Source: Bacteroidota bacterium (lineage in GTDB: Bacteria; Bacteroidota; Bacteroidia; Bacteroidales; JAAUTT01). From it: DNA of 64,000 nt. Location of the stretch: positions 7,614-71,613 of the forward strand of contig JAIFLU010000027.1 in assembly GCA_020048915.1 (NCBI GenBank), given 5' to 3'. The notes below the pieces were generated by a model. That model was not told the origin of the DNA. It searched no databases and worked only from the letters and a program-made list of their open reading frames with translations. This document shows positions 1-64,000 of this stretch, in pieces (position 1 is the first letter of the stretch; every line of letters starts with the position of its first letter). Both the position numbers and the translations under genes were made by a program.

Positions 1-1770
1 TTCTTCTGTAAGGCCGGCAAACATTGAGAGATAGTCATTTGGATTCCCAACCTGCTGATAGGTTCCGGTGAGGTTTTGGGCTTCCATATTTCGCTGGTAT
101 TGATTAATACTCTGCCATTCTGCACCAAAAGTAGCTCCAACGGTGTGCTTTTTTGCAAATACCTTGTTATAGGATCCGTATGCATTATAATTGAAACTTT
201 TTCGGGTAGCGGCACGGTCGGAAGCATATGAACCGAGTTCACGCAGGTAAGAATTTACCCAAAATACACTGTTGTTTTGAATAAAATCCATCGACCCTTC
301 GGTTCTGATTTTTAATCCATCAATAAACGGAAGGGAATATTCAATATACATAGTTCCCATGCCTCGGTATTGTTCAACTTCATCCAAATGATTATCCGAA
401 TCGATGCTGGCTACAAGGTTTGAACCAGCCATGGGATTCCAATAACCACTCGGATGATTATCGTTATAAATCGGAAACCACGGCAATGCAATACGGTTTG
501 CATTACCAAAACCAGCGCTTGCTCCTCCACTGTTATTTCCGGTAGCACCTCCAACTTGCTGCTGAACTCTTGTGTTTCGTGTTGTTGCAAAATTAAAACG
601 GGCACCAATTTTTAAATTTTTTACGGGAGTAAAGTCCAGGTTGGCCCTGGTACTAAATTTTTTGAAGAAGTTCTCCTTCAGGACACTTTTGGTGTCGTTA
701 TAATTCATCGAAATAAAGAAACTTCCTATATCGCCCCCTTTTGAGCTCGATGCATTTATGTTATTGTAGGAACCGGTTTGAAGTATTTCATCAAACCAGT
801 TTGTATTTATTAGCATTGCCTCTTCACGCGATAACTGGGCCAACGGATTATCTTTAAAAAATTTAATGATATCGAAAGGCTGAAATGGGGTAAGTCCTGA
901 ATTTGCCCTTGCCTGATCTACAAGCTTAAACCAATCGTTGGTACTAGTAAACCCTATTTTATCCGGGGTGGTAGAAAGATTCATGATTCCGGCGCTATAG
1001 TCAATAGAAGTAGTGCCTTTACCTTTTTTTCCGGATTTTGTGGTAACCAGGATAACTCCGTTAGATCCTCGGGAACCATAAATTGAGGTAGCTGCAGCAT
1101 CCTTGAGTATCTGAATGGACTCAATATCGTTAGGATTTATCATGGACATTGGGTCCTGACTTGATGAACCGATCGTTTTTTCCAAACCACTTCCTGAATA
1201 TACCGGCATACCATCAATTATCCATAGGGGCGAGGTATTTAAACTGATTGAGTTTTCTCCGCGAACTTTTATTTCTACCTGAGAACCAGGTACTCCACTT
1301 GAGTTAGACACCTGAACTCCTGCAGCCTTTCCCTGCATAGCGTTTGTCAGGGATGCAGCCGGCAGGGATACCAATTCGTCGCTGCTAATGGATGAAACCG
1401 ACCCAATTATATCCCTTTTCTTTTTTGAACCGTATCCAATCACGACCAACTCATCCAATTTTACAGCTTCCGGCTCCAATATTACATTTACGGGATCGGC
1501 CGTTTTAATAGCGTATTCTGCCGGTTTCATTCCCAAAAAACTGAAAAGTAATACTGATCCGGAGTGAACGGTTATTTTGTAATTTCCATCTGAATCGGTA
1601 ATTACCCCGTTATTAGTACCTTTTTCCATAACTGTTGCCCCTATAACAGGTTGTTTATCTTCACTGCTGATAACATTACCTGTAACCATAAAATTCTGAG
1701 CATCCATTTTTCCGGATAGTAAAAACAAGGTTCCGATAAATAGGATTATTGTCAGGACTCTTTTCATCAT
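1..1770 (-). CDS. SusC/RagA-family TonB-dependent outer-membrane receptor, N-terminal 590 codons (3' end lies outside the window)
   Basis: Absent from the ORF track because it is truncated. Hand translation of the reverse strand from the ATG at 1770 gives MMKRVLTIILFIGTLFLLSGKMDAQNFMVTGNVISSEDKQPVIGATVMEKGTNNGVITDSDGNYKITV (signal peptide plus carboxypeptidase-regulatory-like domain), DELVVIGYGSKKKRD (TonB-box region) and IESIQILKDAAATSIYGSRGSNGVILVTTKSGKKG (plug). The frame is open to position 1. Confidence 0.9.
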   Translation of the reverse strand, partial: MMKRVLTIILFIGTLFLLSGKMDAQNFMVTGNVISSEDKQPVIGATVMEKGTNNGVITDSDGNYKITVHSGSVLLFSFLGMKPAEYAIKTADPVNVILEPEAVKLDELVVIGYGSKKKRDIIGSVSSISSDELVSLPAASLTNAMQGKAAGVQVSNSSGVPGSQVEIKVRGENSISLNTSPLWIIDGMPVYSGSGLEKTIGSSSQDPMSMINPNDIESIQILKDAAATSIYGSRGSNGVILVTTKSGKKGKGTTSIDYSAGIMNLSTTPDKIGFTSTNDWFKLVDQARANSGLTPFQPFDIIKFFKDNPLAQLSREEAMLINTNWFDEILQTGSYNNINASSSKGGDIGSFFISMNYNDTKSVLKENFFKKFSTRANLDFTPVKNLKIGARFNFATTRNTRVQQQVGGATGNNSGGASAGFGNANRIALPWFPIYNDNHPSGYWNPMAGSNLVASIDSDNHLDEVEQYRGMGTMYIEYSLPFIDGLKIRTEGSMDFIQNNSVFWVNSYLRELGSYASDRAATRKSFNYNAYGSYNKVFAKKHTVGATFGAEWQSINQYQRNMEAQNLTGTYQQVGNPNDYLSMFAGLTEE

Positions 1771-2502
1771 ATTTCTATTTTAAAGATTTTGGAATGATGT
1801 AACCTTCATATTCATAACAAATACTGCACAGAGCTTATTCATTAGGATACTACACGATTTCATTTAGTTAGTTTTTAGTTTTTGTATGTTGATATTCATG
1901 CAGTAAAATGCACGAAACAAATATACCTTCCATCTATTCAAGCCATGTGTAAAACCGTCCCATTTAAGTAGCGCAATTGTCCCACATTCGTATTCTCTCT
2001 TATTTGAATTATTCTTTTTATGAGTCTACTCCTGAAAGCCAAAAAATCTATGATTTTCTGCTCTTTTTCTCCTAACTCCTTCAAAGAACCATCTGAAAAT
2101 CATTTATTTTTTAATGAGGCTGAGTGAAAAGCCCGTTAATTATCGTATTTCATACTTCGATCCGCTATCAATGTGACAATAAGGTGACTTTTACTAATCA
2201 GAAAGAACTAATTAAAAGTATTATCCTGCTTCTTACAGAATCTCTCAAGAGGTAAAAGACTTTTCAGGGTAGGCTATTTTATGAATGTTTTATAATTCTA
2301 ATTTTTATAGCATGGCGAAAGTCGTTTGGGATATTTATCGGGGTCAATTGAAACGAAAATACACATCGAGGGGTGGGCTTTCATTTACCTTTGAAAATGG
2401 AGAATAGCCTTTTGGGGTTTTGATTTATCGGCCTTTTAAACTATTTCAGCAACGTATCTTTTACATCATAAGTTAATTATCAACCTAACTAAATTACATT
2501 CT

Positions 2503-5500
2503 ATGAGAAAACTTTACTGTTTATTTCGATTTTGGTGGATTCCTGGTATGCTGATGCTTTTCAGCTTACCAGGAAAAGCACAGACCATTTCACGCTATTC
2601 GATTGATGATGCAATCGTAAATCAGGCATATCCTGATTCTGTGATTGATCAATCAAAATTGGGCGGGAACTTAAAAATCTACCGGTTCAGAGATGCCGGA
2701 GGATTAAAAGAAGTTTATTCGTACGTAAAATTCGACATCAGCGCTTTAAATGGATTCATGGTAGAATCGGCTGTATTGAGTTACAGAGGCAAAACCGGCG
2801 ATGCTAATTTCAACGACCTGTTTAAAATGGGGGTGTACGCTGTAAATTCTGATTGGAAAGGAGACACCTTAAAATACAAGACTAAGCCCTCGCTTGGCGG
2901 TTCCAGGCTCGATACTACTTTTTTAAATGCCAACTCAGCACGGAAAGATTTCCTGAAAAATGGTACCGGACTAATTGATTATATTAATGAAGAAATACGA
3001 AAAGGGAAGAGTTCCATTAGTTTTGCCATTAAGTCGTTTGGCAAGGATACTACCGATAATATGTGGATTGGTGGCACAACAAATGGCAATTATGGCCCAA
3101 TTCTAAATTGTGTTATTACACCCTTAAAAGGGAAATATGTTATTGATGATGCAGTTGTAATGGAAGCCTATCCTGATTCTGTTATTGATCAATCAAAACT
3201 TGGCGGTAACCTCAAAGTTTTTCGCAAACGAGATGGTGGAGCTACCTATTACCGAACAAATTCTTATATTAAATTCGATATCAGCGATCTTGCAGGAACA
3301 CAGTTAGAATCAGCAACCATTAGCTATCGTGGAAAAACCGGTGATGCCAATTATAATGATGTTTTTAAACTGGCATTATACTCCGTTTCCCAAGAGTGGA
3401 AAGGAGATACAGTTAGATGGAAATTTAAACCATCTGCCGGATCAACAAAGCTGGATACATCTTTCCTAAATGCCAATTCGGCCAGGAAAACTTTCCTGAA
3501 AAACGGTACAGGACTTGTTGATTTTATAAATGAAGAGATAAGGAAGGGAAGCAAAACTATAAGTTTTGCCATGCAATCCTTTGGTAAAGACTCCACTGAT
3601 AATATGTGGATTGGGGGCTTGGCAAACGGAAACTACGGTCCGGTACTTGATTTTACTGTTACTGCCAATAAAAGCAAATATACTATTGACGATGCTATTG
3701 TTATGCAGGCATATCCTGACTCCATAATTGACCAATCGAAACTAGGGGGGAATATCAAAGTTTTCCGTGAAAGAAATGCCGGAGGTACTATAGATGAAAC
3801 CTATTCGTATCTGAAATTTGATGTTTCCGAATTACAAGGGGTTCAGGTCGAAAGCGCCAGCCTTAGCTATCGCGGAAAAACCGGAGATGCGAATTTCAAC
3901 GACCTATTTAAACTTGGCTTATATACTGTAACACAAGATTGGAAAGGAGATACCGTAAAATACAAAACAAGACCATCAGTTGGAGGCAGTAGAATGGATA
4001 CCTCTTTCCTGAATGCGTCCTCAGCAAGAAGGGAATTTCTGAAAAACGGAACAACACTGGTAACTTATATAAACGAAGAAATCCGCAAGGGAAGCAAGAG
4101 TATCAGCTTTGCTTTAAAATCGTTCGGGAAAGATACTACCGATAACATGTGGATCGGGGGAACCGCCAATGGCAATTATGGCCCGATTCTGAACCTCACA
4201 TTATCATCAGCAAACAGCAATTATTGCGTTGACGATGCCGTGGTAATGCAAGCTTATCCTGACTCAATAATTGATCAGGGCAAGTTAGGCGGAAACCTGA
4301 AAATATATAAAAAGAGGAATGCAAGTGGTATTATGGAGCAAACATACTCGTATGTAAAGTTTGATATTAGTGGTCTCAACAACCAACAGATTGAGAGTGC
4401 CAAAGTGAGTTTCCGTGGGAAAACGGGAGATGCCAATTTTAACGATTTATTTAAGCTTGGCCTTTATTCGGTAACTCAGGATTGGAAAGGCGATACTGTA
4501 AAATGGAAAACGAAACCATCGACAAATGCAACTAGAATGGATACTTCTCTCCTTAATAGTAATTCTGCCCGAAAAGATTTTCTTACAAACGGCACAAAAT
4601 TGGCTGATTTTATAAATGAGGAGGTTCGAAAAGGAAGCAAGACCATTGGACTAGCTATGATGTCATTTGGTAAAGACAGTACCGATAATATGTGGATTGG
4701 TGGGTTAGCTAACAGCAATTATGGTCCTATGCTCAATCTGAGTTATCAAACTGTTTATGGAAGTATACCTCCTGCACCGGTTGTTTTAAACCCCAATGGA
4801 GGAAGTTTCATTACAAATGTTAAGGTAATGCTGGTAAATAAACCAGCCAAAGACTCCGTATTTTACACCATTGGAAAGGGGGCAGTTGCAGACCCAACCA
4901 GAAACTCAACCATTTTCCCGGAAGCAGGTCTTGTTTTCACGGATACAACTACATTAAAGGTAATAGCATCACGCGATGGAGTATATGGTAATGTTGTTTC
5001 GGCAACATATTTTATCAGACCAGTTGCATCGCCTGTTTTTAATCCTTCTCCTGCTGTTAAATATCAGAAAAAGGTTCAGGTAACAATTGCTACTACTCCT
5101 GCAGATGCGGTTATATATTATTCAAAAGACGGGAGTGACCCAAGTGAGCCTTATACCCAGGCTATTCAGTTAACACAAACAACCACTTTGAAGACAAAGG
5201 CTTTCAGTGCCGATTTCAAATATGTGACTCCTATAGTGGAGGCAACCTATCAGATTGTCAGTACCGAGGATCTTCCGGGAACTGGCCCTGCAGGTGTTGG
5301 GTATAAAAATCTTACCCGTGACAATCAGCCCGAAGTTGGCTTATGGCTAAAACCCGAAGCTTTTGCAGGAAATGCCGATGGTAGTGAAGTGAAATTATGG
5401 AATGATATGTCGGGTAATGCCAATAATGCAGTGAATACATATTCCGGAACCCCTGAGGCACTTGTGAATACAGGAGAAAAAACCAAACCAGCTCCCTTAT

Positions 5501-6795
5501 ATGTAGCGAACGGGCTCAATGGATTCCCGGTATTGAATTTTGGACTTCAGTCGGGCGAAGGCAATACAAAGGCACTTACCATCCCCGATGCAGATAATCT
5601 GGATGGAGGCCCGGGTATATCAATATTCCTGGTAGTAAAAAGGAATGAAATGCTTGCCGATTTTGCGGCTTTAATTCAAAAGAGGGATATTACTGGTGGT
5701 GACGCTGCGAAACAAGCATGGGACCTCGAAATGGATGCAGGTTCAAATCCAAACAAATTCCAATTTGTCGTAGCCCGAGATTTATTTCTTAAAAATGCAC
5801 AGGTAATCAATACCGATAAATATTATATTGTCAATGTAAACCACCAGGGGGCTTTGCAAACTGCATCCTTTATCACCGATGGGAATATCGAAAGTACCAA
5901 TTTCTATAACAAGCCTATCCAAGCTACCAATGCAACGTTAATCCTCGGGGGATTCCAGCCAATGAGTTTAGCAGAAGCTATTCTTATTAATTCGGATATG
6001 AATATGGCACAGATTAAACTTGTTACTAATTGTTTGGCCGTAAAATACAATCTCACGCTCACAGCCGGCAATGTTATTAACGAGTTCCCGTTCAAAAACG
6101 ATTTAATTGGAATAGGAAAGGATAAAAATATAACTAATACTGCCGATGATACTCACCTGTTTAGCTCAGGAGGCGGCATTGAACTTAAAGCTGCTGCTAT
6201 ATCGGATGTAGGAGATTATGTTTTTGCCGGTCACGATGGGAAAGCCATTACTGAAAATGCAACATCAAAGCAATGGAACCGGTCATATTATCTCAAAAAC
6301 ATTGGAGAAGTTACTAATATATCCCTAGGTTTTGATTATGGAAAAGCAGGCCTTACAACTATACCAGACAATACTTATAAGCTACTTTATAGGTCTGCCG
6401 AAAGTAGTTCCTGGACTGATCTGGCCCTCACCCCAACTTATGATGCAGGTCGGAAAGTATTAACTTTTGCACTTTCTTCCTTTCAAAACGGATACTATAC
6501 CGTATCGAAATTAATGAGTACAAGCGTAAAAAGCTTCTCGAAAGTAGCTGAATTCTCGGTTTATCCAAACCCAGCCCAAAATAAGCTTGTTGTTAATTTT
6601 AAATCGGATTATAAAGGTAAACTGTTGTACCATATTGTTGATTTACAAGGAAGGACACTTGTAAGTTCCAGCATTGAAAAAGGAGCTGAAGCAATAAGCG
6701 AAACAGTTAACATTGACCAGCTTGCTACCGGAACCTATATGCTTGAGGTTATTCAAGGTTCAGATAAGGAAGTGAAAATGTTTATGAAGAATTAA
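2503..6795 (+). CDS. Giant T9SS-secreted multidomain protein: signal peptide, 4 tandem CBM96/DNRLRE-like repeats, 2 chitobiase/hexosaminidase-C-like modules, LamG/concanavalin-like domain, T9SS C-terminal sorting domain
   Basis: N-terminus has a signal peptide (LFSLPGKAQT). The four repeats each carry IDDA[IV]V.[EQ]AYPDS.IDQ.KLGGN..., [SY]Y.KFD[IV]S, ESA.[LIV]S[YF]RGKTGDAN[FY]ND, W KGDTV.[YW]K and DNMWIGG..NGNYGP. VFYTIG...TTLKVIASRDG and VIYYSKDGSDPS...TTLKTKAFS resemble CHB_HEX_C. LWLKPEAF...VKLWNDMSGNANNA resembles LamG_3. The C-terminus FSVYPNPAQNKLVVNF...GTYMLEVIQG is a typical T9SS CTD. Confidence 0.85.
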   Translation: MRKLYCLFRFWWIPGMLMLFSLPGKAQTISRYSIDDAIVNQAYPDSVIDQSKLGGNLKIYRFRDAGGLKEVYSYVKFDISALNGFMVESAVLSYRGKTGDANFNDLFKMGVYAVNSDWKGDTLKYKTKPSLGGSRLDTTFLNANSARKDFLKNGTGLIDYINEEIRKGKSSISFAIKSFGKDTTDNMWIGGTTNGNYGPILNCVITPLKGKYVIDDAVVMEAYPDSVIDQSKLGGNLKVFRKRDGGATYYRTNSYIKFDISDLAGTQLESATISYRGKTGDANYNDVFKLALYSVSQEWKGDTVRWKFKPSAGSTKLDTSFLNANSARKTFLKNGTGLVDFINEEIRKGSKTISFAMQSFGKDSTDNMWIGGLANGNYGPVLDFTVTANKSKYTIDDAIVMQAYPDSIIDQSKLGGNIKVFRERNAGGTIDETYSYLKFDVSELQGVQVESASLSYRGKTGDANFNDLFKLGLYTVTQDWKGDTVKYKTRPSVGGSRMDTSFLNASSARREFLKNGTTLVTYINEEIRKGSKSISFALKSFGKDTTDNMWIGGTANGNYGPILNLTLSSANSNYCVDDAVVMQAYPDSIIDQGKLGGNLKIYKKRNASGIMEQTYSYVKFDISGLNNQQIESAKVSFRGKTGDANFNDLFKLGLYSVTQDWKGDTVKWKTKPSTNATRMDTSLLNSNSARKDFLTNGTKLADFINEEVRKGSKTIGLAMMSFGKDSTDNMWIGGLANSNYGPMLNLSYQTVYGSIPPAPVVLNPNGGSFITNVKVMLVNKPAKDSVFYTIGKGAVADPTRNSTIFPEAGLVFTDTTTLKVIASRDGVYGNVVSATYFIRPVASPVFNPSPAVKYQKKVQVTIATTPADAVIYYSKDGSDPSEPYTQAIQLTQTTTLKTKAFSADFKYVTPIVEATYQIVSTEDLPGTGPAGVGYKNLTRDNQPEVGLWLKPEAFAGNADGSEVKLWNDMSGNANNAVNTYSGTPEALVNTGEKTKPAPLYVANGLNGFPVLNFGLQSGEGNTKALTIPDADNLDGGPGISIFLVVKRNEMLADFAALIQKRDITGGDAAKQAWDLEMDAGSNPNKFQFVVARDLFLKNAQVINTDKYYIVNVNHQGALQTASFITDGNIESTNFYNKPIQATNATLILGGFQPMSLAEAILINSDMNMAQIKLVTNCLAVKYNLTLTAGNVINEFPFKNDLIGIGKDKNITNTADDTHLFSSGGGIELKAAAISDVGDYVFAGHDGKAITENATSKQWNRSYYLKNIGEVTNISLGFDYGKAGLTTIPDNTYKLLYRSAESSSWTDLALTPTYDAGRKVLTFALSSFQNGYYTVSKLMSTSVKSFSKVAEFSVYPNPAQNKLVVNFKSDYKGKLLYHIVDLQGRTLVSSSIEKGAEAISETVNIDQLATGTYMLEVIQGSDKEVKMFMKN
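2590..4750 (+). repeat. Four in-frame tandem repeats, period 540-543 nt (180-181 aa), inside the 2503-6795 CDS
   Basis: The [IV]DDA codons recur at 2602, 3142, 3685 and 4228. The copies align along their whole length at protein level and are clearly similar at nucleotide level. Confidence 0.9.
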
Positions 6796-6812
6796 AATAT
6801 GAGCTTATTATT

Positions 6813-6846
6813 AAAGAGCCGGCTGGAAAGCCGGCTCTTTTTCCTT
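6813..6846 (+). terminator. Rho-independent terminator after the T9SS protein gene
   Basis: Perfect 12-bp stem AAAGAGCCGGCT / AGCCGGCTCTTT with loop GGAA, followed by a T-rich tail (TTCCTT). Confidence 0.8.
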
Positions 6847-6879
6847 AAAATTTAATTTCAAATTTATAGGGTGCCCTAG

Positions 6880-7722
6880 ATGCCTCAAATTTCAGCTATC
6901 ATAATTACGTACAACGAAGAAAAAAACATCGAACGGTGCATTCGTTCGTTGGAAGGTATTGCAGATGAAATTATAGTTGTCGATTCGTATTCAATTGATC
7001 AGACTATAAATATAGCCTCCGGATTGGGGGCTATTATATATCAGAATGATTTCGCAGGTTATATAGAACAGAAAAACTTTGCGCTTACAAAATCTTCCTT
7101 TCCGCATGTCCTCTCGCTTGATGCAGATGAGGAACTCTCGGAACAGCTCAGGCAATCTGTTTTAAAAGTTAAGGGTGATTGGTGCCACGATGCTTATTAT
7201 TTTAACAGGTTGTCTAATTATTGCGGTACATGGATAAAACATGGAAGCTGGTATCCTTCCCGGAAGCTTCGGTTATGGGATAAAAGAAAAGGAACCTGGG
7301 GAGGAGTTAATCCCCACGACATAGTTATCATGCAGAAAGGTGTTTCTAAAAAATTCCTGAAAGGGGATCTTAAGCACTATCCTTATTATACAAAAGCTGA
7401 ATTTATTAGGCAAATATATTCTTTCTCCGAAATTTTTGCCAATTCACATTTTGTTAATGGAACAAAAACAACTATTATTTGGCTCATTATAAAACCAATT
7501 TGGCGCTTTTTTCGCGACTATCTTCTAAAATTGGGATTTCTGGATGGAAAGAAAGGACTAACAATTTGCATTTTATCATCCTTCGAGACATTTTTAAAAT
7601 ACCGAAAATTATTCCTGCTTTATAAAACCAGGAAAAATTTCAATCACCAGGGTAATCAACATTTCGATTTTAATACAGTGGAATTATATTGTCAGGTCGA
7701 AAACCGAAAGATCAAGTTTTAA
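6880..7722 (+). CDS. Family 2 glycosyltransferase
   Basis: ISAIIITYNEEKNIERCIRSLEGIADEIIVVDSYSIDQT is a GT-A Rossmann start. LSLDADEEL is a DxD-type motif. Confidence 0.8.
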   Translation: MPQISAIIITYNEEKNIERCIRSLEGIADEIIVVDSYSIDQTINIASGLGAIIYQNDFAGYIEQKNFALTKSSFPHVLSLDADEELSEQLRQSVLKVKGDWCHDAYYFNRLSNYCGTWIKHGSWYPSRKLRLWDKRKGTWGGVNPHDIVIMQKGVSKKFLKGDLKHYPYYTKAEFIRQIYSFSEIFANSHFVNGTKTTIIWLIIKPIWRFFRDYLLKLGFLDGKKGLTICILSSFETFLKYRKLFLLYKTRKNFNHQGNQHFDFNTVELYCQVENRKIKF

Positions 7723-7872
7723 AGCTGCAAATCAGTAGCACGAGTATATGCGATATTTTTTACAAAACTTTCTGGGTTATTGATCGCAAAAAATATAGCC
7801 ATATATTCCTCTTTTCATTCTAAACAAAATAGTATCATAGATATTTGCAATTATATGCTTATGAGCAAATAA

Positions 7873-9690
7873 TTATTTTTTCGCAATCATTTTTTGCATC
7901 TCAATTCCGGCAAATATTACAGCAAATAATCCATGAGTATCGTTATCGTAAAATGGTCTGTTTAGATAATAATTTATATCTTCGGAGCACATGGTACCAT
8001 AGCAAATATTATGGACAGTGCCATCAGGCTCAATCTGTGTTTTCAAAGCTTCCCATCCTTTCAATGCAAAAATTTTATATTTTTTCTCATTCAGCCAACC
8101 ATTGCTAATACCTCTGGCAATAGCCATCGTAAAGATTGCAGTTCCCGATACTTCTTCGCGCGAATCGGGTCGGTCCAAAATCTGGAGCCAAAATCCTTTG
8201 TTGTTCTGTAGCGCAATTAAGGCGTCTACATGTTCCCGGTAGTGCGCCAAAATGGGATTGTATTTGGGGTGATTTTTGGGCAGTACCTGCAATACTTCAG
8301 TAGTTGCCCAAATTCCCCAACCATTTGCGCGCGACCAATGGGGAAGTTTAACTTCTCTTTCGGAATATTTGGCATGCATGTATAATTTTGCCTCTTTATC
8401 CCAAACCTGGTCGTTGAATTTCAGAACCTGATTTGCGGCATCATCCATAAAAAACTTATTATCATTCAAATTACTGGTGTATTGTGAAGCCTGAACCAGG
8501 AAAGGTATTCCCATAAACATATCATCTACCCAGGTGGTGTATTTTTCGGGGGTAAGGCGGGTATATATATTGGATGCAGGTAAACGTATCTGTTCCTCTT
8601 TTGCATACTTCATCATCCGGTCGATGTATTCGGAATAGGCATTCTTCCCATCGAACGTATCATTTGTTCGGAGTTTATAAATAAACGGCAGGGCAGGAGC
8701 TAACGTAAAATCGAGTAATGGTGCAAACAGAAAATTACTATTGGCTGAATTTACGTTACGCAAGTTTTTTACCTGATAATTAACAAATGGAGCGCCATTG
8801 ATATGGAAATTGCAAAAGTCGGTAGCATATTGATCGTATTTTTTATCTCCTGTAACCTCTGCCAGCTGCTGCATTGCCCATGCTACCCCTCCATTATGGT
8901 AATTCCATGTATAATTGGTTCCCCAGGGCAAGGGTTCAATTACATCTCCAAATATTTCCACCTTGGGGATTGTCCAGGTAACCAAAGATTCTGCACCTTC
9001 ATACATTTTCCCAAAAAGTATCTCTTTTTCAGGAGCATATAAAATATCCATTCCTTTACCATCGCGATTAGCAAAAGGACCAATTATAAGCCAATTACTT
9101 AAAGTAGCAATTTTGGCATCAATAAATTTAACTCCTTTAAGCCCTATTGCTGGATATTCGATGGCATCTTTAATGACTGCCCCCTTCAGGCTTGGGGGCT
9201 GAAGATATACAGCCCAATCATTGCCATAGGTTTCCGATTTAATTAACAGGTTATTTTCTCCTTTCTTCAAATGGGCTATAAAGTGGTCAGGCATATCAAC
9301 ACTTCGTTCTTCAAATTGAAGTTCCAGTTTTTTCTTTCCTCGTTTTTCGTAAACTAATTCCTCATTGATCCAAATATCGCATCCATCGTTATGCGCTGTT
9401 TGGATAGTGATAGTTGTATCCTTGCCCATTGTTAATTGAGTAAAGGCATAAGCTACTCCGGATTTACCGATGCCAAAGGTTCGGCCAAAATCCACAAAAT
9501 GAAGTCCGTTAAATACCGGATTGTATTCGCCAACAATTAACCGATATTTGAATGGTGTTTCGCGTATTAGTTTATCTCCAATAAGCCTCACAACATCCAG
9601 CGGATTCCTCATATCAGAAACATTCTTTTGTGCTGATAATTGTAAAACAGCTAATAATAATCCAACTAAACAAAAATAGATCTTATTCAT
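7873..9690 (-). CDS. Glycosyl hydrolase family 88/105-type unsaturated uronyl hydrolase with an extra ~230-aa N-terminal domain
   Basis: Signal peptide MNKIYFCLVGLLLAVLQLSAQ. TTWVDDMFMGIPFLVQA and HWSRANGWGIWATTEVL are motifs typical of the Glyco_hydro_88 (GH88/GH105) fold. Confidence 0.7.
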   Translation of the reverse strand: MNKIYFCLVGLLLAVLQLSAQKNVSDMRNPLDVVRLIGDKLIRETPFKYRLIVGEYNPVFNGLHFVDFGRTFGIGKSGVAYAFTQLTMGKDTTITIQTAHNDGCDIWINEELVYEKRGKKKLELQFEERSVDMPDHFIAHLKKGENNLLIKSETYGNDWAVYLQPPSLKGAVIKDAIEYPAIGLKGVKFIDAKIATLSNWLIIGPFANRDGKGMDILYAPEKEILFGKMYEGAESLVTWTIPKVEIFGDVIEPLPWGTNYTWNYHNGGVAWAMQQLAEVTGDKKYDQYATDFCNFHINGAPFVNYQVKNLRNVNSANSNFLFAPLLDFTLAPALPFIYKLRTNDTFDGKNAYSEYIDRMMKYAKEEQIRLPASNIYTRLTPEKYTTWVDDMFMGIPFLVQASQYTSNLNDNKFFMDDAANQVLKFNDQVWDKEAKLYMHAKYSEREVKLPHWSRANGWGIWATTEVLQVLPKNHPKYNPILAHYREHVDALIALQNNKGFWLQILDRPDSREEVSGTAIFTMAIARGISNGWLNEKKYKIFALKGWEALKTQIEPDGTVHNICYGTMCSEDINYYLNRPFYDNDTHGLFAVIFAGIEMQKMIAKK

Positions 9691-9699
9691 CTTTCTTTT

Positions 9700-12012
9700 T
9701 TATTTCTTAAAAGTCATTTGGCAACTATTGCCTGGTTTTAATATTACTACAGATTTATTCCATAAAGCATTCTCGCCTAACGGTCCCTGAGCTTGTTTAG
9801 ATGATTCCACAAACAATCTTACCTTTGCCTCCGATTTGGTCGTATTAGTAATTTTAACTGTAATTGCCTCTGGTCTGTCTTTTACAATTTGAGCTTCGAT
9901 ATTATCTATTGCACACAAAAACAATTTATCAGGTTGAATATATAATCCGGGTAATTCAATATATGAAAGCATCAGTGCTGTTTCTGCCCAGGTAGATCCA
10001 TACATGAGTTCCCCAATCCCTTCGAGCCAGTCTGTGGAGCTTACACGCTCCGACATCCAGCCGATCTTCATTTTATCAATTGGTCGGATAGGGTGAGAAA
10101 GATATTGTGGCATAACATAGGCAATTTCTTTCAATAGTTGCATATAACGGATCTGGCCGGTTGCGCGGAATAGTCGCCATAGCGCGATACCCGAATATGT
10201 ACAAATTCCGGGAGCTCCATGCCTGTTCTGCGTATTGGCACAAACCATACCTGTTGTTTGTACTCCAAGTTTACCCAGTGCACTATTATCAGGAAACGTA
10301 TAATCGTAGGGCATTACCCAAGTTGTGAATTGGTCGGCCATGTCTTCTGCCATTAAAAGCCATTTTTTATCGAGCGTATATTCATATAGCAACATAAACG
10401 ATTCGAGCATGGCATAGGAAGATTCACTGTCAGGATTTTGCATTGCATCACCCGGTCCACCACAGGTAATTCCCTTTTTTATATAATTGTAATAATAATA
10501 GTCCGCAGAGGATTTGGCAATTTCTATATATTTGGTATTCTCGAAATATTTACCGGCTAATACTAATGCTGCCGGTACTATTGCTCCGCTTGTAGAGCCA
10601 CCAACCACTATTTCTCCGGTTTGGCTATCGACAAAATTACCAAATTGTCCCCATTTCTTCCAAAGATTGACAAACGATTCAGCTACTGTTTGTGTTCCCA
10701 TTTCCCATTCATTCTTAACGGGCATATTTGCTTTTTTCATCAACATTAATTGTTTGATAATGTAATAGAGCCCATCTCCGCTTTTTCGCACCAAATGCCA
10801 GTTTATAGTATTCGGTTTACGAATATCGCCACCATACCAAATGGTACCTTTCTCGCCCGAATCCCAAAAAAAACCTGCAGGGCATAAGCCATTTGGAAAC
10901 AACCAGTCAAAATTCCTTATAACATGCTGCTTACTTGTTTCATTTCCTGCAAAGAGCATCGGATAGGTACTGATCATACCTCCAGTCCAGCCAATTTGCC
11001 AATCCTGTAAAAAATTTTCGCGCATACCAACCGAATAATAACCAAATTCATTGACCCAATTTTGCTCATTAAATTTTGTTTCCTGCACTGAGAAACACGA
11101 AGAAAACGGTATAAATGGTTTTAGAATGGTTTCTCCCAACACATCTTTTCTTATTTCCGAATATCGGTTAAATAAGCCCTGAACCTCATGAGAAGAGAAA
11201 AAGTAAACCCGAAATTTAAGAGTAAATTCATCCCCTGCTTTAAAATCGGGAGCATTGTCAACTGAAGGAGCCTGATTATCAGTAAGGATATATTGATAGT
11301 TTTCACGCACAACGGGTATCGTAAGACTAATCACTGCAGTTTTTCGATCACGCGACTCTTCAATTCCGATTCCGGTATCGCCATATTTTGTGGCTTGATT
11401 TGTTAAAAGCCAGAAGCCTTTTTTATTTTCTTCCGAATGAAAGCCAATTGCCGGAGCGCTCATTGATCCCGATCGCTCCTGAATACGCGAAGGGCCATCG
11501 TTAATATTAAGGCGGGGAATATCCGAAATAAGAGGAGGTTTGTCGGGGCCAATGTCTCTCGAATCTAATAATTTGGGGGAATAACGAATCCGACGGGATT
11601 CGAATCGGTTACCATTATATGTAGCTGCTGGCATAAGCACATAATTGGATTTCGACCAGTTATCGAATGTAAAATCAATGGATATGCTCGTTTGTGGAGA
11701 ATTGCCACTTTCGAGTTTGCACTTAAGTTCAAATTCGATGGCATCTAGCCTATTGTCTGGAGCGGATGTCGATAGTTTTACCTGCCAGGTACCATCCATA
11801 AATTTAATCCGATTTTGTTGCTGGGTTGTTAGCGATTCTTTTAATTCATATCTGGGTTTTGAAAAAAAATTATAGTCGTGGTTCGTAAAACGCACCGAAG
11901 CAGAACAATGGTTCTCCCGGAACCATTGGTTAAAGTCATTTCTATCCTGAGGATACCCTGGTGGAATGAATCCTAACGAAAAGATTGCAACTAGTAGGTT
12001 TGTTTTTATCAT
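9700..12012 (-). CDS. Secreted hypothetical protein, possibly an (alpha/alpha)6-type glycosidase or lyase; family not recognised
   Basis: 770-aa ORF with a signal peptide, 9 nt upstream of the GH88/105 gene on the same strand. No motif that I can assign. Confidence 0.6.
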   Translation of the reverse strand: MIKTNLLVAIFSLGFIPPGYPQDRNDFNQWFRENHCSASVRFTNHDYNFFSKPRYELKESLTTQQQNRIKFMDGTWQVKLSTSAPDNRLDAIEFELKCKLESGNSPQTSISIDFTFDNWSKSNYVLMPAATYNGNRFESRRIRYSPKLLDSRDIGPDKPPLISDIPRLNINDGPSRIQERSGSMSAPAIGFHSEENKKGFWLLTNQATKYGDTGIGIEESRDRKTAVISLTIPVVRENYQYILTDNQAPSVDNAPDFKAGDEFTLKFRVYFFSSHEVQGLFNRYSEIRKDVLGETILKPFIPFSSCFSVQETKFNEQNWVNEFGYYSVGMRENFLQDWQIGWTGGMISTYPMLFAGNETSKQHVIRNFDWLFPNGLCPAGFFWDSGEKGTIWYGGDIRKPNTINWHLVRKSGDGLYYIIKQLMLMKKANMPVKNEWEMGTQTVAESFVNLWKKWGQFGNFVDSQTGEIVVGGSTSGAIVPAALVLAGKYFENTKYIEIAKSSADYYYYNYIKKGITCGGPGDAMQNPDSESSYAMLESFMLLYEYTLDKKWLLMAEDMADQFTTWVMPYDYTFPDNSALGKLGVQTTGMVCANTQNRHGAPGICTYSGIALWRLFRATGQIRYMQLLKEIAYVMPQYLSHPIRPIDKMKIGWMSERVSSTDWLEGIGELMYGSTWAETALMLSYIELPGLYIQPDKLFLCAIDNIEAQIVKDRPEAITVKITNTTKSEAKVRLFVESSKQAQGPLGENALWNKSVVILKPGNSCQMTFKK

Positions 12013-12331
12013 TATAATGGATATGTTTTTGTCAAATTACTGTAATTTAATTTTTTAAAGGTGAGTATTCGATTGTAAAACTGTCTATAATTAACCCTTT
12101 AAGCTAAAAGCTAAACTATGAATTAAGTAAAAAAAAATCATGTGCTATTGTCCCAACCAGCTAGGACTAAAGTTTCAAATGTTAAAGTTTAGGCTGTTTA
12201 ACCAGCCTTGTGGCTATGAATCAAATTCACTTAGTGAAAAATTTCAGCAAAATAAATTACTTTTATTCATACGATTTTAATTACATGCAAATCATATTTT
12301 TTCCGATTGGCTACTTATTATCCATTATTAA

Positions 12332-13498
12332 TTGTCTATGCATTATTTTAAAATGAAAATTGAATTCATTTCAGGAAGTATTTCAGGTATTTTTTATCAA
12401 TTCATATTACTTGTTACTGGATTTCAGCTAATATCCTGCAATCCCGGAGAAAACAATTTAGCAAATCATAATAATCCGGATACAATTGTTTCGGTGATAA
12501 ATAAAAAGGTAGAGGTTGGTTTCTCATTATCTGGCGGAGCATTGATTGATTTCCATTTTCATAGAGATGGAGTGAATCCATTTACCTGGAAGCTTGCAGT
12601 TAATGAATTACCGATAAAAAATATAAAAGGAGCAACCTTTCAAGGGCATTTTTTATGTTTGGGACGTTGGGGTGCCCCTACCTCCGGTGAAATGAAACTT
12701 GGTATGCCTCATAATGGAGAGCCTGCTAATAAATGGTGGATGCTTACGGGGAAAACAGACTACTCAATTACAATGCAGTGTAATGCCCCACTGGAAGGTG
12801 TTTCCATACAAAAAGAGATCGTTTTATCAAAAAATGATGCTTTGATTTCCATTCGCGAGACTTTTTCGAACCAGTTTACTGTTGCCCGAAATTTACCAAT
12901 CGTTCAACATGCAACTATTGGATTGCCATTTTTGGATTCTGCTGTAATAGTAAATTCCAATGCCACCATTGGATTTAACCAAAAGTTTGTTCCCGACTCT
13001 ATTGAAAAATATGAATCGAACTGGCCATACATGATATTAAATACCTCCGGCGACAATATTGATGTTCGCAAGAGTAATGGATTGGAAGGATATGTAGCCA
13101 CGTATGTTATTGAAGATTCGATGGGCTGGGTAGTTGCATATAGTCCCAAATACAAAACATTGATTGGTTATGTATGGCAAACAAACGATTACCCCTGGCT
13201 GCACATCTGGCAAGGCATTAAGGATCAAAAGCTTTGGGCAAAAGGATTGGAGTTCGGCACCACCGGGTTAGGCGATACGGCACCCATAAATCAGCGTTTT
13301 TCATTAAATTTTCATACATATGGGAATAATAATTATTTGGACGCAAAAGCATCGGTTACAAAATCATATTATTGTTTTCAGATAAAGTTGGATCAGGGTT
13401 TTAAAGAGGTAAACAAAATTGCCTGCACTCAGAATGAACTTATTGTTTCTGTTTTAACCGATGCCGGAAATTCTGACATCAAACTATCTTTGAATTAA
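12332..13498 (+). CDS. Hypothetical lipoprotein, possibly with a galactose-mutarotase-like fold
   Basis: 388-aa ORF. Hydrophobic N-terminus ending in LISC (lipobox-like). The fold suggestion is weak and rests only on the H/G-rich beta-sandwich-like stretch FQGHFLCLGRWGAP...GMPHNGEP. Confidence 0.5.
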   Translation: MSMHYFKMKIEFISGSISGIFYQFILLVTGFQLISCNPGENNLANHNNPDTIVSVINKKVEVGFSLSGGALIDFHFHRDGVNPFTWKLAVNELPIKNIKGATFQGHFLCLGRWGAPTSGEMKLGMPHNGEPANKWWMLTGKTDYSITMQCNAPLEGVSIQKEIVLSKNDALISIRETFSNQFTVARNLPIVQHATIGLPFLDSAVIVNSNATIGFNQKFVPDSIEKYESNWPYMILNTSGDNIDVRKSNGLEGYVATYVIEDSMGWVVAYSPKYKTLIGYVWQTNDYPWLHIWQGIKDQKLWAKGLEFGTTGLGDTAPINQRFSLNFHTYGNNNYLDAKASVTKSYYCFQIKLDQGFKEVNKIACTQNELIVSVLTDAGNSDIKLSLN

Positions 13499-13730
13499 AT
13501 AGTTAAAATTTCCGGATAATTAAAAATAACTTTTCTAAACCTAACTACCAAAATATGTGTTCATGTAAAGATTGACAATTTTAACGCTGTTACCCTTGTT
13601 TATAGGCTAAATATAGGCTAGCATCGTACCATTTTTATACCACAAAACAATTTTGAAAAGAGAATCACACTCCATCCAAAATTGTTTTTAGCTTCGTACT
13701 CGTTATTTTGTGACAACGCAAATATGCGAT

Positions 13731-14303
13731 ATGCCTGAAAATAAAAATTTTCGCTTTAATTCACTTACTACTTTCGAAAAACTTTTCGATGATTATTATG
13801 CCATGCTTTGTCTTGTTGCATGCGATATGATAAAAAACAAGCAATTAGCCGAAGAAATTGTAGCCGAAGTATATATTAGTCTTTGGCAAAAACGGGAGTC
13901 TATCGATATTCATACATCTATCCGGGCTTATTTGGTGAAATCAGTTCAAAATCGTTGCTATAATTGGTTTGAGCAAACTAAAACCGAGCGAATGGTTATG
14001 ACCAAGTCACTGGATGTTTCAATGTATGATTCTATTTGGTGGTCTGACGATTATCCGTTGGGGAAATTATTAGAAGCAGAATTAAAAATTGTAATCGACA
14101 AATCGATCAATGCATTGCCCGATCAGTGCAGGGCTATTTTTCTATTAAGCAGAAACGAAGAGTTAACATACGAAGAGATTGCTGCTAAACTTTCTATTTC
14201 GGTGAATACCGTTAAAACACAAATGAAAATTGCACTTTCCAAACTACGGGAAGCATTAAAGGAATACCTGCCAATGCTTCTGGCATTTTTTATCTACAGA
14301 TAA
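13731..14303 (+). CDS. ECF-type RNA polymerase sigma-70 factor
   Basis: Region 2 (AEEIVAEVYISLWQKRE) and a region 4 HTH (ELTYEEIAAKLSISVNTVKTQMKIALSKLR). The ORF track starts at GTG 13710; the first ATG is at 13731. Confidence 0.85.
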   Translation: MPENKNFRFNSLTTFEKLFDDYYAMLCLVACDMIKNKQLAEEIVAEVYISLWQKRESIDIHTSIRAYLVKSVQNRCYNWFEQTKTERMVMTKSLDVSMYDSIWWSDDYPLGKLLEAELKIVIDKSINALPDQCRAIFLLSRNEELTYEEIAAKLSISVNTVKTQMKIALSKLREALKEYLPMLLAFFIYR

Positions 14304-14389
14304 TCTGTGAGTTAATAAATAATTTGGTTTTTTCTTAAAAAAAGCCACTCCCCAATTCACCCTCAAAACGAAATACCCTGTCTGAATAT

Positions 14390-15526
14390 ATGGAAACGAA
14401 AGCTATGGAAAATTTCGACAACAATCTTGAATATTATAACGGGCTAATTATTAATTATTTCAACAATTCCTTGTCAAAGGAAGAAGGGGAAGCTCTTCAC
14501 GTTTGGCTTCAAAAGGATAAAGCAAATAAGCGATATTTTGATGAGTGTCGTGAAGTAATGCTATCGGGCAAACTTACTACTGCCCAAAAGGAATTTAGCT
14601 CTAAAGATGCTTTTCAGCGATTCAAAACTAAGATTGATACCGTTGAAAAGCCAAATCAGGAAAATTCCGACTACCGAAAATTAACTATCTCGCTGGCCAG
14701 GATTGCTGCAATTATTGCAATAGCTTATTTATCAGGAATATTATCTCTTTCGGTTTTTCGAAAAGCAAACTCTCCATTAATTACATTTCAGGAAATTATA
14801 GTGCCAGCAGGTTCAAAAACCAAAGTCCAACTCCCTGATGGCACCGTTGTATGGCTGAACTCCGAAAGTAAGCTTTCGTATGCCAATAATTATAACAAAG
14901 ATAACCGGGAAGTAAAACTCGAGGGGGAAGGGTATTTTAAGGTTGCTCATGACAAAAAACGCCCCTTTATTGTACAAACTTCTAATATATCGGTGCTTGC
15001 TTTAGGGACTGAGTTTAATGTCAAATGTTATCCCAAAGAAGGTTTTATAGAAACAACGTTGGTAAACGGATCTGTTAAAATTGAAGGAAATAGTAAAGAA
15101 AATAAAGAGAATACGGGTACCACAATTTTAAAACCCAATGAAAAGTTAACCTTTATAAAGAAAACGGGCAAGTTATATCTTGCAATAGATTCGTTGCAAT
15201 CCCCGCTCAATAAGGCAAATACTGCGGGTAACTCTGATGATATGGAACGTAAAGAAAGGATGATAATTCGAAAGATAGATCCGGAGCCCTATATTGCCTG
15301 GAAGGAAGACAAACTCGTATTTACGGGAGAAAAGTTTGAAGAAATAAAAGAAAAACTAGAACGCTGGTATGGTGTTTCCATTCAAATTAAAGATCCGGAA
15401 ATTCTTTCGTACAGGTTTAAAGGTTCTTTTGAAAATGAGACTTTAGAACAGGCTTTGGATGCATTGCAATTGGCATCTCATTTTTCTTATTCGATTAATA
15501 AAAACAAAATAATAATCAGTAAATAA
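14390..15526 (+). CDS. FecR-family anti-sigma factor / transmembrane sensor
   Basis: N-terminal anti-sigma region, a single TM (IAAIIAIAYLSGILSLSVF), and a FecR domain motif LPDGTVVWLNSESKLSY...EGEGYFKV. Confidence 0.85.
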   Translation: METKAMENFDNNLEYYNGLIINYFNNSLSKEEGEALHVWLQKDKANKRYFDECREVMLSGKLTTAQKEFSSKDAFQRFKTKIDTVEKPNQENSDYRKLTISLARIAAIIAIAYLSGILSLSVFRKANSPLITFQEIIVPAGSKTKVQLPDGTVVWLNSESKLSYANNYNKDNREVKLEGEGYFKVAHDKKRPFIVQTSNISVLALGTEFNVKCYPKEGFIETTLVNGSVKIEGNSKENKENTGTTILKPNEKLTFIKKTGKLYLAIDSLQSPLNKANTAGNSDDMERKERMIIRKIDPEPYIAWKEDKLVFTGEKFEEIKEKLERWYGVSIQIKDPEILSYRFKGSFENETLEQALDALQLASHFSYSINKNKIIISK

Positions 15527-15583
15527 ACTAAATACTAACTCAAACAGGATACAGCCTATGGGAAAATACCTATAAAAAACAAA

Positions 15584-15612
15584 GGTTGAGAAATGCCCAC
15601 CATTCCTCAACC
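15584..15612 (+). terminator. Hairpin between fecR-like and susC-like genes (possible terminator or attenuator)
   Basis: GGTTGAGAAATG-cccac-CATTCCTCAACC, 11 of 12 positions paired. No clear T-tract. Confidence 0.3.
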
Positions 15613-15661
15613 TCAATTAAATAAGTCAATTTAAAGTTTAACTTCAAATCGGTTCAAAAAT

Positions 15662-18600
15662 ATGAAAAAAACGAACACTAACTGTAGGTGTATCAATATT
15701 TTATTGTATAAAAAATTCCTACTAACTATGAAGCTAATTACCTTGTTTTTAACAGCTTGCATCATGCAAATATCGGCGACTACTTATTCTCAGAGCCAGA
15801 AAATTAGCATGAGCGTAAAAGATTACCCGCTCGAAAAGGTTTTCCAGGAAATTGAGAAACAAACAAATTTTAGGTTTCTCTATCGGTTGGAAAATGTTGA
15901 AAAAGAAACTACCGATCTTAATGCCAGTAATTACAGTCTGGAACAGATACTTAATAAAATTCTTGACAACCGGAACATTACTTATCGGATTTTAGAAAAT
16001 AATCTGGTAGTTATTACACCATCCGAAAAGTTTCAAACTTTTAAAGTAACTGGTGTTGTTATTGATGCAACCACAAAAGAGCCTATTCCCGGTGTAAATA
16101 TTATAGTAGAAGGAACTACTATCGGGGTGGTTTCGGATATCAATGGCAAATATCAGCTAGACATTCCCTCTGAAAATGCAGTAATTCAATTTTCCTACCT
16201 GGGATATATTACAGAGCGCATAGCAGTAAAAGGACAATCGGTCATTGACCTGAATATGGTTGCTGATATTAAAAGCCTTGACGAAGTTATTGTAATAGGT
16301 TATGGAACCAAAGTTCGAAAAGAAGTAACAGGTTCAATAGCCAAGGTTTCTAATTCAGAGCTTTCCCGAAATCTTTCTTCGGATGTAACCGGAGCATTGC
16401 AGGGACGATCAGCTGGTGTTCAAATTACCCAACAGGGTGGCCAACCTGGTTCCGCAATGCGTATTCGGGTTCGTGGTTCCTCATCTATTAATTCATCGGG
16501 CGATCCGTTAATTGTAATTGATGGAGTACCTGTAGCAAATACCGAATTAGGGGGAGCACGTAGCGGGTTATCCGAAATTAACTCCAATGATATTGAATCG
16601 GTTGAGATTTTGAAAGATGCAGCATCAGCTGCTATATATGGGTCTCGTGCCGCCAATGGAGTTATTTTAATCACTACCAAGAAGGGTAAAATCGGGAAAG
16701 ACCGTATTGAAGCGAGTTACGAACAAGGAGTTACCTCGGCAGTAAATAGGGTCGATTTTGTAAATGGCGACGAATACCAGCAATTAGTTGGTCAGTCGAT
16801 AGCTAATCGCGAAGTCTCGGGTTTATCTTCCCTGGCAAATTATTATATTATACCAAATAACCTCTCCGGACAATATGGTTATACCCAAGACTGGCTGAAT
16901 GCAAATCCTACCAATACCAATTGGATGGATCACATCTTAAGAAAAGGAAGTACAAAAAAAGCATCTTTTTCGATGAGTGGCGGAACCGAAAAAACACTAT
17001 TTTACTTTAGTGGAGGATATGAGAATACAGAAGGGATACTTATCGGGAATAAATTTGAGCGTTTTACAGGCCGGTTAAATGTCGACCATACGGTGAATAA
17101 AATGCTGAAAGCCGGAGCAAATGTTTCACTGACTCAGATTATAAATGAAAACAAACAGGGATCATTTTTCTCAGCTGCCCAAACATCGTTACTGCCCATT
17201 TACCCGGTATATGCACCCAATGATCCAACCCGTTATTTCTACGATTACCCTGCCACTTCAATGGCATCGGGAGCTGCACCGCGCGATTGCTTAAACCCTT
17301 TATTCTGGCGCAATAATTATCAGGATCGTACCAGGTCGTTCAGGAGTCTGAATAGTGTTTATTTACAAGCAACTCTATTAAAAGATTTAATTATTAAGAG
17401 TGAATTGGGAGTCGATTTTCGATTTGATAATAACCGGAATTCCAAAACCATATCCTTGTTTCCATTAAATGCATTTGGAAATCAACAAGGAGGTGGAGGA
17501 CGAATTGGAAATTCCCGGTCTCAAAATATTAACCTGGTAAGCAATAATACAGCTTCCTATTTTAAAACACTTGGTAATCATAAATTATCTGCAATGCTTG
17601 GATTAGCAGCCGAGCGGGGACTATCTTCCGGCAATACATCTATTAAAGAGGGGATAACTTCGGAATGGGTAAAGATTGATGGTTCGAAACATGCTGCTGG
17701 TAACGAAAGTGAAAGCGAAGCGCGTCGCGTCTCTTATTTTGGCCGATTCGGTTATGTTTATGGTGGAAAATACATGGCCGAACTTAACCTTCGGCGGGAT
17801 GGGTCCAACAGGTTTGCTTCCGGATTTCGCTGGGGCACCTTTACAGGGGTTTCTGCAGGTTGGATAGTATCGGAGGAAAACTTCATGCAAAATATATCCA
17901 AAGTTTCATTACTTAAACTAAGGGCAAGTTATGGCGAAATAGGGAATGACAATATTGGAGCTTTCAAATATTTAAGTACCGTTTATGTAAACTGGAACGA
18001 TGGAAAATATGCCGGAGATCAGGGCTATTTATTAGCAACCTTGGGAAACAAAAACCTTACCTGGGAAACTACCCGCGAACTCAGTCTTGGTCTGGATTAT
18101 GGAATATTCCAAAACAAAATCTCTGGGAGCGTGGAGTATTACAACAAAAAATCGGTTGATCTTTTGTTGAATGCACCTATCTCCAATGCATACGGATGGT
18201 CGTATACCTCTACCATGCTCGAGAATGTTGGGACTATTACCAATAAAGGCGTTGAGTTTTCATTAAATGCAACTATTGTTGACGCCAATTCTTTTAAATG
18301 GGATGTTGATTTTAACATTGCCAAGAATAAAACAATGGTGGATGAGCTGTTTAAGAATAATGGCCCCAATATACCTGGCACTATGCAGGCCGGAGGTGTG
18401 AGTAATAACAATACGTCTATGCTGATTGAAGGCAAAGATCTGGGCGCATTTTTCCTTCCAATTTATGCCGGTAAAGACCCTGTTTCGGGAGCTGAACTTA
18501 TATACGAAGTGAATCAAACAAAATTGACAAACGAGGGAGTATACGAACTTACCGGTAATGTGATTGATGCTACTAATAATCCGTCTTTGGTGAGTACCAA

Positions 18601-19105
18601 TAAATATTTAATTACGGATAAAAGTCCATTTCCAAAATTCTTTGGGGGTATTGGTTCAACATTCACCTATAAAGGCCTCGATTTGAATTTCCTCTTCTAC
18701 TACCAATACGGAAATTGGATATACGATGCCAATGAATTCTATACTTCGTATCCGGGAGAAGGTAGAAATCTTCGCGCAACGGTCAAGGATAATAAAGATA
18801 TCTCATTCATCTATGGATCGAATTCAGTACAAAGTACCCGTTTTCTGCACGATGGTTCCTATATAAGGTTGCGGAATCTTCAGCTTGGATATTCTCTGCC
18901 TGGAAAAATTCTGAGCAAATTGCACATGAACAATCTGAAGGTGTACGTAGCTGCTCAGAATTTAATTACCTGGACCAAATTTAAAGGTTGGGATCCTGAA
19001 GTTTTCCGAAGCGGAGATACAGATTCAAATGTGTCGCCTGGTATCTCGGAATATCAGTTACCTCAGGTAAAAACTATCCAATTGGGCATTAAAATAGGTA
19101 TCTAA
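15662..19105 (+). CDS. susC: SusC-like TonB-dependent receptor with N-terminal STN (trans-envelope signalling) domain
   Basis: STN domain ISMSVKDYPLEKVFQEIEKQTNFRFLY...LVVITP. Carboxypeptidase-regulatory-like domain VTGVVIDATTKEPIPGVNIIVEG. TonB box DEVIVIGYG. Plug IESVEILKDAASAAIYGSRAANGVILITTKKG. C-terminal beta-barrel ending in QLGIKIGI. Confidence 0.95.
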   Translation: MKKTNTNCRCINILLYKKFLLTMKLITLFLTACIMQISATTYSQSQKISMSVKDYPLEKVFQEIEKQTNFRFLYRLENVEKETTDLNASNYSLEQILNKILDNRNITYRILENNLVVITPSEKFQTFKVTGVVIDATTKEPIPGVNIIVEGTTIGVVSDINGKYQLDIPSENAVIQFSYLGYITERIAVKGQSVIDLNMVADIKSLDEVIVIGYGTKVRKEVTGSIAKVSNSELSRNLSSDVTGALQGRSAGVQITQQGGQPGSAMRIRVRGSSSINSSGDPLIVIDGVPVANTELGGARSGLSEINSNDIESVEILKDAASAAIYGSRAANGVILITTKKGKIGKDRIEASYEQGVTSAVNRVDFVNGDEYQQLVGQSIANREVSGLSSLANYYIIPNNLSGQYGYTQDWLNANPTNTNWMDHILRKGSTKKASFSMSGGTEKTLFYFSGGYENTEGILIGNKFERFTGRLNVDHTVNKMLKAGANVSLTQIINENKQGSFFSAAQTSLLPIYPVYAPNDPTRYFYDYPATSMASGAAPRDCLNPLFWRNNYQDRTRSFRSLNSVYLQATLLKDLIIKSELGVDFRFDNNRNSKTISLFPLNAFGNQQGGGGRIGNSRSQNINLVSNNTASYFKTLGNHKLSAMLGLAAERGLSSGNTSIKEGITSEWVKIDGSKHAAGNESESEARRVSYFGRFGYVYGGKYMAELNLRRDGSNRFASGFRWGTFTGVSAGWIVSEENFMQNISKVSLLKLRASYGEIGNDNIGAFKYLSTVYVNWNDGKYAGDQGYLLATLGNKNLTWETTRELSLGLDYGIFQNKISGSVEYYNKKSVDLLLNAPISNAYGWSYTSTMLENVGTITNKGVEFSLNATIVDANSFKWDVDFNIAKNKTMVDELFKNNGPNIPGTMQAGGVSNNNTSMLIEGKDLGAFFLPIYAGKDPVSGAELIYEVNQTKLTNEGVYELTGNVIDATNNPSLVSTNKYLITDKSPFPKFFGGIGSTFTYKGLDLNFLFYYQYGNWIYDANEFYTSYPGEGRNLRATVKDNKDISFIYGSNSVQSTRFLHDGSYIRLRNLQLGYSLPGKILSKLHMNNLKVYVAAQNLITWTKFKGWDPEVFRSGDTDSNVSPGISEYQLPQVKTIQLGIKIGI

Positions 19106-19123
19106 TCTTTTAAGCTAAAAAAT

Positions 19124-20728
19124 ATGAAAACGATATTTAATAAATATGTAGTTATTATACTCGGGACTCTTTTTCTGGCTGGTTGCGGAGAAGATTGGCT
19201 CGGAGCACCGCGTCTGGAAACAGATGCTCCCTTAAATGGAACTGCCGAAAGTGTTTCAGGCTGCGATGCCCTTTTAACCGGAGCCATGGCATCGGTTGTT
19301 CACGACTTTGTTTGGACAGGTTACATGCAGGTTTTAGGAGAATTGTTAGGAGATAATATCGCTCCAACTTCGAATATGACTTTCTCGAATGTTTTAAATA
19401 CATATGAGGCGGTTTATCGTCGCGATTTATTTGAAGATACATGGGGAATTGGTGGCAGGTTTACCCAATATGCCGGTGGAGCAGTGGCTATGAGCAACAT
19501 GGTTATAGATGCCTGTCGAAAGGATCTACCGGCTTCGGATATACGATACAGCACACAAAAAAACAGATTATTGGGCGAAGCGCTTTTTATCCGTTCATTT
19601 ATTCAGTTTCAGCAACTTCGTATTTACAACCGGCAATGGGATATGAATACCGCCAACAATTATGAACGTGGCGCAATTCTTCGCGATAAACCTATTTATG
19701 GTACCGACGATATTGCAAAAAGGCCATCGTCTACCGAAGAAGGATATGCCATGGTTATTGAAGCGCTCGAAGAGGCTGTAACTTTGTTACCTGACTATTA
19801 TGAAAGCAATAAACATCCTGTAAATTTCCGGTCAAGAGGAAATAAATTTGCCGCTTTGGGATTGCTGGCCAGAGTTTATTTTCAGAAAAACGATTTTGAT
19901 AACTGCTTACGGGTAATCAATGAATGTATTGGAAGTACTCCCGGAGCTCCTACTTTCCCTTTGGAAACTACCATTGATAATTTATGGAATCGGGTAGGAT
20001 ATACCACCAGCACCAATTCAGCCACTAAAAGCGAGGTGATTTTTGAAAATGTTCAGTTAGCTCCCCTTCTCAGAAATAAAACCGGAGCCACTTTAGATGG
20101 CTTGTTTATTAAGCAGTTGAAAGATGTTCAGGTGAAGCTGAGTAATTCCTTTAAGGATTCTGCAAATTTTGACCTTGCTGACAACCGTTTTCTGAAACAA
20201 ATAAAAATATACAAGGCAGGTAAAAATACCGATGATCAGTTACAGACCACATTTACTACCTATAACGATGCCAAGGCATTAGACTGGTGTGTTCGCAAGT
20301 ATACTACTTCGGCAACCGGAGTAAATGTATCCTACATACGCTCTGCCGAACTAATGCTTATGCGTGCTGAAATTAATGCCTGGAATGGAAATGTTGCTGA
20401 TGCAGCAGCAGACATTAATGAAATTCGCAAAAAACATGGAGGAGCTACAGTAACCCTAATGGATGCCTCTTTAAACAAAAATGCTGCTTTAAAAGAAGTG
20501 TTTCAGGAACGTATTCGGGAAATGTTTGGTGAAGGCGACCGCGGATGGAACTTATTACGACTCGGTTCTTATACCAACGGTGCTTTTAAACTATGGAAAG
20601 GTGACCGCGATATTTCGAAAAACCATTGTTACAACAATGTCGAAAATGTTGAATGGAACTCTACTGCATTGCGCTATCCTTGGCAAACCAGCGAAGCAAA
20701 CAAAAATCCTTTGTGGAACCAGTACTAA
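19124..20728 (+). CDS. susD: SusD/RagB-family outer-membrane glycan-binding lipoprotein
   Basis: Lipobox LFLAGC. Lies immediately downstream of susC-like (18-nt gap). TPR-like helical sequence with SYIRSAELMLMRAE and ERIREMFGEGDRGWNLLR, typical of SusD. Confidence 0.9.
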   Translation: MKTIFNKYVVIILGTLFLAGCGEDWLGAPRLETDAPLNGTAESVSGCDALLTGAMASVVHDFVWTGYMQVLGELLGDNIAPTSNMTFSNVLNTYEAVYRRDLFEDTWGIGGRFTQYAGGAVAMSNMVIDACRKDLPASDIRYSTQKNRLLGEALFIRSFIQFQQLRIYNRQWDMNTANNYERGAILRDKPIYGTDDIAKRPSSTEEGYAMVIEALEEAVTLLPDYYESNKHPVNFRSRGNKFAALGLLARVYFQKNDFDNCLRVINECIGSTPGAPTFPLETTIDNLWNRVGYTTSTNSATKSEVIFENVQLAPLLRNKTGATLDGLFIKQLKDVQVKLSNSFKDSANFDLADNRFLKQIKIYKAGKNTDDQLQTTFTTYNDAKALDWCVRKYTTSATGVNVSYIRSAELMLMRAEINAWNGNVADAAADINEIRKKHGGATVTLMDASLNKNAALKEVFQERIREMFGEGDRGWNLLRLGSYTNGAFKLWKGDRDISKNHCYNNVENVEWNSTALRYPWQTSEANKNPLWNQY

Positions 20729-20746
20729 TTTTTAAATTGATTAATT

Positions 20747-21442
20747 ATGAAGCTATATATTTCACTTTTATCAGCATTATTCCTGATTTTGCTGGGAAGT
20801 TGCCAAAAAGATGAACTTCCTAAAACAGGAACGAACGAATCTCTCAATACCCAACTGGTAGGTACCTGGAAACCGGTAACACACCAACTCGATTTCTGGA
20901 AATTAAATGAAAGTATTGTTCAACGAGGTTATGACACCACACTGGTTTACGAGAATGATTCCATCAATGGTTATTGGGCATATTATAATGCAGTGCCATG
21001 CGATACGTTGAATATAAATGCAGATGGTACATGGACTATAAATAACCGCAGGAAAGTGGATGCTAATTCCGGGAAGGATTTGAGAGTTGTTGACACCACA
21101 AAAACAGTTTCCGGTGCTAAAACTACACTGCTTATTAAATCTCGTTCCTGGTCAGTAACTGAAATAACCAGTAAGGGAAGCAGCGATTATGGAAAGGCTA
21201 GTCCATATATTAAGTTAGGCACTAAAAATGTTCAGATTATAAAAGAAACGGGTAAAGACGATTTAACTACTTCGTGGTGGACATATGGCAAAGTATTTAC
21301 CATAAATACGATTGAACAGGGACAATTGGTAGTTGGTTATCAAGCACAGATGAGTGTGTCGTATCGCCCCGGAGTTTTACCCGGATTACCGCCTCAAAAA
21401 ACAAATCGTTATGTAACAAACACTGTTACGTTTACAAAATAA
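20747..21442 (+). CDS. Hypothetical surface lipoprotein (position of a SusE/F-like or SGBP accessory protein)
   Basis: Lipobox ILLGSC. Lies directly after susD-like. Confidence 0.6.
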   Translation: MKLYISLLSALFLILLGSCQKDELPKTGTNESLNTQLVGTWKPVTHQLDFWKLNESIVQRGYDTTLVYENDSINGYWAYYNAVPCDTLNINADGTWTINNRRKVDANSGKDLRVVDTTKTVSGAKTTLLIKSRSWSVTEITSKGSSDYGKASPYIKLGTKNVQIIKETGKDDLTTSWWTYGKVFTINTIEQGQLVVGYQAQMSVSYRPGVLPGLPPQKTNRYVTNTVTFTK

Positions 21443-21463
21443 CCATACCATGCTTTCAATTAT

Positions 21464-21497
21464 AAACACATCCGGTAATTGTAATCCGGATGTGTTT
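21464..21497 (+). terminator. Hairpin after the lipoprotein gene (terminator or processing site)
   Basis: 12-bp perfect stem AAACACATCCGG / CCGGATGTGTTT with a 10-nt loop. The stem ends in TTT. Confidence 0.5.
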
Positions 21498-21611
21498 AAT
21501 GCTACAAAACATTAAGCCAGCCTTGCAGAGTACCATCAAAGATTCATTTTTCCGTTGGCTGTGGAGTTGATTTTATCGCTCGATTAGTCTTTATTATACC
21601 ATTATAAAAAC

Positions 21612-22757
21612 ATGTTAGACAGATCATGCATATTATTTATTGCTTTTCTAATACTTACAAACCTACAGTATATTTTATCGCAATCAAGTATTGGATCGGC
21701 TAATTGTAAGCCCGATACTTCACGCTACGATCCTCGCGTCACTATGAGTGAATGGGCAAAAGCTGGTGTTGAAGGAGGAATTCCAAAACCTGAACTGGTT
21801 AAGATTAAAGCCAGACTCGCTCCGGGCGATGACCTTCAGGATGCAATAAACTCAGTTGCGAAATCAGGAGGGGGGGTATTATTATTATCGAAAGGAGAAT
21901 ATGAGATTTTTTCAACAATAACCCTGGAATCTGGCGTTACTCTTAGGGGGACAATAAAAGACTCTGTATTAATTAGTATAAAAATTCATGGGTATCACTT
22001 TTCGACTGGTAAACCGCGTCAAAGTGCACTTTTCATAAGTAATAAACATCACGTTGGTATCGAAAACCTAACTATAAAATATACAGGCACCTTCTTTGAA
22101 CCAAAAGACAAAGATGCTTTACAAACACCTTGGGATAAGGATGTATTTCATACTCCCGAACTTCGCGATACAACTCTTTTTGTGGAAAGTATCTGGTTTG
22201 AGAATTCCAAAAACTGCTGGGTGCGCAACTGCAACATTCTTTGGGCAGGCAGCGACCCTATCCGCATAACCAATTCGGAACATATTACCTGCACCGGTAA
22301 CTTTATCGATCGCAGCTACAATAAATGCGACGGTGGAATGGGATATTACAACATCATAAATTCAAAGTATGTGCTTGTTTATTACGAACATATAAAACGC
22401 ATCCGTCATTTTGCTATACAAAACGGTAGCATGTACAATGTGGTTATGAATAACTACCTGGAGGTGGACATCAATTTTCACGATGGTGATGGTGGTTATA
22501 ACCTCATTGAACAAAACACCATCCACATACCTCAATGGCATAGCTGGCATTGTTTTCAGCGGGGCGATCCCCGGCAGCATCAGGTACCGGGAAAATTTAA
22601 TATACTCTTCCGAAATGTTGCTCATTACAAAAACGGCTCATTCGAATTCTCTAATCCTGACGCCGTTTACGAAATAAATAGCACCTGGGGAGGAAAAAAT
22701 GCATTGGAAACAAATATTAGTATACCTGAAAGCAATACTTTCTATAAATTGGAATAA
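21612..22757 (+). CDS. Secreted right-handed parallel beta-helix (pectin-lyase-fold) protein
   Basis: Signal peptide. AINSVAKSGGGVLLLSKGEYEIFSTITLESGVTLRG is a typical beta-helix N-cap. Repeated N/I/C-rich coils are present (NCNILWAGSDPIRITNSEHITCTGNFI). Confidence 0.6.
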   Translation: MLDRSCILFIAFLILTNLQYILSQSSIGSANCKPDTSRYDPRVTMSEWAKAGVEGGIPKPELVKIKARLAPGDDLQDAINSVAKSGGGVLLLSKGEYEIFSTITLESGVTLRGTIKDSVLISIKIHGYHFSTGKPRQSALFISNKHHVGIENLTIKYTGTFFEPKDKDALQTPWDKDVFHTPELRDTTLFVESIWFENSKNCWVRNCNILWAGSDPIRITNSEHITCTGNFIDRSYNKCDGGMGYYNIINSKYVLVYYEHIKRIRHFAIQNGSMYNVVMNNYLEVDINFHDGDGGYNLIEQNTIHIPQWHSWHCFQRGDPRQHQVPGKFNILFRNVAHYKNGSFEFSNPDAVYEINSTWGGKNALETNISIPESNTFYKLE

Positions 22758-22852
22758 ATTCTAAAATAGGGCAATTCAAAATCTAATAAACTGCACATTA
22801 TTAACCGATTTACTCTGGTCATAGAAAAAGTAGAACCTAAATAACCCAAGAT

Positions 22853-24586
22853 ATGAGAAGTTTATTCGCAATTTTTATATTGATTTTCATTTCAACAACG
22901 GCAGAAACTCAGGACCTCAGCTCTATAAAGTTCGATCCCGGCCAGATAAAAGGAACAGAAGGATTCTTCCGTGTAGGCAAATCGACTGAAGGACAATGGT
23001 GGTTTCTGGATGCTGAAAATAAACCTTTTTTTTACCGCGGAATCTGCGCAGTGAATCGTGCCGGAACTGCCGGCGGACGTCGTGCTAATCCTGGCCCTTA
23101 TGCGCCCACAATCGATAAAAAATATAATTATCAGGCAAGTCCCGATGCATTTGTAAAAGCTTGCAGCGACAAGCTTCACCAGTTAAACTTTAATGCCTGG
23201 GGCGCTTGGGCAACCGAGGAATTCTTCAATAAAGATGTGCCTTTTACTGAAATCATCGAGTTTTTCAAGGAAGGGCCATTTCTGCCATCGGTAAACGGCA
23301 AACAGGGGCTGCCCGATATCTTCCATCCCGACTGGCTGGTGGCAGCCGATAAAAAAACAAGGGCATTGTGTTTTCCTTTGCGCAACTCTAAGCTGCTCAT
23401 TGGTTATTTTACCGATAACGAAATTGGCTTTGGCAAAACCGACGATTTTGGCCTCGACCTTGGCTTTACTGCCGGTCAGTTCGACTTTGCACTACTCCGG
23501 CTTCTTATGGGAATGAATGCTGGAGAACCGGCTGCCGATTTTGCCTGGAATTTTCTGTTAAATCGTTATCACAATTCATTTACAGAATTATCCGATGCCT
23601 GGAAGGTTCAAATCGGGTCAAAGGACGATATCAGAAAACTGAACGAATCGAAAACAGCTATTACAGGGAAAGCATTCAACAGCGATGCTCAGGCTTTTGT
23701 AGAACGTTATGCGCAACGATATTTTGAACTTGCCCATAAGCTAATACGCCGCTACGATCCCAACCACCTCATTCTTGGCTGCCGTTTTGGTACTCCTCCG
23801 CCAACCTATGTGCTTAATGCCATTAAACCATGGACTGATGTTATCTCCGGAAATAATTACCAGCCCATACTTTATGAGCGCTACGACACTGTTTATCAAT
23901 ATACAGGGATGCCAATCCTCATTGGCGAATTCAGCTGGAACACCGACCTTTATAAAAAAGTACCCCTGGCCTCTGAAGCAAATAACCCATTAAGTATGAA
24001 AAACAGAATGTTCGAGCGAGGCAAGACAACCCTGTTGCGCACCGCTCTGCATCCTGGAATTGTGGGTTACACTTGGTACCGTTGGGTTCAGGGCACCTGC
24101 ACCGAAAGAAAATTTTATGATGGCATCGTGAACTACGGCGATAGTCTTGAAATGCATTCGGCTGAGCTTCAGCAACTCAATCCGGCACTCGAAAGAGCAA
24201 GGATTAAAGCTGCCACATACCGATGGGAAGGCCTGCCTGCTGTGAACGGTGAATTCACGCTCTTTTTTGAACATCTGCGACCGGAGTGGAATCAATTTCT
24301 CCGGTTTACAATTGTGGACAGCAAACCTGCAGGTACCCTCAATGGATGGAAAATGAACGGAAAAGTTCTGAAGTATTCCAATAAAAAGGACGTATTTACC
24401 ATTAAAATTGAAGTGAATTTTGATGATGCTTCGGCGGTGAACAAAATATATGAAGGCGGAAAAGGAATATACGATCTTACATTGACCCGCAAAGGCGAGA
24501 AGTTTTATGGTTCCTTTAAAGGTACTTACAACGGCAAACCAGTTTCGGGAAAGACCAAAGCCTTCTTTTTCCCGGAATTAAAATAA
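22853..24586 (+). CDS. Secreted putative clan GH-A (TIM-barrel) glycoside hydrolase, family unassigned
   Basis: Signal peptide. EGQWWFLDAENKPFFYRGI entry motif. Candidate acid/base in IGYFTDNEIGF and candidate nucleophile in ILIGEFSWN. Confidence 0.5.
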   Translation: MRSLFAIFILIFISTTAETQDLSSIKFDPGQIKGTEGFFRVGKSTEGQWWFLDAENKPFFYRGICAVNRAGTAGGRRANPGPYAPTIDKKYNYQASPDAFVKACSDKLHQLNFNAWGAWATEEFFNKDVPFTEIIEFFKEGPFLPSVNGKQGLPDIFHPDWLVAADKKTRALCFPLRNSKLLIGYFTDNEIGFGKTDDFGLDLGFTAGQFDFALLRLLMGMNAGEPAADFAWNFLLNRYHNSFTELSDAWKVQIGSKDDIRKLNESKTAITGKAFNSDAQAFVERYAQRYFELAHKLIRRYDPNHLILGCRFGTPPPTYVLNAIKPWTDVISGNNYQPILYERYDTVYQYTGMPILIGEFSWNTDLYKKVPLASEANNPLSMKNRMFERGKTTLLRTALHPGIVGYTWYRWVQGTCTERKFYDGIVNYGDSLEMHSAELQQLNPALERARIKAATYRWEGLPAVNGEFTLFFEHLRPEWNQFLRFTIVDSKPAGTLNGWKMNGKVLKYSNKKDVFTIKIEVNFDDASAVNKIYEGGKGIYDLTLTRKGEKFYGSFKGTYNGKPVSGKTKAFFFPELK

Positions 24587-24604
24587 GGAAAGGGAAATGG
24601 AGGA

Positions 24605-24744
24605 CCTCACCCCCAACCCCTCTCCTGAAATTGAGGGGAGTGAATTCCGGTTAATTATTGAATGTTTTGTTTAATTGTTCAACGAAGTTCAAAGTCCCTC
24701 TCCTCAAAGGAGAGGGTCCCGAAAGCTTTCGGGATAGGGTGAGG
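24605..24744. repeat. Nested-palindrome intergenic repeat, copy A (CCTCACCC...CCCTCTCC-loop-GGAGAGGG...GGGTGAGG)
   Basis: Shares ACCTCACCCCnnCCCCTCTCCTG, CCGGTAAT, AACGAAG, CAAAGTCCCTCTCCT, AGGAGAGGG and TAGGGTGAGGT, in the same order, with the copy at 39720-39835. It also carries an extra hairpin, TCCCGAAAGCTTTCGGGA. Confidence 0.85.
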
Positions 24745-24783
24745 TTTTCAGGGTATATCAATTTAATGTCAACAACACCACCA

Positions 24784-26646
24784 ATGAAAAAAATTTTACT
24801 CTTTATTTTAAGTATAATTGCTGCCATAGGCCTATTTGCTCAAAACGCAGATACCATTTTCAAACATCCACGAGGTATTATCAACATAAGCACTCAGCAG
24901 AAAATGCGTGAACGGGTGCAGCGCGAGCCTTATAAATCGCTTCTTTCAGAATTCGAAAAGAAAACCCTCGAAAATGTAGGCAACGATAAACGGATAATCA
25001 CCCGTGCAACCGCCTATGGTATTCTTCAGAACATGCTCGACCTGGCCTTTCTGCACACCATGACCGCGCAACAAACCTATGCCGACCAGGCTTTTGGTTA
25101 TATTGACCAATGTACGTCTGATTCCGGTTTCTGGCAAAATCCTATGTCTTTCGGCTTATCTCGTGCCCGTTTTCTGCGCAACTGCGCCATTGTGTACGAC
25201 CTTTGTTTCAATGCCTGGAATACGGCACAGCGGCAAAAAATCAGCCAACGGTTGATCGATTGCGCTTTTTCCATCAACTCCACTTTTGGTTTCGATGCCA
25301 ACTATGCCCAGGAAAGCAACTGGATGGGAGTGCGTTACGGGGCAATTTTTCTGGCCACAATTGTAGCCGATGATTATTCCTCAATCGGCGGTCGCCGTTC
25401 TCCTGTAAACGCCCTTAACTGGGATTCGAGGGAACGATTGCGCGACCACATCCGGGTAAACATCAGCCCAAATGGCTGGAGTGCCGAGAGTCTCGGGTAT
25501 CACTTTTTTGCCTGGTCGTTTATAACCCCGGCCATAGCAGCGTTCCAGAATAATCTTCCGGGAAACAATGCCACAAAAATTGAAAACTATGCACCTCATG
25601 CGCTGAATTCCTTTTTGGCGCTTACTTCTTCCATTGTAAACATAACGGGAGCCAATGGCAAAGGAGTAAAAGCCGACCTGTCCGACGATAACCTGGGAAT
25701 CAGTCCCGATTTATTCCTGCAGGTAATTCCCATATACCCTGCCAGTCAGTTACCTGTAATAAAATGGATGGTTGATTATCTGAAAGATGAAAATCTTGTG
25801 AATTCCATTTTCTACTATGCAGCCTATTATCCCGAAGATGTCCAGTCGGAAAATCCTGCCAGCTGCGGCTTACTAAACTATATTGAGCCTGCACAGGGAG
25901 CTGTTGTTTTTCGTAACCGGTTTCAGGACGAGAACGATATTGTAGCCACCTTTACCACCACCAGCAAACGGGTAAGGGCGCATCAATCGGGCGATAACCT
26001 TACTTTCCGGATTTTGGGTCTGGATAATATCTGGGTAATTGGAGCAGGAAGAACAGGTCAGTTTGCCGGCCAAACCAACCTTTTTCCTTTCGACACCATT
26101 TCCAAAAAGGGAAATTATATCTCCGGCTCGTTAGGAAAATTGCTCGATTACAAATTTCTTCCCGATGGATCCGGCTTTGCCAAAGGAACAGGGAGCTGCA
26201 TGGGCGTTGAGGACCATATCCGGTATTTTTGGGCCGATTACAACAAAAAATCGGGTGCTGAAGCTGTTTTTGTGATAAAAGACCAATCGAAAAACGGTAA
26301 AACCTGGCGGATGAACACACCTGAATTCAACAAGGTCGAAAGCACTGCGGATGGTTTTATAATCACAGCCCCAAATGGAGCAACACTTAAAGCTACCATA
26401 ATCAACGGAGATGCCAGTAAAACCATTTCAACAACAACGCTGAGATATGGGGGAGATACCCGCGATAATGTTGCAGGCATTGGCTTTAAAGGTAAATATT
26501 ACGCAAACACAACGGCCATCGACTGCAAATGCATCGGAAACATCATGGTGGTAGTTACACTTCAGCCTGCGGGTAAACAGCACCCTGCCGTTGTTTACCG
26601 AAATAAGAAACTGTCGGTTGGCAGTGTTGAAATCATCAAAGAATAA
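24784..26646 (+). CDS. Secreted protein, possibly a heparinase II/III-like / alginate-lyase-like polysaccharide lyase
   Basis: The real start is probably MKKILLFILSIIAAIGLFAQ at 24784, because the ORF-track start at 24658 reads through the repeat element. HPRGIINISTQQKMRERVQREPY resembles the N-termini of toroid-type lyases. Assignment is tentative. Confidence 0.45.
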   Translation: MKKILLFILSIIAAIGLFAQNADTIFKHPRGIINISTQQKMRERVQREPYKSLLSEFEKKTLENVGNDKRIITRATAYGILQNMLDLAFLHTMTAQQTYADQAFGYIDQCTSDSGFWQNPMSFGLSRARFLRNCAIVYDLCFNAWNTAQRQKISQRLIDCAFSINSTFGFDANYAQESNWMGVRYGAIFLATIVADDYSSIGGRRSPVNALNWDSRERLRDHIRVNISPNGWSAESLGYHFFAWSFITPAIAAFQNNLPGNNATKIENYAPHALNSFLALTSSIVNITGANGKGVKADLSDDNLGISPDLFLQVIPIYPASQLPVIKWMVDYLKDENLVNSIFYYAAYYPEDVQSENPASCGLLNYIEPAQGAVVFRNRFQDENDIVATFTTTSKRVRAHQSGDNLTFRILGLDNIWVIGAGRTGQFAGQTNLFPFDTISKKGNYISGSLGKLLDYKFLPDGSGFAKGTGSCMGVEDHIRYFWADYNKKSGAEAVFVIKDQSKNGKTWRMNTPEFNKVESTADGFIITAPNGATLKATIINGDASKTISTTTLRYGGDTRDNVAGIGFKGKYYANTTAIDCKCIGNIMVVVTLQPAGKQHPAVVYRNKKLSVGSVEIIKE

Positions 26647-26653
26647 CTTCAAA

Positions 26654-26860
26654 ATGAGAAAGATACTACTGCTTTTAACTTTACTCTTTGCTTGTTCTGC
26701 TTTGTTTTCGCAAGTCTGGACTTACCGGACAGGTCCCGATACGCTGAAAAACAGATCGTATTATGCTTACCTGTGGATTCCGGAAACTGCAGCCAAAGGC
26801 ATCAGAGGGTTGATACTTGCCCCGCAAATCTCCGCCGAATGGCAGTTTATTAAATACTGA
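26654..26860 (+). CDS. 68-aa signal-peptide ORF, possibly a remnant of a truncated gene
   Basis: MRKILLLLTLLFACSALFSQ followed by only 48 residues. Squeezed between two enzyme genes. Confidence 0.3.
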   Translation: MRKILLLLTLLFACSALFSQVWTYRTGPDTLKNRSYYAYLWIPETAAKGIRGLILAPQISAEWQFIKY

Positions 26861-26885
26861 AACCGTACTCTTACACATTAGTTAT

Positions 26886-29111
26886 ATGAAAAAATTGTTT
26901 ACTATCCTGCTTCTAAGCTTCATAATTGGAAATTCCAATGCGCAGCCATGGTCGGATAAAACTTATCCCGATGAAAATGGGTATCAACAACGCATCAAGG
27001 GGGTGTTGCCCAAAATTGCAGCCAAAGGATTTGGAATTCGTAGCCTGGCCGTTTCGAAATGTCCCGATACTGGTTTGCCTGTAAGGGTGTGGGCTGTGGA
27101 AGGCGACGATATTATTTCCCCTTATACCGGACGTAAATACAAACAAGGCTCTACCGATTATTTCGGACCGAAAGCGAGGAACGAAAAGGGCGAAATCTCC
27201 GCTTTTGGAGGCGATCCGCTGAAATACGATCTGCCACCGGCTACTGCAACGTTGCTGCTCAATCCCGAAAATGCAGCAGCCAGGGCATTCCTGAGTATAC
27301 CGGGAAACCTGCGGCAGCAATACCATTTTGCCTGTAAAAACTGGGCCAGGTTTTATCCGCTATTAGCTGATCAAATGAGCGAACAATGGAGATCGGATTT
27401 CTGGAGCCATGTGGCCTCGTATGCCGAAGGCAGAAGGCCCTCGGATGGACCAAGTCGCGAATGGCTTACATTAACAAACAAGCATAACCTGGTGGGACAA
27501 CCCGGTCAGCTCCTGGGTGGCAACCCGCTCGACGGAGGCACCGAAAACCACAAAACCATGTGGCGAACCAGCGGTTTGCTGTATTCGCAGATTTTACCCG
27601 ACACATGCCGGGTTTCAGGCTATCCGGCCAAAGAAGCCGAAAAACTCACCAAAGACATGATCCGTGATTACCTGAAAAGACTCCTCCTTACCGGAAATGG
27701 CGAATATGACTCTCAGATTTACTACCCGCACAGCATCGAAGGTTTTTTGAATCTCTACGACTTCTCACCCGATGAAGAAACTCGCCTTCTTGCCAAATTC
27801 GCACTCGATTATTATTTTGTCACCTACGGTTTGAAAGTTATCGACGGAACCATTGCTGGTGCCCAGAAAAGAGGTTACCTGGCCAATGGCATTGCCGGTG
27901 AAATGGAAACAATGCTTTGGGCCTATTTCAATAACACTTCGCGCGATATGAGCCGGGAAGTTCTCACCATTCAGCAGGCGACTACCAAATACCGGCCAAA
28001 TCAGGTAATTTACAATATCGCCAATAAAAATATTGCACTTCCTTTCGAAGCCCGTATGAGTCGTCCTTTTTACCATATGGACTATCCGCATGCTTTTGCC
28101 GAAACCTTTTATTGCAGCAATTCCTATGCGATGGGAAATATCCAGATGACCATTGTGGATAATCCTAACCAGCAGATGGTATGGTCGGTGGTTACCCGTG
28201 GGAAAGAAATGCCTTACTGTTTCAGCGGCGGACATCCGATGCGGGGCAGCACCTCCGGACACAGTCCTTATAATCAGACATTGCAGTCGAAAGGCACGCT
28301 TATTCTGCTTACAGCACCAACTCTAATTCCGGCACAACCCGACACTTCTATTGCCCCAACCTATTCAAAAGCTAAACGCGATAACTTGTGGCTTTTACCA
28401 AAAGAGGAGCAGGGAGATAACTTTGAGTTCAAAAACCGCATGAAATATGCTTCGAAAGAGCTGACCAGAATAAATCCTCCTGCTGATAATTCGCCCGCTG
28501 AAATAGAACGCTTCTGGAACGAAAGCAAAGGATCGGCAACTTCCTGGTTTTATTACCCAAAAAACTTGAGTCCTGTGGAGAAGGATGGCATTTTCTTTCT
28601 GGAAACAGAAACCATGCTTATGGCAGTGGTGCCTATATCTAAAGGAGGTTTTGTATGGGCTCCCAAAATTGCTAAAAATGGGAACTCCGAGTGGCACAAA
28701 TTTTTTAAAGATTATAGTATAATCGCATTTCCCGGAGAAGTTTCTGGATATGTGGTAGAAACGGCTGAAAAGTCTTCCTACGGAAGCATTGACAATTTTT
28801 GTCAGGCACTTCTCAGAAAGACAAACCTCGATCTTTCAAAGCTTTCGCAGGATAAGGAAATAATTTATACCAGTCTTTATGGCGAGAAGCTTAGGATGGT
28901 ATATAATCCTAATGGCCTGAGTTGTTCGGCCTGGATCAACGGTAAAAAGCAGGATTGGACTAATCACACCAACGGAGCCGTTTACGACAGCCCTTTTCTT
29001 AAAGTGAAAAACGGAATGATGAAAGTCTCGGATGGCAAAAACGCCTATGAGATAGATTTCCGTAAAGAGAAGCCCGATTTTAAAGTGTTAACCTCTCCCG
29101 TTTTAAAATAA
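26886..29111 (+). CDS. Secreted hypothetical protein of the PUL, family not recognised
   Basis: Start chosen at MKKLFTILLLSFIIGNSNAQ (26886) rather than the ORF-track start at 26817. 741 aa, no motif that I can assign. Confidence 0.6.
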   Translation: MKKLFTILLLSFIIGNSNAQPWSDKTYPDENGYQQRIKGVLPKIAAKGFGIRSLAVSKCPDTGLPVRVWAVEGDDIISPYTGRKYKQGSTDYFGPKARNEKGEISAFGGDPLKYDLPPATATLLLNPENAAARAFLSIPGNLRQQYHFACKNWARFYPLLADQMSEQWRSDFWSHVASYAEGRRPSDGPSREWLTLTNKHNLVGQPGQLLGGNPLDGGTENHKTMWRTSGLLYSQILPDTCRVSGYPAKEAEKLTKDMIRDYLKRLLLTGNGEYDSQIYYPHSIEGFLNLYDFSPDEETRLLAKFALDYYFVTYGLKVIDGTIAGAQKRGYLANGIAGEMETMLWAYFNNTSRDMSREVLTIQQATTKYRPNQVIYNIANKNIALPFEARMSRPFYHMDYPHAFAETFYCSNSYAMGNIQMTIVDNPNQQMVWSVVTRGKEMPYCFSGGHPMRGSTSGHSPYNQTLQSKGTLILLTAPTLIPAQPDTSIAPTYSKAKRDNLWLLPKEEQGDNFEFKNRMKYASKELTRINPPADNSPAEIERFWNESKGSATSWFYYPKNLSPVEKDGIFFLETETMLMAVVPISKGGFVWAPKIAKNGNSEWHKFFKDYSIIAFPGEVSGYVVETAEKSSYGSIDNFCQALLRKTNLDLSKLSQDKEIIYTSLYGEKLRMVYNPNGLSCSAWINGKKQDWTNHTNGAVYDSPFLKVKNGMMKVSDGKNAYEIDFRKEKPDFKVLTSPVLK

Positions 29112-29121
29112 TAACTAGTGT

Positions 29122-30612
29122 ATGACAAACCGACGCAGTTTTATCAAAAGTGCTGCAGCAGGAATAGCAGGAACCGCTTTTGCTGGTCCGCTCCTGGCCA
29201 ATAATGCGCAACATTCATTTTATACTTCCGGGGCCGGGAACGGCAATTCGGGCGACACCGCTTCAGCAATTAGAAAATACAGGATGCGCGATGTAGAAAT
29301 ACGTCTGCTCGATATACAGGGCAAACCCCTCAGAAACATGCCGGTGGAAATATCGCTTCAGAATCATGCTTTTTTGTTTGGCGACTGCAATCCTCAAATG
29401 GACAGCTTGTTCCGTCGTGGTTCTGCTGTTGCAGAAAAGCTGGATGTTTACCGTAAAGTTTTTGCAGGCACACTGAATGCCGTTAACTCCACCTGTTACT
29501 GGACCGAACGGCCACGTAACAATATGGCTAAAACGGAAGCCTATCAGGGTGAATACAAACTCGATGGCTTTACTGATACCGTAAACTGGGGAAATGCCAA
29601 CGGACTCACCGTGAAAGGTCATCCGCTGTTCTGGACCGTTCCTAAGGCTGTACCCGACTGGATGGCGAAATACGATTACGAGACCCAGATGAAGTTTCTT
29701 GAAGTTCGACTGCGCAGTATTGTTGGTAGGTTCAAAGGAAAAGTGAAACTGTGGGATGCCGTGAATGAAATGCTATGGGAACCGGCGCTCAAGAACCTGT
29801 TAAAGCGCGACTGGCCTTATATGGAAACGCTGGATAACATGGCCGAATATATTTCGTTTGTCCTGAAAATTTGCCGTGAGGAAGACCCGGCAGCCCTGTT
29901 CCTGCTGAACGATTATGGCCTGGAAAAAGATCATAATGCCAAACCGCAACTCCAGGCTAACGACAACGACCCAAATGCCGCCAACGAAGCAGGATTGAGG
30001 GCAAAAGACGGAACACTTGTAAATGCCCGCCTTCAGCGCAAGCGATACCTGGAACTTGTAAACAGGTTGAAAGATATGGGATATTCGCCTTCGGCCATCG
30101 GTATGCAGGGTCACTCAGGTGCAGTAACCACCAGCGAACAAATGGCTTTCTACGACGAAATGGCAACAGCAGGTCTGCCTTTGCATGTAACAGAATTCTG
30201 GGCCCATCCGGCCGACTTTGGCGAAGATTTCCAAAAGCTGCCTAAAAACGAACAGGAGCTTAAGATAGCTGAGTATGTAAAGCAGTTTCTTACCAATGCC
30301 TTTGCTCATCCGTCTATCGAGAGCTTTTTCTTCTGGGGTTTTATGGGCATGGCAACCGAGTGGCACGAAGGAGATGCACCCGTTTACCTCGAAAAGCCGG
30401 TGCTAAAAACGGTGACCGACCTGATAAAAAAAGAATGGAATACCCGTGAAAAGCTTACCACCAATGGCGATGGCGTAGTAAAATTCAGAGGTTTTTATGG
30501 TGATTACCAGCTCAAATATGCTATTCCCGCGAAAAATAACGGCTTTTTAGCTATTCCTTTCAAGGTGGGAAAATACGAGAATATGCCCTTTCAGTTTAAC
30601 TTATTAACTTAA
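29122..30612 (+). CDS. Tat-exported GH10-like (clan GH-A) glycoside hydrolase
   Basis: Twin-arginine signal MTNRRSFIKSAAAG. GHPLFW and KLWDAVNEM (GH10-type acid/base NE), LHVTEFW (nucleophile position) and IGMQGH. Confidence 0.6.
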   Translation: MTNRRSFIKSAAAGIAGTAFAGPLLANNAQHSFYTSGAGNGNSGDTASAIRKYRMRDVEIRLLDIQGKPLRNMPVEISLQNHAFLFGDCNPQMDSLFRRGSAVAEKLDVYRKVFAGTLNAVNSTCYWTERPRNNMAKTEAYQGEYKLDGFTDTVNWGNANGLTVKGHPLFWTVPKAVPDWMAKYDYETQMKFLEVRLRSIVGRFKGKVKLWDAVNEMLWEPALKNLLKRDWPYMETLDNMAEYISFVLKICREEDPAALFLLNDYGLEKDHNAKPQLQANDNDPNAANEAGLRAKDGTLVNARLQRKRYLELVNRLKDMGYSPSAIGMQGHSGAVTTSEQMAFYDEMATAGLPLHVTEFWAHPADFGEDFQKLPKNEQELKIAEYVKQFLTNAFAHPSIESFFFWGFMGMATEWHEGDAPVYLEKPVLKTVTDLIKKEWNTREKLTTNGDGVVKFRGFYGDYQLKYAIPAKNNGFLAIPFKVGKYENMPFQFNLLT

Positions 30613-30616
30613 TATC

Positions 30617-32131
30617 ATGCTTTACAAATACAGATTTCTGTTAATTACATTACTTTTTATTAATATTCCTCTTCATGCACAAACGTTCAACATTACAAAG
30701 TTTGGCGCCAAAGGCGATGGCAAAACCCTGAACACGAAAGCCATCCAAAATGCCATCGATAAGGCTTTTCAAGTCGGAGGCGGAAGTGTAGTAATAAATA
30801 ACGGAACTTATCTTTCGGGAACCATTTTTCTAAAGTCGAATGTCACCCTTCGCATCGAAGCCGGTGCCACTCTGCTGGGTTCACCCAATATTGCCGATTA
30901 CAAGGAGTTAACCTGGGGTCATAACCGCGACCGCCAGCCTTATCACCTGATTGTTGCCGACAGCACCGAAAATGTAACTATCGAAGGCAACGGAATTATT
31001 GATGGAAACGGACTGGCATTCTGGGCAGATTATGAAAAAGATGCTTCCGGGAATATGGTGGTTCCCCGCTGGATCAGGCCAAAAGACAAAAAAATCAGTC
31101 CGCTGGTGGAAATTACCCGAAGCCGGAACATCAACGTGCGGGATGTTACCGTTAAAACCGGCGGAGGTTGGAACCTGCACCTTTTTAATTGCGATGTGGC
31201 AAAGGTAAGAGGGGTGAACATTGTAAACAGTCTTTACAGTCCGAACTCCGATGGTATCGACATTACAGGATGCAACGATGTAATCGTTTCCGACTGTTAC
31301 ATCAAAACCTGCGACGATGCCATATGCCTGAAAACAACCGCCGACAGTCGCGAATGCCACCGGATAACCGTTACCAATTGCGTTATCGAGACCTTATGTG
31401 TAGGCCTGAAAATGGGATGCGTGGAATCGAACAAAGACATGACCGATGTGACATTCAGTAATTGCATCATCAACAATTCGTCGCGGGCAATTGGCATTTA
31501 TGTAAAAGATGGCGCTGTTTACGACCGAATCACCATTTCGAATGTTACGGCCAGCACCAATGCCCCGCTTGTGTTTAACAGGCCGCTTCAAATCATGGTA
31601 AATCAATTGAAAGATACCAGTAAACTGGGAGGAATACGAAATGTTGCCGTCAGTAATTTTATTTGTGAAACCGAAGGCCGCATCCTGCTTACCTGCCAGG
31701 AAGGGGGCTTTATCGAAAATGTTATACTCAGGGATATTGTTTTGCGGTACCCCATGATTGAAGATCCGCGGCTTTACCTATCGGGATCTGGCAGTTCGCA
31801 GTTTCCCAAAACCAAGGACCATCCCGAAGCAGTGGGTGCACATGCAGCAGTTGTAGCCGAAAATATCAAAAACCTGGTGGTCGATAACCTGATCATCGAC
31901 TGGCCTTCAGGTTCTGAAACCCCAAAAGCATGGCAACATCCCGAAAGAATTGAAAACGGAACAGCTCGCATCCACAAGCCCGTTTATTCCAAAGCCCGGC
32001 AAGCTGAGTTCAGCGCAGTCTGGGGGAATAAGCTTTCAGGAGGATATATCCGTATTCCGCTGGCAATCTCGTCATCGACAGAAATGCCGGTTACCAAAAT
32101 TGAAAATTCCACTATCAAATTAATCGAATAA
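30617..32131 (+). CDS. GH28 family glycoside hydrolase (polygalacturonase / rhamnogalacturonase-like)
   Basis: FNITKFGAKGDGKTLNTKAIQNAIDKA...NNGTYLSGTIFLKSNVTLRIEAGATLLGS; NSDGIDITGCNDVIVSDCYIKTCDDAICLK. Confidence 0.85.
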   Translation: MLYKYRFLLITLLFINIPLHAQTFNITKFGAKGDGKTLNTKAIQNAIDKAFQVGGGSVVINNGTYLSGTIFLKSNVTLRIEAGATLLGSPNIADYKELTWGHNRDRQPYHLIVADSTENVTIEGNGIIDGNGLAFWADYEKDASGNMVVPRWIRPKDKKISPLVEITRSRNINVRDVTVKTGGGWNLHLFNCDVAKVRGVNIVNSLYSPNSDGIDITGCNDVIVSDCYIKTCDDAICLKTTADSRECHRITVTNCVIETLCVGLKMGCVESNKDMTDVTFSNCIINNSSRAIGIYVKDGAVYDRITISNVTASTNAPLVFNRPLQIMVNQLKDTSKLGGIRNVAVSNFICETEGRILLTCQEGGFIENVILRDIVLRYPMIEDPRLYLSGSGSSQFPKTKDHPEAVGAHAAVVAENIKNLVVDNLIIDWPSGSETPKAWQHPERIENGTARIHKPVYSKARQAEFSAVWGNKLSGGYIRIPLAISSSTEMPVTKIENSTIKLIE

Positions 32132-32189
32132 AACCTAATAAAGGAGCGGTCTTGAACCATTTGGATACAACTTCTGCAAAATAATTAAT

Positions 32190-34373
32190 ATGAAAAAACT
32201 TTTTTATCTCTTATTTCTCATTCCTGTCTTGGCGTTTTCGCAGCAGAACGACGAATACCTCACTTCGCTTTACGATAAACTGCACGATTCGCCTATGCAG
32301 CAAAAATTAAAACAAATTGCTCCTATGCCTTTTGGGGTGGTTTTCCTGCCATGGGCCGGTTGCACAGAACAGGATATGCGCCATCATTTCCGCATGATGA
32401 AAGAATTGGGTTTTACCAACCTGAAACAAACCATGGCAACACCCGAGTGGCCCGAGAATGAAATCCTGCGTATAGCCCTCGAGGAAGGCATTATTCCCTT
32501 CTGGTATGGCGAAGGCGGCTGGGAACCCATCACCCCCGAGCTTCTGAAGAAACTGAATATTCCAGCAAAAACACCCATGGCCGAAATCCGCAAACACCCA
32601 AAAATGCTGGAATATCAGAAACAAGTAATGTACAAACACCTCGAGGTCTGGAAGAAAAACAAACGCTCTTACAACGGGAAAATCTATTTTCATGAAGCAG
32701 ATGCCTATCTGCGTACCGCTGATGTTGCACCTTTTAAGGAATGGGTTAAAAAGCATTATAAAACCATAGAAGAACTGACAAAAGCCTGGAATCATTACGA
32801 AGTGGGCATTCGCGACAAACCTTACCAGTCGTGGGCCGATTTCGATAGCGATCCGCTGGTAAAATCCATTCCTGGAAGTGACGAGATTATCCCGTCGGCA
32901 GGACGCGAATACGGTCAGGTTCGCGACATTCTGCGGTTTAAAGCCGACATGAACATCGAATATATCCGCCAGACTGTTGTTTCCGATTTTCCGGAGCAAC
33001 CCGTAAGGGCCGGTGGCGAAATGGGGCTCTTTCTGCCATTCGCATCACGCGGGACCGACATGGAAGGTATTGCCGAAACCATGCGCGACCGGGGATCGTT
33101 CTATCCTTCCATCCACCTGGCATGGCATTACGAGGAAACGGATTACGAGGTGGCCCGCTGCATTTACATGCAATCGTCCATTTGTACCGACTGGTTCAAA
33201 GGTGGTTGGGCGGCAACCTGGGAAAGTACCGGCGGTCCTCAGCAGTTCAGCGGCGGCAAAGGCTGGGACCGCAAAGGAAACGAAGGCACAGCCGGTTTCA
33301 CAGTGGATGCCGGCACTATGACGCAATTACTTCTCTCATATCTGGCTGGCGGTTTTAAAGGTGTTGGCTTGTGGTCGTGGAATTACCGTCAGGCAGGTTG
33401 GGAGTCGGGCGAATATGCGTTGCTGAACCGTCAGAACGAACCGGGAGAAAGAGCCATAAAGGCCGGACAGATTGCCAAAGCGGCTGATAAATACCGCGAC
33501 GAACTGTGGCAGGCGCATAAAGAACCTGCCGTTGGTGTATTTGTCAACTGGGATAACGAGGCGATTTGGTCTGCTTGTGCCGGTCCTAACCGTACGCATT
33601 TCAAGCATTATCCGGTTCAGGCAAGGATTGGCATCAGCAGGGCGCTTATCAACGCCAACATTCCCTGGGAGCATGTAACTCCTTCGGATTTAAAGGCTGG
33701 TCTCGGTCCCCGGTATAAAGTTATTTACCTGCCTGCCCATGCAGCCATCAACGAAGAGCTTTTACCTATCTTCGAATCTTTTGTAAAACAAGGTGGTCGC
33801 CTTATTCTTGATGCACCGGGTGGTTGGTGGAACGAACATGGGAAAGTCCTGAATACTGGGAAAGGATCGGCCTTTGAAAAAATATTCGGCGCTTCACTGG
33901 CCGATTTTCAGTATTCGAACAATGTTTCTGAAAAACTGGAGAACTATACATTAAATGGGTTCTATCTCGATATTCAGCCTACCACTTCAACTATAGCTGA
34001 AAAATTCAACTCTGGCAGAGTGGCTGTTACCGAGAATAAGTTGGGAAAAGGTACAGCCGTGATTTTATCTCCCGATGTTTCGTTTTCGATGAAGCGCCCA
34101 GGCAACGATTTCATGGAAAAATGGGCGGTAAAGCATATTCTCAGCAAGAGGCCTTTAAAATATTTATGCAATGGAGCCATTGTTTACAGGCTGGCTTCTC
34201 CTTTGGCTGACCACTATTTTTTTATCAACGATGATGAAGCCAAAGATGTACAGTTTAACACTTTATACAAATATAAACAGGTGAGCGATGCCATTACCGG
34301 AGAAAAGCTGGAACCGGGAGCACAGATTCATCTGGAACGCTTCAGCGGCAGATGGTTGAGATTCGAAAAGTGA
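32190..34373 (+). CDS. GH42-like protein (TIM-barrel N-terminus plus beta-galactosidase trimerisation-like domain)
   Basis: Signal peptide. YKVIYLPAHAAINEELLPIFESFVKQGGRLILDAPGGWW resembles the class-I glutamine-amidotransferase-like domain of GH42. The catalytic motifs are not obvious to me. Confidence 0.5.
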   Translation: MKKLFYLLFLIPVLAFSQQNDEYLTSLYDKLHDSPMQQKLKQIAPMPFGVVFLPWAGCTEQDMRHHFRMMKELGFTNLKQTMATPEWPENEILRIALEEGIIPFWYGEGGWEPITPELLKKLNIPAKTPMAEIRKHPKMLEYQKQVMYKHLEVWKKNKRSYNGKIYFHEADAYLRTADVAPFKEWVKKHYKTIEELTKAWNHYEVGIRDKPYQSWADFDSDPLVKSIPGSDEIIPSAGREYGQVRDILRFKADMNIEYIRQTVVSDFPEQPVRAGGEMGLFLPFASRGTDMEGIAETMRDRGSFYPSIHLAWHYEETDYEVARCIYMQSSICTDWFKGGWAATWESTGGPQQFSGGKGWDRKGNEGTAGFTVDAGTMTQLLLSYLAGGFKGVGLWSWNYRQAGWESGEYALLNRQNEPGERAIKAGQIAKAADKYRDELWQAHKEPAVGVFVNWDNEAIWSACAGPNRTHFKHYPVQARIGISRALINANIPWEHVTPSDLKAGLGPRYKVIYLPAHAAINEELLPIFESFVKQGGRLILDAPGGWWNEHGKVLNTGKGSAFEKIFGASLADFQYSNNVSEKLENYTLNGFYLDIQPTTSTIAEKFNSGRVAVTENKLGKGTAVILSPDVSFSMKRPGNDFMEKWAVKHILSKRPLKYLCNGAIVYRLASPLADHYFFINDDEAKDVQFNTLYKYKQVSDAITGEKLEPGAQIHLERFSGRWLRFEK

Positions 34374-34412
34374 AAATTTTGCGGTAATTGAACTACTTAT
34401 AGGAGATAATTA

Positions 34413-34451
34413 CACGGAGAACCACAGAGATGGCACAGAGAACCACAGAGA
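34413..34451. repeat. Tandem pair of the short motif CACrGAGAACCACAGAGA (period 21 nt)
   Basis: CACGGAGAACCACAGAGA-TGG-CACAGAGAACCACAGAGA, just downstream of the stop at 34373. The same 17-mer recurs at 41496-41512. Confidence 0.8.
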
Positions 34452-34598
34452 AAAAAACTATTTTATATCTTTTTTTGGGTGAAGTATCTGAACTTTTGAA
34501 AGAAACACTTCTGCTTTTAGGCAATAAAGTTAATTGTCGTCAAAAAGCAGTTGAATTTTTATAATTTTCAATACTTAATTTACTCTTTACCTGACTTA

Positions 34599-37592
34599 AT
34601 GAAACGAAGACAATTTTTACAATATACATCCCTCACTGCTGCAGGAGTTACGCTGAGCGGATATTACGGATTTTCACAAGTTTCCGGAGCTGAAAACAAA
34701 CAGCAGCTTTTGACCATACGCGACAGTGACGTAAGCGTAATAGCCGACGTAGATGTGGTTGTGGCCGGAGGTTCTGCTGCCGGAATAGCTGCGGCTGTGA
34801 GTGCAGTCCGCAAAGGAGCCTCAGTTTTTGTTGTTGTCGCAGAGCCATACCTCGGAGCCGATATTTGCGGAACTCTTCGTTTGTGGGACATTGGCAAAGG
34901 CAAACAAACTCCTTTCTCGCAAAGCTTACTGAATAACGGTAAGGTTCCGGAACCGCTGCATGTAAAGAAAACGCTTCAGAATTACTTAATTACCAATAAT
35001 ATTCCTTTTCTGCTTTCATCGTTTGTCGGCGGAATCATTACCGATTCCCGGAACGAGATTGGTGGAATTGTGATCACCAACCGGTCGGGCGAGCAGATAA
35101 TCAAAGCCAAAACGATTATTGATGCTACCGAAAATTGCAGTGTGGCCAGGCTCACAGGTGCTAAATTCCGGGAAATTATCGGGAAATCCTCTGAGTTCCG
35201 GTATACCGCAATTGGCAATATGCCTGTAAGCGGCCTAAACTACAGGAGTCTGCCCAACCTTGTCAGCAATGGCAAAACCTATCCGGTTACCGAATATTCT
35301 TTTAAAGAAGAAAAAAAACCTGAAAGCTTTGCCGATTTTCAGAAACTTGAACAAAACATCAGAGACAAAACCTGGGATGTCGATCAGGTTGATTCTACCG
35401 ATATTCTTTTCGAAATCCCCGCTGCCAATGTTGTTTGCAAAACAGCAAAGCCGGTTCCTTTCTCCGATGCCGGGCAATTCCCCCTGGAAGCCTTGCAGCC
35501 CTTTGGCCTAAACCGCTTATTTATTCTCAACGGTTATTCCGGAGTAAATTTTGAAGATAAAGAGGCTATGCTTCTTCCAGGCAATATGATGGCTCTTGGA
35601 GAACGCCTCGGTAGTCTGGTGGCCGATACTGCCCAAAAGCTCGAAAAGGTGAATTCAACCCGCATGCTGAGCCGTAATCTTCATTCGAAAACAGCATCCG
35701 AGGGGATAATCAGCCATAAAAAAGTACGCCCAAATCATCACCTCGATACTTTTAAAATAGAATCGGAAAGTCTTCCCGTTATAGGAACTTTTGAAAACAT
35801 AATAGTGGGTGGCGGAACAGCCGGAGCCTGTGCTGCCATATCCTCAGCTCGATATGGAGCCAGCACCCTTGTAATTGAATACCTGCACGGATTGGGCGGA
35901 ATAGGTACCATGGGTTTGATAGGCCGATATTGGGTTGGCTTTCGCGGAGGTTTTACCAAAGAAATTGACGAAGGGGTGAGGAAAATGGCGTCTCCAGATC
36001 ATCCACGCCAAAAAAAGAATGCTTCGGAGTGGGTGAAGGACTGGAAAATGGAGTGGTACCGGCGTGAGATTCAGAAAGCAGGAGGGCTCATTTGGTTTGG
36101 CGCTTTGGTTTGCGGAGCCTTGGTTGATAAAAACGTTGTGAAAGGGGTAATTGTTTCTACTCCTTTCGGAAAAGGTGCTGTATTGGCTAAAAATGTGATC
36201 GACTCTACGGGATCGGCCGATGTTGCCATTGCTGCAGGAGCTTCCTATGAGTTTGTTGATGCCTCCTCGGTGGCTGTGCAGGGAGCCGGACTCCCTCCTG
36301 TAGAACTGAATGATCATTATAATAACACCGATTATACATTTACCGACGATACCGATGTTCAGGATGTTACGAGGACCATTGTGACAGGTACGCAAAAATT
36401 CAACGATATTTACGATGTCGGGAAATTACCCCAGACGCGTGAGCGCCGGAGGATCATCAGCGATTATCGAGTTACGGCTATGGATATGGTAAACAAACGA
36501 AGTTACAGCGACACCATATCTTATCACTACAGCTCATTCGACACACACGGGTACACCATCGATCCTTACTTTATTATCACACCGCCTGCTGATTCTTCGG
36601 TGAATATGTTTGTTAACGTTCCGCTCCGCGCGCTTCTGCCAAAAAACCTTGAAAATATAATTGTCACAGGTTTGGGAGCTGGCGCTGAACGGGATGCCAT
36701 GCCTATCATACGCATGCAGCCTTGTTTGCAGAACCAGGGATTTTCAGTGGGAATGCTGACAGCATCGGCGGCAAAAGCAGGAAAGAATTTCAGGTCGGTC
36801 GATTTTGGAAACGTGCAGAAGGAAATTGTAAACCTGGGCATTCTTCCGAAGGAATCGGCAAGCAGCGCCACAATTCATCCTCCAACGGACGATCAGATCA
36901 GAAAGGCTATCCGTGCTATGATCAATAATTTCGAGCAGATTGAACTAGTGGTGTGGGATAAAGTAAGAGGCCTGAAGCTGTTAAAGGAGGAGTTTAACAA
37001 CACTTCAGATTCTAATCTGAAAACCAAATGTGCCATTATCCTCGGATTTTACGGCGACCCTTATGTCTGCAAGGTTTTGATAGATGAAGCCGGCAGGTTC
37101 CAGGAATGGGATAAAGGATGGAACTACCGCGGCATGGGTCAGTTTGGGATGTCGGCTGGTTATCTCGACGGAGTGGTTATGGCGCTCGGTAAAACGGGAC
37201 ACAATGATGGTTTTGAAACCGTCAAACGTTTTGCAGAATTGCTGAAACCTGAAAGTGAACTCTCGCATTTCCGCGCAGTTGCCGAAGCTTTTGCGGGTAT
37301 TAGAGGTAAGAATGCCACGCCCGTTCTTCACAAACTTTTATCCTTGCCCGGGGTTTCCGGACATCATATAACCAATCTGAACGATGCGCTCAAAACGGTG
37401 AAACAGGATACCAACGATAACTCAATACGGAATAACTGCCTCCGGGAATTGTTCCTTGTCCGCGCCCTTTATCTGTGCGGAGATTTCAATTCGAAAGGAA
37501 AAGAAATCCTTGAAAATTATGACAACGACCTTCATGGCCCATATGCGCAGCACGCACAATCAATTTTAAATGCACAAAAACATACTATTTAA
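34599..37592 (+). CDS. Tat-exported FAD-dependent oxidoreductase with two tandem FAD-binding modules and a helical C-terminal region
   Basis: Tat signal MKRRQFLQYTSLTAAG, with start taken at 34599. Two dinucleotide-binding motifs: DVVVAGGSAAGIAAAVSA and IIVGGGTAGACAAISSARYGA. Confidence 0.7.
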   Translation: MKRRQFLQYTSLTAAGVTLSGYYGFSQVSGAENKQQLLTIRDSDVSVIADVDVVVAGGSAAGIAAAVSAVRKGASVFVVVAEPYLGADICGTLRLWDIGKGKQTPFSQSLLNNGKVPEPLHVKKTLQNYLITNNIPFLLSSFVGGIITDSRNEIGGIVITNRSGEQIIKAKTIIDATENCSVARLTGAKFREIIGKSSEFRYTAIGNMPVSGLNYRSLPNLVSNGKTYPVTEYSFKEEKKPESFADFQKLEQNIRDKTWDVDQVDSTDILFEIPAANVVCKTAKPVPFSDAGQFPLEALQPFGLNRLFILNGYSGVNFEDKEAMLLPGNMMALGERLGSLVADTAQKLEKVNSTRMLSRNLHSKTASEGIISHKKVRPNHHLDTFKIESESLPVIGTFENIIVGGGTAGACAAISSARYGASTLVIEYLHGLGGIGTMGLIGRYWVGFRGGFTKEIDEGVRKMASPDHPRQKKNASEWVKDWKMEWYRREIQKAGGLIWFGALVCGALVDKNVVKGVIVSTPFGKGAVLAKNVIDSTGSADVAIAAGASYEFVDASSVAVQGAGLPPVELNDHYNNTDYTFTDDTDVQDVTRTIVTGTQKFNDIYDVGKLPQTRERRRIISDYRVTAMDMVNKRSYSDTISYHYSSFDTHGYTIDPYFIITPPADSSVNMFVNVPLRALLPKNLENIIVTGLGAGAERDAMPIIRMQPCLQNQGFSVGMLTASAAKAGKNFRSVDFGNVQKEIVNLGILPKESASSATIHPPTDDQIRKAIRAMINNFEQIELVVWDKVRGLKLLKEEFNNTSDSNLKTKCAIILGFYGDPYVCKVLIDEAGRFQEWDKGWNYRGMGQFGMSAGYLDGVVMALGKTGHNDGFETVKRFAELLKPESELSHFRAVAEAFAGIRGKNATPVLHKLLSLPGVSGHHITNLNDALKTVKQDTNDNSIRNNCLRELFLVRALYLCGDFNSKGKEILENYDNDLHGPYAQHAQSILNAQKHTI

Positions 37593-37593
37593 C

Positions 37594-39696
37594 ATGCGAA
37601 AATTTTGCTGTTTTTCAATCATTGCTTTATTTATCTGCACCATTTCTTATTCGCAGAAAGCTGAGTTGCTTTTTCCGGTAAAAAACCTGATGCCGGTAGG
37701 CGCCTATTATTATCCCGAGCACTGGGAAAGGAATCAGTGGAGCCGCGACATGAAAAGAATGGCCGAACTCGGTTTTTCTTTTACCCATATGGCCGAGTTT
37801 GCATGGGCCAACCTGGAACCCGAAGAAGGGAAATTCGATTTTGAATGGCTCGACTACTGCATTGCCGAAGCCGCCAAAAACGGTTTGAAGGTGATTCTTT
37901 GTACTCCTTCGCCTTGTCCGCCTGCCTGGCTCACCAGCAAGCACCCGGAAGTCCTTCTGGTGAACGAAGCCGGAGTCCGGCTGGCGCATAATGGCAACCG
38001 GATGCATGCCAATCAGAATCACCCGGTTTACAAAAGGTACATTGAGCGAATAGTGACCGAAATGGCCAAACGCTATGGAAACGATAAGCACATCTGGGGT
38101 TGGCAGATCGACAACGAGCCACACCTTGCCAGTTTGTACGATTATTCGGATTTTGCCCAGACCGATTTTATTGAATGGCTTAAAAAGAAATACAACACCA
38201 TTGCCCAGTTAAACAAAGCCTGGGGAGCTGCTTTCTGGAGCGGTACTTATAACAGCTTCGATCAGATCCGCATTCCGAACGAAAAGGAATCGTCGAACAA
38301 TCCGCATGCGCTACTCGATTTCAAAAGATACACCGCAGATGCCTTGGCCTTGTCGATTCGTACCCAGGCCATTCTGCTTCGGAAAAATATAAATGCCGGT
38401 CAGTGGATTACCACCAATTATGCCTATTACAAATTTTTACCGCCGGTAGATCTATTCCGCAACAAGGGCGACCTCGACTTTGCCTCCCACACCATGTACC
38501 TGCTGAGCACTTTTTTGAATTATCCTGAAGGAAACCTCAATTACCGGCTGGGCAGCGGCATGGAGCTCTCGTTCTCGAACGAGATGGCCCATTCTATCGA
38601 AGGATTCACCGGAATTATGGAGTTGCAACCCGGACAGATTAACTGGGGGAAATACAATGCCCAGCCTCTTCCTGGAGCAGTGAGGATGTGGATATGGCAC
38701 AGCTTCGGTTTGGGCGACAAGTTTACCTGCACCTACCGCTTTCGTCAACCGTTGTTTGGCGGCGAGCAATACCACAAAGGCATCATGGAAACCGACGGTG
38801 TTACTGTTGCTCGGGGTGGAAAGGAATACTTACAGGCCATTGGCGAAATCAAAAGCCTGGAAAAATTTTTCGATGCAAAAGCACAAATACCCGCTGAACT
38901 GAAATCGCGAAAAACCGCTTTTTTATGGAAGCAGGACAACCTCTGGGAAATGATGTCGAGTGCACATACCCAGTCGTGGGACACCTGGCAGCATTATTAC
39001 ACCTACTACCAAAGCCTGAAGTCGATGGGCGTTCCGATTACCTTTATCCGCGAAAGCGACAACTTCGACCCCAAAGAATTCCCGTTTATGATCGCTCCGG
39101 CTTATTCCATGGTCGATTCGGCAATTGTAAACAAATGGCAAAAATATGTTGAAGATGGTGGCAACCTGATCCTGAGCTGCCGTACCGGAAGCAAGGACAA
39201 TAACGGTCATTTTCATGAAACTTTGTTGCAGCAACCTATCTGGAAACTCATCGGGGCAAAGGTGGAAGACACCGATCAGCTCCCACCTTCGGTTACAGGA
39301 AAAATAAAATCGGGGAACAGCACCTACGACTGGAACATTTGGGGCGAACTGCTCACTCCCGACAAAGGCACTGAAACACTGGCCACCTTTGCCGATCAGT
39401 TTTATGCAGGAACTGCTGCTGTTACAACCCGAAAAGCAGGAAAAGGCAGTATTACTTATTTGGGTGTGTGGACAGGAAAAACAGCATTCGAAAAATCAAT
39501 TCTGAAAACGGTTTATCAGCGTGCCGGGGCTAAAATCCTTGATCTTCCCGATTATGTTTTTATTGAATGGCGTGACGGCTTCTGGGTAGCAGTAAACTAC
39601 ACTTCCGAAAATTTCAATTTACCAATTCCTGCTGAAGCTAAAATCATCCTCGGCAACAAGGAATTAAAACCGGGAGAAGTAACGGTATGGAAATGA
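37594..39696 (+). CDS. GH42 beta-galactosidase
   Basis: Start taken at MRKFCCFSIIALF (37594). GAYYYPEHW...MAEFAWANLEPEEGKFDFEWLD...KVILCTPSPCPPAWL...WQIDNEP. Confidence 0.85.
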   Translation: MRKFCCFSIIALFICTISYSQKAELLFPVKNLMPVGAYYYPEHWERNQWSRDMKRMAELGFSFTHMAEFAWANLEPEEGKFDFEWLDYCIAEAAKNGLKVILCTPSPCPPAWLTSKHPEVLLVNEAGVRLAHNGNRMHANQNHPVYKRYIERIVTEMAKRYGNDKHIWGWQIDNEPHLASLYDYSDFAQTDFIEWLKKKYNTIAQLNKAWGAAFWSGTYNSFDQIRIPNEKESSNNPHALLDFKRYTADALALSIRTQAILLRKNINAGQWITTNYAYYKFLPPVDLFRNKGDLDFASHTMYLLSTFLNYPEGNLNYRLGSGMELSFSNEMAHSIEGFTGIMELQPGQINWGKYNAQPLPGAVRMWIWHSFGLGDKFTCTYRFRQPLFGGEQYHKGIMETDGVTVARGGKEYLQAIGEIKSLEKFFDAKAQIPAELKSRKTAFLWKQDNLWEMMSSAHTQSWDTWQHYYTYYQSLKSMGVPITFIRESDNFDPKEFPFMIAPAYSMVDSAIVNKWQKYVEDGGNLILSCRTGSKDNNGHFHETLLQQPIWKLIGAKVEDTDQLPPSVTGKIKSGNSTYDWNIWGELLTPDKGTETLATFADQFYAGTAAVTTRKAGKGSITYLGVWTGKTAFEKSILKTVYQRAGAKILDLPDYVFIEWRDGFWVAVNYTSENFNLPIPAEAKIILGNKELKPGEVTVWK

Positions 39697-39719
39697 AAAC
39701 AGACATGAGTATTAACAAA

Positions 39720-39835
39720 CCTCACCCCTGCCCCTCTCCTGGGAGGAGAGGGGTGCAAGACCGGTAATAAAATGGTTGCCTGTGATTAACGAAGAGCAAA
39801 GTCCCTCTCCTTGCAGGAGAGGGATTAGGGTGAGG
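39720..39835. repeat. Nested-palindrome intergenic repeat, copy B
   Basis: Outer inverted repeat CCTCACCC / GGGTGAGG. Two perfect 10-bp inner hairpins: CCCCTCTCCT-ggg-AGGAGAGGGG at 39731-39753 and TCCCTCTCCT-tgc-AGGAGAGGGA at 39802-39824. Confidence 0.9.
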
Positions 39836-39849
39836 TAAATCGAAACTCA

Positions 39850-41427
39850 ATGAAAATTCAAAATATGATTAATAAATACATCTTAATAATCCTGTTCTGG
39901 TTCTCCACTTTCCCACTTGCCGCCCAGAATACTTTTAACGTAAAAACACTGGGCGCAAACGGAGGTAAAAATCAGCTTGTAACAACCATCATCCAGAAAG
40001 CTATTAACGATTGTGCGGCCAGTGGTGGTGGCATGATTTACTTTCCGCCGGGGGAATATCTTTCTGGAGCAATCACTCTCCGCAGCAACGTAAATATTCA
40101 CCTGGAAGCGGGAGCTACCATTTTCGCCAGCCTCGATATGAAAGATTATGATATTCCCGGCAAGGAAGAAAGATACCGGCATCCGGTACTGTTATATGCC
40201 GACAGCGCTGAAAATATTTCTATTACAGGTAAGGGAACCATTCACGGGCAGGCCAGGCGGGCTTACCTGCCGCTCGAATCAGTGGATGGCTTTATTAAAG
40301 AAGAAACAGAAATGGCGCGCAAGTCAGGCATTGAAATGAAACAATACAACAAGGTGGAACCTTTCACTTTCCTTGTTTTTCTTGTAAACTGCAAAAATAT
40401 TTCCATTACCGATGTAACCCTTTTCGAATCGTGCAACTGGACCCTTCACCTGCAATGGTGCGAAAATGTAAAAATACGAGGCATCAATATCTATTCCGAT
40501 CTTGAAAAAGGCGTGAATGCTGACGGGATTGATGTCGACGGATGCAGGAATGTAATTGTTTCCGACTGCTATATCGAAACCGGCGACGATGCCATTGTAC
40601 TGAAGTCGACACTTTCGAAAGGCAAGTCGCAGCCATGCGAAAATGTGACAGTTACCAATTGCATTCTTACCTCAACCTCCACCGCGCTAAAAATCGGAAC
40701 AGAAACACATTCCGATTTCCGGCATATCCTTTTCGATAACTGTGTAATCCGTAACTCTAACCGGGGTCTGAGCATTGTGGTGCGCGACGGGGCGCAGGTA
40801 AGCGATGTGAAATTTTCGAATATCAGCATGGAACTCAACCGCAAGCACTTTAACTGGTGGGGCAATGCCGACGGGATCTGGCTGGTGGTGCTCAAAAGAA
40901 CCGAAACATCTCGGGTAGGAAATATCAGCAATATCACATTCGACAATATCAGCGGCGATGTTCAGGGAACTTCACGCATTGAAGGGTTTCAGGGAATGCC
41001 GTTGAAAAATATCCGTCTGAACAATGTCCATTTCAGGATGCATGCCGAAACCAAAGCCGACAAAAGGGCTACCGATGGTTTCCGGGCGCACGATGTGGAT
41101 GGGCTTTCACTAACAAACTGCTCGGTGGAATGGAATGATAAGGTCACCGAACTTAAATGGGTTAGCGCTTTTGCATTTGAAAAAATTTCGAACCTGCACC
41201 TGAGAGGACTTGCGGGAAAACAGGCACCAGGCTCCGGTGCGCCTGCCATAAAACTGACAAACATAAGCAATGCTATAGTGGAGAGTTGTTTTGCTCTGGC
41301 TGGCACCGGAACATTTTTAAAAATCATTGGATCGGAAACGAAAAACATTTTTCTGGGGGAAAATTATAGCCATCTTGCTGCTGAGGCAGTGGAAACGGAT
41401 CCGCAAATTAAAAAAGAAATAAAGTAA
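39850..41427 (+). CDS. GH28 family glycoside hydrolase
   Basis: FNVKTLGANGGKNQ...IYFPPGEYLSGAITLRSNVNIHLEAGATIFAS; NADGIDVDGCRNVIVSDCYIETGDDAIVLKS. Confidence 0.85.
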   Translation: MKIQNMINKYILIILFWFSTFPLAAQNTFNVKTLGANGGKNQLVTTIIQKAINDCAASGGGMIYFPPGEYLSGAITLRSNVNIHLEAGATIFASLDMKDYDIPGKEERYRHPVLLYADSAENISITGKGTIHGQARRAYLPLESVDGFIKEETEMARKSGIEMKQYNKVEPFTFLVFLVNCKNISITDVTLFESCNWTLHLQWCENVKIRGINIYSDLEKGVNADGIDVDGCRNVIVSDCYIETGDDAIVLKSTLSKGKSQPCENVTVTNCILTSTSTALKIGTETHSDFRHILFDNCVIRNSNRGLSIVVRDGAQVSDVKFSNISMELNRKHFNWWGNADGIWLVVLKRTETSRVGNISNITFDNISGDVQGTSRIEGFQGMPLKNIRLNNVHFRMHAETKADKRATDGFRAHDVDGLSLTNCSVEWNDKVTELKWVSAFAFEKISNLHLRGLAGKQAPGSGAPAIKLTNISNAIVESCFALAGTGTFLKIIGSETKNIFLGENYSHLAAEAVETDPQIKKEIK

Positions 41428-41460
41428 TGGGAGGTGTTGGTGCAAGATATCTATAATTAT

Positions 41461-41512
41461 TTCTCTGCGGTTTTTAATGTAATTTTACAAAATTTCACAG
41501 AGAACCACAGAG
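41461..41512. repeat. Inverted copy pair of the CACAGAGAACCACAGAG motif family
   Basis: TTCTCTGCGGTT (41461-41472) is the near-perfect reverse complement (11 of 12) of AACCACAGAGAA, part of which lies within CACAGAGAACCACAGAG at 41496-41512. Just downstream of the stop at 41427. Confidence 0.75.
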
Positions 41513-41566
41513 TCCTAAAACTACAAGAACTTTTAAACAGGCCGTAAAACAATAAAGAAAAAAATT

Positions 41567-43036
41567 ATGAAAAACCATATGAAACACTTTAAAATTATAA
41601 CAACATTAACGTTGCTTTTTTCCTTGTCGTTTGTCCAAGCGCAAAAGTATACTGCCGACTGGGCATCGCTCGACACACGCAAAATACCTGAATGGTTTCA
41701 ATTGGACAAATTCGGGATTTTCATTCATTGGGGAGTATATGCTGTCCCTTCTTTTTCAAAAGTTGTGCCCGATGGATACTCCGAGTGGTACTGGTGTAAT
41801 TATAACGATTCTACCCGACAAAATTACAAAGCTGTAAGAGAGTTTCATCAACGAACATATGGAAAGGATTTTACATATGATCAATTTGTTCCAATGTTTA
41901 AGGCTGAATTATTTAATCCAGACGAATGGGCTGCTATTTTTAAGAAATCGGGGGCTAAATATGTGGTTTTGACATCAAAGCATCACGATGGCTATTGTCT
42001 TTGGCCCAGTAAAGAGGCTGACCAGTCGTGGAGTCGTCCCTGGAATGCTTTTACCAGCGGCCCAAAACGTGATGTACTTGGCGATTTGACAAACTCCGTC
42101 AGAAAAGCCGGACTAAAAATGGGATTCTACTATTCCCTGATGGAGTGGTATAATCCGGTTTTTCTGAAAAATAATGCTGCTTATGTAAATGAGGTAATGA
42201 TTCCTCAATTTAAAGATTTGGTAACCAAATACAAACCATCGGTAATTTTTTCGGATGGCGAATGGATTATGGAAGATACCGAATGGAAAAGTCCTGAAAT
42301 CCTATCGTGGCTTTATAATGAATCACCGGTAGCCACAGAAGTTGTTGTAAACGATCGCTGGGGAAAAACAACCCGAAAAATACATCCAAGCACCTATTAT
42401 ACTTCAGAATATGGTTCAGGGATGGATAAAACGGTTGTTTGGGAAGAAAATCGCGGAATGGGGCAATCCTATGGTTATAATCGCATGGAAAAACTCGCCG
42501 ATTACAAAACATCGGAAGAACTTATCCTCATGTTAACGGATATTGTTTCACGAGGTGGGAATTTGCTTCTCGACATTGGTCCGGCTGCCGACGGAACTAT
42601 ACCGGTTATTATGGAAGAACGGCTTTCCGACATAGGGAAATGGCTGGATGTAAATGGAGAAGCTATATATGGAACAACTTCCTGGATACAAGATAAACAG
42701 TGGAGTGAAGGGGAAAAACCCATTATTGGAGGTGGAAATTACCAGACAAATTACGATATAAATCAATTAGTAAAACCGACTGATAAACAAGCTTATATTC
42801 AGCTATTTTTTACCCGAAAAAACACAAATCTTTATTGCATTATTCCTTCTTATTCACCAAAAATTACAATAAATTGCGTTTCAGTAAGTAAGAATTCAAA
42901 AGTAACTGTTATGGGAATCAATAAACCTGTTAGTTGGAAAACTGAGAATGATAAATTAGTGGTTGACCTTTCGGAACTATGCATGATCGCTCCACCAAAT
43001 AAAATTCTTGTAATAAAAATTACCGAAATTGACTAA
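41567..43036 (+). CDS. GH29 alpha-L-fucosidase
   Basis: KFGIFIHWGVYAVPS, YSEWYW and LTSKHHDGYCLWPS, plus a C-terminal beta-sandwich. Confidence 0.9.
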   Translation: MKNHMKHFKIITTLTLLFSLSFVQAQKYTADWASLDTRKIPEWFQLDKFGIFIHWGVYAVPSFSKVVPDGYSEWYWCNYNDSTRQNYKAVREFHQRTYGKDFTYDQFVPMFKAELFNPDEWAAIFKKSGAKYVVLTSKHHDGYCLWPSKEADQSWSRPWNAFTSGPKRDVLGDLTNSVRKAGLKMGFYYSLMEWYNPVFLKNNAAYVNEVMIPQFKDLVTKYKPSVIFSDGEWIMEDTEWKSPEILSWLYNESPVATEVVVNDRWGKTTRKIHPSTYYTSEYGSGMDKTVVWEENRGMGQSYGYNRMEKLADYKTSEELILMLTDIVSRGGNLLLDIGPAADGTIPVIMEERLSDIGKWLDVNGEAIYGTTSWIQDKQWSEGEKPIIGGGNYQTNYDINQLVKPTDKQAYIQLFFTRKNTNLYCIIPSYSPKITINCVSVSKNSKVTVMGINKPVSWKTENDKLVVDLSELCMIAPPNKILVIKITEID

Positions 43037-43262
43037 ATTTTGAAAACTATAATATAAACTAAATTTTAGTATTTGAAAATTCAAGCGGGTAGTTGAAAAA
43101 CTTTGTGGATTATTATACTTTTGATAATGCAAGCTTCACCTGGCTATTGAACTACTATTGTCCGGATAATGCTATCGACCCAAATAGATCTTTAAGTCAT
43201 ATATGATTGACATTTTGATTTATAGTTTTGGAAATTCGAAGGGGTGACAACAGATTTTTTTC

Positions 43263-43319
43263 ACAAAAGGAGCATATTTATATATGAGCAGGCCGTAAAT
43301 TTAAATATGCTCCTTTTGT
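43263..43319. other. Perfect 18-bp inverted repeat with a 21-nt loop
   Basis: ACAAAAGGAGCATATTTA (43263-43280) and TAAATATGCTCCTTTTGT (43302-43319). Confidence 0.8.
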
Positions 43320-43538
43320 TGGCCCGGCATTCGGGTATAGATATAGTTTCATTCCTTTTTACAGGTCTATATTCTTCATAATCTTCTGATCTGACTTATT
43401 TGCTGTCAATTTGTGGTTATTGCATTTAGGCTCCAAAAAAATCATTCCACAGGTTGTTATTTATTTTTGTTGTAATTTAGACCAATTCAAAATACTTTTT
43501 GTAGATTCAAATAAATCAGGAAGTAACGCATTTCGCTC

Positions 43539-43554
43539 TGTGAATTATTTCACA
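43539..43554. promoter_or_regulatory. CRP-type palindrome TGTGA-N6-TCACA upstream of mutA
   Basis: TGTGAATTATTTCACA, both half-sites perfect. It ends 78 nt before the mutA ATG. Confidence 0.35.
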
Positions 43555-43631
43555 AATCAATAACATTTATCAGTTATACCTTAATACATTAATTAGTAAA
43601 TTAGCGACTTCATTTTTAAAAAAGGTGGTTT

Positions 43632-45593
43632 ATGTCGGATGTAAAACAAAAATTATTCAGTGAATTTCCACCAGTTAGTACTGCCGATTGGGAGGCCAAA
43701 ATTACGGCCGACCTCAAAGGTGCCGACTATGAGAAAAAGCTGATATGGAAAACAAACGAAGGCATTAAAGTGAAGCCCTACTATAGGGCCGAAGACCTTC
43801 AAAATCTCGGATACCTTGGGACGAATCCGGGAGAATTTCCTTTTATTAGAGGAAAAAAGACTGCAAATAACGAATGGTATATTCGCCAGGATATTGTAGT
43901 TACGAACCTAGAAGGTGCTAATAAAAAAGCACTTGAGGTTTTGGGCAAGGGAATTACATCCTTATGCTTTGTATTTAAAAAGGGCACAGAAATAAATAAA
44001 CAAAGCCTTTCAACTCTTTTACATAATATTTGCTTAAGTGCCATTGAAATTAATTTCGCTGGTCACAAATCAAATGAAGTTGCAGAATTATTTCTACAAT
44101 ATCTGAAAGAGAAATCGTATGATAACGCTATTGAAGGATCGGTAAATTTTGATCCGCTTGGCCGTCTCTGCAAGAAAGGGAATTTTTGTTGCGATTCACT
44201 GGAAAAGTCCGTTGAAGAAGTTGCAAAACTTATGAAGGCTACTTCACATCTTCCAAATTTTCGGACTGTTGCTGTTCATGGAGTTCATTTTGCCAATGCC
44301 GGCGCCAGTGTCATCCAGGAGTTAGCTTTCGCTTTATCCATGGGGGCTGAGTATTTGAATCTGGTAACTGAAAAAGGAATTTCCCCCTCTCAGGCTGCTT
44401 CCAAAATAAAATTCAATTTTGGGGTAAGTGCTAATTATTTTATGGAGATTGCCAAGTTTCGCGCTGCCCGGTTGCTTTGGTCAAAAATTGTTGAAGCATA
44501 CGATGCTTCTTGCAAAGTGCCGATGCATATTCATGCCGAAACCGCAAAATGGAATCTTACCATGTACGATTCGTATGTGAATTTGCTTCGGACTACCACC
44601 GAAGGAATGTCGGCTGCTATTGCCGGTGTTGATTCATTAACCATTCTTCCGTTCGATGTTACATTTGAAGAGCCTACGGACATTGCCGAGCGTATTGCCC
44701 GTAATCAACAGATCGTTCTCAAAGAGGAAGCTTATTTCGATAAAATTGTAGATCCATCTTCCGGTTCATATTATATCGAAAACCTTACCGATGCTATTAT
44801 TACCGAAGCTTGGAAACAATTTCTCGAAGTTCAGGGAAAAGGTGGATTTGTTGCTGCTTTTAAAGAAGGATTTATTCAGACAAAAGTAAAAGAAGTTGCT
44901 CAAAAGCGGGATTTAGCAATAGCTACCCGTCGCGAAATTGTTTTAGGAACGAATCAATATCCCAATACCAAGGAAATTCTTACCGTAAAACCTTGCGATC
45001 AAACTGCTGCTTGCTGTTGTACATGTTCTAAAGACGGAAAATGTGAATGTGGTCAGGATTGCTGTTGTGGTGACAAAAATTGTAATTGCGATTGCCAGGA
45101 AGGGAAATGCGATTGTAGCTGCTGCGACGACAGCAAACGGGTTGCTGAGCCTTTAAAACTTTATCGTGGTGCTAACGCTTTTGAAAAATTGCGTTTAAAA
45201 ACCGATTTTGCAAATCGTCGCCCTAAAGTTTTTATGCTAACAATTGGTAGTTTATCCATGCGTTTAGCCCGTTCTCAATTCTCCGGAAACTTTTTTGGAT
45301 GTGCAGGCTTCGAAATTATCGATAATAATGGCTTTAAAACCATCGACGAAGGCGTTAAAGCTGCTTTTGATGCAAAAGCTGATATTGTTGTTCTTTGCAG
45401 TAGCGACGATGAATATGTGAATTTTGCTCCTGAAGCATTTGAGAAACTAGGTGGTAAAGCTATTTTGGTTGTTGCCGGCGCTCCGGCTTGCCAGGCCGAA
45501 CTTGAAGCGAAAGGAGTTAAAAACTTCATTAGTGTGAAGTCGAACGTACTGGAAGTACTGAAGTTTTATCAAAGCGAACTGAATATAAACTAA
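43632..45593 (+). CDS. mutA: Methylmalonyl-CoA mutase small (beta) subunit with a Cys-rich insert
   Basis: Lies directly upstream of mutB. Mutase-barrel homology (FEEPTDIAERIARNQQIVLKEE...DPSSGSYYIE). The C-terminal flavodoxin-like domain lacks the DxHxxG cobalamin motif, as expected for MutA. Confidence 0.85.
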   Translation: MSDVKQKLFSEFPPVSTADWEAKITADLKGADYEKKLIWKTNEGIKVKPYYRAEDLQNLGYLGTNPGEFPFIRGKKTANNEWYIRQDIVVTNLEGANKKALEVLGKGITSLCFVFKKGTEINKQSLSTLLHNICLSAIEINFAGHKSNEVAELFLQYLKEKSYDNAIEGSVNFDPLGRLCKKGNFCCDSLEKSVEEVAKLMKATSHLPNFRTVAVHGVHFANAGASVIQELAFALSMGAEYLNLVTEKGISPSQAASKIKFNFGVSANYFMEIAKFRAARLLWSKIVEAYDASCKVPMHIHAETAKWNLTMYDSYVNLLRTTTEGMSAAIAGVDSLTILPFDVTFEEPTDIAERIARNQQIVLKEEAYFDKIVDPSSGSYYIENLTDAIITEAWKQFLEVQGKGGFVAAFKEGFIQTKVKEVAQKRDLAIATRREIVLGTNQYPNTKEILTVKPCDQTAACCCTCSKDGKCECGQDCCCGDKNCNCDCQEGKCDCSCCDDSKRVAEPLKLYRGANAFEKLRLKTDFANRRPKVFMLTIGSLSMRLARSQFSGNFFGCAGFEIIDNNGFKTIDEGVKAAFDAKADIVVLCSSDDEYVNFAPEAFEKLGGKAILVVAGAPACQAELEAKGVKNFISVKSNVLEVLKFYQSELNIN

Positions 45594-45712
45594 ACTCAAA
45601 GACGCAAAAGCTCAGCGATGAAATCTCAAAAGGGATTTGAAAAACTCAATGAGAATATAAAAATTATTATTTCATTCCATCGAAAGAGGCTTTAGCGTTA
45701 AAAAACTATCAT

Positions 45713-47845
45713 ATGAAACCAGATTTTAGTAAAATAAATGTTAAAACAGGCAGCAGTCCGACGAAAGTGAAGTCGGATTCTAACTGGACCACAGCCGAGC
45801 AAATAGCTGTGAAACCAGTTTATACTGCCGATGATTTGCTCGGAATGGAGCATCTCAATTATGCTGCCGGAACAGCGCCCTTTTTGCGCGGTCCATACAG
45901 CACCATGTATGTTATGCAGCCCTGGACTATTCGCCAATATGCCGGATTTTCCACAGCCGAAGAATCGAATGCCTTTTATCGCCGTAACCTGGCTTCTGGT
46001 CAGAAGGGCCTTTCTGTAGCATTCGACCTTGCTACACACCGTGGTTACGATAGCGATCATGAACGTGTACTTGGTGATGTTGGAAAAGCTGGTGTAGCCA
46101 TCGACTCTATCCTCGACATGAAGGTATTGTTCGATCAGATTCCACTCAACAAAATGTCCGTTTCCATGACCATGAACGGTGCTGTGTTGCCAATTATGTC
46201 TTTCTATATTGTTGCTGCTCTCGAACAAGGTGCTAAGCTCGAAGAGTTAACTGGTACCATTCAGAACGATATTTTAAAAGAGTTTATGGTGCGAAACACA
46301 TACATCTATCCTCCGGAAATGAGTATGCGTATCATTGGTGATATTTTCGAGTATACTTCGAAATTCATGCCTAAGTTCAACAGCATTAGTATATCCGGAT
46401 ATCATATGCAGGAAGCCGGTGCTACAGCTGATATCGAATTAGCCTATACATTGGCCGACGGTTTGGAGTACTTACGTACCGGAACCAAAGCCGGGTTAGG
46501 AATCGATGCTTTTGCTCCCCGTCTTTCATTCTTCTGGGCAATTGGAATGAACCATTTTATGGAAATTGCCAAAATGCGTGCTGCCCGTTTATTGTGGGCG
46601 AAAATTGTGAAAAAGTTCGACCCAAAGTCCGAAAAATCGATGGCACTCCGTACGCACTCGCAAACTTCGGGTTGGAGCTTAACGGAGCAAGATCCTTTTA
46701 ATAATGTTGCCCGTACATGTATAGAGGCAATGGCCGCAGCTTTAGGTCATACGCAATCGTTGCACACCAATGCATTGGATGAAGCAATTGCTCTTCCAAC
46801 TGATTTTTCAGCGCGTATAGCCCGTAATACCCAAATTTACATTCAGGAAGAAACCAATATCTGTAAAGCGGTAGATCCCTGGGCTGGCTCATATTATGTG
46901 GAGTCGCTTACTCAGGAACTGGCCGAAAAAGCATGGAAACTCATTGAGGAAGTAGAAGAACTCGGTGGCATGTCGAAAGCCGTCGAAACTGGGATTCCGA
47001 AAATGCGCATTGAAGAAGCTGCCGCCCGCAAACAGGGGCGTATCGATAGCGGTCGCGATACCATTGTTGGTGTTAACAAACACCGGTTGGAAAAGGAAGA
47101 TCCAATTGATATTTTAGATGTTGACAATGCCGCCGTTCGCGAATCGCAAATTAAACGTTTACAAAAACTAAGGGCAGAACGAAATAATGCTGAAGTTCAG
47201 GCAGCTTTGGAAGCTATTACTGAAGCAGCTCGTACCGGAAAAGGTAACTTGCTGGAACTATCAGTTATTGCTGCTCAAAAGCGTGCATCGCTTGGTGAAA
47301 TTTCCGATGCCATTGAAAAAGTTGCTGGGAGGTACAAAGCTGTGATTAGAAGTATATCCGGAGTTTATGCAAGTGAGTCTTCGCAGGATGAAGACTTTAT
47401 TGCTGCCCGTGAGCTTTGCGAAAAGTTTGCAAAGCAGGAAGGCCGTCAACCACGTATTATGATTGCCAAAATGGGGCAGGATGGTCACGACCGTGGCGCA
47501 AAGGTAGTTTCAACAGGATATGCCGATTTAGGTTTCGATGTAGATATTGGCCCGCTGTTCCAGACCCCTGCCGAAGCTGCTAAACAAGCTGTTGAGAACG
47601 ATGTGCATGTCTTGGGCGTTTCATCACTGGCAGCCGGTCATAAAACACTCGTACCAGCAGTTATGGAAGAGCTGAAAAAACTAGGCAGGGAAGATATCAT
47701 GGTAATTGCCGGTGGGGTTATACCTGCGCAGGATTACGATTATCTTTACAAAGCCGGAGTTGTAGCAATCTTTGGACCTGGAACTTCTGTTTCGAAAGCA
47801 GGAAGGAAGATTCTCGAAATTTTACTGGAAGCATTTAAAGCATAA
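45713..47845 (+). CDS. mutB: Methylmalonyl-CoA mutase large (alpha, cobalamin-binding) subunit
   Basis: [43 protein letters not shown], and the B12 motif [13 protein letters not shown]. Confidence 0.95.
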
Positions 47846-47865
47846 TTTAAACGCTAATAATTTTC

Positions 47866-47896
47866 AGGCCGTTCATTTTTTGGACGGCCTTTTTTA
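47866..47896 (+). terminator. Rho-independent terminator after mutB
   Basis: AGGCCGT(T)C-attttttg-GACGGCCT followed by TTTTTT. Confidence 0.75.
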
Positions 47897-48497
47897 TTTA
47901 GAAAAGCAATTTATTACAGATAATTAGAAATAGATTGACCTAATAATCTAAAATTGATTTTATTTAATCTGTAATTTGGATCATTCGTTGGATATTCAGC
48001 AATCCTTTCTGCAAATAATCAATATGCAGCATTAAGGAAATATATGATAACCCATAAGACCACTATGGCTACAAAATTTAAAAGTCTTTCCTTCATTCTG
48101 ATTCAATTTAGGATTTGAATATATAGATGGTTAAAAATGCAAAAGGTTGCATTGGAAATTAAAAAAATTTAAATTTTTTTTAAATAAATTAACGTAAGCT
48201 TATATAAATTATTGTTTTGTCCAATCTATTAAACATTTAAGAAAAACTGCAATTCAAAAATTCATTATTTTTCTTGATAAATATTACTGTAATTAAATTA
48301 TTAAAAATTTTCAAACCCTAAATTTTTGTTTTTTATACGTTAAAAAAATAGTATTACTTGTTAGCATGCATATTAAGCGGATGTTAAGATTCATTAACTA
48401 TTATATCTATTTTAGTAATATATCCCTCCAAATTCTATCCCAAACATTTCTACCTTTCCAAAAAAATCCCAATTTTGCATTTCATTAATTGCTTTTC

Positions 48498-48791
48498 ATG
48501 AAAACGTTTCCCGAATTAACATTGCAAACCATAGTACAACGTAATCCTAAGCTCATTGCCAACCAAATGGATGGTGAAATTGTGATGATGAGTATTGATA
48601 ACGGCGAATATTATGGCTTAGACGAAATAGGCAGTCGAATTTGGGAATTGATGGAAATGCCCATTTCTATTGCTAAATTGACAGATACTTTATTAGTAGA
48701 ATTTGAAGTGGATCGGGATGAATGTTTAAGTGATACAATAGATTTTTTGAAAGATTTGCAGGAAAAAAATCTTTTATTAATTAATGAATGA
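48498..48791 (+). CDS. PqqD-family peptide-binding protein (RRE; lasso B1-like)
   Basis: RNPKLIANQMDGEIVMMSIDNGEYYGLDEIGSRIWELMEMPISIAKLTDTLLVEFEVDRDECLSDTIDFLKDLQEKNLL is a typical PqqD/RRE pattern. The stop overlaps the next start (ATGA at 48788). Confidence 0.8.
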   Translation: MKTFPELTLQTIVQRNPKLIANQMDGEIVMMSIDNGEYYGLDEIGSRIWELMEMPISIAKLTDTLLVEFEVDRDECLSDTIDFLKDLQEKNLLLINE

Positions 48792-49213
48792 ATTTGTTAG
48801 CGAAATATTTTCACCTTCCGAAACAGGAGAAATTAATGTTGCTAAGAGCTTTTGAGATATCCCTCATAGCAAAGGCTCTGGTCACTTTTTTTCCGATACG
48901 GTGGTACAAAAAATTTCTTGAAACGAATACCAATCAATCACCTTCTCTGGAGGCCGACGAAAAAATACGATTAGTTACTATGGCCGTTAACCGATGCAGT
49001 CGATTTGCCCCCTGGAAAACAAAATGTTTGGTTGATGCAATCACCGCTAAACTTCTACTTCGAAAGTATAGAATAGGAGCAACCCTTTTTTTAGGAGTAT
49101 CGAAACAAGGGGTTACCAAACTTCAAGCTCATGCCTGGCTCAAAGTTGGCGAAAAATTTATTACAGGAAAACGGGGGCATCAAAATTTCACAGTTGTTTC
49201 GAGTTTTACCTGA
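48788..49213 (+). CDS. Transglutaminase-like cysteine protease of the lasso-peptide B2 (McjB C-terminal) type
   Basis: KCLVDAITAKLLLRKYRIGATLFLGV...LQAHAWLKVGEKFITG, with Cys and His in the spacing typical of the Transglut_core3 / B2 family. Confidence 0.75.
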   Translation: MNLLAKYFHLPKQEKLMLLRAFEISLIAKALVTFFPIRWYKKFLETNTNQSPSLEADEKIRLVTMAVNRCSRFAPWKTKCLVDAITAKLLLRKYRIGATLFLGVSKQGVTKLQAHAWLKVGEKFITGKRGHQNFTVVSSFT

Positions 49214-49240
49214 AAGTAGTTTTAAGTAATCTCAAAAAAG

Positions 49241-49867
49241 TTGAAGCATTATATAAAGCAATTAATCGACTCGGGCGAAAGCCAAACACTCGATTTTAAA
49301 TTTGAGGTTTCTGATTCCCGCAAAATTGCAAAGACTTTTGTAGCATTTGCAAATACCGATGGCGGTATTTTGTTAATTGGAGTAAAGGATAATGGTTCAA
49401 TAGCCGGGGTGCGATCGGAAGAAGAATATTATATGGTGGACGGGGCAGCTAAAATGTATTGTAAACCGGAAGTTTCATTTCAATCGCGCAAATGGAATAT
49501 CGAAGGTAAAACTGTACTCGAAATTACTATTCCTAAAAGTTCTGGTAAACCTCATTATACGTTGACTGAGGATAAAAAATGGATGGTTTACATTCGGGTT
49601 GGAGATCAGAATCTGTTGGCAAACAGTATCCTGCTAAAAGTGTGGCGGTATAAAAAGGAAAACCAATCCATCTACCTTGAGTACTCCAAAACTGAAAAAG
49701 TACTTCTCGAATACCTTGAAAGAGAGCAAAACATAACAATGTCAAAATTTTCTAAAATAGCCTTAATAACGCACAAAGAGGCAGAAAATGTTTTGGTGAA
49801 ATTGATTTCACTAAATTTAATAGAGATTGTTTTTACTGAGAAGCAAGTGTTCTACAAATTACCTTAA
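49241..49867 (+). CDS. AlbA_2 (Schlafen-like, putative nucleic-acid-binding) domain protein with a C-terminal winged-helix-like region
   Basis: ESQTLDFKFEVSDSRKIAKTFVAFANTDGGILLIGVKDNGSIAGV. Starts at TTG. Confidence 0.65.
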   Translation: MKHYIKQLIDSGESQTLDFKFEVSDSRKIAKTFVAFANTDGGILLIGVKDNGSIAGVRSEEEYYMVDGAAKMYCKPEVSFQSRKWNIEGKTVLEITIPKSSGKPHYTLTEDKKWMVYIRVGDQNLLANSILLKVWRYKKENQSIYLEYSKTEKVLLEYLEREQNITMSKFSKIALITHKEAENVLVKLISLNLIEIVFTEKQVFYKLP

Positions 49868-49954
49868 AAAACAACCCCGGAATACCATCTCGGCTTGCGG
49901 GGTGTTCTAGTCTAGTTAGTAATTGTAGAGAAAATCTTTATATATCGAAATATA

Positions 49955-50638
49955 TTATTTTAAGCTTGTTAATAGGGTATAACCAGTAAGCTTGCCTTTA
50001 GAGCTGTAGCTTTCGCTGCGAACCACACCTACATTTTTGGCAACCCATTCCACTCCTTTTGCCGATATCGAAAAAACTGTTTTCGAATCGACATCATAGG
50101 TAATCTTTGCACATTCAAATGTACCGGCAGGGGTAGTAATTTTTTCAACTAATGCTACTTTGCGGTTATATACTTTTACCATCATGGTCATAATAGGAAA
50201 ACCCTGATTCGAAACCTTCATGGTCATTTGGCCATCGTCCAATACATCTCCTGCCTTGAGATTTGCAGGCATATGCATATCCTTGGTTTCAACCTTAATT
50301 TCCATGTCTTTATAAGTATCCATATTTACCCCTTTCAGGTAATTGCCCATATCCATTACAAATTCTCCATTTTTACAGGAAACGGTATAATCTGATTTCA
50401 TTAGAGGCTTTTCCTTTTCGTCGAATACTTCGCTTTGAAATTTTACAGTATTACCAGATACTTCTAATACTTTGCTCCTCGAAATAGAAGTAACTTTATC
50501 TTTATCGGTAAAGGATTTCATTTCTAATTCAGCTCCCTGTTTGAAAGGGAAATAGAAGGTACACTCCTGTGCTTGCACCGTTCCCTGTGGGAGATAAGCT
50601 AATGTTGAAATAAAAGCAGTAACAAAAAACTTCTTCAT
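49955..50638 (-). CDS. Secreted hypothetical protein
   Basis: 227-aa ORF with signal peptide MKKFFVTAFISTLAYLPQGTVQAQ. Beta-rich sequence. Confidence 0.6.
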   Translation of the reverse strand: MKKFFVTAFISTLAYLPQGTVQAQECTFYFPFKQGAELEMKSFTDKDKVTSISRSKVLEVSGNTVKFQSEVFDEKEKPLMKSDYTVSCKNGEFVMDMGNYLKGVNMDTYKDMEIKVETKDMHMPANLKAGDVLDDGQMTMKVSNQGFPIMTMMVKVYNRKVALVEKITTPAGTFECAKITYDVDSKTVFSISAKGVEWVAKNVGVVRSESYSSKGKLTGYTLLTSLK

Positions 50639-50782
50639 AGCTGATTAATTTTTAGAGTGATTAAAATTAGTAATTTTTGAATTAGATTATTCATTCGCTA
50701 AATTTTATTTTTCAACGCTTATTCTCTATTCTATTTGAGGTTTGGATTGGTTTTGCCTTGGTATTGTTAATAGCGAATATGA

Positions 50783-50920
50783 AATTCTTATTCAATGCCG
50801 TTTAGTTAAGAAGTAGGCTTCGACTCCAGCCTGACAAACTGGTAATAGTGTCACACTGAGCGGAGTCGAAGTGTGTATTAATTATTTAATTTCTAAACTA
50901 AACGACATTGAATTCTTATT
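50783..50920. mobile_element. MITE-like element: 15-17-bp terminal inverted repeats flanked by a 10-bp direct repeat
   Basis: Left end AATTCTTATT-CAATGCCGTTTAGTT, right end AACTAAACGACATTG-AATTCTTATT. One mismatch in the inverted repeat. Internal hairpin CTTCGACTCC...GGAGTCGAAG. Confidence 0.6.
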
Positions 50921-50930
50921 TATAAATAGT

Positions 50931-52379
50931 TTATTCTGAAAGAAATTCCTTAAACCAATATGCAGAGTTCTTTGGATTTCGATTTAAGGTATTAAAATCG
51001 ACATGAACAAGTCCAAACCGAGGTCGAAACCCTTCAGCCCATTCAAAATTATCTAAAAATGTCCATACAAAATATCCGTTTACTTTTGCTCCATCTTGCT
51101 TTGCCCGTAACACCTGTTTCAGGTATTCTTTAAAATACGATGTTCGGGCTTCATCAGCTATTTCGCCGTTCAAGACAATATCGTCAAATGCTGCCCCATT
51201 TTCAGTAATAATAAGCTCTTTAATGGGATATTTAGAGAATTGCATTATGGAGTGGTATATTCCTTCGGGATAAACTTCCCATCCCATGTCGGTGATCGGA
51301 TTTCCTAGTTTTTTAGGGTTCACATCGTTAGCCCAGATAACAGGAGGGAATAAGCTAAATTTCCCTACCACCCGAAAATAATTTTGAAGCCCGATAAAAT
51401 CAAAATCGAATTTAAGTTTTCGTTCGTCATCGAATTGAATATATTTTTCAAGCCTTTTTAAAAAGGGTAAACTGTCAGTAGGATAACCCATTCCAAGTGA
51501 AGGCTCAATAAATAGTCGGTTGAAAAGGGCATCCAGCTTTTTTGCTGCATTTTGATGCCTTCCGACCAACTTCTTTGGGTCGATATGAGAGCAGGAAATG
51601 GCCGTTCCAACATTACTTTGTGATACATTTTGGCGTACAATACGTCCGCCTTCTGCCTGGCAAAGCGCTGCATGGTGAAGAGCAGGCAGGTAATTATGCA
51701 ACCCCTTTTTTCCGGGAGCATGTAATCCGGTCATGTACCCTAAGGATGTAAATGCAAAAGGCTCGTTCAAAACAATCCAGTTTTTTGCCCGATCGCCAAA
51801 GGTACGAGTAGCAAAATCACAATATTCCGAGAACCAACCCACCACATCCCGGTTTACCCATCCGCCTTTTTCTTCTAAGGCTCTTGGTAAATCCCAATGA
51901 TAGAGAGTTATCCATGGTGTAAGATTTAATTCGAAACAAGTATCAAGTATTCGGTTGTAGAAGGCTATCCCTTTTTGGTTTTTAGCTCCGGTTCCGCTGG
52001 GAATGAGTCGGGGCCATGACAACGAAAACCGGAAATTTTTAAAATTTAAATCCTTTAATAATCGCAAATCAGAAGGAAAACGATTATAAAAGTCGCAGGC
52101 AACGTCGCCATTCTCGCCTCTTTTTATTTTTCCTTTCGTATGTGTAAAAGTATCCCAAATAGATTCTCCTTTTCCATCTATATTCCAGGCGCCTTCAATC
52201 TGATATGAAGCCGTAGCCGCGCCCCAGGCAAAGTCTGGGCCAAAATCTTTTGCCCGAAGTAAGGGTTGATTAAGAAGTGAGTTTGCAAAAGAAGGAATAC
52301 TAAAACTTCCTATTCCGCTAGCTGTCATTAATTTAAGAAAGGTATTCCGATCCATTGTTCCATTTTTCTTAAAAGCCAA
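50931..52379 (-). CDS. GH1 beta-glucosidase (exported)
   Basis: FAWGAATASYQIEGAW, IVLNEPF and ITENGAAF. The ORF-track start is TTG at 52379; the first ATG (MDRNTFLKLMTASGIGSF) is at 52355. Confidence 0.9.
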   Translation of the reverse strand: MAFKKNGTMDRNTFLKLMTASGIGSFSIPSFANSLLNQPLLRAKDFGPDFAWGAATASYQIEGAWNIDGKGESIWDTFTHTKGKIKRGENGDVACDFYNRFPSDLRLLKDLNFKNFRFSLSWPRLIPSGTGAKNQKGIAFYNRILDTCFELNLTPWITLYHWDLPRALEEKGGWVNRDVVGWFSEYCDFATRTFGDRAKNWIVLNEPFAFTSLGYMTGLHAPGKKGLHNYLPALHHAALCQAEGGRIVRQNVSQSNVGTAISCSHIDPKKLVGRHQNAAKKLDALFNRLFIEPSLGMGYPTDSLPFLKRLEKYIQFDDERKLKFDFDFIGLQNYFRVVGKFSLFPPVIWANDVNPKKLGNPITDMGWEVYPEGIYHSIMQFSKYPIKELIITENGAAFDDIVLNGEIADEARTSYFKEYLKQVLRAKQDGAKVNGYFVWTFLDNFEWAEGFRPRFGLVHVDFNTLNRNPKNSAYWFKEFLSE

Positions 52380-52582
52380 AATTAGAATAATTCAAGTGTT
52401 TTTTCCTTTTAGAAATACTAAAACTCTGTTTTGAAACATTTTTAAAAATTTAAAATGAATTTAGATGGAGAATAAAAGATCTTAAAATAAGTGTTTTGTA
52501 ATTTGAATCAGTTACTTACGAATTAATTCTTGGAACCCGAATCTAAACTAAACTTGGGGTGAACTTTAGAGAAGATAAAAGT

Positions 52583-52615
52583 TTCTTGTAAGTGAGGTAT
52601 ATTATGTTATTTTTG
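52583..52615 (+). promoter_or_regulatory. Candidate Bacteroidota sigma-A promoter for the biotin carrier / carboxyltransferase operon
   Basis: TATTTTTG (52608-52615) fits the -7 consensus TAnnTTTG. A TTG lies about 19 nt upstream. The motif is 66 nt before the ATG at 52681. Confidence 0.3.
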
Positions 52616-52680
52616 AAAATCGATATTTATTCCTATTTTATTATTAAACAGTACAGTATTTAAAATATTTTTTGTTCATT

Positions 52681-53064
52681 ATGAGAAAATTTTTAGTTAA
52701 AGTCAACAATCAGCAATTCGAAGTAGAATTAGAAGAAGTAAAAAGCCAGACAAGCAAACAAGTGACGACATCTTCCTCAAATGGCACACATGCTTCATCA
52801 GCAACTATTAAATCTTCGTCCAACGGAAATGGAGCGGCAGTTATAGCAGGTGGCGAAAAGATTGTTGCTCCCATGCCTGGCAATATCCTAAAAGTAAATG
52901 TAAAAGCGGGTGATGAGGTTAAACGCGGTCAAGTGCTTTTAGTATTAGAAGCTATGAAAATGGAAAACGAAATAACGGCACCAGCTGATAGCAAAGTTGC
53001 AGAAATACTTGTTCAAGTGGGCCAAGCCATTAAAGCTGGTGATACCATGGTTGTTTTAGCATAA
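52681..53064 (+). CDS. Biotin carboxyl carrier protein (1.3S-type subunit of a transcarboxylase/decarboxylase)
   Basis: C-terminal biotinyl domain with VLLVLEAMKMENEITAP (biotinyl-lysine motif AMKM). Confidence 0.85.
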   Translation: MRKFLVKVNNQQFEVELEEVKSQTSKQVTTSSSNGTHASSATIKSSSNGNGAAVIAGGEKIVAPMPGNILKVNVKAGDEVKRGQVLLVLEAMKMENEITAPADSKVAEILVQVGQAIKAGDTMVVLA

Positions 53065-53087
53065 GAAATTGGAATTAATTTACTAGA

Positions 53088-54647
53088 ATGACAAAAATTA
53101 AAATCACCGAAACCGTTTTGCGGGATGCGCATCAATCGCTGATAGCTACCCGCATGAAGTTGGAACATATGCTTCCGATACTTGAACAACTCGACAATAT
53201 TGGTTATCATTCTTTAGAGGCTTGGGGCGGTGCTACATTTGACTCCTGTCTACGTTTCTTAAATGAAGATCCATGGGTTAGGCTGAGAACCATTAAGAGC
53301 AAGGCCAAGAAAACAAAACTCCAAATGCTGCTTCGCGGGCAAAATTTGCTTGGTTATAAGCATTATGCCGACGATGTTGTAGAATATTTTGTGCAAAAAG
53401 CGGTTGGTAATGGAATGGATATTATCAGGATTTTTGATGCATTAAACGATCCCCGTAATGTTGAAAAGTCAATCCAGGCTTGCAAAAAGGAAGGAGGGCA
53501 TGCTCAGGCTACGGTTTGTTTTACGACTAGTCCTGTACATACATTAGAATTGTTTGTAAAAGATGCTAAAATGCTTGAATCAATGGGAGCCGATTCCATT
53601 TGTATTAAAGACATGGCAGGTTTATTGCTTCCTTACACCGCTTTCGATTTAATATCTGCTATCCGCAAAAATGTAAAAATTCCATTGGCGCTTCATACGC
53701 ATTATACAAGTGGTGTAGCTTCTATGACCCTCTTAAAAGCAATTGAAGCCGGAATTGATATTGTAGATTGTGCTATTTCGCCACTATCAATGGGAACATC
53801 GCAGCCTCCAACTGAGTCGATGGTAGCTGCGCTAAAAAATACCCCTTACGACACTGGACTTGATTTGAATGCGCTTAGCGGTATTGCCGAATACTTCCGT
53901 CCTTTACGGGAGGAATATATTGAGAGCGGGTTGTTAGATCAAAAAATGCTTGGTGTTGATGTAAATGCTCTTATTTATCAAGTGCCAGGGGGAATGCTCT
54001 CAAATTTAATTTCGCAGTTAAAACAATCGAATGCTTCTGATAAATATGAAGAAGTACTCAATGAAGTTCCTCGCGTTAGAGAAGACTTTGGCTATCCGCC
54101 TTTAGTTACCCCTACCAGTCAAATTGTTGGAACGCAGGCTGTATTGAATGTTTTGATGGGCGAGCGTTACAAAATGGTTCCCAAGGAATCCAAAGCATTG
54201 GTGAAAGGGGAATACGGAAAAACGCCTATGATTATTTCGGACGAAATAATTAAAAAGATTTTGGGCGACGAAAAACCTATCACCTGCCGTCCAGCCGACC
54301 TTATTGAGCCTGAAATGGAATCGATTCGGGAAAAAATAAAGGAGTATATTGTTCAGGATGAAGATATCCTCACAAGTGCCTTGCTTCCTCAAGTTGCTGA
54401 GGCATTCTTTAAGCACCGGGAAAATGGAACTACGCCCGAGCCGGAGCCTGTAAAAGCTAAACCAGCTGCTGCACCGGTTTCTGCGCCAACTACTTCCGAC
54501 CAAACATCCGTAGAGGTTGTTGCTGCCATTACAGCTACTATTGCTGCCTTAGGAGAAGAAGAAGGAACTGAATATGCTATACGTTCAATACGCCATACCG
54601 GTGTTATGAGTGCCTGGACATTAGCAGGACGTATCCGATATTCCTGA
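53088..54647 (+). CDS. Carboxyltransferase 5S subunit (oxaloacetate decarboxylase alpha / methylmalonyl-CoA carboxyltransferase 5S type), without a fused biotin domain
   Basis: KITETVLRDAHQSLIATRM, FDALND and KDMAGLL motifs. The C-terminal tail is Ala/Pro-rich and then reads VVAAITATIAALGEEEG. Confidence 0.85.
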   Translation: MTKIKITETVLRDAHQSLIATRMKLEHMLPILEQLDNIGYHSLEAWGGATFDSCLRFLNEDPWVRLRTIKSKAKKTKLQMLLRGQNLLGYKHYADDVVEYFVQKAVGNGMDIIRIFDALNDPRNVEKSIQACKKEGGHAQATVCFTTSPVHTLELFVKDAKMLESMGADSICIKDMAGLLLPYTAFDLISAIRKNVKIPLALHTHYTSGVASMTLLKAIEAGIDIVDCAISPLSMGTSQPPTESMVAALKNTPYDTGLDLNALSGIAEYFRPLREEYIESGLLDQKMLGVDVNALIYQVPGGMLSNLISQLKQSNASDKYEEVLNEVPRVREDFGYPPLVTPTSQIVGTQAVLNVLMGERYKMVPKESKALVKGEYGKTPMIISDEIIKKILGDEKPITCRPADLIEPEMESIREKIKEYIVQDEDILTSALLPQVAEAFFKHRENGTTPEPEPVKAKPAAAPVSAPTTSDQTSVEVVAAITATIAALGEEEGTEYAIRSIRHTGVMSAWTLAGRIRYS

Positions 54648-54700
54648 GTAAAAGCTATTGGAATTCTAACATTCTAATAATTTATATTCTGGAAATTTTG

Positions 54701-54738
54701 GGTTAAATCTATACAAAAGATAGATTTAACCTTTTTTT
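54701..54738 (+). terminator. Rho-independent terminator
   Basis: Perfect 12-bp stem GGTTAAATCTAT / ATAGATTTAACC, loop ACAAAAG, followed by TTTTTTT. Confidence 0.85.
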
Positions 54739-55135
54739 GTTTCAATTAGTTAAATAAATTCTATTAGCATTTGTTTTGATTAAGGTGATTCCGAACAGAA
54801 ATTGAATGATCATGCGAGTTTTCTATCGGATGCATCAATTTTAGGCATAGTACCGGAGAAATTGCCAATAATTGATTATTATTTAAAGTGTTATCCATGC
54901 TCTATTTTTAGTATATTTCCTTTTGAAAAATATTAGCTTCTGGATTTACAATCGCTCAATTCAATAAATATATTGCATTCCCTAAAAGATTATGCCTCCT
55001 TAATTTAGTTTTCCTTTTTTTTTATTAATTTAGATGGAGAAAGTTTGCAGATTTGAATAAATTCAGCTAACGTGACCTTTTTACTATTTAATTAATATTT
55101 TTTTTAATTTTAAAATAGTTGTTTGCTTTCAAAAT

Positions 55136-55996
55136 ATGACAATAACCAATCAGGATTTACAGATATTTATTAATGCGATAAAAACTTCATCGAATTACGA
55201 TTTCAGTGAATATTCCGATAAATCCCTGAAGCGGAGGTTAGCTAAAGTTTTGATCGATTACAAGATGGAGATTAGTGGCTTAATCTCTCAATTAAAGGGA
55301 AATAACACATTTCTTGAGCAGGTTGTTAAAGATGTTACTGTAAACACTACCGAGTTATTTCGCGATCCTAATATCTGGCAGATCCTAAAATATCACGTAC
55401 TCCCCAAATTTAAAAACCAATCAAGCATAAACATTTGGCATGCTGGATGTTCAACGGGGCAAGAAGTATATTCTTTACTAATGTTGTTGCATGAGCTTGA
55501 TTTATTCGAAAAGTCAAAAGTATATGCAACCGATCTAAACAACGACGTTCTCCAGGTTGCTAAAAAAGGAGTTTATAAATATCGGTTTAATATTAATTAT
55601 CTCGACAACTTCGATAAATCGATGAAGGAGAATCCATATAATTATGAAGAGTATAATGAGATTCCGTATGAAAAATATTTTACCATTGATAAATCGAAAG
55701 ATATTATTAAAATGAACCAGTTTTTGTTGGATAAACCAATCTTTAAAAAGCATGATTTAGTAAAAGATGGAAATATTTTTTATGTGAAGTTCGATTTAAT
55801 TCTTTGTCGGAATGTAATTATATATTTTAATTATGAACTTCAAAATAAGGTTTTTGATTTGTTCTATAATAACCTTTATCCCAATGGATATCTACTTTTA
55901 GGTATGCACGAGTCTATACTGGGACCCTATGCTTCCCGCTTCGATAAAATGGGACAGTTTTATCAGAAAAAGGAGATGTTTACCTATATGCCATAA
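55136..55996 (+). CDS. cheR: CheR-type protein-glutamate O-methyltransferase (copy 1)
   Basis: CheR_N-like helices (SEYSDKSLKRRLAKV), TELFRDPNIW, SAM motif INIWHAGCSTGQEVYSLLMLL, and DLILCRNVIIYFN. Confidence 0.8.
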   Translation: MTITNQDLQIFINAIKTSSNYDFSEYSDKSLKRRLAKVLIDYKMEISGLISQLKGNNTFLEQVVKDVTVNTTELFRDPNIWQILKYHVLPKFKNQSSINIWHAGCSTGQEVYSLLMLLHELDLFEKSKVYATDLNNDVLQVAKKGVYKYRFNINYLDNFDKSMKENPYNYEEYNEIPYEKYFTIDKSKDIIKMNQFLLDKPIFKKHDLVKDGNIFYVKFDLILCRNVIIYFNYELQNKVFDLFYNNLYPNGYLLLGMHESILGPYASRFDKMGQFYQKKEMFTYMP

Positions 55997-56153
55997 CTTA
56001 AATTCGAATTTTGAATAATGAATGCATCATGTTTCATGAACATTTTTAATATATTTAGAAGTTTTTCTTTGGTATTGTCTCAATTTCCATAATTATTAAT
56101 TATGAAAAAAGCATGGAGAGTATACATTTTGTTAATATTTAGACAACTGGTAA

Positions 56154-58850
56154 ATGATTAAGGCATTCAGCTCCATAAAAGCCAAACTGGCAGCAATTAT
56201 TAGTATAATTATTGCCCTTTTTGCAGTTTCATATATCATGGTTTATAATAGCATGTATTACTCCCAGGATGCTATTAAACAGTCTGTTAACCTGAAATAT
56301 CTCCGACTGTATCCTGAAATGCTTCAAAGCCAGCTCAATACGTTACTGCAGAAAGAGATTTTAGAGACCGCTATTTATCAAACGGAGGTTAGTACTGCAT
56401 TAGATTCAATGATTCGTATAAGAAAAAACCATGTAAAGCTGCTTGATACAATATTTTACTCGCATTATCTCCGGAAAAAAGAGCTTCTTGGTCAGTCGAA
56501 AGGAATTAGAATTGAATTGGCTAAGTTTATTAATGGCAATGAATTGCTGTTTAAACAACTTTTGGAACGCGGGTCCTTAACAACTGGAAAAGCTGGAGAA
56601 TGGAACCGGCAAGGCGATTTTATTGAAAACTATTTTTCGGTATTAAAAAATCCTGTTTTATTAAAATCCTGGATAGATATTCGCAAGCACGAATTTAAAT
56701 ATTGCTTACTGCACGATCCAATTTCTTTTGAAGAATTGGCGAAAAGCGCTACTTTACTGAAATCGAATTTAGCTTCAAAGGCACCTGATCTTACAAGGTC
56801 AGTTTCGGAAGGCGATAGGTTAAGAAGCGATGCAGAGATTGGAAAATATTTGGAACTCGCCTTTTCAGTTCGTGGAAAAGATAAATCGATCGGTATTGGA
56901 ACCAATCAAGGAATAATTGGCAATCAATTATTCCAACTAGCCATTATCTCGGAAAAATGCAATTTACTTAGCCAAAACCTGGAGAAGCAATTAAATTCGT
57001 TTATTTTCAATCAGTTTTTATTACGAATATTTACATTATTATTTCTTACTGTAATTGTTTTATATTTCATATCAAGCTGTTACAGAAATATTCAACGTTC
57101 TATCTCTGGCATAATCAATTATCTTCTGGAATTAGTGCAGGGAAAGCTCCCTGAGCCTATAACCTTAGAATCCAAAGATGAGTTAAAAAGGATTTCAGAA
57201 TTAATTGGAGAGTTTGTTTTAAGTATTCGGGGGAAAGTTAAATTTGCCCAGCATCTTGGTAAAGGAACGAATAATCAGGAGCTAGTGCCTTTGAGTAAGG
57301 ATGATACATTAGCAAATGCTTTGTTGGAACTGCAAGTAAGTTTGAAGAAAGCTTCCGAAGAAGATGCCAAATATAAAATTGAAGAAAAGAAAAGGGCATG
57401 GTCTAATGAAGGATTGGCAAAATTTATTGAAATACTCCGGTATCAAACCACAAGTATTGATGAGTTATCCGATTTAATTATTAAAAACCTGGTAAAATAC
57501 CTGAATGCTAATCAAGGAGGTATTTTTGCTTATTTTGACGATATTCCGGAAGATCAACATCTTGAATTGGTTTCTGCTTTTGCGTTTGATCGTAAAAAAC
57601 ATCTGCAAAAGCGGGTGGAGATTGGCGAAGGCCTTGTGGGGACATGTGCTCAGGAAAAACTTACGATCTATATGACCGATATTCCTGCTGAATATATTTC
57701 AATAACTTCTGGACTTGGAGAAGCAACTCCCCGTAGCTTGCTTATTATCCCTTTAAAAACAGAAGATGCGATATATGGAATACTCGAGATTGCTTCCTTT
57801 AATATTTTGGAACCTCACGAAATTGAATTCGTGGAGAAATTAGCCGAAAGTATTGCATCAACATTTGCTTCGTTAAAAATTAACGTTCATACTTCAAAAC
57901 TGCTTGAACAATCGAAAAAACAAGCAGAAGAAATGGCACAGCAGGAAGAAGAAATGCGCCAAAACCTCGAAGAGCTACAGGCAACACAGGAAGAATCGGA
58001 CAGGCGTGAAGCTGAAATTTTAAGTATTGTCGGAGCTATCGATCTCTCCTCCGTGGTTATGGAATTAGATATGGATGGAAAAATAATTGAAATCAACAAA
58101 AAATATTGCTCCGTAATCAATTGTCATAAGGAAGATTTATTTGGAAAAAACCTTCGTGCAATTTGCTATTTCGATCCTCAAACGGATGATTACAATTACC
58201 TGATTTCGGAACTTCGTAATGGACGAAGTATGGTTCGTGAAGAAGAGGTTCATTTTAACAACAAACAATATTATTTTACACAGAATTACAGTCCTATTTT
58301 CGACAAAGACCGAAATCCTTATAAAATACTTTTAATTGCATCTAATAATTCAGATAAGATTCACCTAAGTGCTAATTTGTCAGAGCTGAACACTAAGCTT
58401 GTTTCGAGTGAAAACCAGTTAAGCAGCCTCAATGATGTGCTCGACAAGGCTCTTATGGTTGCCGAGCTAACTCCGGATGGAACCATCATAAATACAAACA
58501 AAAATTACCTGGAAGTTACTGGTTATCTTCAAAATGAAGTACTAGAAAAAAACGCCAGGTTTTTCCTGAAAGCGGAAGAACTGCGACAATTTGAATTAAT
58601 TTGGGCTGAAGTTGAAAAAGGAAAAGTTCATCAGGGCGTAGTGCGCAGAACCAAACCTACAGGAGAAGAATATTGGCTTATGTCAGCAGCTATTCCCGTA
58701 ACAGATAATAATGGACTGATTCTAAAAGTATATTTTATTGGCCAGGATATTACAGAAAAGAAATTGAAATATCAGGTTCTCGAAGAGGCGAATAAAGAAA
58801 TTGAGCGGCTAAAGAATCTGTATGAAAAAAATAACAAAGAACAAATATAA
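56154..58850 (+). CDS. Membrane sensor: TM, ~270-aa extracytoplasmic domain, TM, HAMP-like linker, GAF, Glu/Gln-rich coiled coil, 2 PAS; no recognisable output domain
   Basis: TM segments AAIISIIIALFAVSYIMVY and LLRIFTLLFLTVIVLYFISS. GAF (GEGLVGTCAQEKLTIYMTDIPAEYISITSGLGEATPRSLLIIPL). Coiled coil LLEQSKKQAEEMAQQEEEMRQNLEELQATQEE. PAS-like blocks (DGKIIEINKKYCSV..., DGTIINTNKNYLEVTGY...GEEYWL). Confidence 0.75.
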   Translation: MIKAFSSIKAKLAAIISIIIALFAVSYIMVYNSMYYSQDAIKQSVNLKYLRLYPEMLQSQLNTLLQKEILETAIYQTEVSTALDSMIRIRKNHVKLLDTIFYSHYLRKKELLGQSKGIRIELAKFINGNELLFKQLLERGSLTTGKAGEWNRQGDFIENYFSVLKNPVLLKSWIDIRKHEFKYCLLHDPISFEELAKSATLLKSNLASKAPDLTRSVSEGDRLRSDAEIGKYLELAFSVRGKDKSIGIGTNQGIIGNQLFQLAIISEKCNLLSQNLEKQLNSFIFNQFLLRIFTLLFLTVIVLYFISSCYRNIQRSISGIINYLLELVQGKLPEPITLESKDELKRISELIGEFVLSIRGKVKFAQHLGKGTNNQELVPLSKDDTLANALLELQVSLKKASEEDAKYKIEEKKRAWSNEGLAKFIEILRYQTTSIDELSDLIIKNLVKYLNANQGGIFAYFDDIPEDQHLELVSAFAFDRKKHLQKRVEIGEGLVGTCAQEKLTIYMTDIPAEYISITSGLGEATPRSLLIIPLKTEDAIYGILEIASFNILEPHEIEFVEKLAESIASTFASLKINVHTSKLLEQSKKQAEEMAQQEEEMRQNLEELQATQEESDRREAEILSIVGAIDLSSVVMELDMDGKIIEINKKYCSVINCHKEDLFGKNLRAICYFDPQTDDYNYLISELRNGRSMVREEEVHFNNKQYYFTQNYSPIFDKDRNPYKILLIASNNSDKIHLSANLSELNTKLVSSENQLSSLNDVLDKALMVAELTPDGTIINTNKNYLEVTGYLQNEVLEKNARFFLKAEELRQFELIWAEVEKGKVHQGVVRRTKPTGEEYWLMSAAIPVTDNNGLILKVYFIGQDITEKKLKYQVLEEANKEIERLKNLYEKNNKEQI

Positions 58851-58852
58851 AA

Positions 58853-59671
58853 ATGGCAGAGATCGGGATTGTTGATACAAGGAATATCATCAAACTGATT
58901 CAGGAAAAATACGCCTGCGATTTTTCCGACTATGCGTTAACATCATTCAAACGCAGGTTGGAGAATATATTGCTTGTCCGAAACCTGAAGCATCCTGAAA
59001 TTCTAATGAGTAAAATAAAAGAGGATAGGAATTTTTACGATAAATTTCTCGATGAAATTGCCGTTCCATCATCTGAAATGTTTAGGGACCCTTCCTTATG
59101 GCGATTATTACGCGATGAAACAATCCCAAAGCTTTATCAAGAAACCCCCAATTTTAAAATTTGGTTGCCTGGCGTAGTTTCGGGTGATGAGCTTTTTTCT
59201 TTGTGCATTACTCTAAAGGAACTTAATTTGTTGGACAAAATACACGTTCATGTTAGCAGTTTGAGCAATTTTAGTTTGGAGTCGATTAAAAAAGGATATT
59301 TAAAAGCATCGAAAGTTGAAGTAAGTGAAGAAAATTATGTAAGGGCAAATGGTAAAGAGAATTTTACCAAATATTATAAGGAGGTAGGCGGTAATTTTTT
59401 ACGCGATACCAGTTTACTGGACAATGTGACTTTTGAACTTCAAAATATTGAAATGGATAATGCTCCTTCCGGAGTGAGGCTTATTATCTACCGAAACAAA
59501 ATGGTTTATTTTAACCCAACATTGCAACTAAAAATATTAAAAGTTTTTAATAGCAGTTTACAACCAAATGGGTATTTAATTATTGGGGTGAAAGAATTTT
59601 TAGGAAATTTATATAATGTTAACGACTTTTCCCTTGTTAATCCAAGCGAAAGTATTTATAAAAAGAAATAA
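58853..59671 (+). CDS. cheR: Divergent CheR-type methyltransferase (copy 2)
   Basis: SDYALTSFKRRLENIL, SEMFRDPSLW, FKIWLPGVVSGDELFSLCITL and RLIIYRNKMVYFN. Same architecture as copy 1, with an altered glycine-rich motif. Confidence 0.7.
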   Translation: MAEIGIVDTRNIIKLIQEKYACDFSDYALTSFKRRLENILLVRNLKHPEILMSKIKEDRNFYDKFLDEIAVPSSEMFRDPSLWRLLRDETIPKLYQETPNFKIWLPGVVSGDELFSLCITLKELNLLDKIHVHVSSLSNFSLESIKKGYLKASKVEVSEENYVRANGKENFTKYYKEVGGNFLRDTSLLDNVTFELQNIEMDNAPSGVRLIIYRNKMVYFNPTLQLKILKVFNSSLQPNGYLIIGVKEFLGNLYNVNDFSLVNPSESIYKKK

Positions 59672-59673
59672 GA

Positions 59674-60231
59674 ATGTACAAGGCAATAGTGATAGGTGGT
59701 TCAGCAGGAAGTTTCCAGGTCGTTACCCGGATACTTAGCAGCTTTTCACCAAACTTCAACATGCCTGTCTTTCTTAGCTTACATAGGTTAAAACATGTAA
59801 GGTCTGGTTTTCTTGAAGCATTAACAATGAAATCGAAAATACCCATTATTGAACCAAACGACAAGGAACAAATAAAACCAGGGAAAGCATATCTTGCCCC
59901 GGCAAATTATCATATGTATATTGAACTCGGAAACCGAATTGCTCTTTCGACTGAAGAACCTGTTCATCATTCACGGCCTTCTATCGATTTGTCATTTATA
60001 ACGGCTTCGAATGTATATCGCGAAAAATTAATCGGCATTATTCTTTCGGGAGCAAATCATGATGGGGCTTATGGTCTGAAAAAAGTGCAAGAAAATGGAG
60101 GATTGACTATCGTTCAGAATCCCAAAGATTGCCAGGTTACTACTATGACTGAAGCTGCCATTAGCCTTGCAAAAATTGATCATGTTTTTTCTATCGACCA
60201 AATGGCCGATTTTATTTCAAAACTTAAATAA
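59674..60231 (+). CDS. cheB: Stand-alone CheB-type methylesterase catalytic domain (no receiver domain)
   Basis: AIVIGGSAGSFQVV (Ser region), HHSRPSIDLSF and ILSGANHDGAYGLKKVQENGGLTIVQNP (Asp region). 185 aa. Confidence 0.75.
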   Translation: MYKAIVIGGSAGSFQVVTRILSSFSPNFNMPVFLSLHRLKHVRSGFLEALTMKSKIPIIEPNDKEQIKPGKAYLAPANYHMYIELGNRIALSTEEPVHHSRPSIDLSFITASNVYREKLIGIILSGANHDGAYGLKKVQENGGLTIVQNPKDCQVTTMTEAAISLAKIDHVFSIDQMADFISKLK

Positions 60232-60237
60232 AAAATT

Positions 60238-60999
60238 ATGCAATGGTTTAAAAATAAGATACTAGTTTATTCAATTATATACTTTTTTTATCTGGTATTT
60301 GTTTTCGTTGCTTTCGGAATGTGGTATAATCAAATTCTGGCAAACTCCTTGCAAGGTAACTGGCAAGTTGCTTTCCCGTTTATAATATCGGTGGTTCTGT
60401 CTTCTTTTTTATATTTGAGTCTAGTTCGTTCTGCTGCTTCAACTATTCAAATTGAAAAGGAGGATAAGGCATCTATTGTTTCTGAAGTAAATGAACTTGA
60501 AGATGTATACGAAGATAAATCCTTTGAAGAATTTAATAAAGAACAATTTATTGCTGCAATTATTCCTGGCGAAAGCACAGCATTGGTTGAGTATTGCGAA
60601 GGGTTATTAAAAAACCTTGCTACACAGCTCGAAATTGTACAAGGCATATTTTATTTGAAAGCGAAAGAAGAAAATACATACGATGCTGTGGCTAGTTACG
60701 CTTATTATAAAAATCAAACTCCGCCGGGTTTCGTTATAGGTGAGTCGCTAAACGGACAGGCACTTAAGGACAAACGAATTCTTATTGTTCAAAATATTCC
60801 GGAAGACTACATTTCCGTTGTATCGGGGTTAGGCAAAAGTAATCCAAAGTGTATTGTAATGCTTCCAATTGTATACAATAATGCCCCTGTTGGGCTAATT
60901 GAATTTGCGAGTTTTAAAGCTTTGGATTCAGTTTATGAATCTGCATTTAAGGAATTAAGTGGTGTAATTGGCGAAAATATTACTAAATTAACGAAATAA
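60238..60999 (+). CDS. Small membrane-anchored GAF-domain protein
   Basis: Two TM segments, an acidic linker, then a GAF domain (GESLNGQALKDKRILIVQNIPEDYISVVSGLGKSNPKCIVMLPI...GLIEFASF). Confidence 0.7.
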   Translation: MQWFKNKILVYSIIYFFYLVFVFVAFGMWYNQILANSLQGNWQVAFPFIISVVLSSFLYLSLVRSAASTIQIEKEDKASIVSEVNELEDVYEDKSFEEFNKEQFIAAIIPGESTALVEYCEGLLKNLATQLEIVQGIFYLKAKEENTYDAVASYAYYKNQTPPGFVIGESLNGQALKDKRILIVQNIPEDYISVVSGLGKSNPKCIVMLPIVYNNAPVGLIEFASFKALDSVYESAFKELSGVIGENITKLTK

Positions 61000-61001
61000 A
61001 T

Positions 61002-63614
61002 ATGCCGGTAAAAGTGTCCGACTTGCTTCAAAAATCTAAAACGCAGATAATTCTGGCTGGTATCATTTTAAGTGGTACTATACCTGTAATTGCCTGGATT
61101 TTAGAATTTCTCTCCAGTAATGTTGCTTTTGGTCTAACAGGATTAGGAATCATTCATCTGCAAAGTCCTTCATTATTTCTTATCGACCTGGTCCCATTTG
61201 CAGTTGGCTTATTTATATATTATTTTATTAGTTGGAACGAAAACGTCAGCCAAAAGAACAAAGAAAGTATTCAGGAACGCGACCATATTATTGCTCGCAA
61301 TGCTGAATTTGCTAAACATATTGGAGCTGGCGATTATACTACTCCTTTTGAAGTAGCTGATGAAGACGCTCTTGGAAAGTCGCTATTACTTATGCGTGAC
61401 AACTTATTACTCAATACGCGTAAGGAATCGGAGCAAAGTTGGATTGCAGCTGGGAAGGAACAAATTTCGACTATCCTTCGAAACTATAATAAAATAGACA
61501 AATTATCTTACGAGGTTATTGTTAGCCTTATCAAGTATTCAAATGCTGTGCAAGGCGCGCTTTATTTGTACAACGAAGAAAAGGAAGTTCTATCGAATGT
61601 TGCAACCTATGCATTTAACCGGAAAAAATATATATCTCAGGAATTTAATATTGGGCAAGGATTAATTGGTCAATGTGCCTACGAAATGGATATTATTTAT
61701 CGTACGGAGGTTCCTGACGATTATGTTACGATTACTTCTGGTATTATTGGCGACAAAAAACCTAAAAGTATTTTAATTCTTCCGCTTATTTCTGACGAAA
61801 AATTATTGGGGGTTATGGAATTTGCCTTTTTATTGGAGGAAATTCCTGAAATAACCATCCAGTTTCTTAAAGAACTTGGCGAAATTATTGCACGTACCAT
61901 CTTTAATTTACTCATAAACCAAAAGACTGAAAAGCTTCTTGAGGAATCCCGGCAAATGACCCAGGAACTTCAGGAAAACGAAGAGCAGCTTCGGCAAAGC
62001 GCTGAAGAAATGCGGGCTACCCAGGAAGAACTGCAACGATCGAATGAAAAACTTGGTACTCAAATACACGAAGTTGAAAATGCTCAAAAGCGGCTACATT
62101 CTTTGCTGGAGAATGCTTCTGAGATTATTTATATTTACGACGAAAACATTGAACTTAAATACATTTCACCTTCGGTAATAAGCATATTAGGATTTGCTCC
62201 TGAAGAAATGATGAAAGGGAAGGATTTGGACCGCCTTACTCGTAAGGGAGAATCCGAAATGAAGAATATGTTTAATCAACTTATTCAAAATCCTGAAGAA
62301 TCCTTTACTATTCAATATACTTACATGAAAAAGGATGGTCAGAAGGTATTTCTCGAAACTACCGGGAGAAACTTGTTGAACGACCAGGCTATTCATGGAA
62401 TTATATTGAACACTCAGGATATTACAGAGCGTAAGCGTGCTGAAAAAGAGGAGCGCATGAAAAGTAAAATGCAAGCTCTTTCTGAAAATTCGCTCGACTT
62501 AATTATGCGGCTAAGTACTCATGGAATGTTTTTTTATTCGAATCCAATTGTTGAAGACTATATTGGTATAAAAAATACGGAATTACTCAACAAAAGCATC
62601 AATGATATTGTAATTCCCGATTCTTTGAAAGAATATTTCACCGGAATTTTGGTTGAAATTAAAAAAGCTCCGAGTAAAAAGAATAGTACTATTACAATAC
62701 CAATGCATCTTGGAGAAAAGGTGACAGAGCGAATTATCAGTTTTGATGCTATTCCTGAATTCAACGAGAACGAGTTAGAAACTGTACTTTTTGTAGGGCA
62801 CGATATTACCGAAGCTAAACGCATTGAGTTAGAAATCCAGGATAAAAATCGTAAGATTGAAGATAGTATAAATTACGCACAGCGCATTCAATCTGCTATT
62901 CTCCCCGATACCCGGTATATTCGCGAATATCTCCCCGAATCATTTATTCTCTATAAACCACGTGATGTGGTTAGTGGAGATTTTCCGTGGTTTTTCCGCC
63001 GTGACGATGTGCTGTATATTGCTGCAGTCGATTGTACGGGGCATGGTGTTCCAGGTGCATTGCTCTCGTTTATAGGCTATTTTATTTTGAATAACATAGT
63101 TGACCACGATAGAGACTATACCGCTTCCGAAGTATGCGACCTGCTGCATAATGGTGTTAGGACCACGCTTAAGCAAAACCGCGACGATGCTCAAGGACGC
63201 GATGGTATGGATATAGCCATTTGCAGAATCAATCTGAAGAAAAAGGAGCTTATGTATTGTGGAGCGCATAGGCCATTATATTTCTTACGGGGCGTTGAGC
63301 TTACCGAATATAAAGGAGATAGAAAAGCAATCGGAGGTATTCCTTTGGGAAATAAGCCGGAAAATAATTTTACAAATTATGTTATTCCTTTTGAAAAGGG
63401 CGATAAGGTATTTTTCTTTTCGGATGGATTGCCTGATCAATTAGGAGGCCCGAACGATAAAAAGTATTCTCCGGGTCGTATCCGTGAACAAATTGTAAAT
63501 AACAGTTCATTTTCGATGCAGGAATATTACGAGCAGTTCGATAAAGAATATTGGGAATGGAAAGGGAATAATAAACAAATTGATGATGTACTTTTAATTG
63601 GTATTGAATTTTAA
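61002..63614 (+). CDS. Membrane sensor phosphatase: TMs, HAMP-like linker, GAF, coiled coil, 2 PAS, PP2C/SpoIIE Ser/Thr phosphatase (SiaA-like)
   Basis: GAF (GQGLIGQCAYEMDIIYRTEVPDDYVTITSGIIGDKKPKSILILPL). Coiled coil LLEESRQMTQELQENEEQLRQSAEEMRATQEEL. PP2C motifs YAQRIQSAILPD, SGDFPWF, AAVDCTGHGVPGALLS, DGMDIAI and FFFSDGLPDQLGG. Confidence 0.8.
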   Translation: MPVKVSDLLQKSKTQIILAGIILSGTIPVIAWILEFLSSNVAFGLTGLGIIHLQSPSLFLIDLVPFAVGLFIYYFISWNENVSQKNKESIQERDHIIARNAEFAKHIGAGDYTTPFEVADEDALGKSLLLMRDNLLLNTRKESEQSWIAAGKEQISTILRNYNKIDKLSYEVIVSLIKYSNAVQGALYLYNEEKEVLSNVATYAFNRKKYISQEFNIGQGLIGQCAYEMDIIYRTEVPDDYVTITSGIIGDKKPKSILILPLISDEKLLGVMEFAFLLEEIPEITIQFLKELGEIIARTIFNLLINQKTEKLLEESRQMTQELQENEEQLRQSAEEMRATQEELQRSNEKLGTQIHEVENAQKRLHSLLENASEIIYIYDENIELKYISPSVISILGFAPEEMMKGKDLDRLTRKGESEMKNMFNQLIQNPEESFTIQYTYMKKDGQKVFLETTGRNLLNDQAIHGIILNTQDITERKRAEKEERMKSKMQALSENSLDLIMRLSTHGMFFYSNPIVEDYIGIKNTELLNKSINDIVIPDSLKEYFTGILVEIKKAPSKKNSTITIPMHLGEKVTERIISFDAIPEFNENELETVLFVGHDITEAKRIELEIQDKNRKIEDSINYAQRIQSAILPDTRYIREYLPESFILYKPRDVVSGDFPWFFRRDDVLYIAAVDCTGHGVPGALLSFIGYFILNNIVDHDRDYTASEVCDLLHNGVRTTLKQNRDDAQGRDGMDIAICRINLKKKELMYCGAHRPLYFLRGVELTEYKGDRKAIGGIPLGNKPENNFTNYVIPFEKGDKVFFFSDGLPDQLGGPNDKKYSPGRIREQIVNNSSFSMQEYYEQFDKEYWEWKGNNKQIDDVLLIGIEF

Positions 63615-63637
63615 AAGCAAACCTAAACTATAATAAT

Positions 63638-64000
63638 ATGAATACAGGAGAAAAACGGGACAATGTCAGCTTCCTCGAGTTTGTTTACGATTTTTACAAA
63701 TCGATGAAAAGGCACGAAATAAGCTTAGTTTATGAAGGGGAAATAACCCATCAGATTACAAAGGCTTTTACGTCACTAACCGAATCGAACATGGCTAAAG
63801 AAGAAGAATCAAATATGGTTCAGAAAAAGGTCTTCCATGTTATGGTTGAATGCCTTCAAAACATTAGCAAGCATGCTGATGATTATGGCACAAACGATTA
63901 TATTTTTTCGGGAAGAGGTATATTCTTAGTTGCTAAAGGCAAAGATGAATATTCTGTAACTACAGGTAATACTGTAGAAAATACTAAAATAGCCGAATTA
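63638..64000 (+). CDS. SiaB-like HATPase-fold protein kinase, N-terminal 121 codons (continues beyond the window)
   Basis: Hand translation gives MNTGEKRDNVSFLEFVYDFYKSMKRHEISLVYEGEITHQITKAFTSLTE...KKVFHVMVECLQNISKHAD. The pattern resembles SiaB-type kinases that partner with PP2C phosphatases. Not in the ORF track because it is truncated. Confidence 0.55.
   Translation, partial: MNTGEKRDNVSFLEFVYDFYKSMKRHEISLVYEGEITHQITKAFTSLTESNMAKEEESNMVQKKVFHVMVECLQNISKHADDYGTNDYIFSGRGIFLVAKGKDEYSVTTGNTVENTKIAEL

Follow-up and report, generated by a model that had tools for sequence, protein, structure and literature searches.

A cyclase-less lasso-type B1/B2 gene pair in Bacteroidales as the apparent remnant of a paeninodin-type cluster

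The window considered here (the whole stretch of DNA that was analysed, 64 kb of a 269-kb contig) contains, downstream of a methylmalonyl-CoA mutase gene (45713-47845; MM_CoA_mutase and B12-binding domains), a pair of genes of the type known from lasso peptide biosynthesis. The first, B1, encodes a RiPP recognition element (RRE), and the second, B2, encodes a cysteine protease; an AlbA_2 gene follows. The features of this locus are as follows.

47866 to 47890, + strand: predicted intrinsic terminator of the methylmalonyl-CoA mutase gene, a 10-bp stem with six GC pairs, then a T-run
48457 to 48480, + strand: conserved promoter-like motif TCCAAAAAAATCCCAATTTTGCAT, from the aligned upstream regions of 10 cyclase-less loci
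48498 to 48791, + strand: B1, discrete RiPP recognition element of the PqqD family, paeninodin or WxxPxL-leader type, 97 aa
48788 to 49213, + strand: B2, lasso-type transglutaminase-like cysteine protease, 141 aa
49241 to 49867, + strand: AlbA_2 (Schlafen-type) plus winged-helix protein, 208 aa, PF04326 at 2.3e-25

Profile searches placed both members of the pair above the curated Pfam and NCBIfam cut-offs, bearing out the PqqD-family and Transglut_core3 identities proposed in the initial annotation. B1 matched Pfam PqqD (PF05402) with an E-value of 1.4e-18 and 67.4 bits (cut-off 23.4) and NCBIfam NF033536, lasso_PqqD_Bac, with 92.5 bits (cut-off 80), and B2 matched Pfam Transglut_core3 (PF13471) with an E-value of 4.9e-23 and 81.7 bits (cut-off 26) and NCBIfam NF033537, lasso_biosyn_B2, with 91.2 bits (cut-off 33). 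The matches of B1 in PDB are PbaB1 (9x90_B, 2.5e-18) and TbiB1 (9e-13), and its match to LppB (9x8z_B, E = 0.58) is far poorer than that to PbaB1. For B2, no homologue was found in PDB by sequence search; its AF2 model has a pLDDT of 84, and a Foldseek comparison of this model with PDB returned nothing at E ≤ 0.001, just weak vasohibin matches. The start of B1 is the ATG at 48498, and its ORF opens earlier, with a TTG at 48489. The ATG of B2 (48788-48790) lies on the TGA of B1 (48789-48791), and this ATGA overlap, which had been reported at 48788 and was found there together with both ORFs, indicates that B2 is translationally coupled to B1.

The strong terminator at 47866-47890 would delimit the B1/B2 transcription unit at its 5′ end, and an AT-rich spacer of 650 bp lies upstream of B1, where other family members have just 85-130 nt. 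Alignment of the upstream regions of the 10 cyclase-less loci revealed TCCAAAAAAATCCCAATTTTGCAT as the sole conserved block. Within it, CAATTTTG (48470-48477) is a 'TAnnTTTG'-like sequence located about 20 nt upstream of the ATG of B1, which we take, from the Bacteroides promoter consensus, to be a putative Bacteroidetes −7 type element. In a blastn search of the intergenic region, only a 28-nt stretch containing the promoter motif was matched, in one related locus (L016), and an Rfam search of the spacer for structured RNA had no match below E = 0.8. Two short ORFs at 48366-48488 (40 aa) and 48044-48118 (24 aa), which had been raised as possible precursor genes, are present as open frames; their tblastn matches are confined to six contigs of 100% identity. 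WxxPxL motifs and acidic acceptor residues are absent from both products, and the 40-aa ORF extends across the conserved promoter motif and would sit upstream of the transcription start. As both ORFs are unconserved and lack these two features, they were rejected as precursors, and the short upstream regions of the relatives likewise speak against the idea.

The AlbA_2 gene follows B2 on the same strand after 27 nt, and in every cyclase-less locus it lies 1-30 nt past B2. No terminator was found between B2 and AlbA_2, and AlbA_2 is probably co-transcribed with B1/B2. This contiguity on one strand, which is kept in all cyclase-less loci though the genes upstream, and some of those downstream, vary, could point to a module of three genes, in which a peptide that B1/B2 process or sense would control the AlbA_2/winged-helix protein, a putative DNA-binding regulator, or this protein would control B1/B2. 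We regard such a module as quite improbable in view of the wider distribution of its third member. AlbA_2 orthologues of about 60% identity occur without B1/B2 in two complete genomes (L032 and L034), where they share the same downstream synteny (DUF3108-like, CheR, GAF/PAS, CheR and CheB), and one related locus (L028) has kinase, B1 and B2 genes without AlbA_2. Furthermore, AlbA_2 has more than 6500 family members, against 24 matches for this B2 group, and no WxxPxL motif was found in AlbA_2. Because orthologues exist without B1/B2, AlbA_2 appears to be an ancestral neighbour, and the idea of an obligate partner was rejected. An anti-phage defence system was also considered and rejected, as PADLOC gave no match for B1 or B2 and matched AlbA_2 only weakly, through its Schlafen domain.

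Regarding the other components of a lasso cluster, the earlier observation that no cyclase lies within 5 kb of the pair can be extended to 64 kb, the range for which the absence of partner genes holds. An HMM built from the cyclases of eight related clusters, on which it scores 730-830 bits, was run against the six-frame translation of the whole window and gave nothing at E ≤ 1; the same HMM had no match at E ≤ 1 in any cyclase-less locus. HMM searches for a sulfotransferase found nothing in the window or the cyclase-less loci, and HMM searches for a kinase and a tblastn search for NTP_transf_5 found nothing in the window. Pseudogene fragments of the cyclase, kinase and sulfotransferase were also sought in the spacer and window using relaxed HMMs (E ≤ 30, all frames, fragments of at least 15 aa), which returned noise only. 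The precursor HMM was built from 10 complete clusters in L020-L031, where the short contig L029 gave no precursor; it recovers all 10 of its own precursors and independently finds those of two complete clusters outside the training set (L035 and L037). Neither this HMM nor a leader-only HMM gave a credible match in the window or any cyclase-less locus. Exceptions to the absence of a kinase among the cyclase-less loci are L028, where it is adjacent, and L007, where it lies 6 kb away. Pfam scans of the other large ORFs in the window indicated a polysaccharide-utilisation locus and no RiPP enzymes, and the genes within 10 kb of the pair include no SpI-like signal peptidase, kinase, NTP transferase or MsbA-like transporter by Pfam.

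Complete clusters are found in other Bacteroidales (L035, in a 4.6-Mb genome, L037 and L021). Their gene order begins with Wzy, Pur_DNA_glyco, Lipid_A_deac, TMEM260, Polysacc_deac, NTP_transf_5 and the Asn_synthase cyclase, and continues after the cyclase with a kinase, Sulfotransfer_1, PqqD, Transglut_core3 and a 48-49 aa precursor with a WxxPxL leader, followed by SprB. The ancestral cluster consists of two divergent operons, one with the nucleotidyltransferase and cyclase genes and the other with the kinase, sulfotransferase, B1, B2 and precursor genes. In the cyclase-less locus L009, the flanking genes Wzy, Pur_DNA_glyco, Lipid_A_deac, TMEM260 and deacetylase show 44, 67, 32, 59 and 46% identity to those of L035, respectively, and this flank is followed by B1, B2 and AlbA_2, without the nucleotidyltransferase, cyclase, kinase, sulfotransferase and precursor genes. 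TMEM260 and the deacetylase of L021 and L028 were also compared with the cyclase-less flank, and L028 has the intermediate arrangement of TMEM260, deacetylase, kinase, B1 and B2. A neighbour-joining tree of B1 and B2 grouped the cyclase-less loci with L028 and L021, with weak support (40/100). Judging from gene order and sequence identity, the window pair appears to be what deletions have left of a complete paeninodin-type lasso cluster at the same Bacteroidales site, and the series from the full cluster through kinase-B1-B2 to B1-B2 apparently represents the stepwise dismantling of a RiPP cluster.

The Cys...His-A-W arrangement previously noted in B2 was upheld by an alignment of 23 homologues, in which Cys80 and His115-Ala-Trp (within AHAWL) are invariant, and the catalytic Cys and His align with those of the B2 proteins from 11 complete clusters. 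McjB-type enzymes have a third triad residue, an Asp, after the His. At the position aligned to this residue, B2 has F(I/V)TGxxG and no Asp. Since the B2 proteins of cyclase-bearing complete clusters carry the same motif and also lack the Asp, its absence would be a subfamily trait, not a defect of the orphan, and the proposal that B2 is inactive for want of this residue was rejected. In PbaB1, the cleft that holds the [W/Y]xxPxL leader comprises I44, L65, Y69 and V71, I48 and F83, and Y39, L41, L87 and L92 (PMC13381572). The leader-pocket residues kept in the window B1 are Y38, Y39, L41, I44, I48, L65, F69, V71, F83, L87 and L92, and the pocket positions are conserved across all nine cyclase-less loci. 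B1 differs from PbaB1 at G42->D and Q79->D, both of which are also seen in several complete clusters. An unchanged B1 pocket and B2 active site would be expected equally of a pair that serves a lasso pathway in trans.

Selection was estimated from L016 and L017, the sole pair of loci with unsaturated synonymous sites, and the resulting dN/dS values are 0.11 for B1 (dS 0.57) and 0.15 for B2 (dS 1.07). Intact B1 and B2 ORFs are present in at least nine lineages, among which B2 identity falls to 41-58%, and coupling or tight spacing of the two genes is kept in these lineages with synonymous sites saturated. The loss of every other cluster gene might suggest a non-functional remnant, that is, the leftovers of a dead cluster heading for loss and having no present role, and the identities between L016 and L017 (77% for B2 and 87% for B1, versus 96% for the neighbouring AlbA_2) do indicate faster evolution of the pair. 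However, dN/dS of 0.11-0.15, intact frames with conserved gene spacing, invariant catalytic and leader-pocket residues and a conserved promoter motif make such a remnant very improbable. We infer that the pair is not decaying but is functionally intact under purifying selection. The suggestion of a decaying cluster in the initial annotation is thus apt as history, the pair being the apparent relic of a complete cluster, but does not describe the present state.

The purifying selection on B1/B2 implies that a substrate exists. This substrate might belong to an ordinary lasso pathway that has been split, in which the cyclase, possibly with the nucleotidyltransferase, and the precursor are encoded elsewhere in the genome and a lasso peptide is still made. 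In keeping with such a pathway, complete clusters have the same residues in the B1 pocket and at the B2 catalytic positions, and Bacteroidales MAGs contain orphan loci with a cyclase and NTP_transf_5 (L036 and the shorter L038 and L039), the cyclase of which shows a dN/dS of 0.22, indicating purifying selection. Such loci might complement the orphan pair in a split pathway. Because the ancestral operons are divergent, a single rearrangement could separate the nucleotidyltransferase and cyclase genes from B1/B2. Against this, the cyclase, nucleotidyltransferase, kinase, sulfotransferase and precursor genes seem to have been deleted from the orthologous locus, not relocated; the deacetylase gene of L028 abuts the kinase gene, and L009 has unrelated genes in the place of the missing ones. 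No B1/B2, kinase or precursor was found within 10 kb of the orphan cyclase loci (L036 and the shorter L038 and L039), and a third locus would be needed because a precursor is absent near both types of orphan locus. In addition, the NCBI accessions with the orphan pair and those with the orphan cyclase and nucleotidyltransferase belong to different MAGs, and a metagenome scan gave no cyclase from the samples holding the pair among the matches listed. B1/B2 adjoin most cyclase loci with enough flanking sequence, again among the matches listed. GC content was uninformative for linking the two types of orphan. A split pathway is conceivable, though on the whole unlikely.

The reading that we favour, with a probability of about 0.45, is that the relic B1-B2 has been kept as a working leader-peptidase unit whose substrate is encoded elsewhere. 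The nucleotidyltransferase, cyclase, HPr-kinase-like kinase, sulfotransferase and precursor genes would have been lost, and the genes for recognition and cutting would have been kept. Transcription would start directly upstream of B1, from a conserved promoter dedicated to the unit, and probably continue into AlbA_2. The hydrophobic cleft of B1 would bind the [W/Y]xxPxL leader motif of a substrate encoded outside this locus and would present this substrate to B2, in which Cys80 and His115 may cut the junction between leader and core.

Both families of the pair are shared with B1/B2 of the paeninodin/pseudomycoidin type (PadeB1/B2, PsmB1/B2 and PbaB1). Clusters of this type also have the same order of B1 followed by B2 with coupling, their B2 proteins have the Cys...HAW motif, and PbaB1 has the WxxPxL-type leader-pocket residues in common with the window B1. 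Furthermore, B1/B2 of the window are orthologous to those of the complete Bacteroidales clusters, in which kinase, sulfotransferase and nucleotidyltransferase genes are also present. In contrast to paeninodin-type clusters, neither the locus nor the 64 kb contains a cyclase, precursor, kinase, sulfotransferase, nucleotidyltransferase or transporter gene, and the pair has its own predicted promoter, which is probably shared with the unrelated AlbA_2 gene. Separability of the B1/B2 and cyclase functions in paeninodin-type pathways is illustrated by PsmC, a B-independent cyclase, and by B-less lasso clusters (Zyubko et al. 2019, PMC6993621); the orphan cyclase and nucleotidyltransferase loci (L036, L038 and L039) are similar to these, and the window, with B1/B2 and no cyclase, is their mirror image. 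RRE-Finder revealed discrete lasso-type RREs without peptidase and cyclase (PMC7470986). Orphan RREs are thus a known phenomenon, whereas the RRE of the window is accompanied by a bona fide B2, with the cyclase missing, and the pair can be traced to a specific deleted cluster.

In Bacillota, the clusters for linear polyphosphorylated peptides (LPPs) branched off from paeninodin-type lasso clusters and have no cyclase (Popov et al. 2026, PMC13381572); in them, a discrete RRE for the [Y/W]xxPx[L/V] leader occurs with a leader peptidase (PMC13381572). [quoted passage not shown] The initial annotation overstates the case in claiming that a split B1/B2 pair always works with a cyclase, given the LPP family (PMC13381572) and the B-independent PsmC (PMC6993621). 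The relatives L028 and L007 resemble LPP clusters in also keeping an HprK-like kinase, whereas the window has only the RRE among the LPP parts, with no kinase, NTP transferase, MsbA-like transporter or local precursors; moreover, its B1 resembles PbaB1 (2.5e-18) and not LppB (E = 0.58), and the phylum is different. We lean towards the pair working without a cyclase in this lineage and releasing a linear peptide, which would be phosphorylated in the relatives that keep the kinase; the LPP clusters would be a parallel. The complete form of this proposal, a cyclase-independent B1/B2 maturation system for a WxxPxL-leader precursor encoded elsewhere, with the linear product phosphorylated where a kinase is present (L028 and L007), is tentative and rather unlikely as a whole. 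The initial annotation had also suggested a non-lasso product or a precursor encoded elsewhere, and both suggestions are conceivable.

Lasso-type B1/B2 genes are usually read as markers of lasso peptide production, and mining tools label such loci as lasso clusters or drop them. At the locus described here, a conserved pair under purifying selection appears to have outlived its own cyclase and precursor, and the origin of the locus can be traced. If the pair functions free of a cyclase, RRE-guided B2 peptidases would have a life outside lasso biosynthesis, and environmental Bacteroidales would make an unrecognised peptide product. Such a cyclase-independent system, if true, would mean that paeninodin-type clusters have given rise to a branch without cyclase a second time and independently, analogous to the LPP clusters but with B2 as the peptidase. 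If the pair instead acts in trans with the orphan cyclase and nucleotidyltransferase loci, it would be a clear case of a lasso pathway split in nature, which would bear on how the boundaries of such clusters are drawn.

The gene pair encodes B1, a PqqD-family RiPP recognition element (RRE), and B2, a lasso-type cysteine protease, and it is flanked, as the initial annotation described, by methylmalonyl-CoA mutase and AlbA_2 genes. The features of the region are:

Upstream of B1, methylmalonyl-CoA mutase gene; strong terminator at 47866-47890
48044-48118, short ORF (24 aa); sole matches in six contigs 100% identical to the window
48366-48488, short ORF (40 aa); sole matches in six contigs 100% identical to the window
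48498-48791, + strand, B1, PqqD-family RRE (97 aa)
48788-49213, + strand, B2, Transglut_core3 protein (141 aa)
27 nt downstream of B2, gene for an AlbA_2 and winged-helix protein

The B2 start codon overlaps the B1 stop codon as ATGA, in keeping with the translational coupling proposed earlier. B1 scores 67 bits against Pfam PF05402 and 92.5 bits against NCBIfam NF033536 ("lasso peptide biosynthesis PqqD family chaperone"; cut-off 80), and B2 scores 91 bits against NF033537 ("lasso peptide biosynthesis B2 protein"; cut-off 33). Among solved structures, B1 is closest to 9x90 chain B (E=2.5e-18) and next closest to TbiB1 (9e-13). In 9x90, PbaB1, which serves a paeninodin-like lasso cluster as its RRE, was crystallized with the WxxPxL leader bound (PMC13381572). 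Cys80 and His115 of B2 are invariant on alignment of 23 homologues, so the predicted catalytic residues are present. An AF2 model of B2 has a pLDDT of 84, and Foldseek against the PDB gave no match at E<=0.001, the weak ones being to vasohibins. On curated HMM cut-offs and key residues, B1 and B2 each belong to the family first proposed, and the initial description of the pair and its neighbours holds throughout.

The 64-kb window was searched in six frames with HMMs for cyclase, HPr-kinase-like kinase, sulfotransferase and precursor, each built on related complete clusters, and no match reached E<=1; loosening the limits to E<=30 and fragments of >=15 aa returned noise alone. The claim that no cyclase lies within 5 kb thus extends to the whole 64-kb window of the 269-kb contig. 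Pfam searches with the other large ORFs detected no RiPP enzyme; they revealed a CheR/CheB/GAF-PAS block and a polysaccharide-utilisation locus (ECF sigma, FecR, SusC, SusD, GH88, GH10, GH28, GH42). Within or beside that locus, at 21612-29111 and 9700-13498, are six large ORFs of 381-770 aa that Pfam leaves unmatched at E<=1e-5. The block at 55136-63614 (CheR, an 898-aa GAF/PAS sensor, CheR, CheB, a GAF protein and a PAS/GAF-SpoIIE phosphatase) resembles a methylation module of the chemotaxis type for which no receptor is evident; it recurs after the pair in every related Bacteroidales locus and is also found in L034, a genome without B1/B2. The methylmalonyl-CoA mutase small-subunit-like gene (43632-45593) carries, between its two domains, an insert of 46 residues, 17 of them cysteines (CDQTAACCCTCSKDGKCECGQDCCCGDKNCNCDCQEGKCDCSCCDD; 44994-45131, +), metallothionein-like in look and unusual in that family.

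A database search with B2 retrieved 24 proteins of 44-58% identity, every one derived from metagenomes or MAGs. In the resulting cyclase-less contexts, L001-L019, PqqD, Transglut_core3 and AlbA_2 are closely packed in that order without exception, and the HMM search found no cyclase within 10 kb of any of them. Synteny largely holds downstream (DUF3108-like, GH1, biotin-lipoyl/OADA, LPG synthase, CheR, GAF-PAS, CheR, CheB), and the upstream gene differs (MM-CoA mutase, Epimerase_2, DUF305, sigma factor or phosphotriesterase). Because only 85 nt in L014 and about 130 nt in L007 separate B1 from the upstream gene, a conserved upstream precursor is impossible. The sole conserved block upstream of B1 is TCCAAAAAAAT..CA(A/T)TTTTG(C/T)AT (48457-48480), some 20 nt ahead of the start codon; we take it to resemble the Bacteroidetes -7 element TAnnTTTG, and by this resemblance the pair has its own conserved putative promoter. 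The 40-aa ORF runs into this motif and would thus sit mostly upstream of the transcription start. Neither this ORF nor the 24-aa ORF contains a leader motif or is conserved beyond identical contigs, and both were rejected as precursors, which bears out the doubt already expressed about them. From the mutase terminator to B1 stretches a 650-bp spacer (47900-48456, 20-25% G+C) that includes a perfect 20-nt A/T palindrome at about 48161-48180. The spacer has no conserved counterpart elsewhere, and Rfam gave no match; a deletion or rearrangement that took out upstream cluster genes may have left it as a scar.

An alignment-based scan of GTDB genomes for B2 homologues yielded proteins of 30-40% identity from several phyla. 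An asparagine-synthetase-like cyclase of 620-650 aa is present in 11 of these loci (L020-L027 and L029-L031), most of which, where the flank suffices, also contain a kinase of ~300 aa (HPr-kinase-like), and a few a sulfotransferase; B1-B2 adjacency is absent in some. The twelfth locus, L028, has no cyclase. A precursor of 43-59 aa that ends in Ser/Thr and bears a W-x-x-P-x-L ... T-x leader was found in 10 of the 11, the exception being the short contig L029. Features of this kind are hallmarks of the paeninodin/pseudomycoidin type (PMC8498205; PMC13381572). The window B2 and the complete-cluster B2s share a Cys...AHAWL...(I/V)TG motif, and no Asp follows the His in any of them; since complete-cluster B2s also lack it, the missing Asp is probably a subfamily trait and not a defect of B2.

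With the Bacteroidales cyclase of L021 as a query, two further complete clusters were reached, L035 (4.6-Mb genome) and L037 (GCA_020444275.1). All three share a left side of Wzy_C, (dCMP deaminase), Pur_DNA_glyco, Lipid_A_deac, TMEM260, Polysacc_deac_1, NTP_transf_5 and cyclase. A divergent set of kinase, Sulfotransfer_1, PqqD, Transglut_core3 and precursor (48-49 aa) comes next, and a SprB-like protein after that. In L021, two overlapping small ORFs (136 and 104 aa; 10588-11291) between B2 and the precursor gene look, from their N-terminal sequences, like a HEPN/nucleotidyltransferase (MNT) toxin-antitoxin-like pair. The cyclase-less L009 shares the left flank of L035 (Wzy 44%, Pur_DNA_glyco 67%, Lipid_A_deac 32%, TMEM260 59%, deacetylase 46%); two unrelated genes separate this flank from PqqD, B2 and AlbA_2. 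In L028, a Bacteroidales MAG, TMEM260 and deacetylase lead into kinase, PqqD and B2, with the CheR/GAF-PAS block after them, and neither cyclase nor precursor was found at this locus. These gene orders form a deletion series from full cluster to kinase-B1-B2 to B1-B2, and synteny places the cyclase-less locus at the site orthologous to the complete Bacteroidales cluster. A neighbour-joining tree of B1+B2 groups the cyclase-less loci with L028 and L021 weakly (40/100 bootstraps), and the relic argument therefore rests mainly on synteny. The lasso kinase is intact in two cyclase-less Bacteroidales loci, L028 (8724-10429; kinase HMM 383 bits), where it adjoins B1-B2, and L007 (3327-4232; kinase HMM 322 bits), where it is 6 kb from B1/B2 (9670-10384); kinase, RRE and peptidase without a cyclase follow the same logic as the linear polyphosphorylated peptides (LPPs) of Bacillota.

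AlbA_2 adjoins B1/B2 at every one of the L001-L019 loci and is probably co-transcribed with them, which could suggest a common module. This reading is most unlikely: the family exceeds 6500 proteins, and orthologues of ~60% identity exist without B1/B2. L034 (6.7-Mb genome) has AlbA_2, DUF3108-like, CheR, GAF-PAS, CheR and CheB with no B1/B2, and L028 has B1/B2 without AlbA_2; AlbA_2 is therefore an ancestral neighbour, next to which B1/B2 came to lie, and was rejected as a defining partner. PADLOC gave no defence-system signal.

The suggestion of a decaying cluster holds as history, given the synteny with complete clusters, but not as present state. For L016/L017, the sole locus pair with unsaturated synonymous sites, dN/dS is 0.11 for B1 (dS 0.57), 0.15 for B2 (dS 1.07) and 0.02 for AlbA_2. 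Reading frames are unbroken in at least nine lineages, with B2 identity down to 41-58%. The W, P and L leader-pocket residues, mapped from the PbaB1-leader structure (Y38, Y39, L41, I/V44, I48, L65, F69, V71, F83, L87, L92), are present in all cyclase-less B1s and agree with complete-cluster B1s. Together with the upstream motif, these features indicate that the remnant has its own putative promoter and is maintained by selection, and make a non-functional pair extremely improbable.

[quoted passage not shown] The sequence features required for both steps are preserved in the window proteins, which would still bind and cut a [W/Y]xxPxL-leader substrate encoded outside the locus. We tentatively favour a cyclase-independent role, at a probability of about 0.45, with a product that would be linear, because cyclase and precursor were lost at the orthologous site, kinase-B1-B2 survives in L028 and L007, and the LPP family offers a precedent by analogy. 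The pair might instead still serve a distant cyclase, an option that we regard as somewhat less likely. It gains plausibility from other Bacteroidales MAGs in which a lasso-type cyclase and NTP_transf_5 stand alone between MFS transporter and DUF6272/SiaC genes (L036:10001-13050, L038:1158-3739, L039:287-3348), a mirror image of the window pair; however, orphan B1/B2 and these orphan genes were not found together in one genome among the matches listed. No B1, B2, kinase or precursor was found within 10 kb of the orphan cyclases, which form a family of at least 10 cluster representatives (63-68% identity) with a dN/dS of 0.22 (L038 vs L039). These loci may hold the complement of the pair in a split pathway, or their cyclase may work without B proteins, as PsmC does.

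The locus falls outside the lasso peptide gene clusters, because cyclase and precursor were searched for and are absent. Nor is it a member of the LPP clusters, which are cyclase-less derivatives of paeninodin-type clusters and yield linear polyphosphorylated peptides (PMC13381572), as it lacks the SpI-type peptidase, kinase, NTP transferase, transporter and precursor. In the literature searched, no report was found of a conserved cyclase-less B1+B2 pair traceable to a deleted cluster. About half of the discrete lasso RRE matches of RRE-Finder lack peptidase and cyclase (PMC7470986), and both B-less lasso clusters (PMC6993621) and cyclase-less paeninodin derivatives (PMC13381572) have been described; orphan lasso-like RREs and these two cluster types are the related phenomena already known.

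Follow-up and report, generated by a model that had tools for sequence, protein, structure and literature searches.

A CheR/CheB pair encoded with GAF-PAS sensors that carry candidate methylation sites and with a SiaABC-type partner switch in Bacteroidales

In adaptation of the MCP/CheR/CheB kind (E. coli Tsr/Tar type), a SAM methyltransferase of the CheR fold is paired with a CheB esterase bearing a Ser-His-Asp triad, and sites of the form E-[E/Q]-x-x-A-[S/T], spaced by 7 residues and variable for E versus Q, lie on a long helix after the membrane/input module. The locus analysed here has counterparts of each of these features, its sites being candidates, and orthologues of its sensors contain dCache and HAMP. 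It differs in that its operon encodes no MCPsignal hairpin, CheA, CheW or CheY, its CheB has no receiver, its helix joins GAF to PAS in what is probably a parallel coil, and its output is a PP2C phosphatase. Wsp-type alternative-function chemosensory systems likewise use CheR and CheB for a non-motility output, and a receiver-less CheB is known from F3-class systems (PMC9239204); unlike this locus, both still signal through MCP, CheW and CheA. The closest annotated relatives are the CheB/CheR-fusion sensors (KEGG K13924; CheB-CheR-coil-PAS_10-...), for which we found annotation and no characterisation. There too CheB and CheR are tied to a non-MCP sensor, and the coils are tandem N-E-E-L-Q-S-T heptads followed by a PAS_10-type domain; here, however, the enzymes are separate proteins joined by one extra, probably dead CheR, and the sensors have GAF and, instead of histidine kinase domains, a PP2C output. 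With SiaABCD of Pseudomonas aeruginosa the locus shares a SiaA-like PP2C, a SiaB-family kinase and SiaC (DUF1987) in consecutive genes, with Y65/N67/T68 of SiaC conserved (PMC8457831). It lacks the diguanylate cyclase SiaD, an ABCG-like exporter is the candidate target encoded alongside, and the phosphatase contains GAF, a coil and two PAS. We consider it fairly probable that reversible Glu methylation of non-MCP receptors here tunes a SiaABC-type partner switch that controls the exporter.

The window, that is the whole stretch of 64,000 nt that was analysed, ends in seven ORFs on the + strand (55136-64000; Table 1), separated in order by 157, 2, 2, 6, 2 and 23 nt; ORF calling thus agrees exactly with the co-directional genes that an earlier note on this DNA had described. 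The seventh runs past the window end. Past base 64000 come the rest of SiaB, then SiaC, an ABCG-type exporter with a TerB/FHA-like region, and two proteins that are secreted; of the operon's 11 genes, the first seven start inside the window. The 11 genes are bracketed by the two best terminator-like hairpins; the hairpin upstream of CheR-A is the end of an oxaloacetate-decarboxylase-like operon and the 5' boundary of the unit. By Pfam scan, the other large window ORFs are a polysaccharide-utilisation locus and metabolic genes. Domains were called with Pfam gathering cut-offs and NCBIfam, and TM segments from hydropathy. At these thresholds the CheR, CheB, GAF, PAS and SpoIIE assignments of the earlier note stand, CheR_N falls slightly under its cut-off of 27 in CheR-A and CheR-B (26.1 and 25.7 bits), and the proposed HAMP-like region has no Pfam HAMP match in any window protein, the single hint being a weak NCBIfam match (E 0.008) to the TM2/HAMP portion of an MCP.

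Table 1. Features of the operon within the window
Feature	Position	Strand	Basis
Terminator-like hairpin	54700..54732	+	13-bp stem then T-run; L001 3699-3731 (= window coordinate minus 51001)
CheR-A, 286 aa	55136..55996	+	Pfam CheR 134.8 bits (cut-off 27)
Accessory receptor without output domain, 898 aa	56154..58850	+	Pfam GAF_2 and two PAS; hydropathy
Candidate methyl-accepting helix, 898-aa sensor, residues 590-618	57921..58007	+	QEE[E]MRQN-LE[E]LQAT-QE[E]
CheR-B, CheR-fold protein, 272 aa	58853..59671	+	Pfam CheR 78.3 bits (cut-off 27)
CheB methylesterase/deamidase, stand-alone, 185 aa	59674..60231	+	Pfam CheB_methylest 163.7 bits (cut-off 24)
TM-hairpin and GAF protein (TM-GAF), 253 aa	60238..60999	+	Pfam GAF_2; hydropathy TM hairpin
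Receptor-phosphatase, 870 aa	61002..63614	+	Pfam GAF_2, two PAS and SpoIIE 58 bits (cut-off 25)
Candidate methyl-accepting helix, 870-aa phosphatase, residues 318-348	61953..62045	+	NE[E/Q]LRQN-AE[E]MRAT-QE[E]LxKS
SiaB-family Ser/Thr kinase, 194 aa in full, cut by window end	63638..64000	+	DUF6272 (Pfam); full gene in L001

The order CheRA-[sensor]-CheRB-CheB-TMGAF-PP2C-SiaB-SiaC-TerB/ABC-u300-u147 (10-11 genes) was found in 80 species-level Bacteroidales genomes, and also in metagenome contigs and in Fulvivirga maritima CP089980, a cultured Cytophagales genome. Tenuifilum thalassicum and the MAG CP070654 are further carriers of the operon. The arrangement is hence not unique to this genome, and because it recurs in so many species, chance grouping of the genes is no issue. 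Median intergenic gaps across related loci are 2-60 nt.

CheR-A is probably an active protein-glutamate methyltransferase, since its SAM motifs (AGCSTGQE, ATD133, FD220..CRN) are invariant in 66 orthologues; its nearest relatives are stand-alone proteins, without fusions. The second, divergent CheR of the earlier note does match the family, but is probably no enzyme. In 75/75 orthologues of CheR-B the SAM-ribose Asp of the ATD motif is replaced by S, C or V, and the FD Asp is replaced by K, R or H, with TEMFRDP..W and RN..YF retained; clusters with one CheR retain the ATD Asp. CheR-B is thus probably a catalytically dead pseudo-methyltransferase or adaptor. CheB is, as the note had it, a stand-alone esterase: the CheB_methylest match spans the entire protein and the receiver domain is absent. 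Its triad Ser10, His37, Asp119 is kept in alignment to 6YMZ, 3SFT and 1CHD, and is invariant in 81 orthologues. The CheR- and CheB-like proteins might no longer perform reversible protein methylation and act as scaffolds or small-molecule enzymes instead, as the clear loss of SAM-binding residues in CheR-B and the many solitary CheR-A-like genes in unrelated contexts without CheB (L088, L089, L091-L093) would allow. We regard this as very improbable, given that the CheR-A motifs and the CheB triad are intact and invariant among orthologues at 54-84% identity (66-81 sequences), which counts for methylation; retention of methyltransferase and esterase together across phylum-scale divergence argues for a reversible modification.

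The 898-aa receptor consists of TM1 (residues 12-30), an extracytoplasmic domain of ~255 aa, TM2 (288-306), linker, GAF, coil, PAS and PAS. As an accessory component it is missing in about 30/80 related loci; what does not vary is the unit CheR(s)-CheB-TM/GAF. CheR and CheB have one invariant partner, the TM-GAF protein, which adjoins CheB in every arrangement, reduced and split ones included. Sensor orthologues in loci L073 and L095 carry Pfam HAMP and dCache_1, inputs that count for receptor likeness. In Fulvivirga the PAS that follows the coil scores as PAS_10 (27.4 bits against a cut-off of 22.1), a domain also present in the coil-bearing fragments of CheB/CheR-fusion proteins, and this counts for receptor likeness too. 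In L073, which represents one lineage, CheD, the third MCP-modifying enzyme, adjoins the sensor in place of the CheRs, and this counts for methylation. The 870-aa phosphatase is ordered TM hairpin, linker, GAF, coil, PAS, PAS, PP2C. Its PP2C domain has the greatest similarity to SiaA (NCBIfam), with the metal-binding motifs SGDF, DCTGHG, DGMD, SDG and DD invariant.

Between GAF and PAS, both large sensors have chemoreceptor-like candidate methylation sites, methylation itself being suggested by site motifs and gene linkage. Three E-[E/Q] pairs are spaced by exactly 7 residues in 70 phosphatases and 49 sensors. In both proteins the central site B reads E-E-[ML]-x-A-T, the classical MCP consensus Glu-Glu-x-x-Ala-Ser/Thr (E-E-M-R-A-T in 62-70/70 phosphatases). 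At phosphatase site A the predicted acceptor position is 35 E : 33 Q between invariant flanks, and its state flips between near-identical sequences. Scored in the first 81 loci, a strict all-Glu/Gln triple-heptad motif was present in 38/46 sensor ORFs, 31/85 phosphatase ORFs and 0/979 other ORFs. The sensor coil ranks 7 of 870 windows for conservation, among the top of the protein, and a single-sequence AF2 model of the phosphatase has a continuous helix over residues 282-371 (pLDDT 86-95 over 309-359). The residue at +4 is Ser/Thr at phosphatase sites B and C and sensor site B, with Asn at site A of both proteins and Arg/Lys at sensor site C. Several points count against methylation of the coil. 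The small residue at +3 is missing from sites A and C. Glu-rich heptads are frequent in coiled coils, and conservation of a signalling helix is expected anyway. In MCPs the sites belong to an antiparallel bundle of four helices, which is what CheR and CheB recognise, whereas only a parallel two-helix coil would exist here.

The methylated protein could instead be the TM-GAF, at its E/Q-rich linker, or the exporter, at its TerB/FHA-like cytoplasmic N-terminus, with the sensor coil left unmodified. TM-GAF is the sole protein always beside CheR and CheB, and its lack of the site motif despite this partnership counts against the coil as target. The exporter N-terminus MSEE[VI]LKAL is nearly invariant, and L087, lacking both CheB and sensors, has TerB-ABC-u301-u141 immediately preceded by a CheR of 36% identity to CheR-A. 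We nevertheless judge another target unlikely: E-E-x-x-A-S/T occurs in just 1/78 TM-GAF and 0/68 TerB-ABC proteins, the TM-GAF linker is weakly conserved (mean column identity 0.42), and L073 keeps CheD, CheB and sensors but has no exporter.

The PP2C protein and SiaB-like kinase, proposed in the earlier note as a partner-switch pair, hold up as such, with SiaC encoded next. The SiaB-family score (NCBIfam, cut-off 85) is 89 bits for the part inside the window and 169.5 bits at full length, though the SiaA-, SiaB- and SiaC-like proteins all score under equivalog cut-offs. The SiaC-like substrate and the output gene that the note had sought past 64000 are both there, as SiaC (PF09345, Pfam 142.8 bits, Thr68 conserved) and the TerB-ABC exporter, an ABCG/White-type NBD-TMD half-transporter (TIGR00955, 259 bits). 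Its N-terminus, modelled from the orthologous fragment P0372 (AF2 pLDDT 84.9), has a beta domain that retrieves almost only FHA domains, at weak fold-match E-values of 0.011 or worse. The canonical phosphothreonine-binding Arg and Ser/His are missing from this domain, and this, like the weak E-values, counts against the main reading. Rv1747 of Mycobacterium tuberculosis is an FHA-regulated ABCG-type exporter; it likewise has the half-transporter after a cytoplasmic FHA-like beta domain and is tied to Ser/Thr phosphorylation. By contrast, the exporter here has one FHA-like domain plus TerB, its pThr-binding residues are not conserved, and its regulator would be a SiaC-type phosphoprotein, not a Hanks kinase.

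A Pfam scan of large ORFs and phmmer searches of all stop-to-stop ORFs bore out the absence of MCP, CheA, CheW and CheY from the window; phmmer found no CheA, CheW, CheD, REC or Tsr signalling domain. Nor was CheA, CheW or an MCP, which the earlier note would have taken as contrary evidence, found among the operon genes past 64000, or within +/-10 kb in the 80 species. CheR-A, CheR-B and CheB could still serve an MCP or whole Che system encoded elsewhere, their place in the operon reflecting co-regulation or ancestry and the helix being an ordinary one. The evidence on MCPs, and on the note's view of a lineage without flagella, is confined to the window and, in relatives, to +/-10 kb, and some relatives point that way: L111, L112 and L118 have a genuine MCP 2-3 kb from a CheRA-CheRB-CheB-TMGAF unit without phosphatase nearby (in L112 at 2.3 kb, PF00015 122.9 bits, with HAMP and, by eye, consensus sites), and in L094, a distant lineage, CheA-CheW-CheW-CheR-HK-CheD-CheB(REC) lies directly upstream of the module. 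The L094 cluster, however, owns a separate CheR, CheB(REC) and CheD. Packing is tight (2-9 nt) around cheR-B, cheB and the sensor genes, the sensors have MCP-type sites whose acceptor position alternates between E and Q, CheD adjoins the sensor in L073, and Bacteroidales are regarded as without flagella and without Che cores. Within the scope searched, we hold service to an MCP or Che system encoded elsewhere to be improbable.

The reduced unit without phosphatase nearby was also seen in L064, L109, L113 and L115. Such units, the L094 cluster, the L111/L112/L118 MCPs and the L087 CheR-exporter pair are the variants that count against the main reading.

The earlier note's proposal, that methylation tunes GAF/PAS sensors feeding a phosphatase-kinase switch, is supported at the level of sequence, none of its sequence-based checks having gone against it for this lineage. 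We add to it the heptad sites in both large sensors, the likely pseudo-enzyme CheR-B and the accessory status of the 898-aa sensor. The note knew of no characterised example, and our literature search found no paper describing this CheR/CheB-phosphatase-switch system.

If reversible methylation does tune the switch, the whole pathway would be chemoreceptor-like, with the CheA/CheW/CheY kinase core replaced by a Ser/Thr partner switch. The signal would be sensed by membrane-anchored GAF proteins, namely the phosphatase, TM-GAF and, in some lineages, the 898-aa receptor with its periplasmic domain. By homology to Pseudomonas SiaABC, PP2C would remove phosphate from SiaC Thr68 and the SiaB-type kinase would add it; adjacency suggests that SiaC controls the neighbouring ABCG-like exporter with its N-terminal TerB and FHA-like region, and that the exporter has two partners, one a lipoprotein and the other small and secreted. 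With SAM, CheR-A would methylate as many as three Glu residues that lie, at heptad spacing, on the exposed side of the GAF-PAS helix in phosphatase and accessory receptor, and the receiver-less CheB would demethylate them, and deamidate Gln, at the same three coil sites. Charge neutralisation would shift the helix or coiled coil and reset phosphatase output, amounting to gain-setting or adaptation. CheR-B, having lost SAM binding, probably serves for docking or read-out. With the receiver domain absent from CheB, any feedback would have to use conformation-dependent substrate access or the TM-GAF protein. Sensory 'adaptation by methylation' thus probably operates here outside chemotaxis.

Seven genes on the forward strand fill the end of the window. 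Our ORF list reproduced exactly the coordinates and shared strand that the earlier note had read by eye, with intergenic gaps of 157, 2, 2, 6, 2 and 23 nt. Pfam and NCBIfam backed its domain calls for all seven, except for a HAMP-like region: Pfam detected no HAMP in the window proteins. The same locus is carried by a 268-kb ENA contig (L001), which shows the genes past base 64000. Of the genes that the earlier note wanted looked for there, a SiaC-like one and an output gene, SiaC (PF09345) was found, followed by a TerB-ABC exporter. By hydropathy, the sensor has two TM segments around an outside domain of ~255 aa, and the TM-GAF protein and the phosphatase have a TM hairpin each. The unassigned stretches of these three membrane proteins, and the two proteins encoded after the exporter (u300 and u147), gave no Pfam match, HAMP included, even at E<=10. 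One of the two strongest terminator-like hairpins of the region lies directly 5' of cheR-A (window 54700-54732), the other immediately 3' of the 147-aa gene; together they bound an 11-gene unit. A sigma-70 promoter scan was uninformative in this AT-rich genome (67 sites vs 58.5 expected), and such a scan does not cover Bacteroidota promoter types.

Genes of the module in the window and their continuation on contig L001
Feature	Location	Strand	Basis
CheR-A, 286 aa	55136-55996	+	ORF list, Pfam CheR
Sensor, 898 aa	56154-58850	+	ORF list; GAF_2 and two PAS, no output domain (Pfam)
CheR-B, 272 aa	58853-59671	+	ORF list, Pfam CheR
CheB, 185 aa	59674-60231	+	ORF list, CheB_methylest
TM-GAF, 253 aa	60238-60999	+	ORF list, GAF_2
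Phosphatase, 870 aa	61002-63614	+	ORF list; GAF_2, two PAS, SpoIIE 58 bits
SiaB-family kinase (DUF6272)	from 63638, beyond window end	+	ORF list, Pfam/NCBIfam
SiaB, 194 aa, full length	L001, after phosphatase		SiaB-family 169.5 bits vs cut-off 85
SiaC, 125 aa	L001, after SiaB		PF09345 142.8 bits vs cut-off 24.5
TerB-ABC_tran-ABC2_membrane protein, 1022 aa	L001, after SiaC		ABCG/White type, TIGR00955 259 bits
300-aa lipoprotein-like protein, then 147-aa secreted protein	L001, after exporter		neither matches any family

Elsewhere in the window lie a polysaccharide-utilisation locus and metabolic genes, among them methylmalonyl-CoA mutase. The polysaccharide-utilisation locus (13710-43036) encodes an ECF sigma factor, FecR anti-sigma, SusC/SusD, GH10, GH28 (two) and GH42 proteins, an FAD oxidoreductase and a fucosidase, and includes four consecutive large ORFs (21612-29111; 381, 577, 662 and 764 aa) with no Pfam match at E<=1e-5. 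Its 24-42 kb part may be acquired DNA, since its GC content is 0.44-0.48 vs 0.33-0.41 around it. The protein encoded at 2503-6795 (1430 aa) combines four CBM96 repeats with a chitobiase C-terminal domain and also carries a T9SS C-terminal sorting domain, which supports Bacteroidota origin. A gene at 49241-49867, flanked by the mutase genes and by a DUF3108-like gene, encodes a 208-aa Schlafen/AlbA_2-domain protein, which may be related to defence or regulation.

Synteny was sampled by scanning the CheB protein against one genome per species, which yielded 80 loci at 65-84% identity, all in Bacteroidales-type MAGs; the ORFs of each locus were then compared with the 11 operon proteins by BLAST. 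The order CheRA-[898-aa sensor]-CheRB-CheB-TMGAF-PP2C-SiaB-SiaC-TerB/ABC-u300-u147 was found in essentially every sufficiently long locus, with median intergenic gaps of 2-60 nt over related loci, so that a gene order unique to this genome, which would have counted against the earlier note, is clearly not what we see. The 898-aa sensor is missing in ~30 species and is therefore accessory. Two loci have the unit in two parts, (CheRA CheRB CheB TMGAF) and (PP2C SiaB SiaC ABC u300), which are divergent or convergent.

Outside this clade, other arrangements have fewer CheRs. The complete genome of Fulvivirga maritima (Cytophagales; CP089980.1) has one, in the order sensor-CheR-CheB-GAF-[dCache/HAMP-GAF-coil-PAS-PP2C]-SiaB-SiaC-TerB/ABC-u299-u143, and another locus, L110, also carries a version with a single CheR. 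Two further complete genomes with the operon are those of Tenuifilum thalassicum and the MAG CP070654.1. Locus L073 has none, reading CheD-sensor(dCache/HAMP/GAF/coil/PAS)-CheB-TMGAF-PP2C-SiaB-SiaC; there CheD stands in place of both CheRs, and a PAS hybrid histidine kinase follows SiaC instead of the exporter (6897-7460 and 15244-18234). The exporter trio occurs apart from the signalling genes in L096. In L087 (3290-8659) a CheR that is 36% identical to CheR-A, with SAM motifs intact, lies directly 5' of TerB-ABC, u301 and u141, and CheB, the sensors and SiaBC are all missing from the locus.

Both CheR calls (PF01739/PF03705) hold at the Pfam threshold of the SAM-binding domain. Both proteins score well above the gathering value of 27 bits for the Pfam SAM-binding domain (CheR-A 134.8, CheR-B 78.3), and both fall slightly under the same value for CheR_N (26.1 and 25.7). 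In CheR-A, motif I (S/T)G(E/Q)E, the ribose-binding Asp of A-T/S-D and F-D..CRN are all present and invariant in 66 orthologues; the catalytic motifs are kept too, and the beta-subdomain region contains an insertion that is conserved. CheR-B can be aligned to CheR structures, but the SAM-ribose Asp (A-T-D) is never Asp in 75 of 75 orthologues (Ser in 32, Cys in 19, Val in 10, etc.), and the Asp of F-D..CRN is replaced by Lys, Arg or His. CheR-B has the CheR fold, but these residues argue against listing it among catalytically active CheRs. The single-CheR clusters (Fulvivirga, L110) retain the ATD Asp. Because the Fulvivirga CheR sits where CheR-B does and scores slightly higher against it (191 bits) than against CheR-A (163 bits), we infer that the original enzyme was CheR-B, since degenerated into a putative non-catalytic partner.

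Otherwise CheR-A has stand-alone CheRs as relatives, often encoded alone in unrelated surroundings, and in five such contexts the solitary genes had no shared neighbour. CheB/CheR fusions were considered as its nearest relatives and rejected, the best 150 representatives being mostly stand-alone proteins of ~280 aa, with few CheR-CheB, CheB-CheR or CheR-REC fusions among them. In two retrieved relatives, P0231 and P0269, the CheR part is joined to CheB and also to an unassigned N-terminal domain of ~100 aa, similar in appearance to a small alpha/beta regulatory domain. CheB itself matches CheB_methylest (PF01339) with 163.7 bits over model positions 1-174, spanning the entire 185-aa protein; the esterase domain begins at residue 5, leaving no N-terminal receiver domain. 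Its triad Ser10, His37 and Asp119 aligns with 6YMZ, 3SFT and 1CHD and is invariant in orthologues.

The main rival to a substrate of CheR and CheB within the module's own receptors is an MCP encoded elsewhere. The reported absence of MCP, CheA, CheW and CheY from the window holds by Pfam of the ORFs and by phmmer, and MCPsignal, CheW and CheA were also not found in the 10 kb downstream or within +/-10 kb in the 80 related genomes. Che core genes 3' of the operon, named beforehand as contrary evidence, are accordingly lacking from that stretch of L001. Neither the 898-aa nor the 870-aa protein contains the MCP hairpin (PF00015, no match at E<=0.01; Tsr-domain phmmer negative), and this lineage is presumably, like Bacteroidales in general, without flagella.

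Two exceptions with Che core genes or an MCP nearby, L094 and L112, belong to distant lineages. In L094 (203-6626; JGI Ga0438694_0625629), from a distant metagenomic lineage whose CheB is 56% identical, CheA-CheW-CheW-CheR-HK-CheD-CheB(REC), where HK is HisKA/HATPase, lies directly 5' of a complete module (CheRA-CheRB-CheB-GAF-PP2C-SiaB-SiaC-ABC) and runs in the same direction; it is the sole such Che-adjacent case among the loci examined. A scan centred on this lineage revealed a reduced CheRA-CheRB-CheB-TMGAF unit without the phosphatase, and in L111, L112 and L118 a genuine MCP is found 2-3 kb downstream of it on the opposite strand. In L112 (8318-15791) the unit also lacks SiaBC and ABC, and the HAMP-MCP (PF00015, 122.9 bits) is 2.3 kb downstream; no CheA or CheW was found in this ~19-kb locus, and the organism is a possible case of an MCP in a Bacteroidales-like bacterium. 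From these reduced units, the invariant core is CheR(s)-CheB-TMGAF, which may serve MCPs in some organisms. Both kinds of locus favour an MCP substrate; for the module as a whole we regard it as unlikely.

Candidate substrates within the module are instead the GAF-PAS linkers of the sensor and the phosphatase. In an AF2 single-sequence model the phosphatase linker is a continuous helix over residues 282-371, with pLDDT 86-95 over 309-359; as the GAF-coil-PAS model is unreliable beyond the helix (mean pLDDT 48.9), its domain packing is left uninterpreted. The linker segment ranks high in conservation (7/870 windows in the sensor, 54/840 in the phosphatase). The helix reads ...NE[E/Q]LRQN-AE[E]MRAT-QE[E]LxKS... 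in the phosphatase and ...QEE[E]MRQN-xE[E]LQAT-QE[E]... in the sensor, so that three E-[E/Q] pairs (sites A, B and C) are spaced by exactly 7 residues in 70 phosphatases and 49 sensors. The predicted acceptors are E329/Q329, E336 and E343 of the phosphatase and E600, E607 and E614 of the 898-aa sensor. Glu-Glu-x-x-Ala-Ser/Thr is the classical methylation site of MCPs such as Tsr and Tar. Across these proteins the [E/Q]-[E/Q]-x-x-A-[S/T] consensus is matched fully at the central site B, E-E-[M/L]-x-A-T, with Ala at +3 in 62/70 phosphatases and 46/49 sensors and Thr at +4 in 69/70 and 49/49, and partially at the outer two. Ser/Thr occupies +4 at phosphatase sites B and C and sensor site B, Asn at site A of both proteins, and Arg/Lys at sensor site C.

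The predicted acceptor at phosphatase site A is Glu in 35 and Gln in 33 of the 70 sequences, while four flanking positions are invariant, and its state differs even among near-identical sequences, which is what deamidation of Gln to a methylatable Glu would be expected to leave. Site C likewise has Gln in several lineages, e.g. L094 and Fulvivirga. A stricter form of the triple motif is confined to the sensor and phosphatase families, with 0/979 hits among other ORFs of the first 81 loci; that CheR and CheB modify another protein within the cluster is, in our estimate, improbable. Methylation of the linker helix is, from sequence, the best-supported explanation and a reasonably likely one: CheR and CheB would modify GAF-PAS receptors controlling a SiaABC-type switch, much as the earlier note had proposed in suggesting that reversible glutamate methylation tunes the GAF/PAS sensors of a phosphatase-kinase switch.

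For the switch itself, PP2C, a SiaB-family kinase and a SiaC with an acceptor Thr are encoded together. The best NCBIfam match of the PP2C is SiaA, at 161.6 bits and below the cut-off of 700. SiaC keeps Y65, N67 and T68, with N67 and T68 invariant in 65 orthologues; in P. aeruginosa SiaC, T68 accepts the phosphate (PMC8457831). Since SiaC-family proteins have been proposed as regulators of the adjacent gene product (PMC8457831), the exporter is the candidate target, and probably the output of the switch. In SiaABCD the target is the diguanylate cyclase SiaD, whereas the next gene here encodes the TerB-ABC exporter and no GGDEF domain was found in the 10 kb downstream.

The exporter N-terminus (L001 13648-14457, 3' of the window) comprises TerB and a beta-domain region, and was modelled from an orthologous 296-aa fragment, P0372, 67% identical to the L001 protein. 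In the AF2 model (pLDDT 84.9) the TerB domain is helical, and a beta domain spans roughly residues 155-235. The best PDB folds for the latter in Foldseek are nearly all FHA, with probability ~1 but E 0.011-0.5 and target-normalised TM-scores of 0.4-0.5. By sequence, neither Pfam nor PDB profiles matched FHA in the exporter, and the canonical pThr-binding residues (GR, SxxH) are not conserved, so that a phospho-dependent contact between SiaC and the exporter is plausible only.

All the component families are known ones, and databases already annotate CheB/CheR-fusion sensors (K13924). In those, CheB and CheR share one polypeptide with a coil and PAS_10, while the present cluster encodes them separately. 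It has a similar coil; PAS_10 was matched by the Fulvivirga orthologue alone, in the PAS after the sensor coil. A query with a coil sequence of the CheB/CheR-fusion type returned 76 short ORFs with tandem N-E-E-L-Q-S-T heptads, many named 'CheB/CheR fusion protein' by JGI or containing PAS_10. A like helix thus stands beside CheB and CheR in two independent architectures. REC-CheB response regulators differ by the receiver domain that this CheB lacks. Full-text literature searches on CheR/CheB with GAF, phosphatase, STAS or partner-switch partners, in Bacteroidetes and in fusions, found neither a description of the cluster nor one of methylation of a non-MCP sensor.

We tentatively suggest, as a reading that falls a little short of probable, that Bacteroidota hold a phylum-wide, previously undescribed adaptive pathway of receptors modified by CheR and CheB/CheD, a SiaABC-type switch and an ABCG-like exporter. 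In this pathway dCache/HAMP/GAF-PAS receptors would carry MCP-style methyl-accepting sites on one linker helix, which CheR and a receiver-less CheB or CheD would write and erase, with the dead CheR paralogue as a putative adaptor or reader. The receptor signal would pass through a SiaABC-type Ser/Thr partner switch, not CheA/CheW/CheY, and the switch would gate the ABCG-like exporter through its TerB/FHA-like domain. The three named candidate residues per protein are specific enough for mass-spectrometric and mutational tests; the pathway, if true, would also offer a testable handle on the CheB/CheR-fusion sensors, long annotated and unstudied.

Reversible glutamate methylation is a textbook mechanism of sensory adaptation, to our knowledge demonstrated so far only on MCPs controlling CheA. 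If CheR and CheB do work on non-MCP receptors that drive a phosphatase/kinase partner switch, adaptation or memory would reach a different signalling chemistry, and a regulated exporter system common among Bacteroidales of gut, rumen, sediment and bioreactors would be identified. Bacteroidota are, as far as we know, generally held to be non-flagellated, and the pathway, if true, would explain the 'chemotaxis' genes that they keep; methylation-based adaptation would then be a portable module, independent of chemoreceptor arrays and motility.
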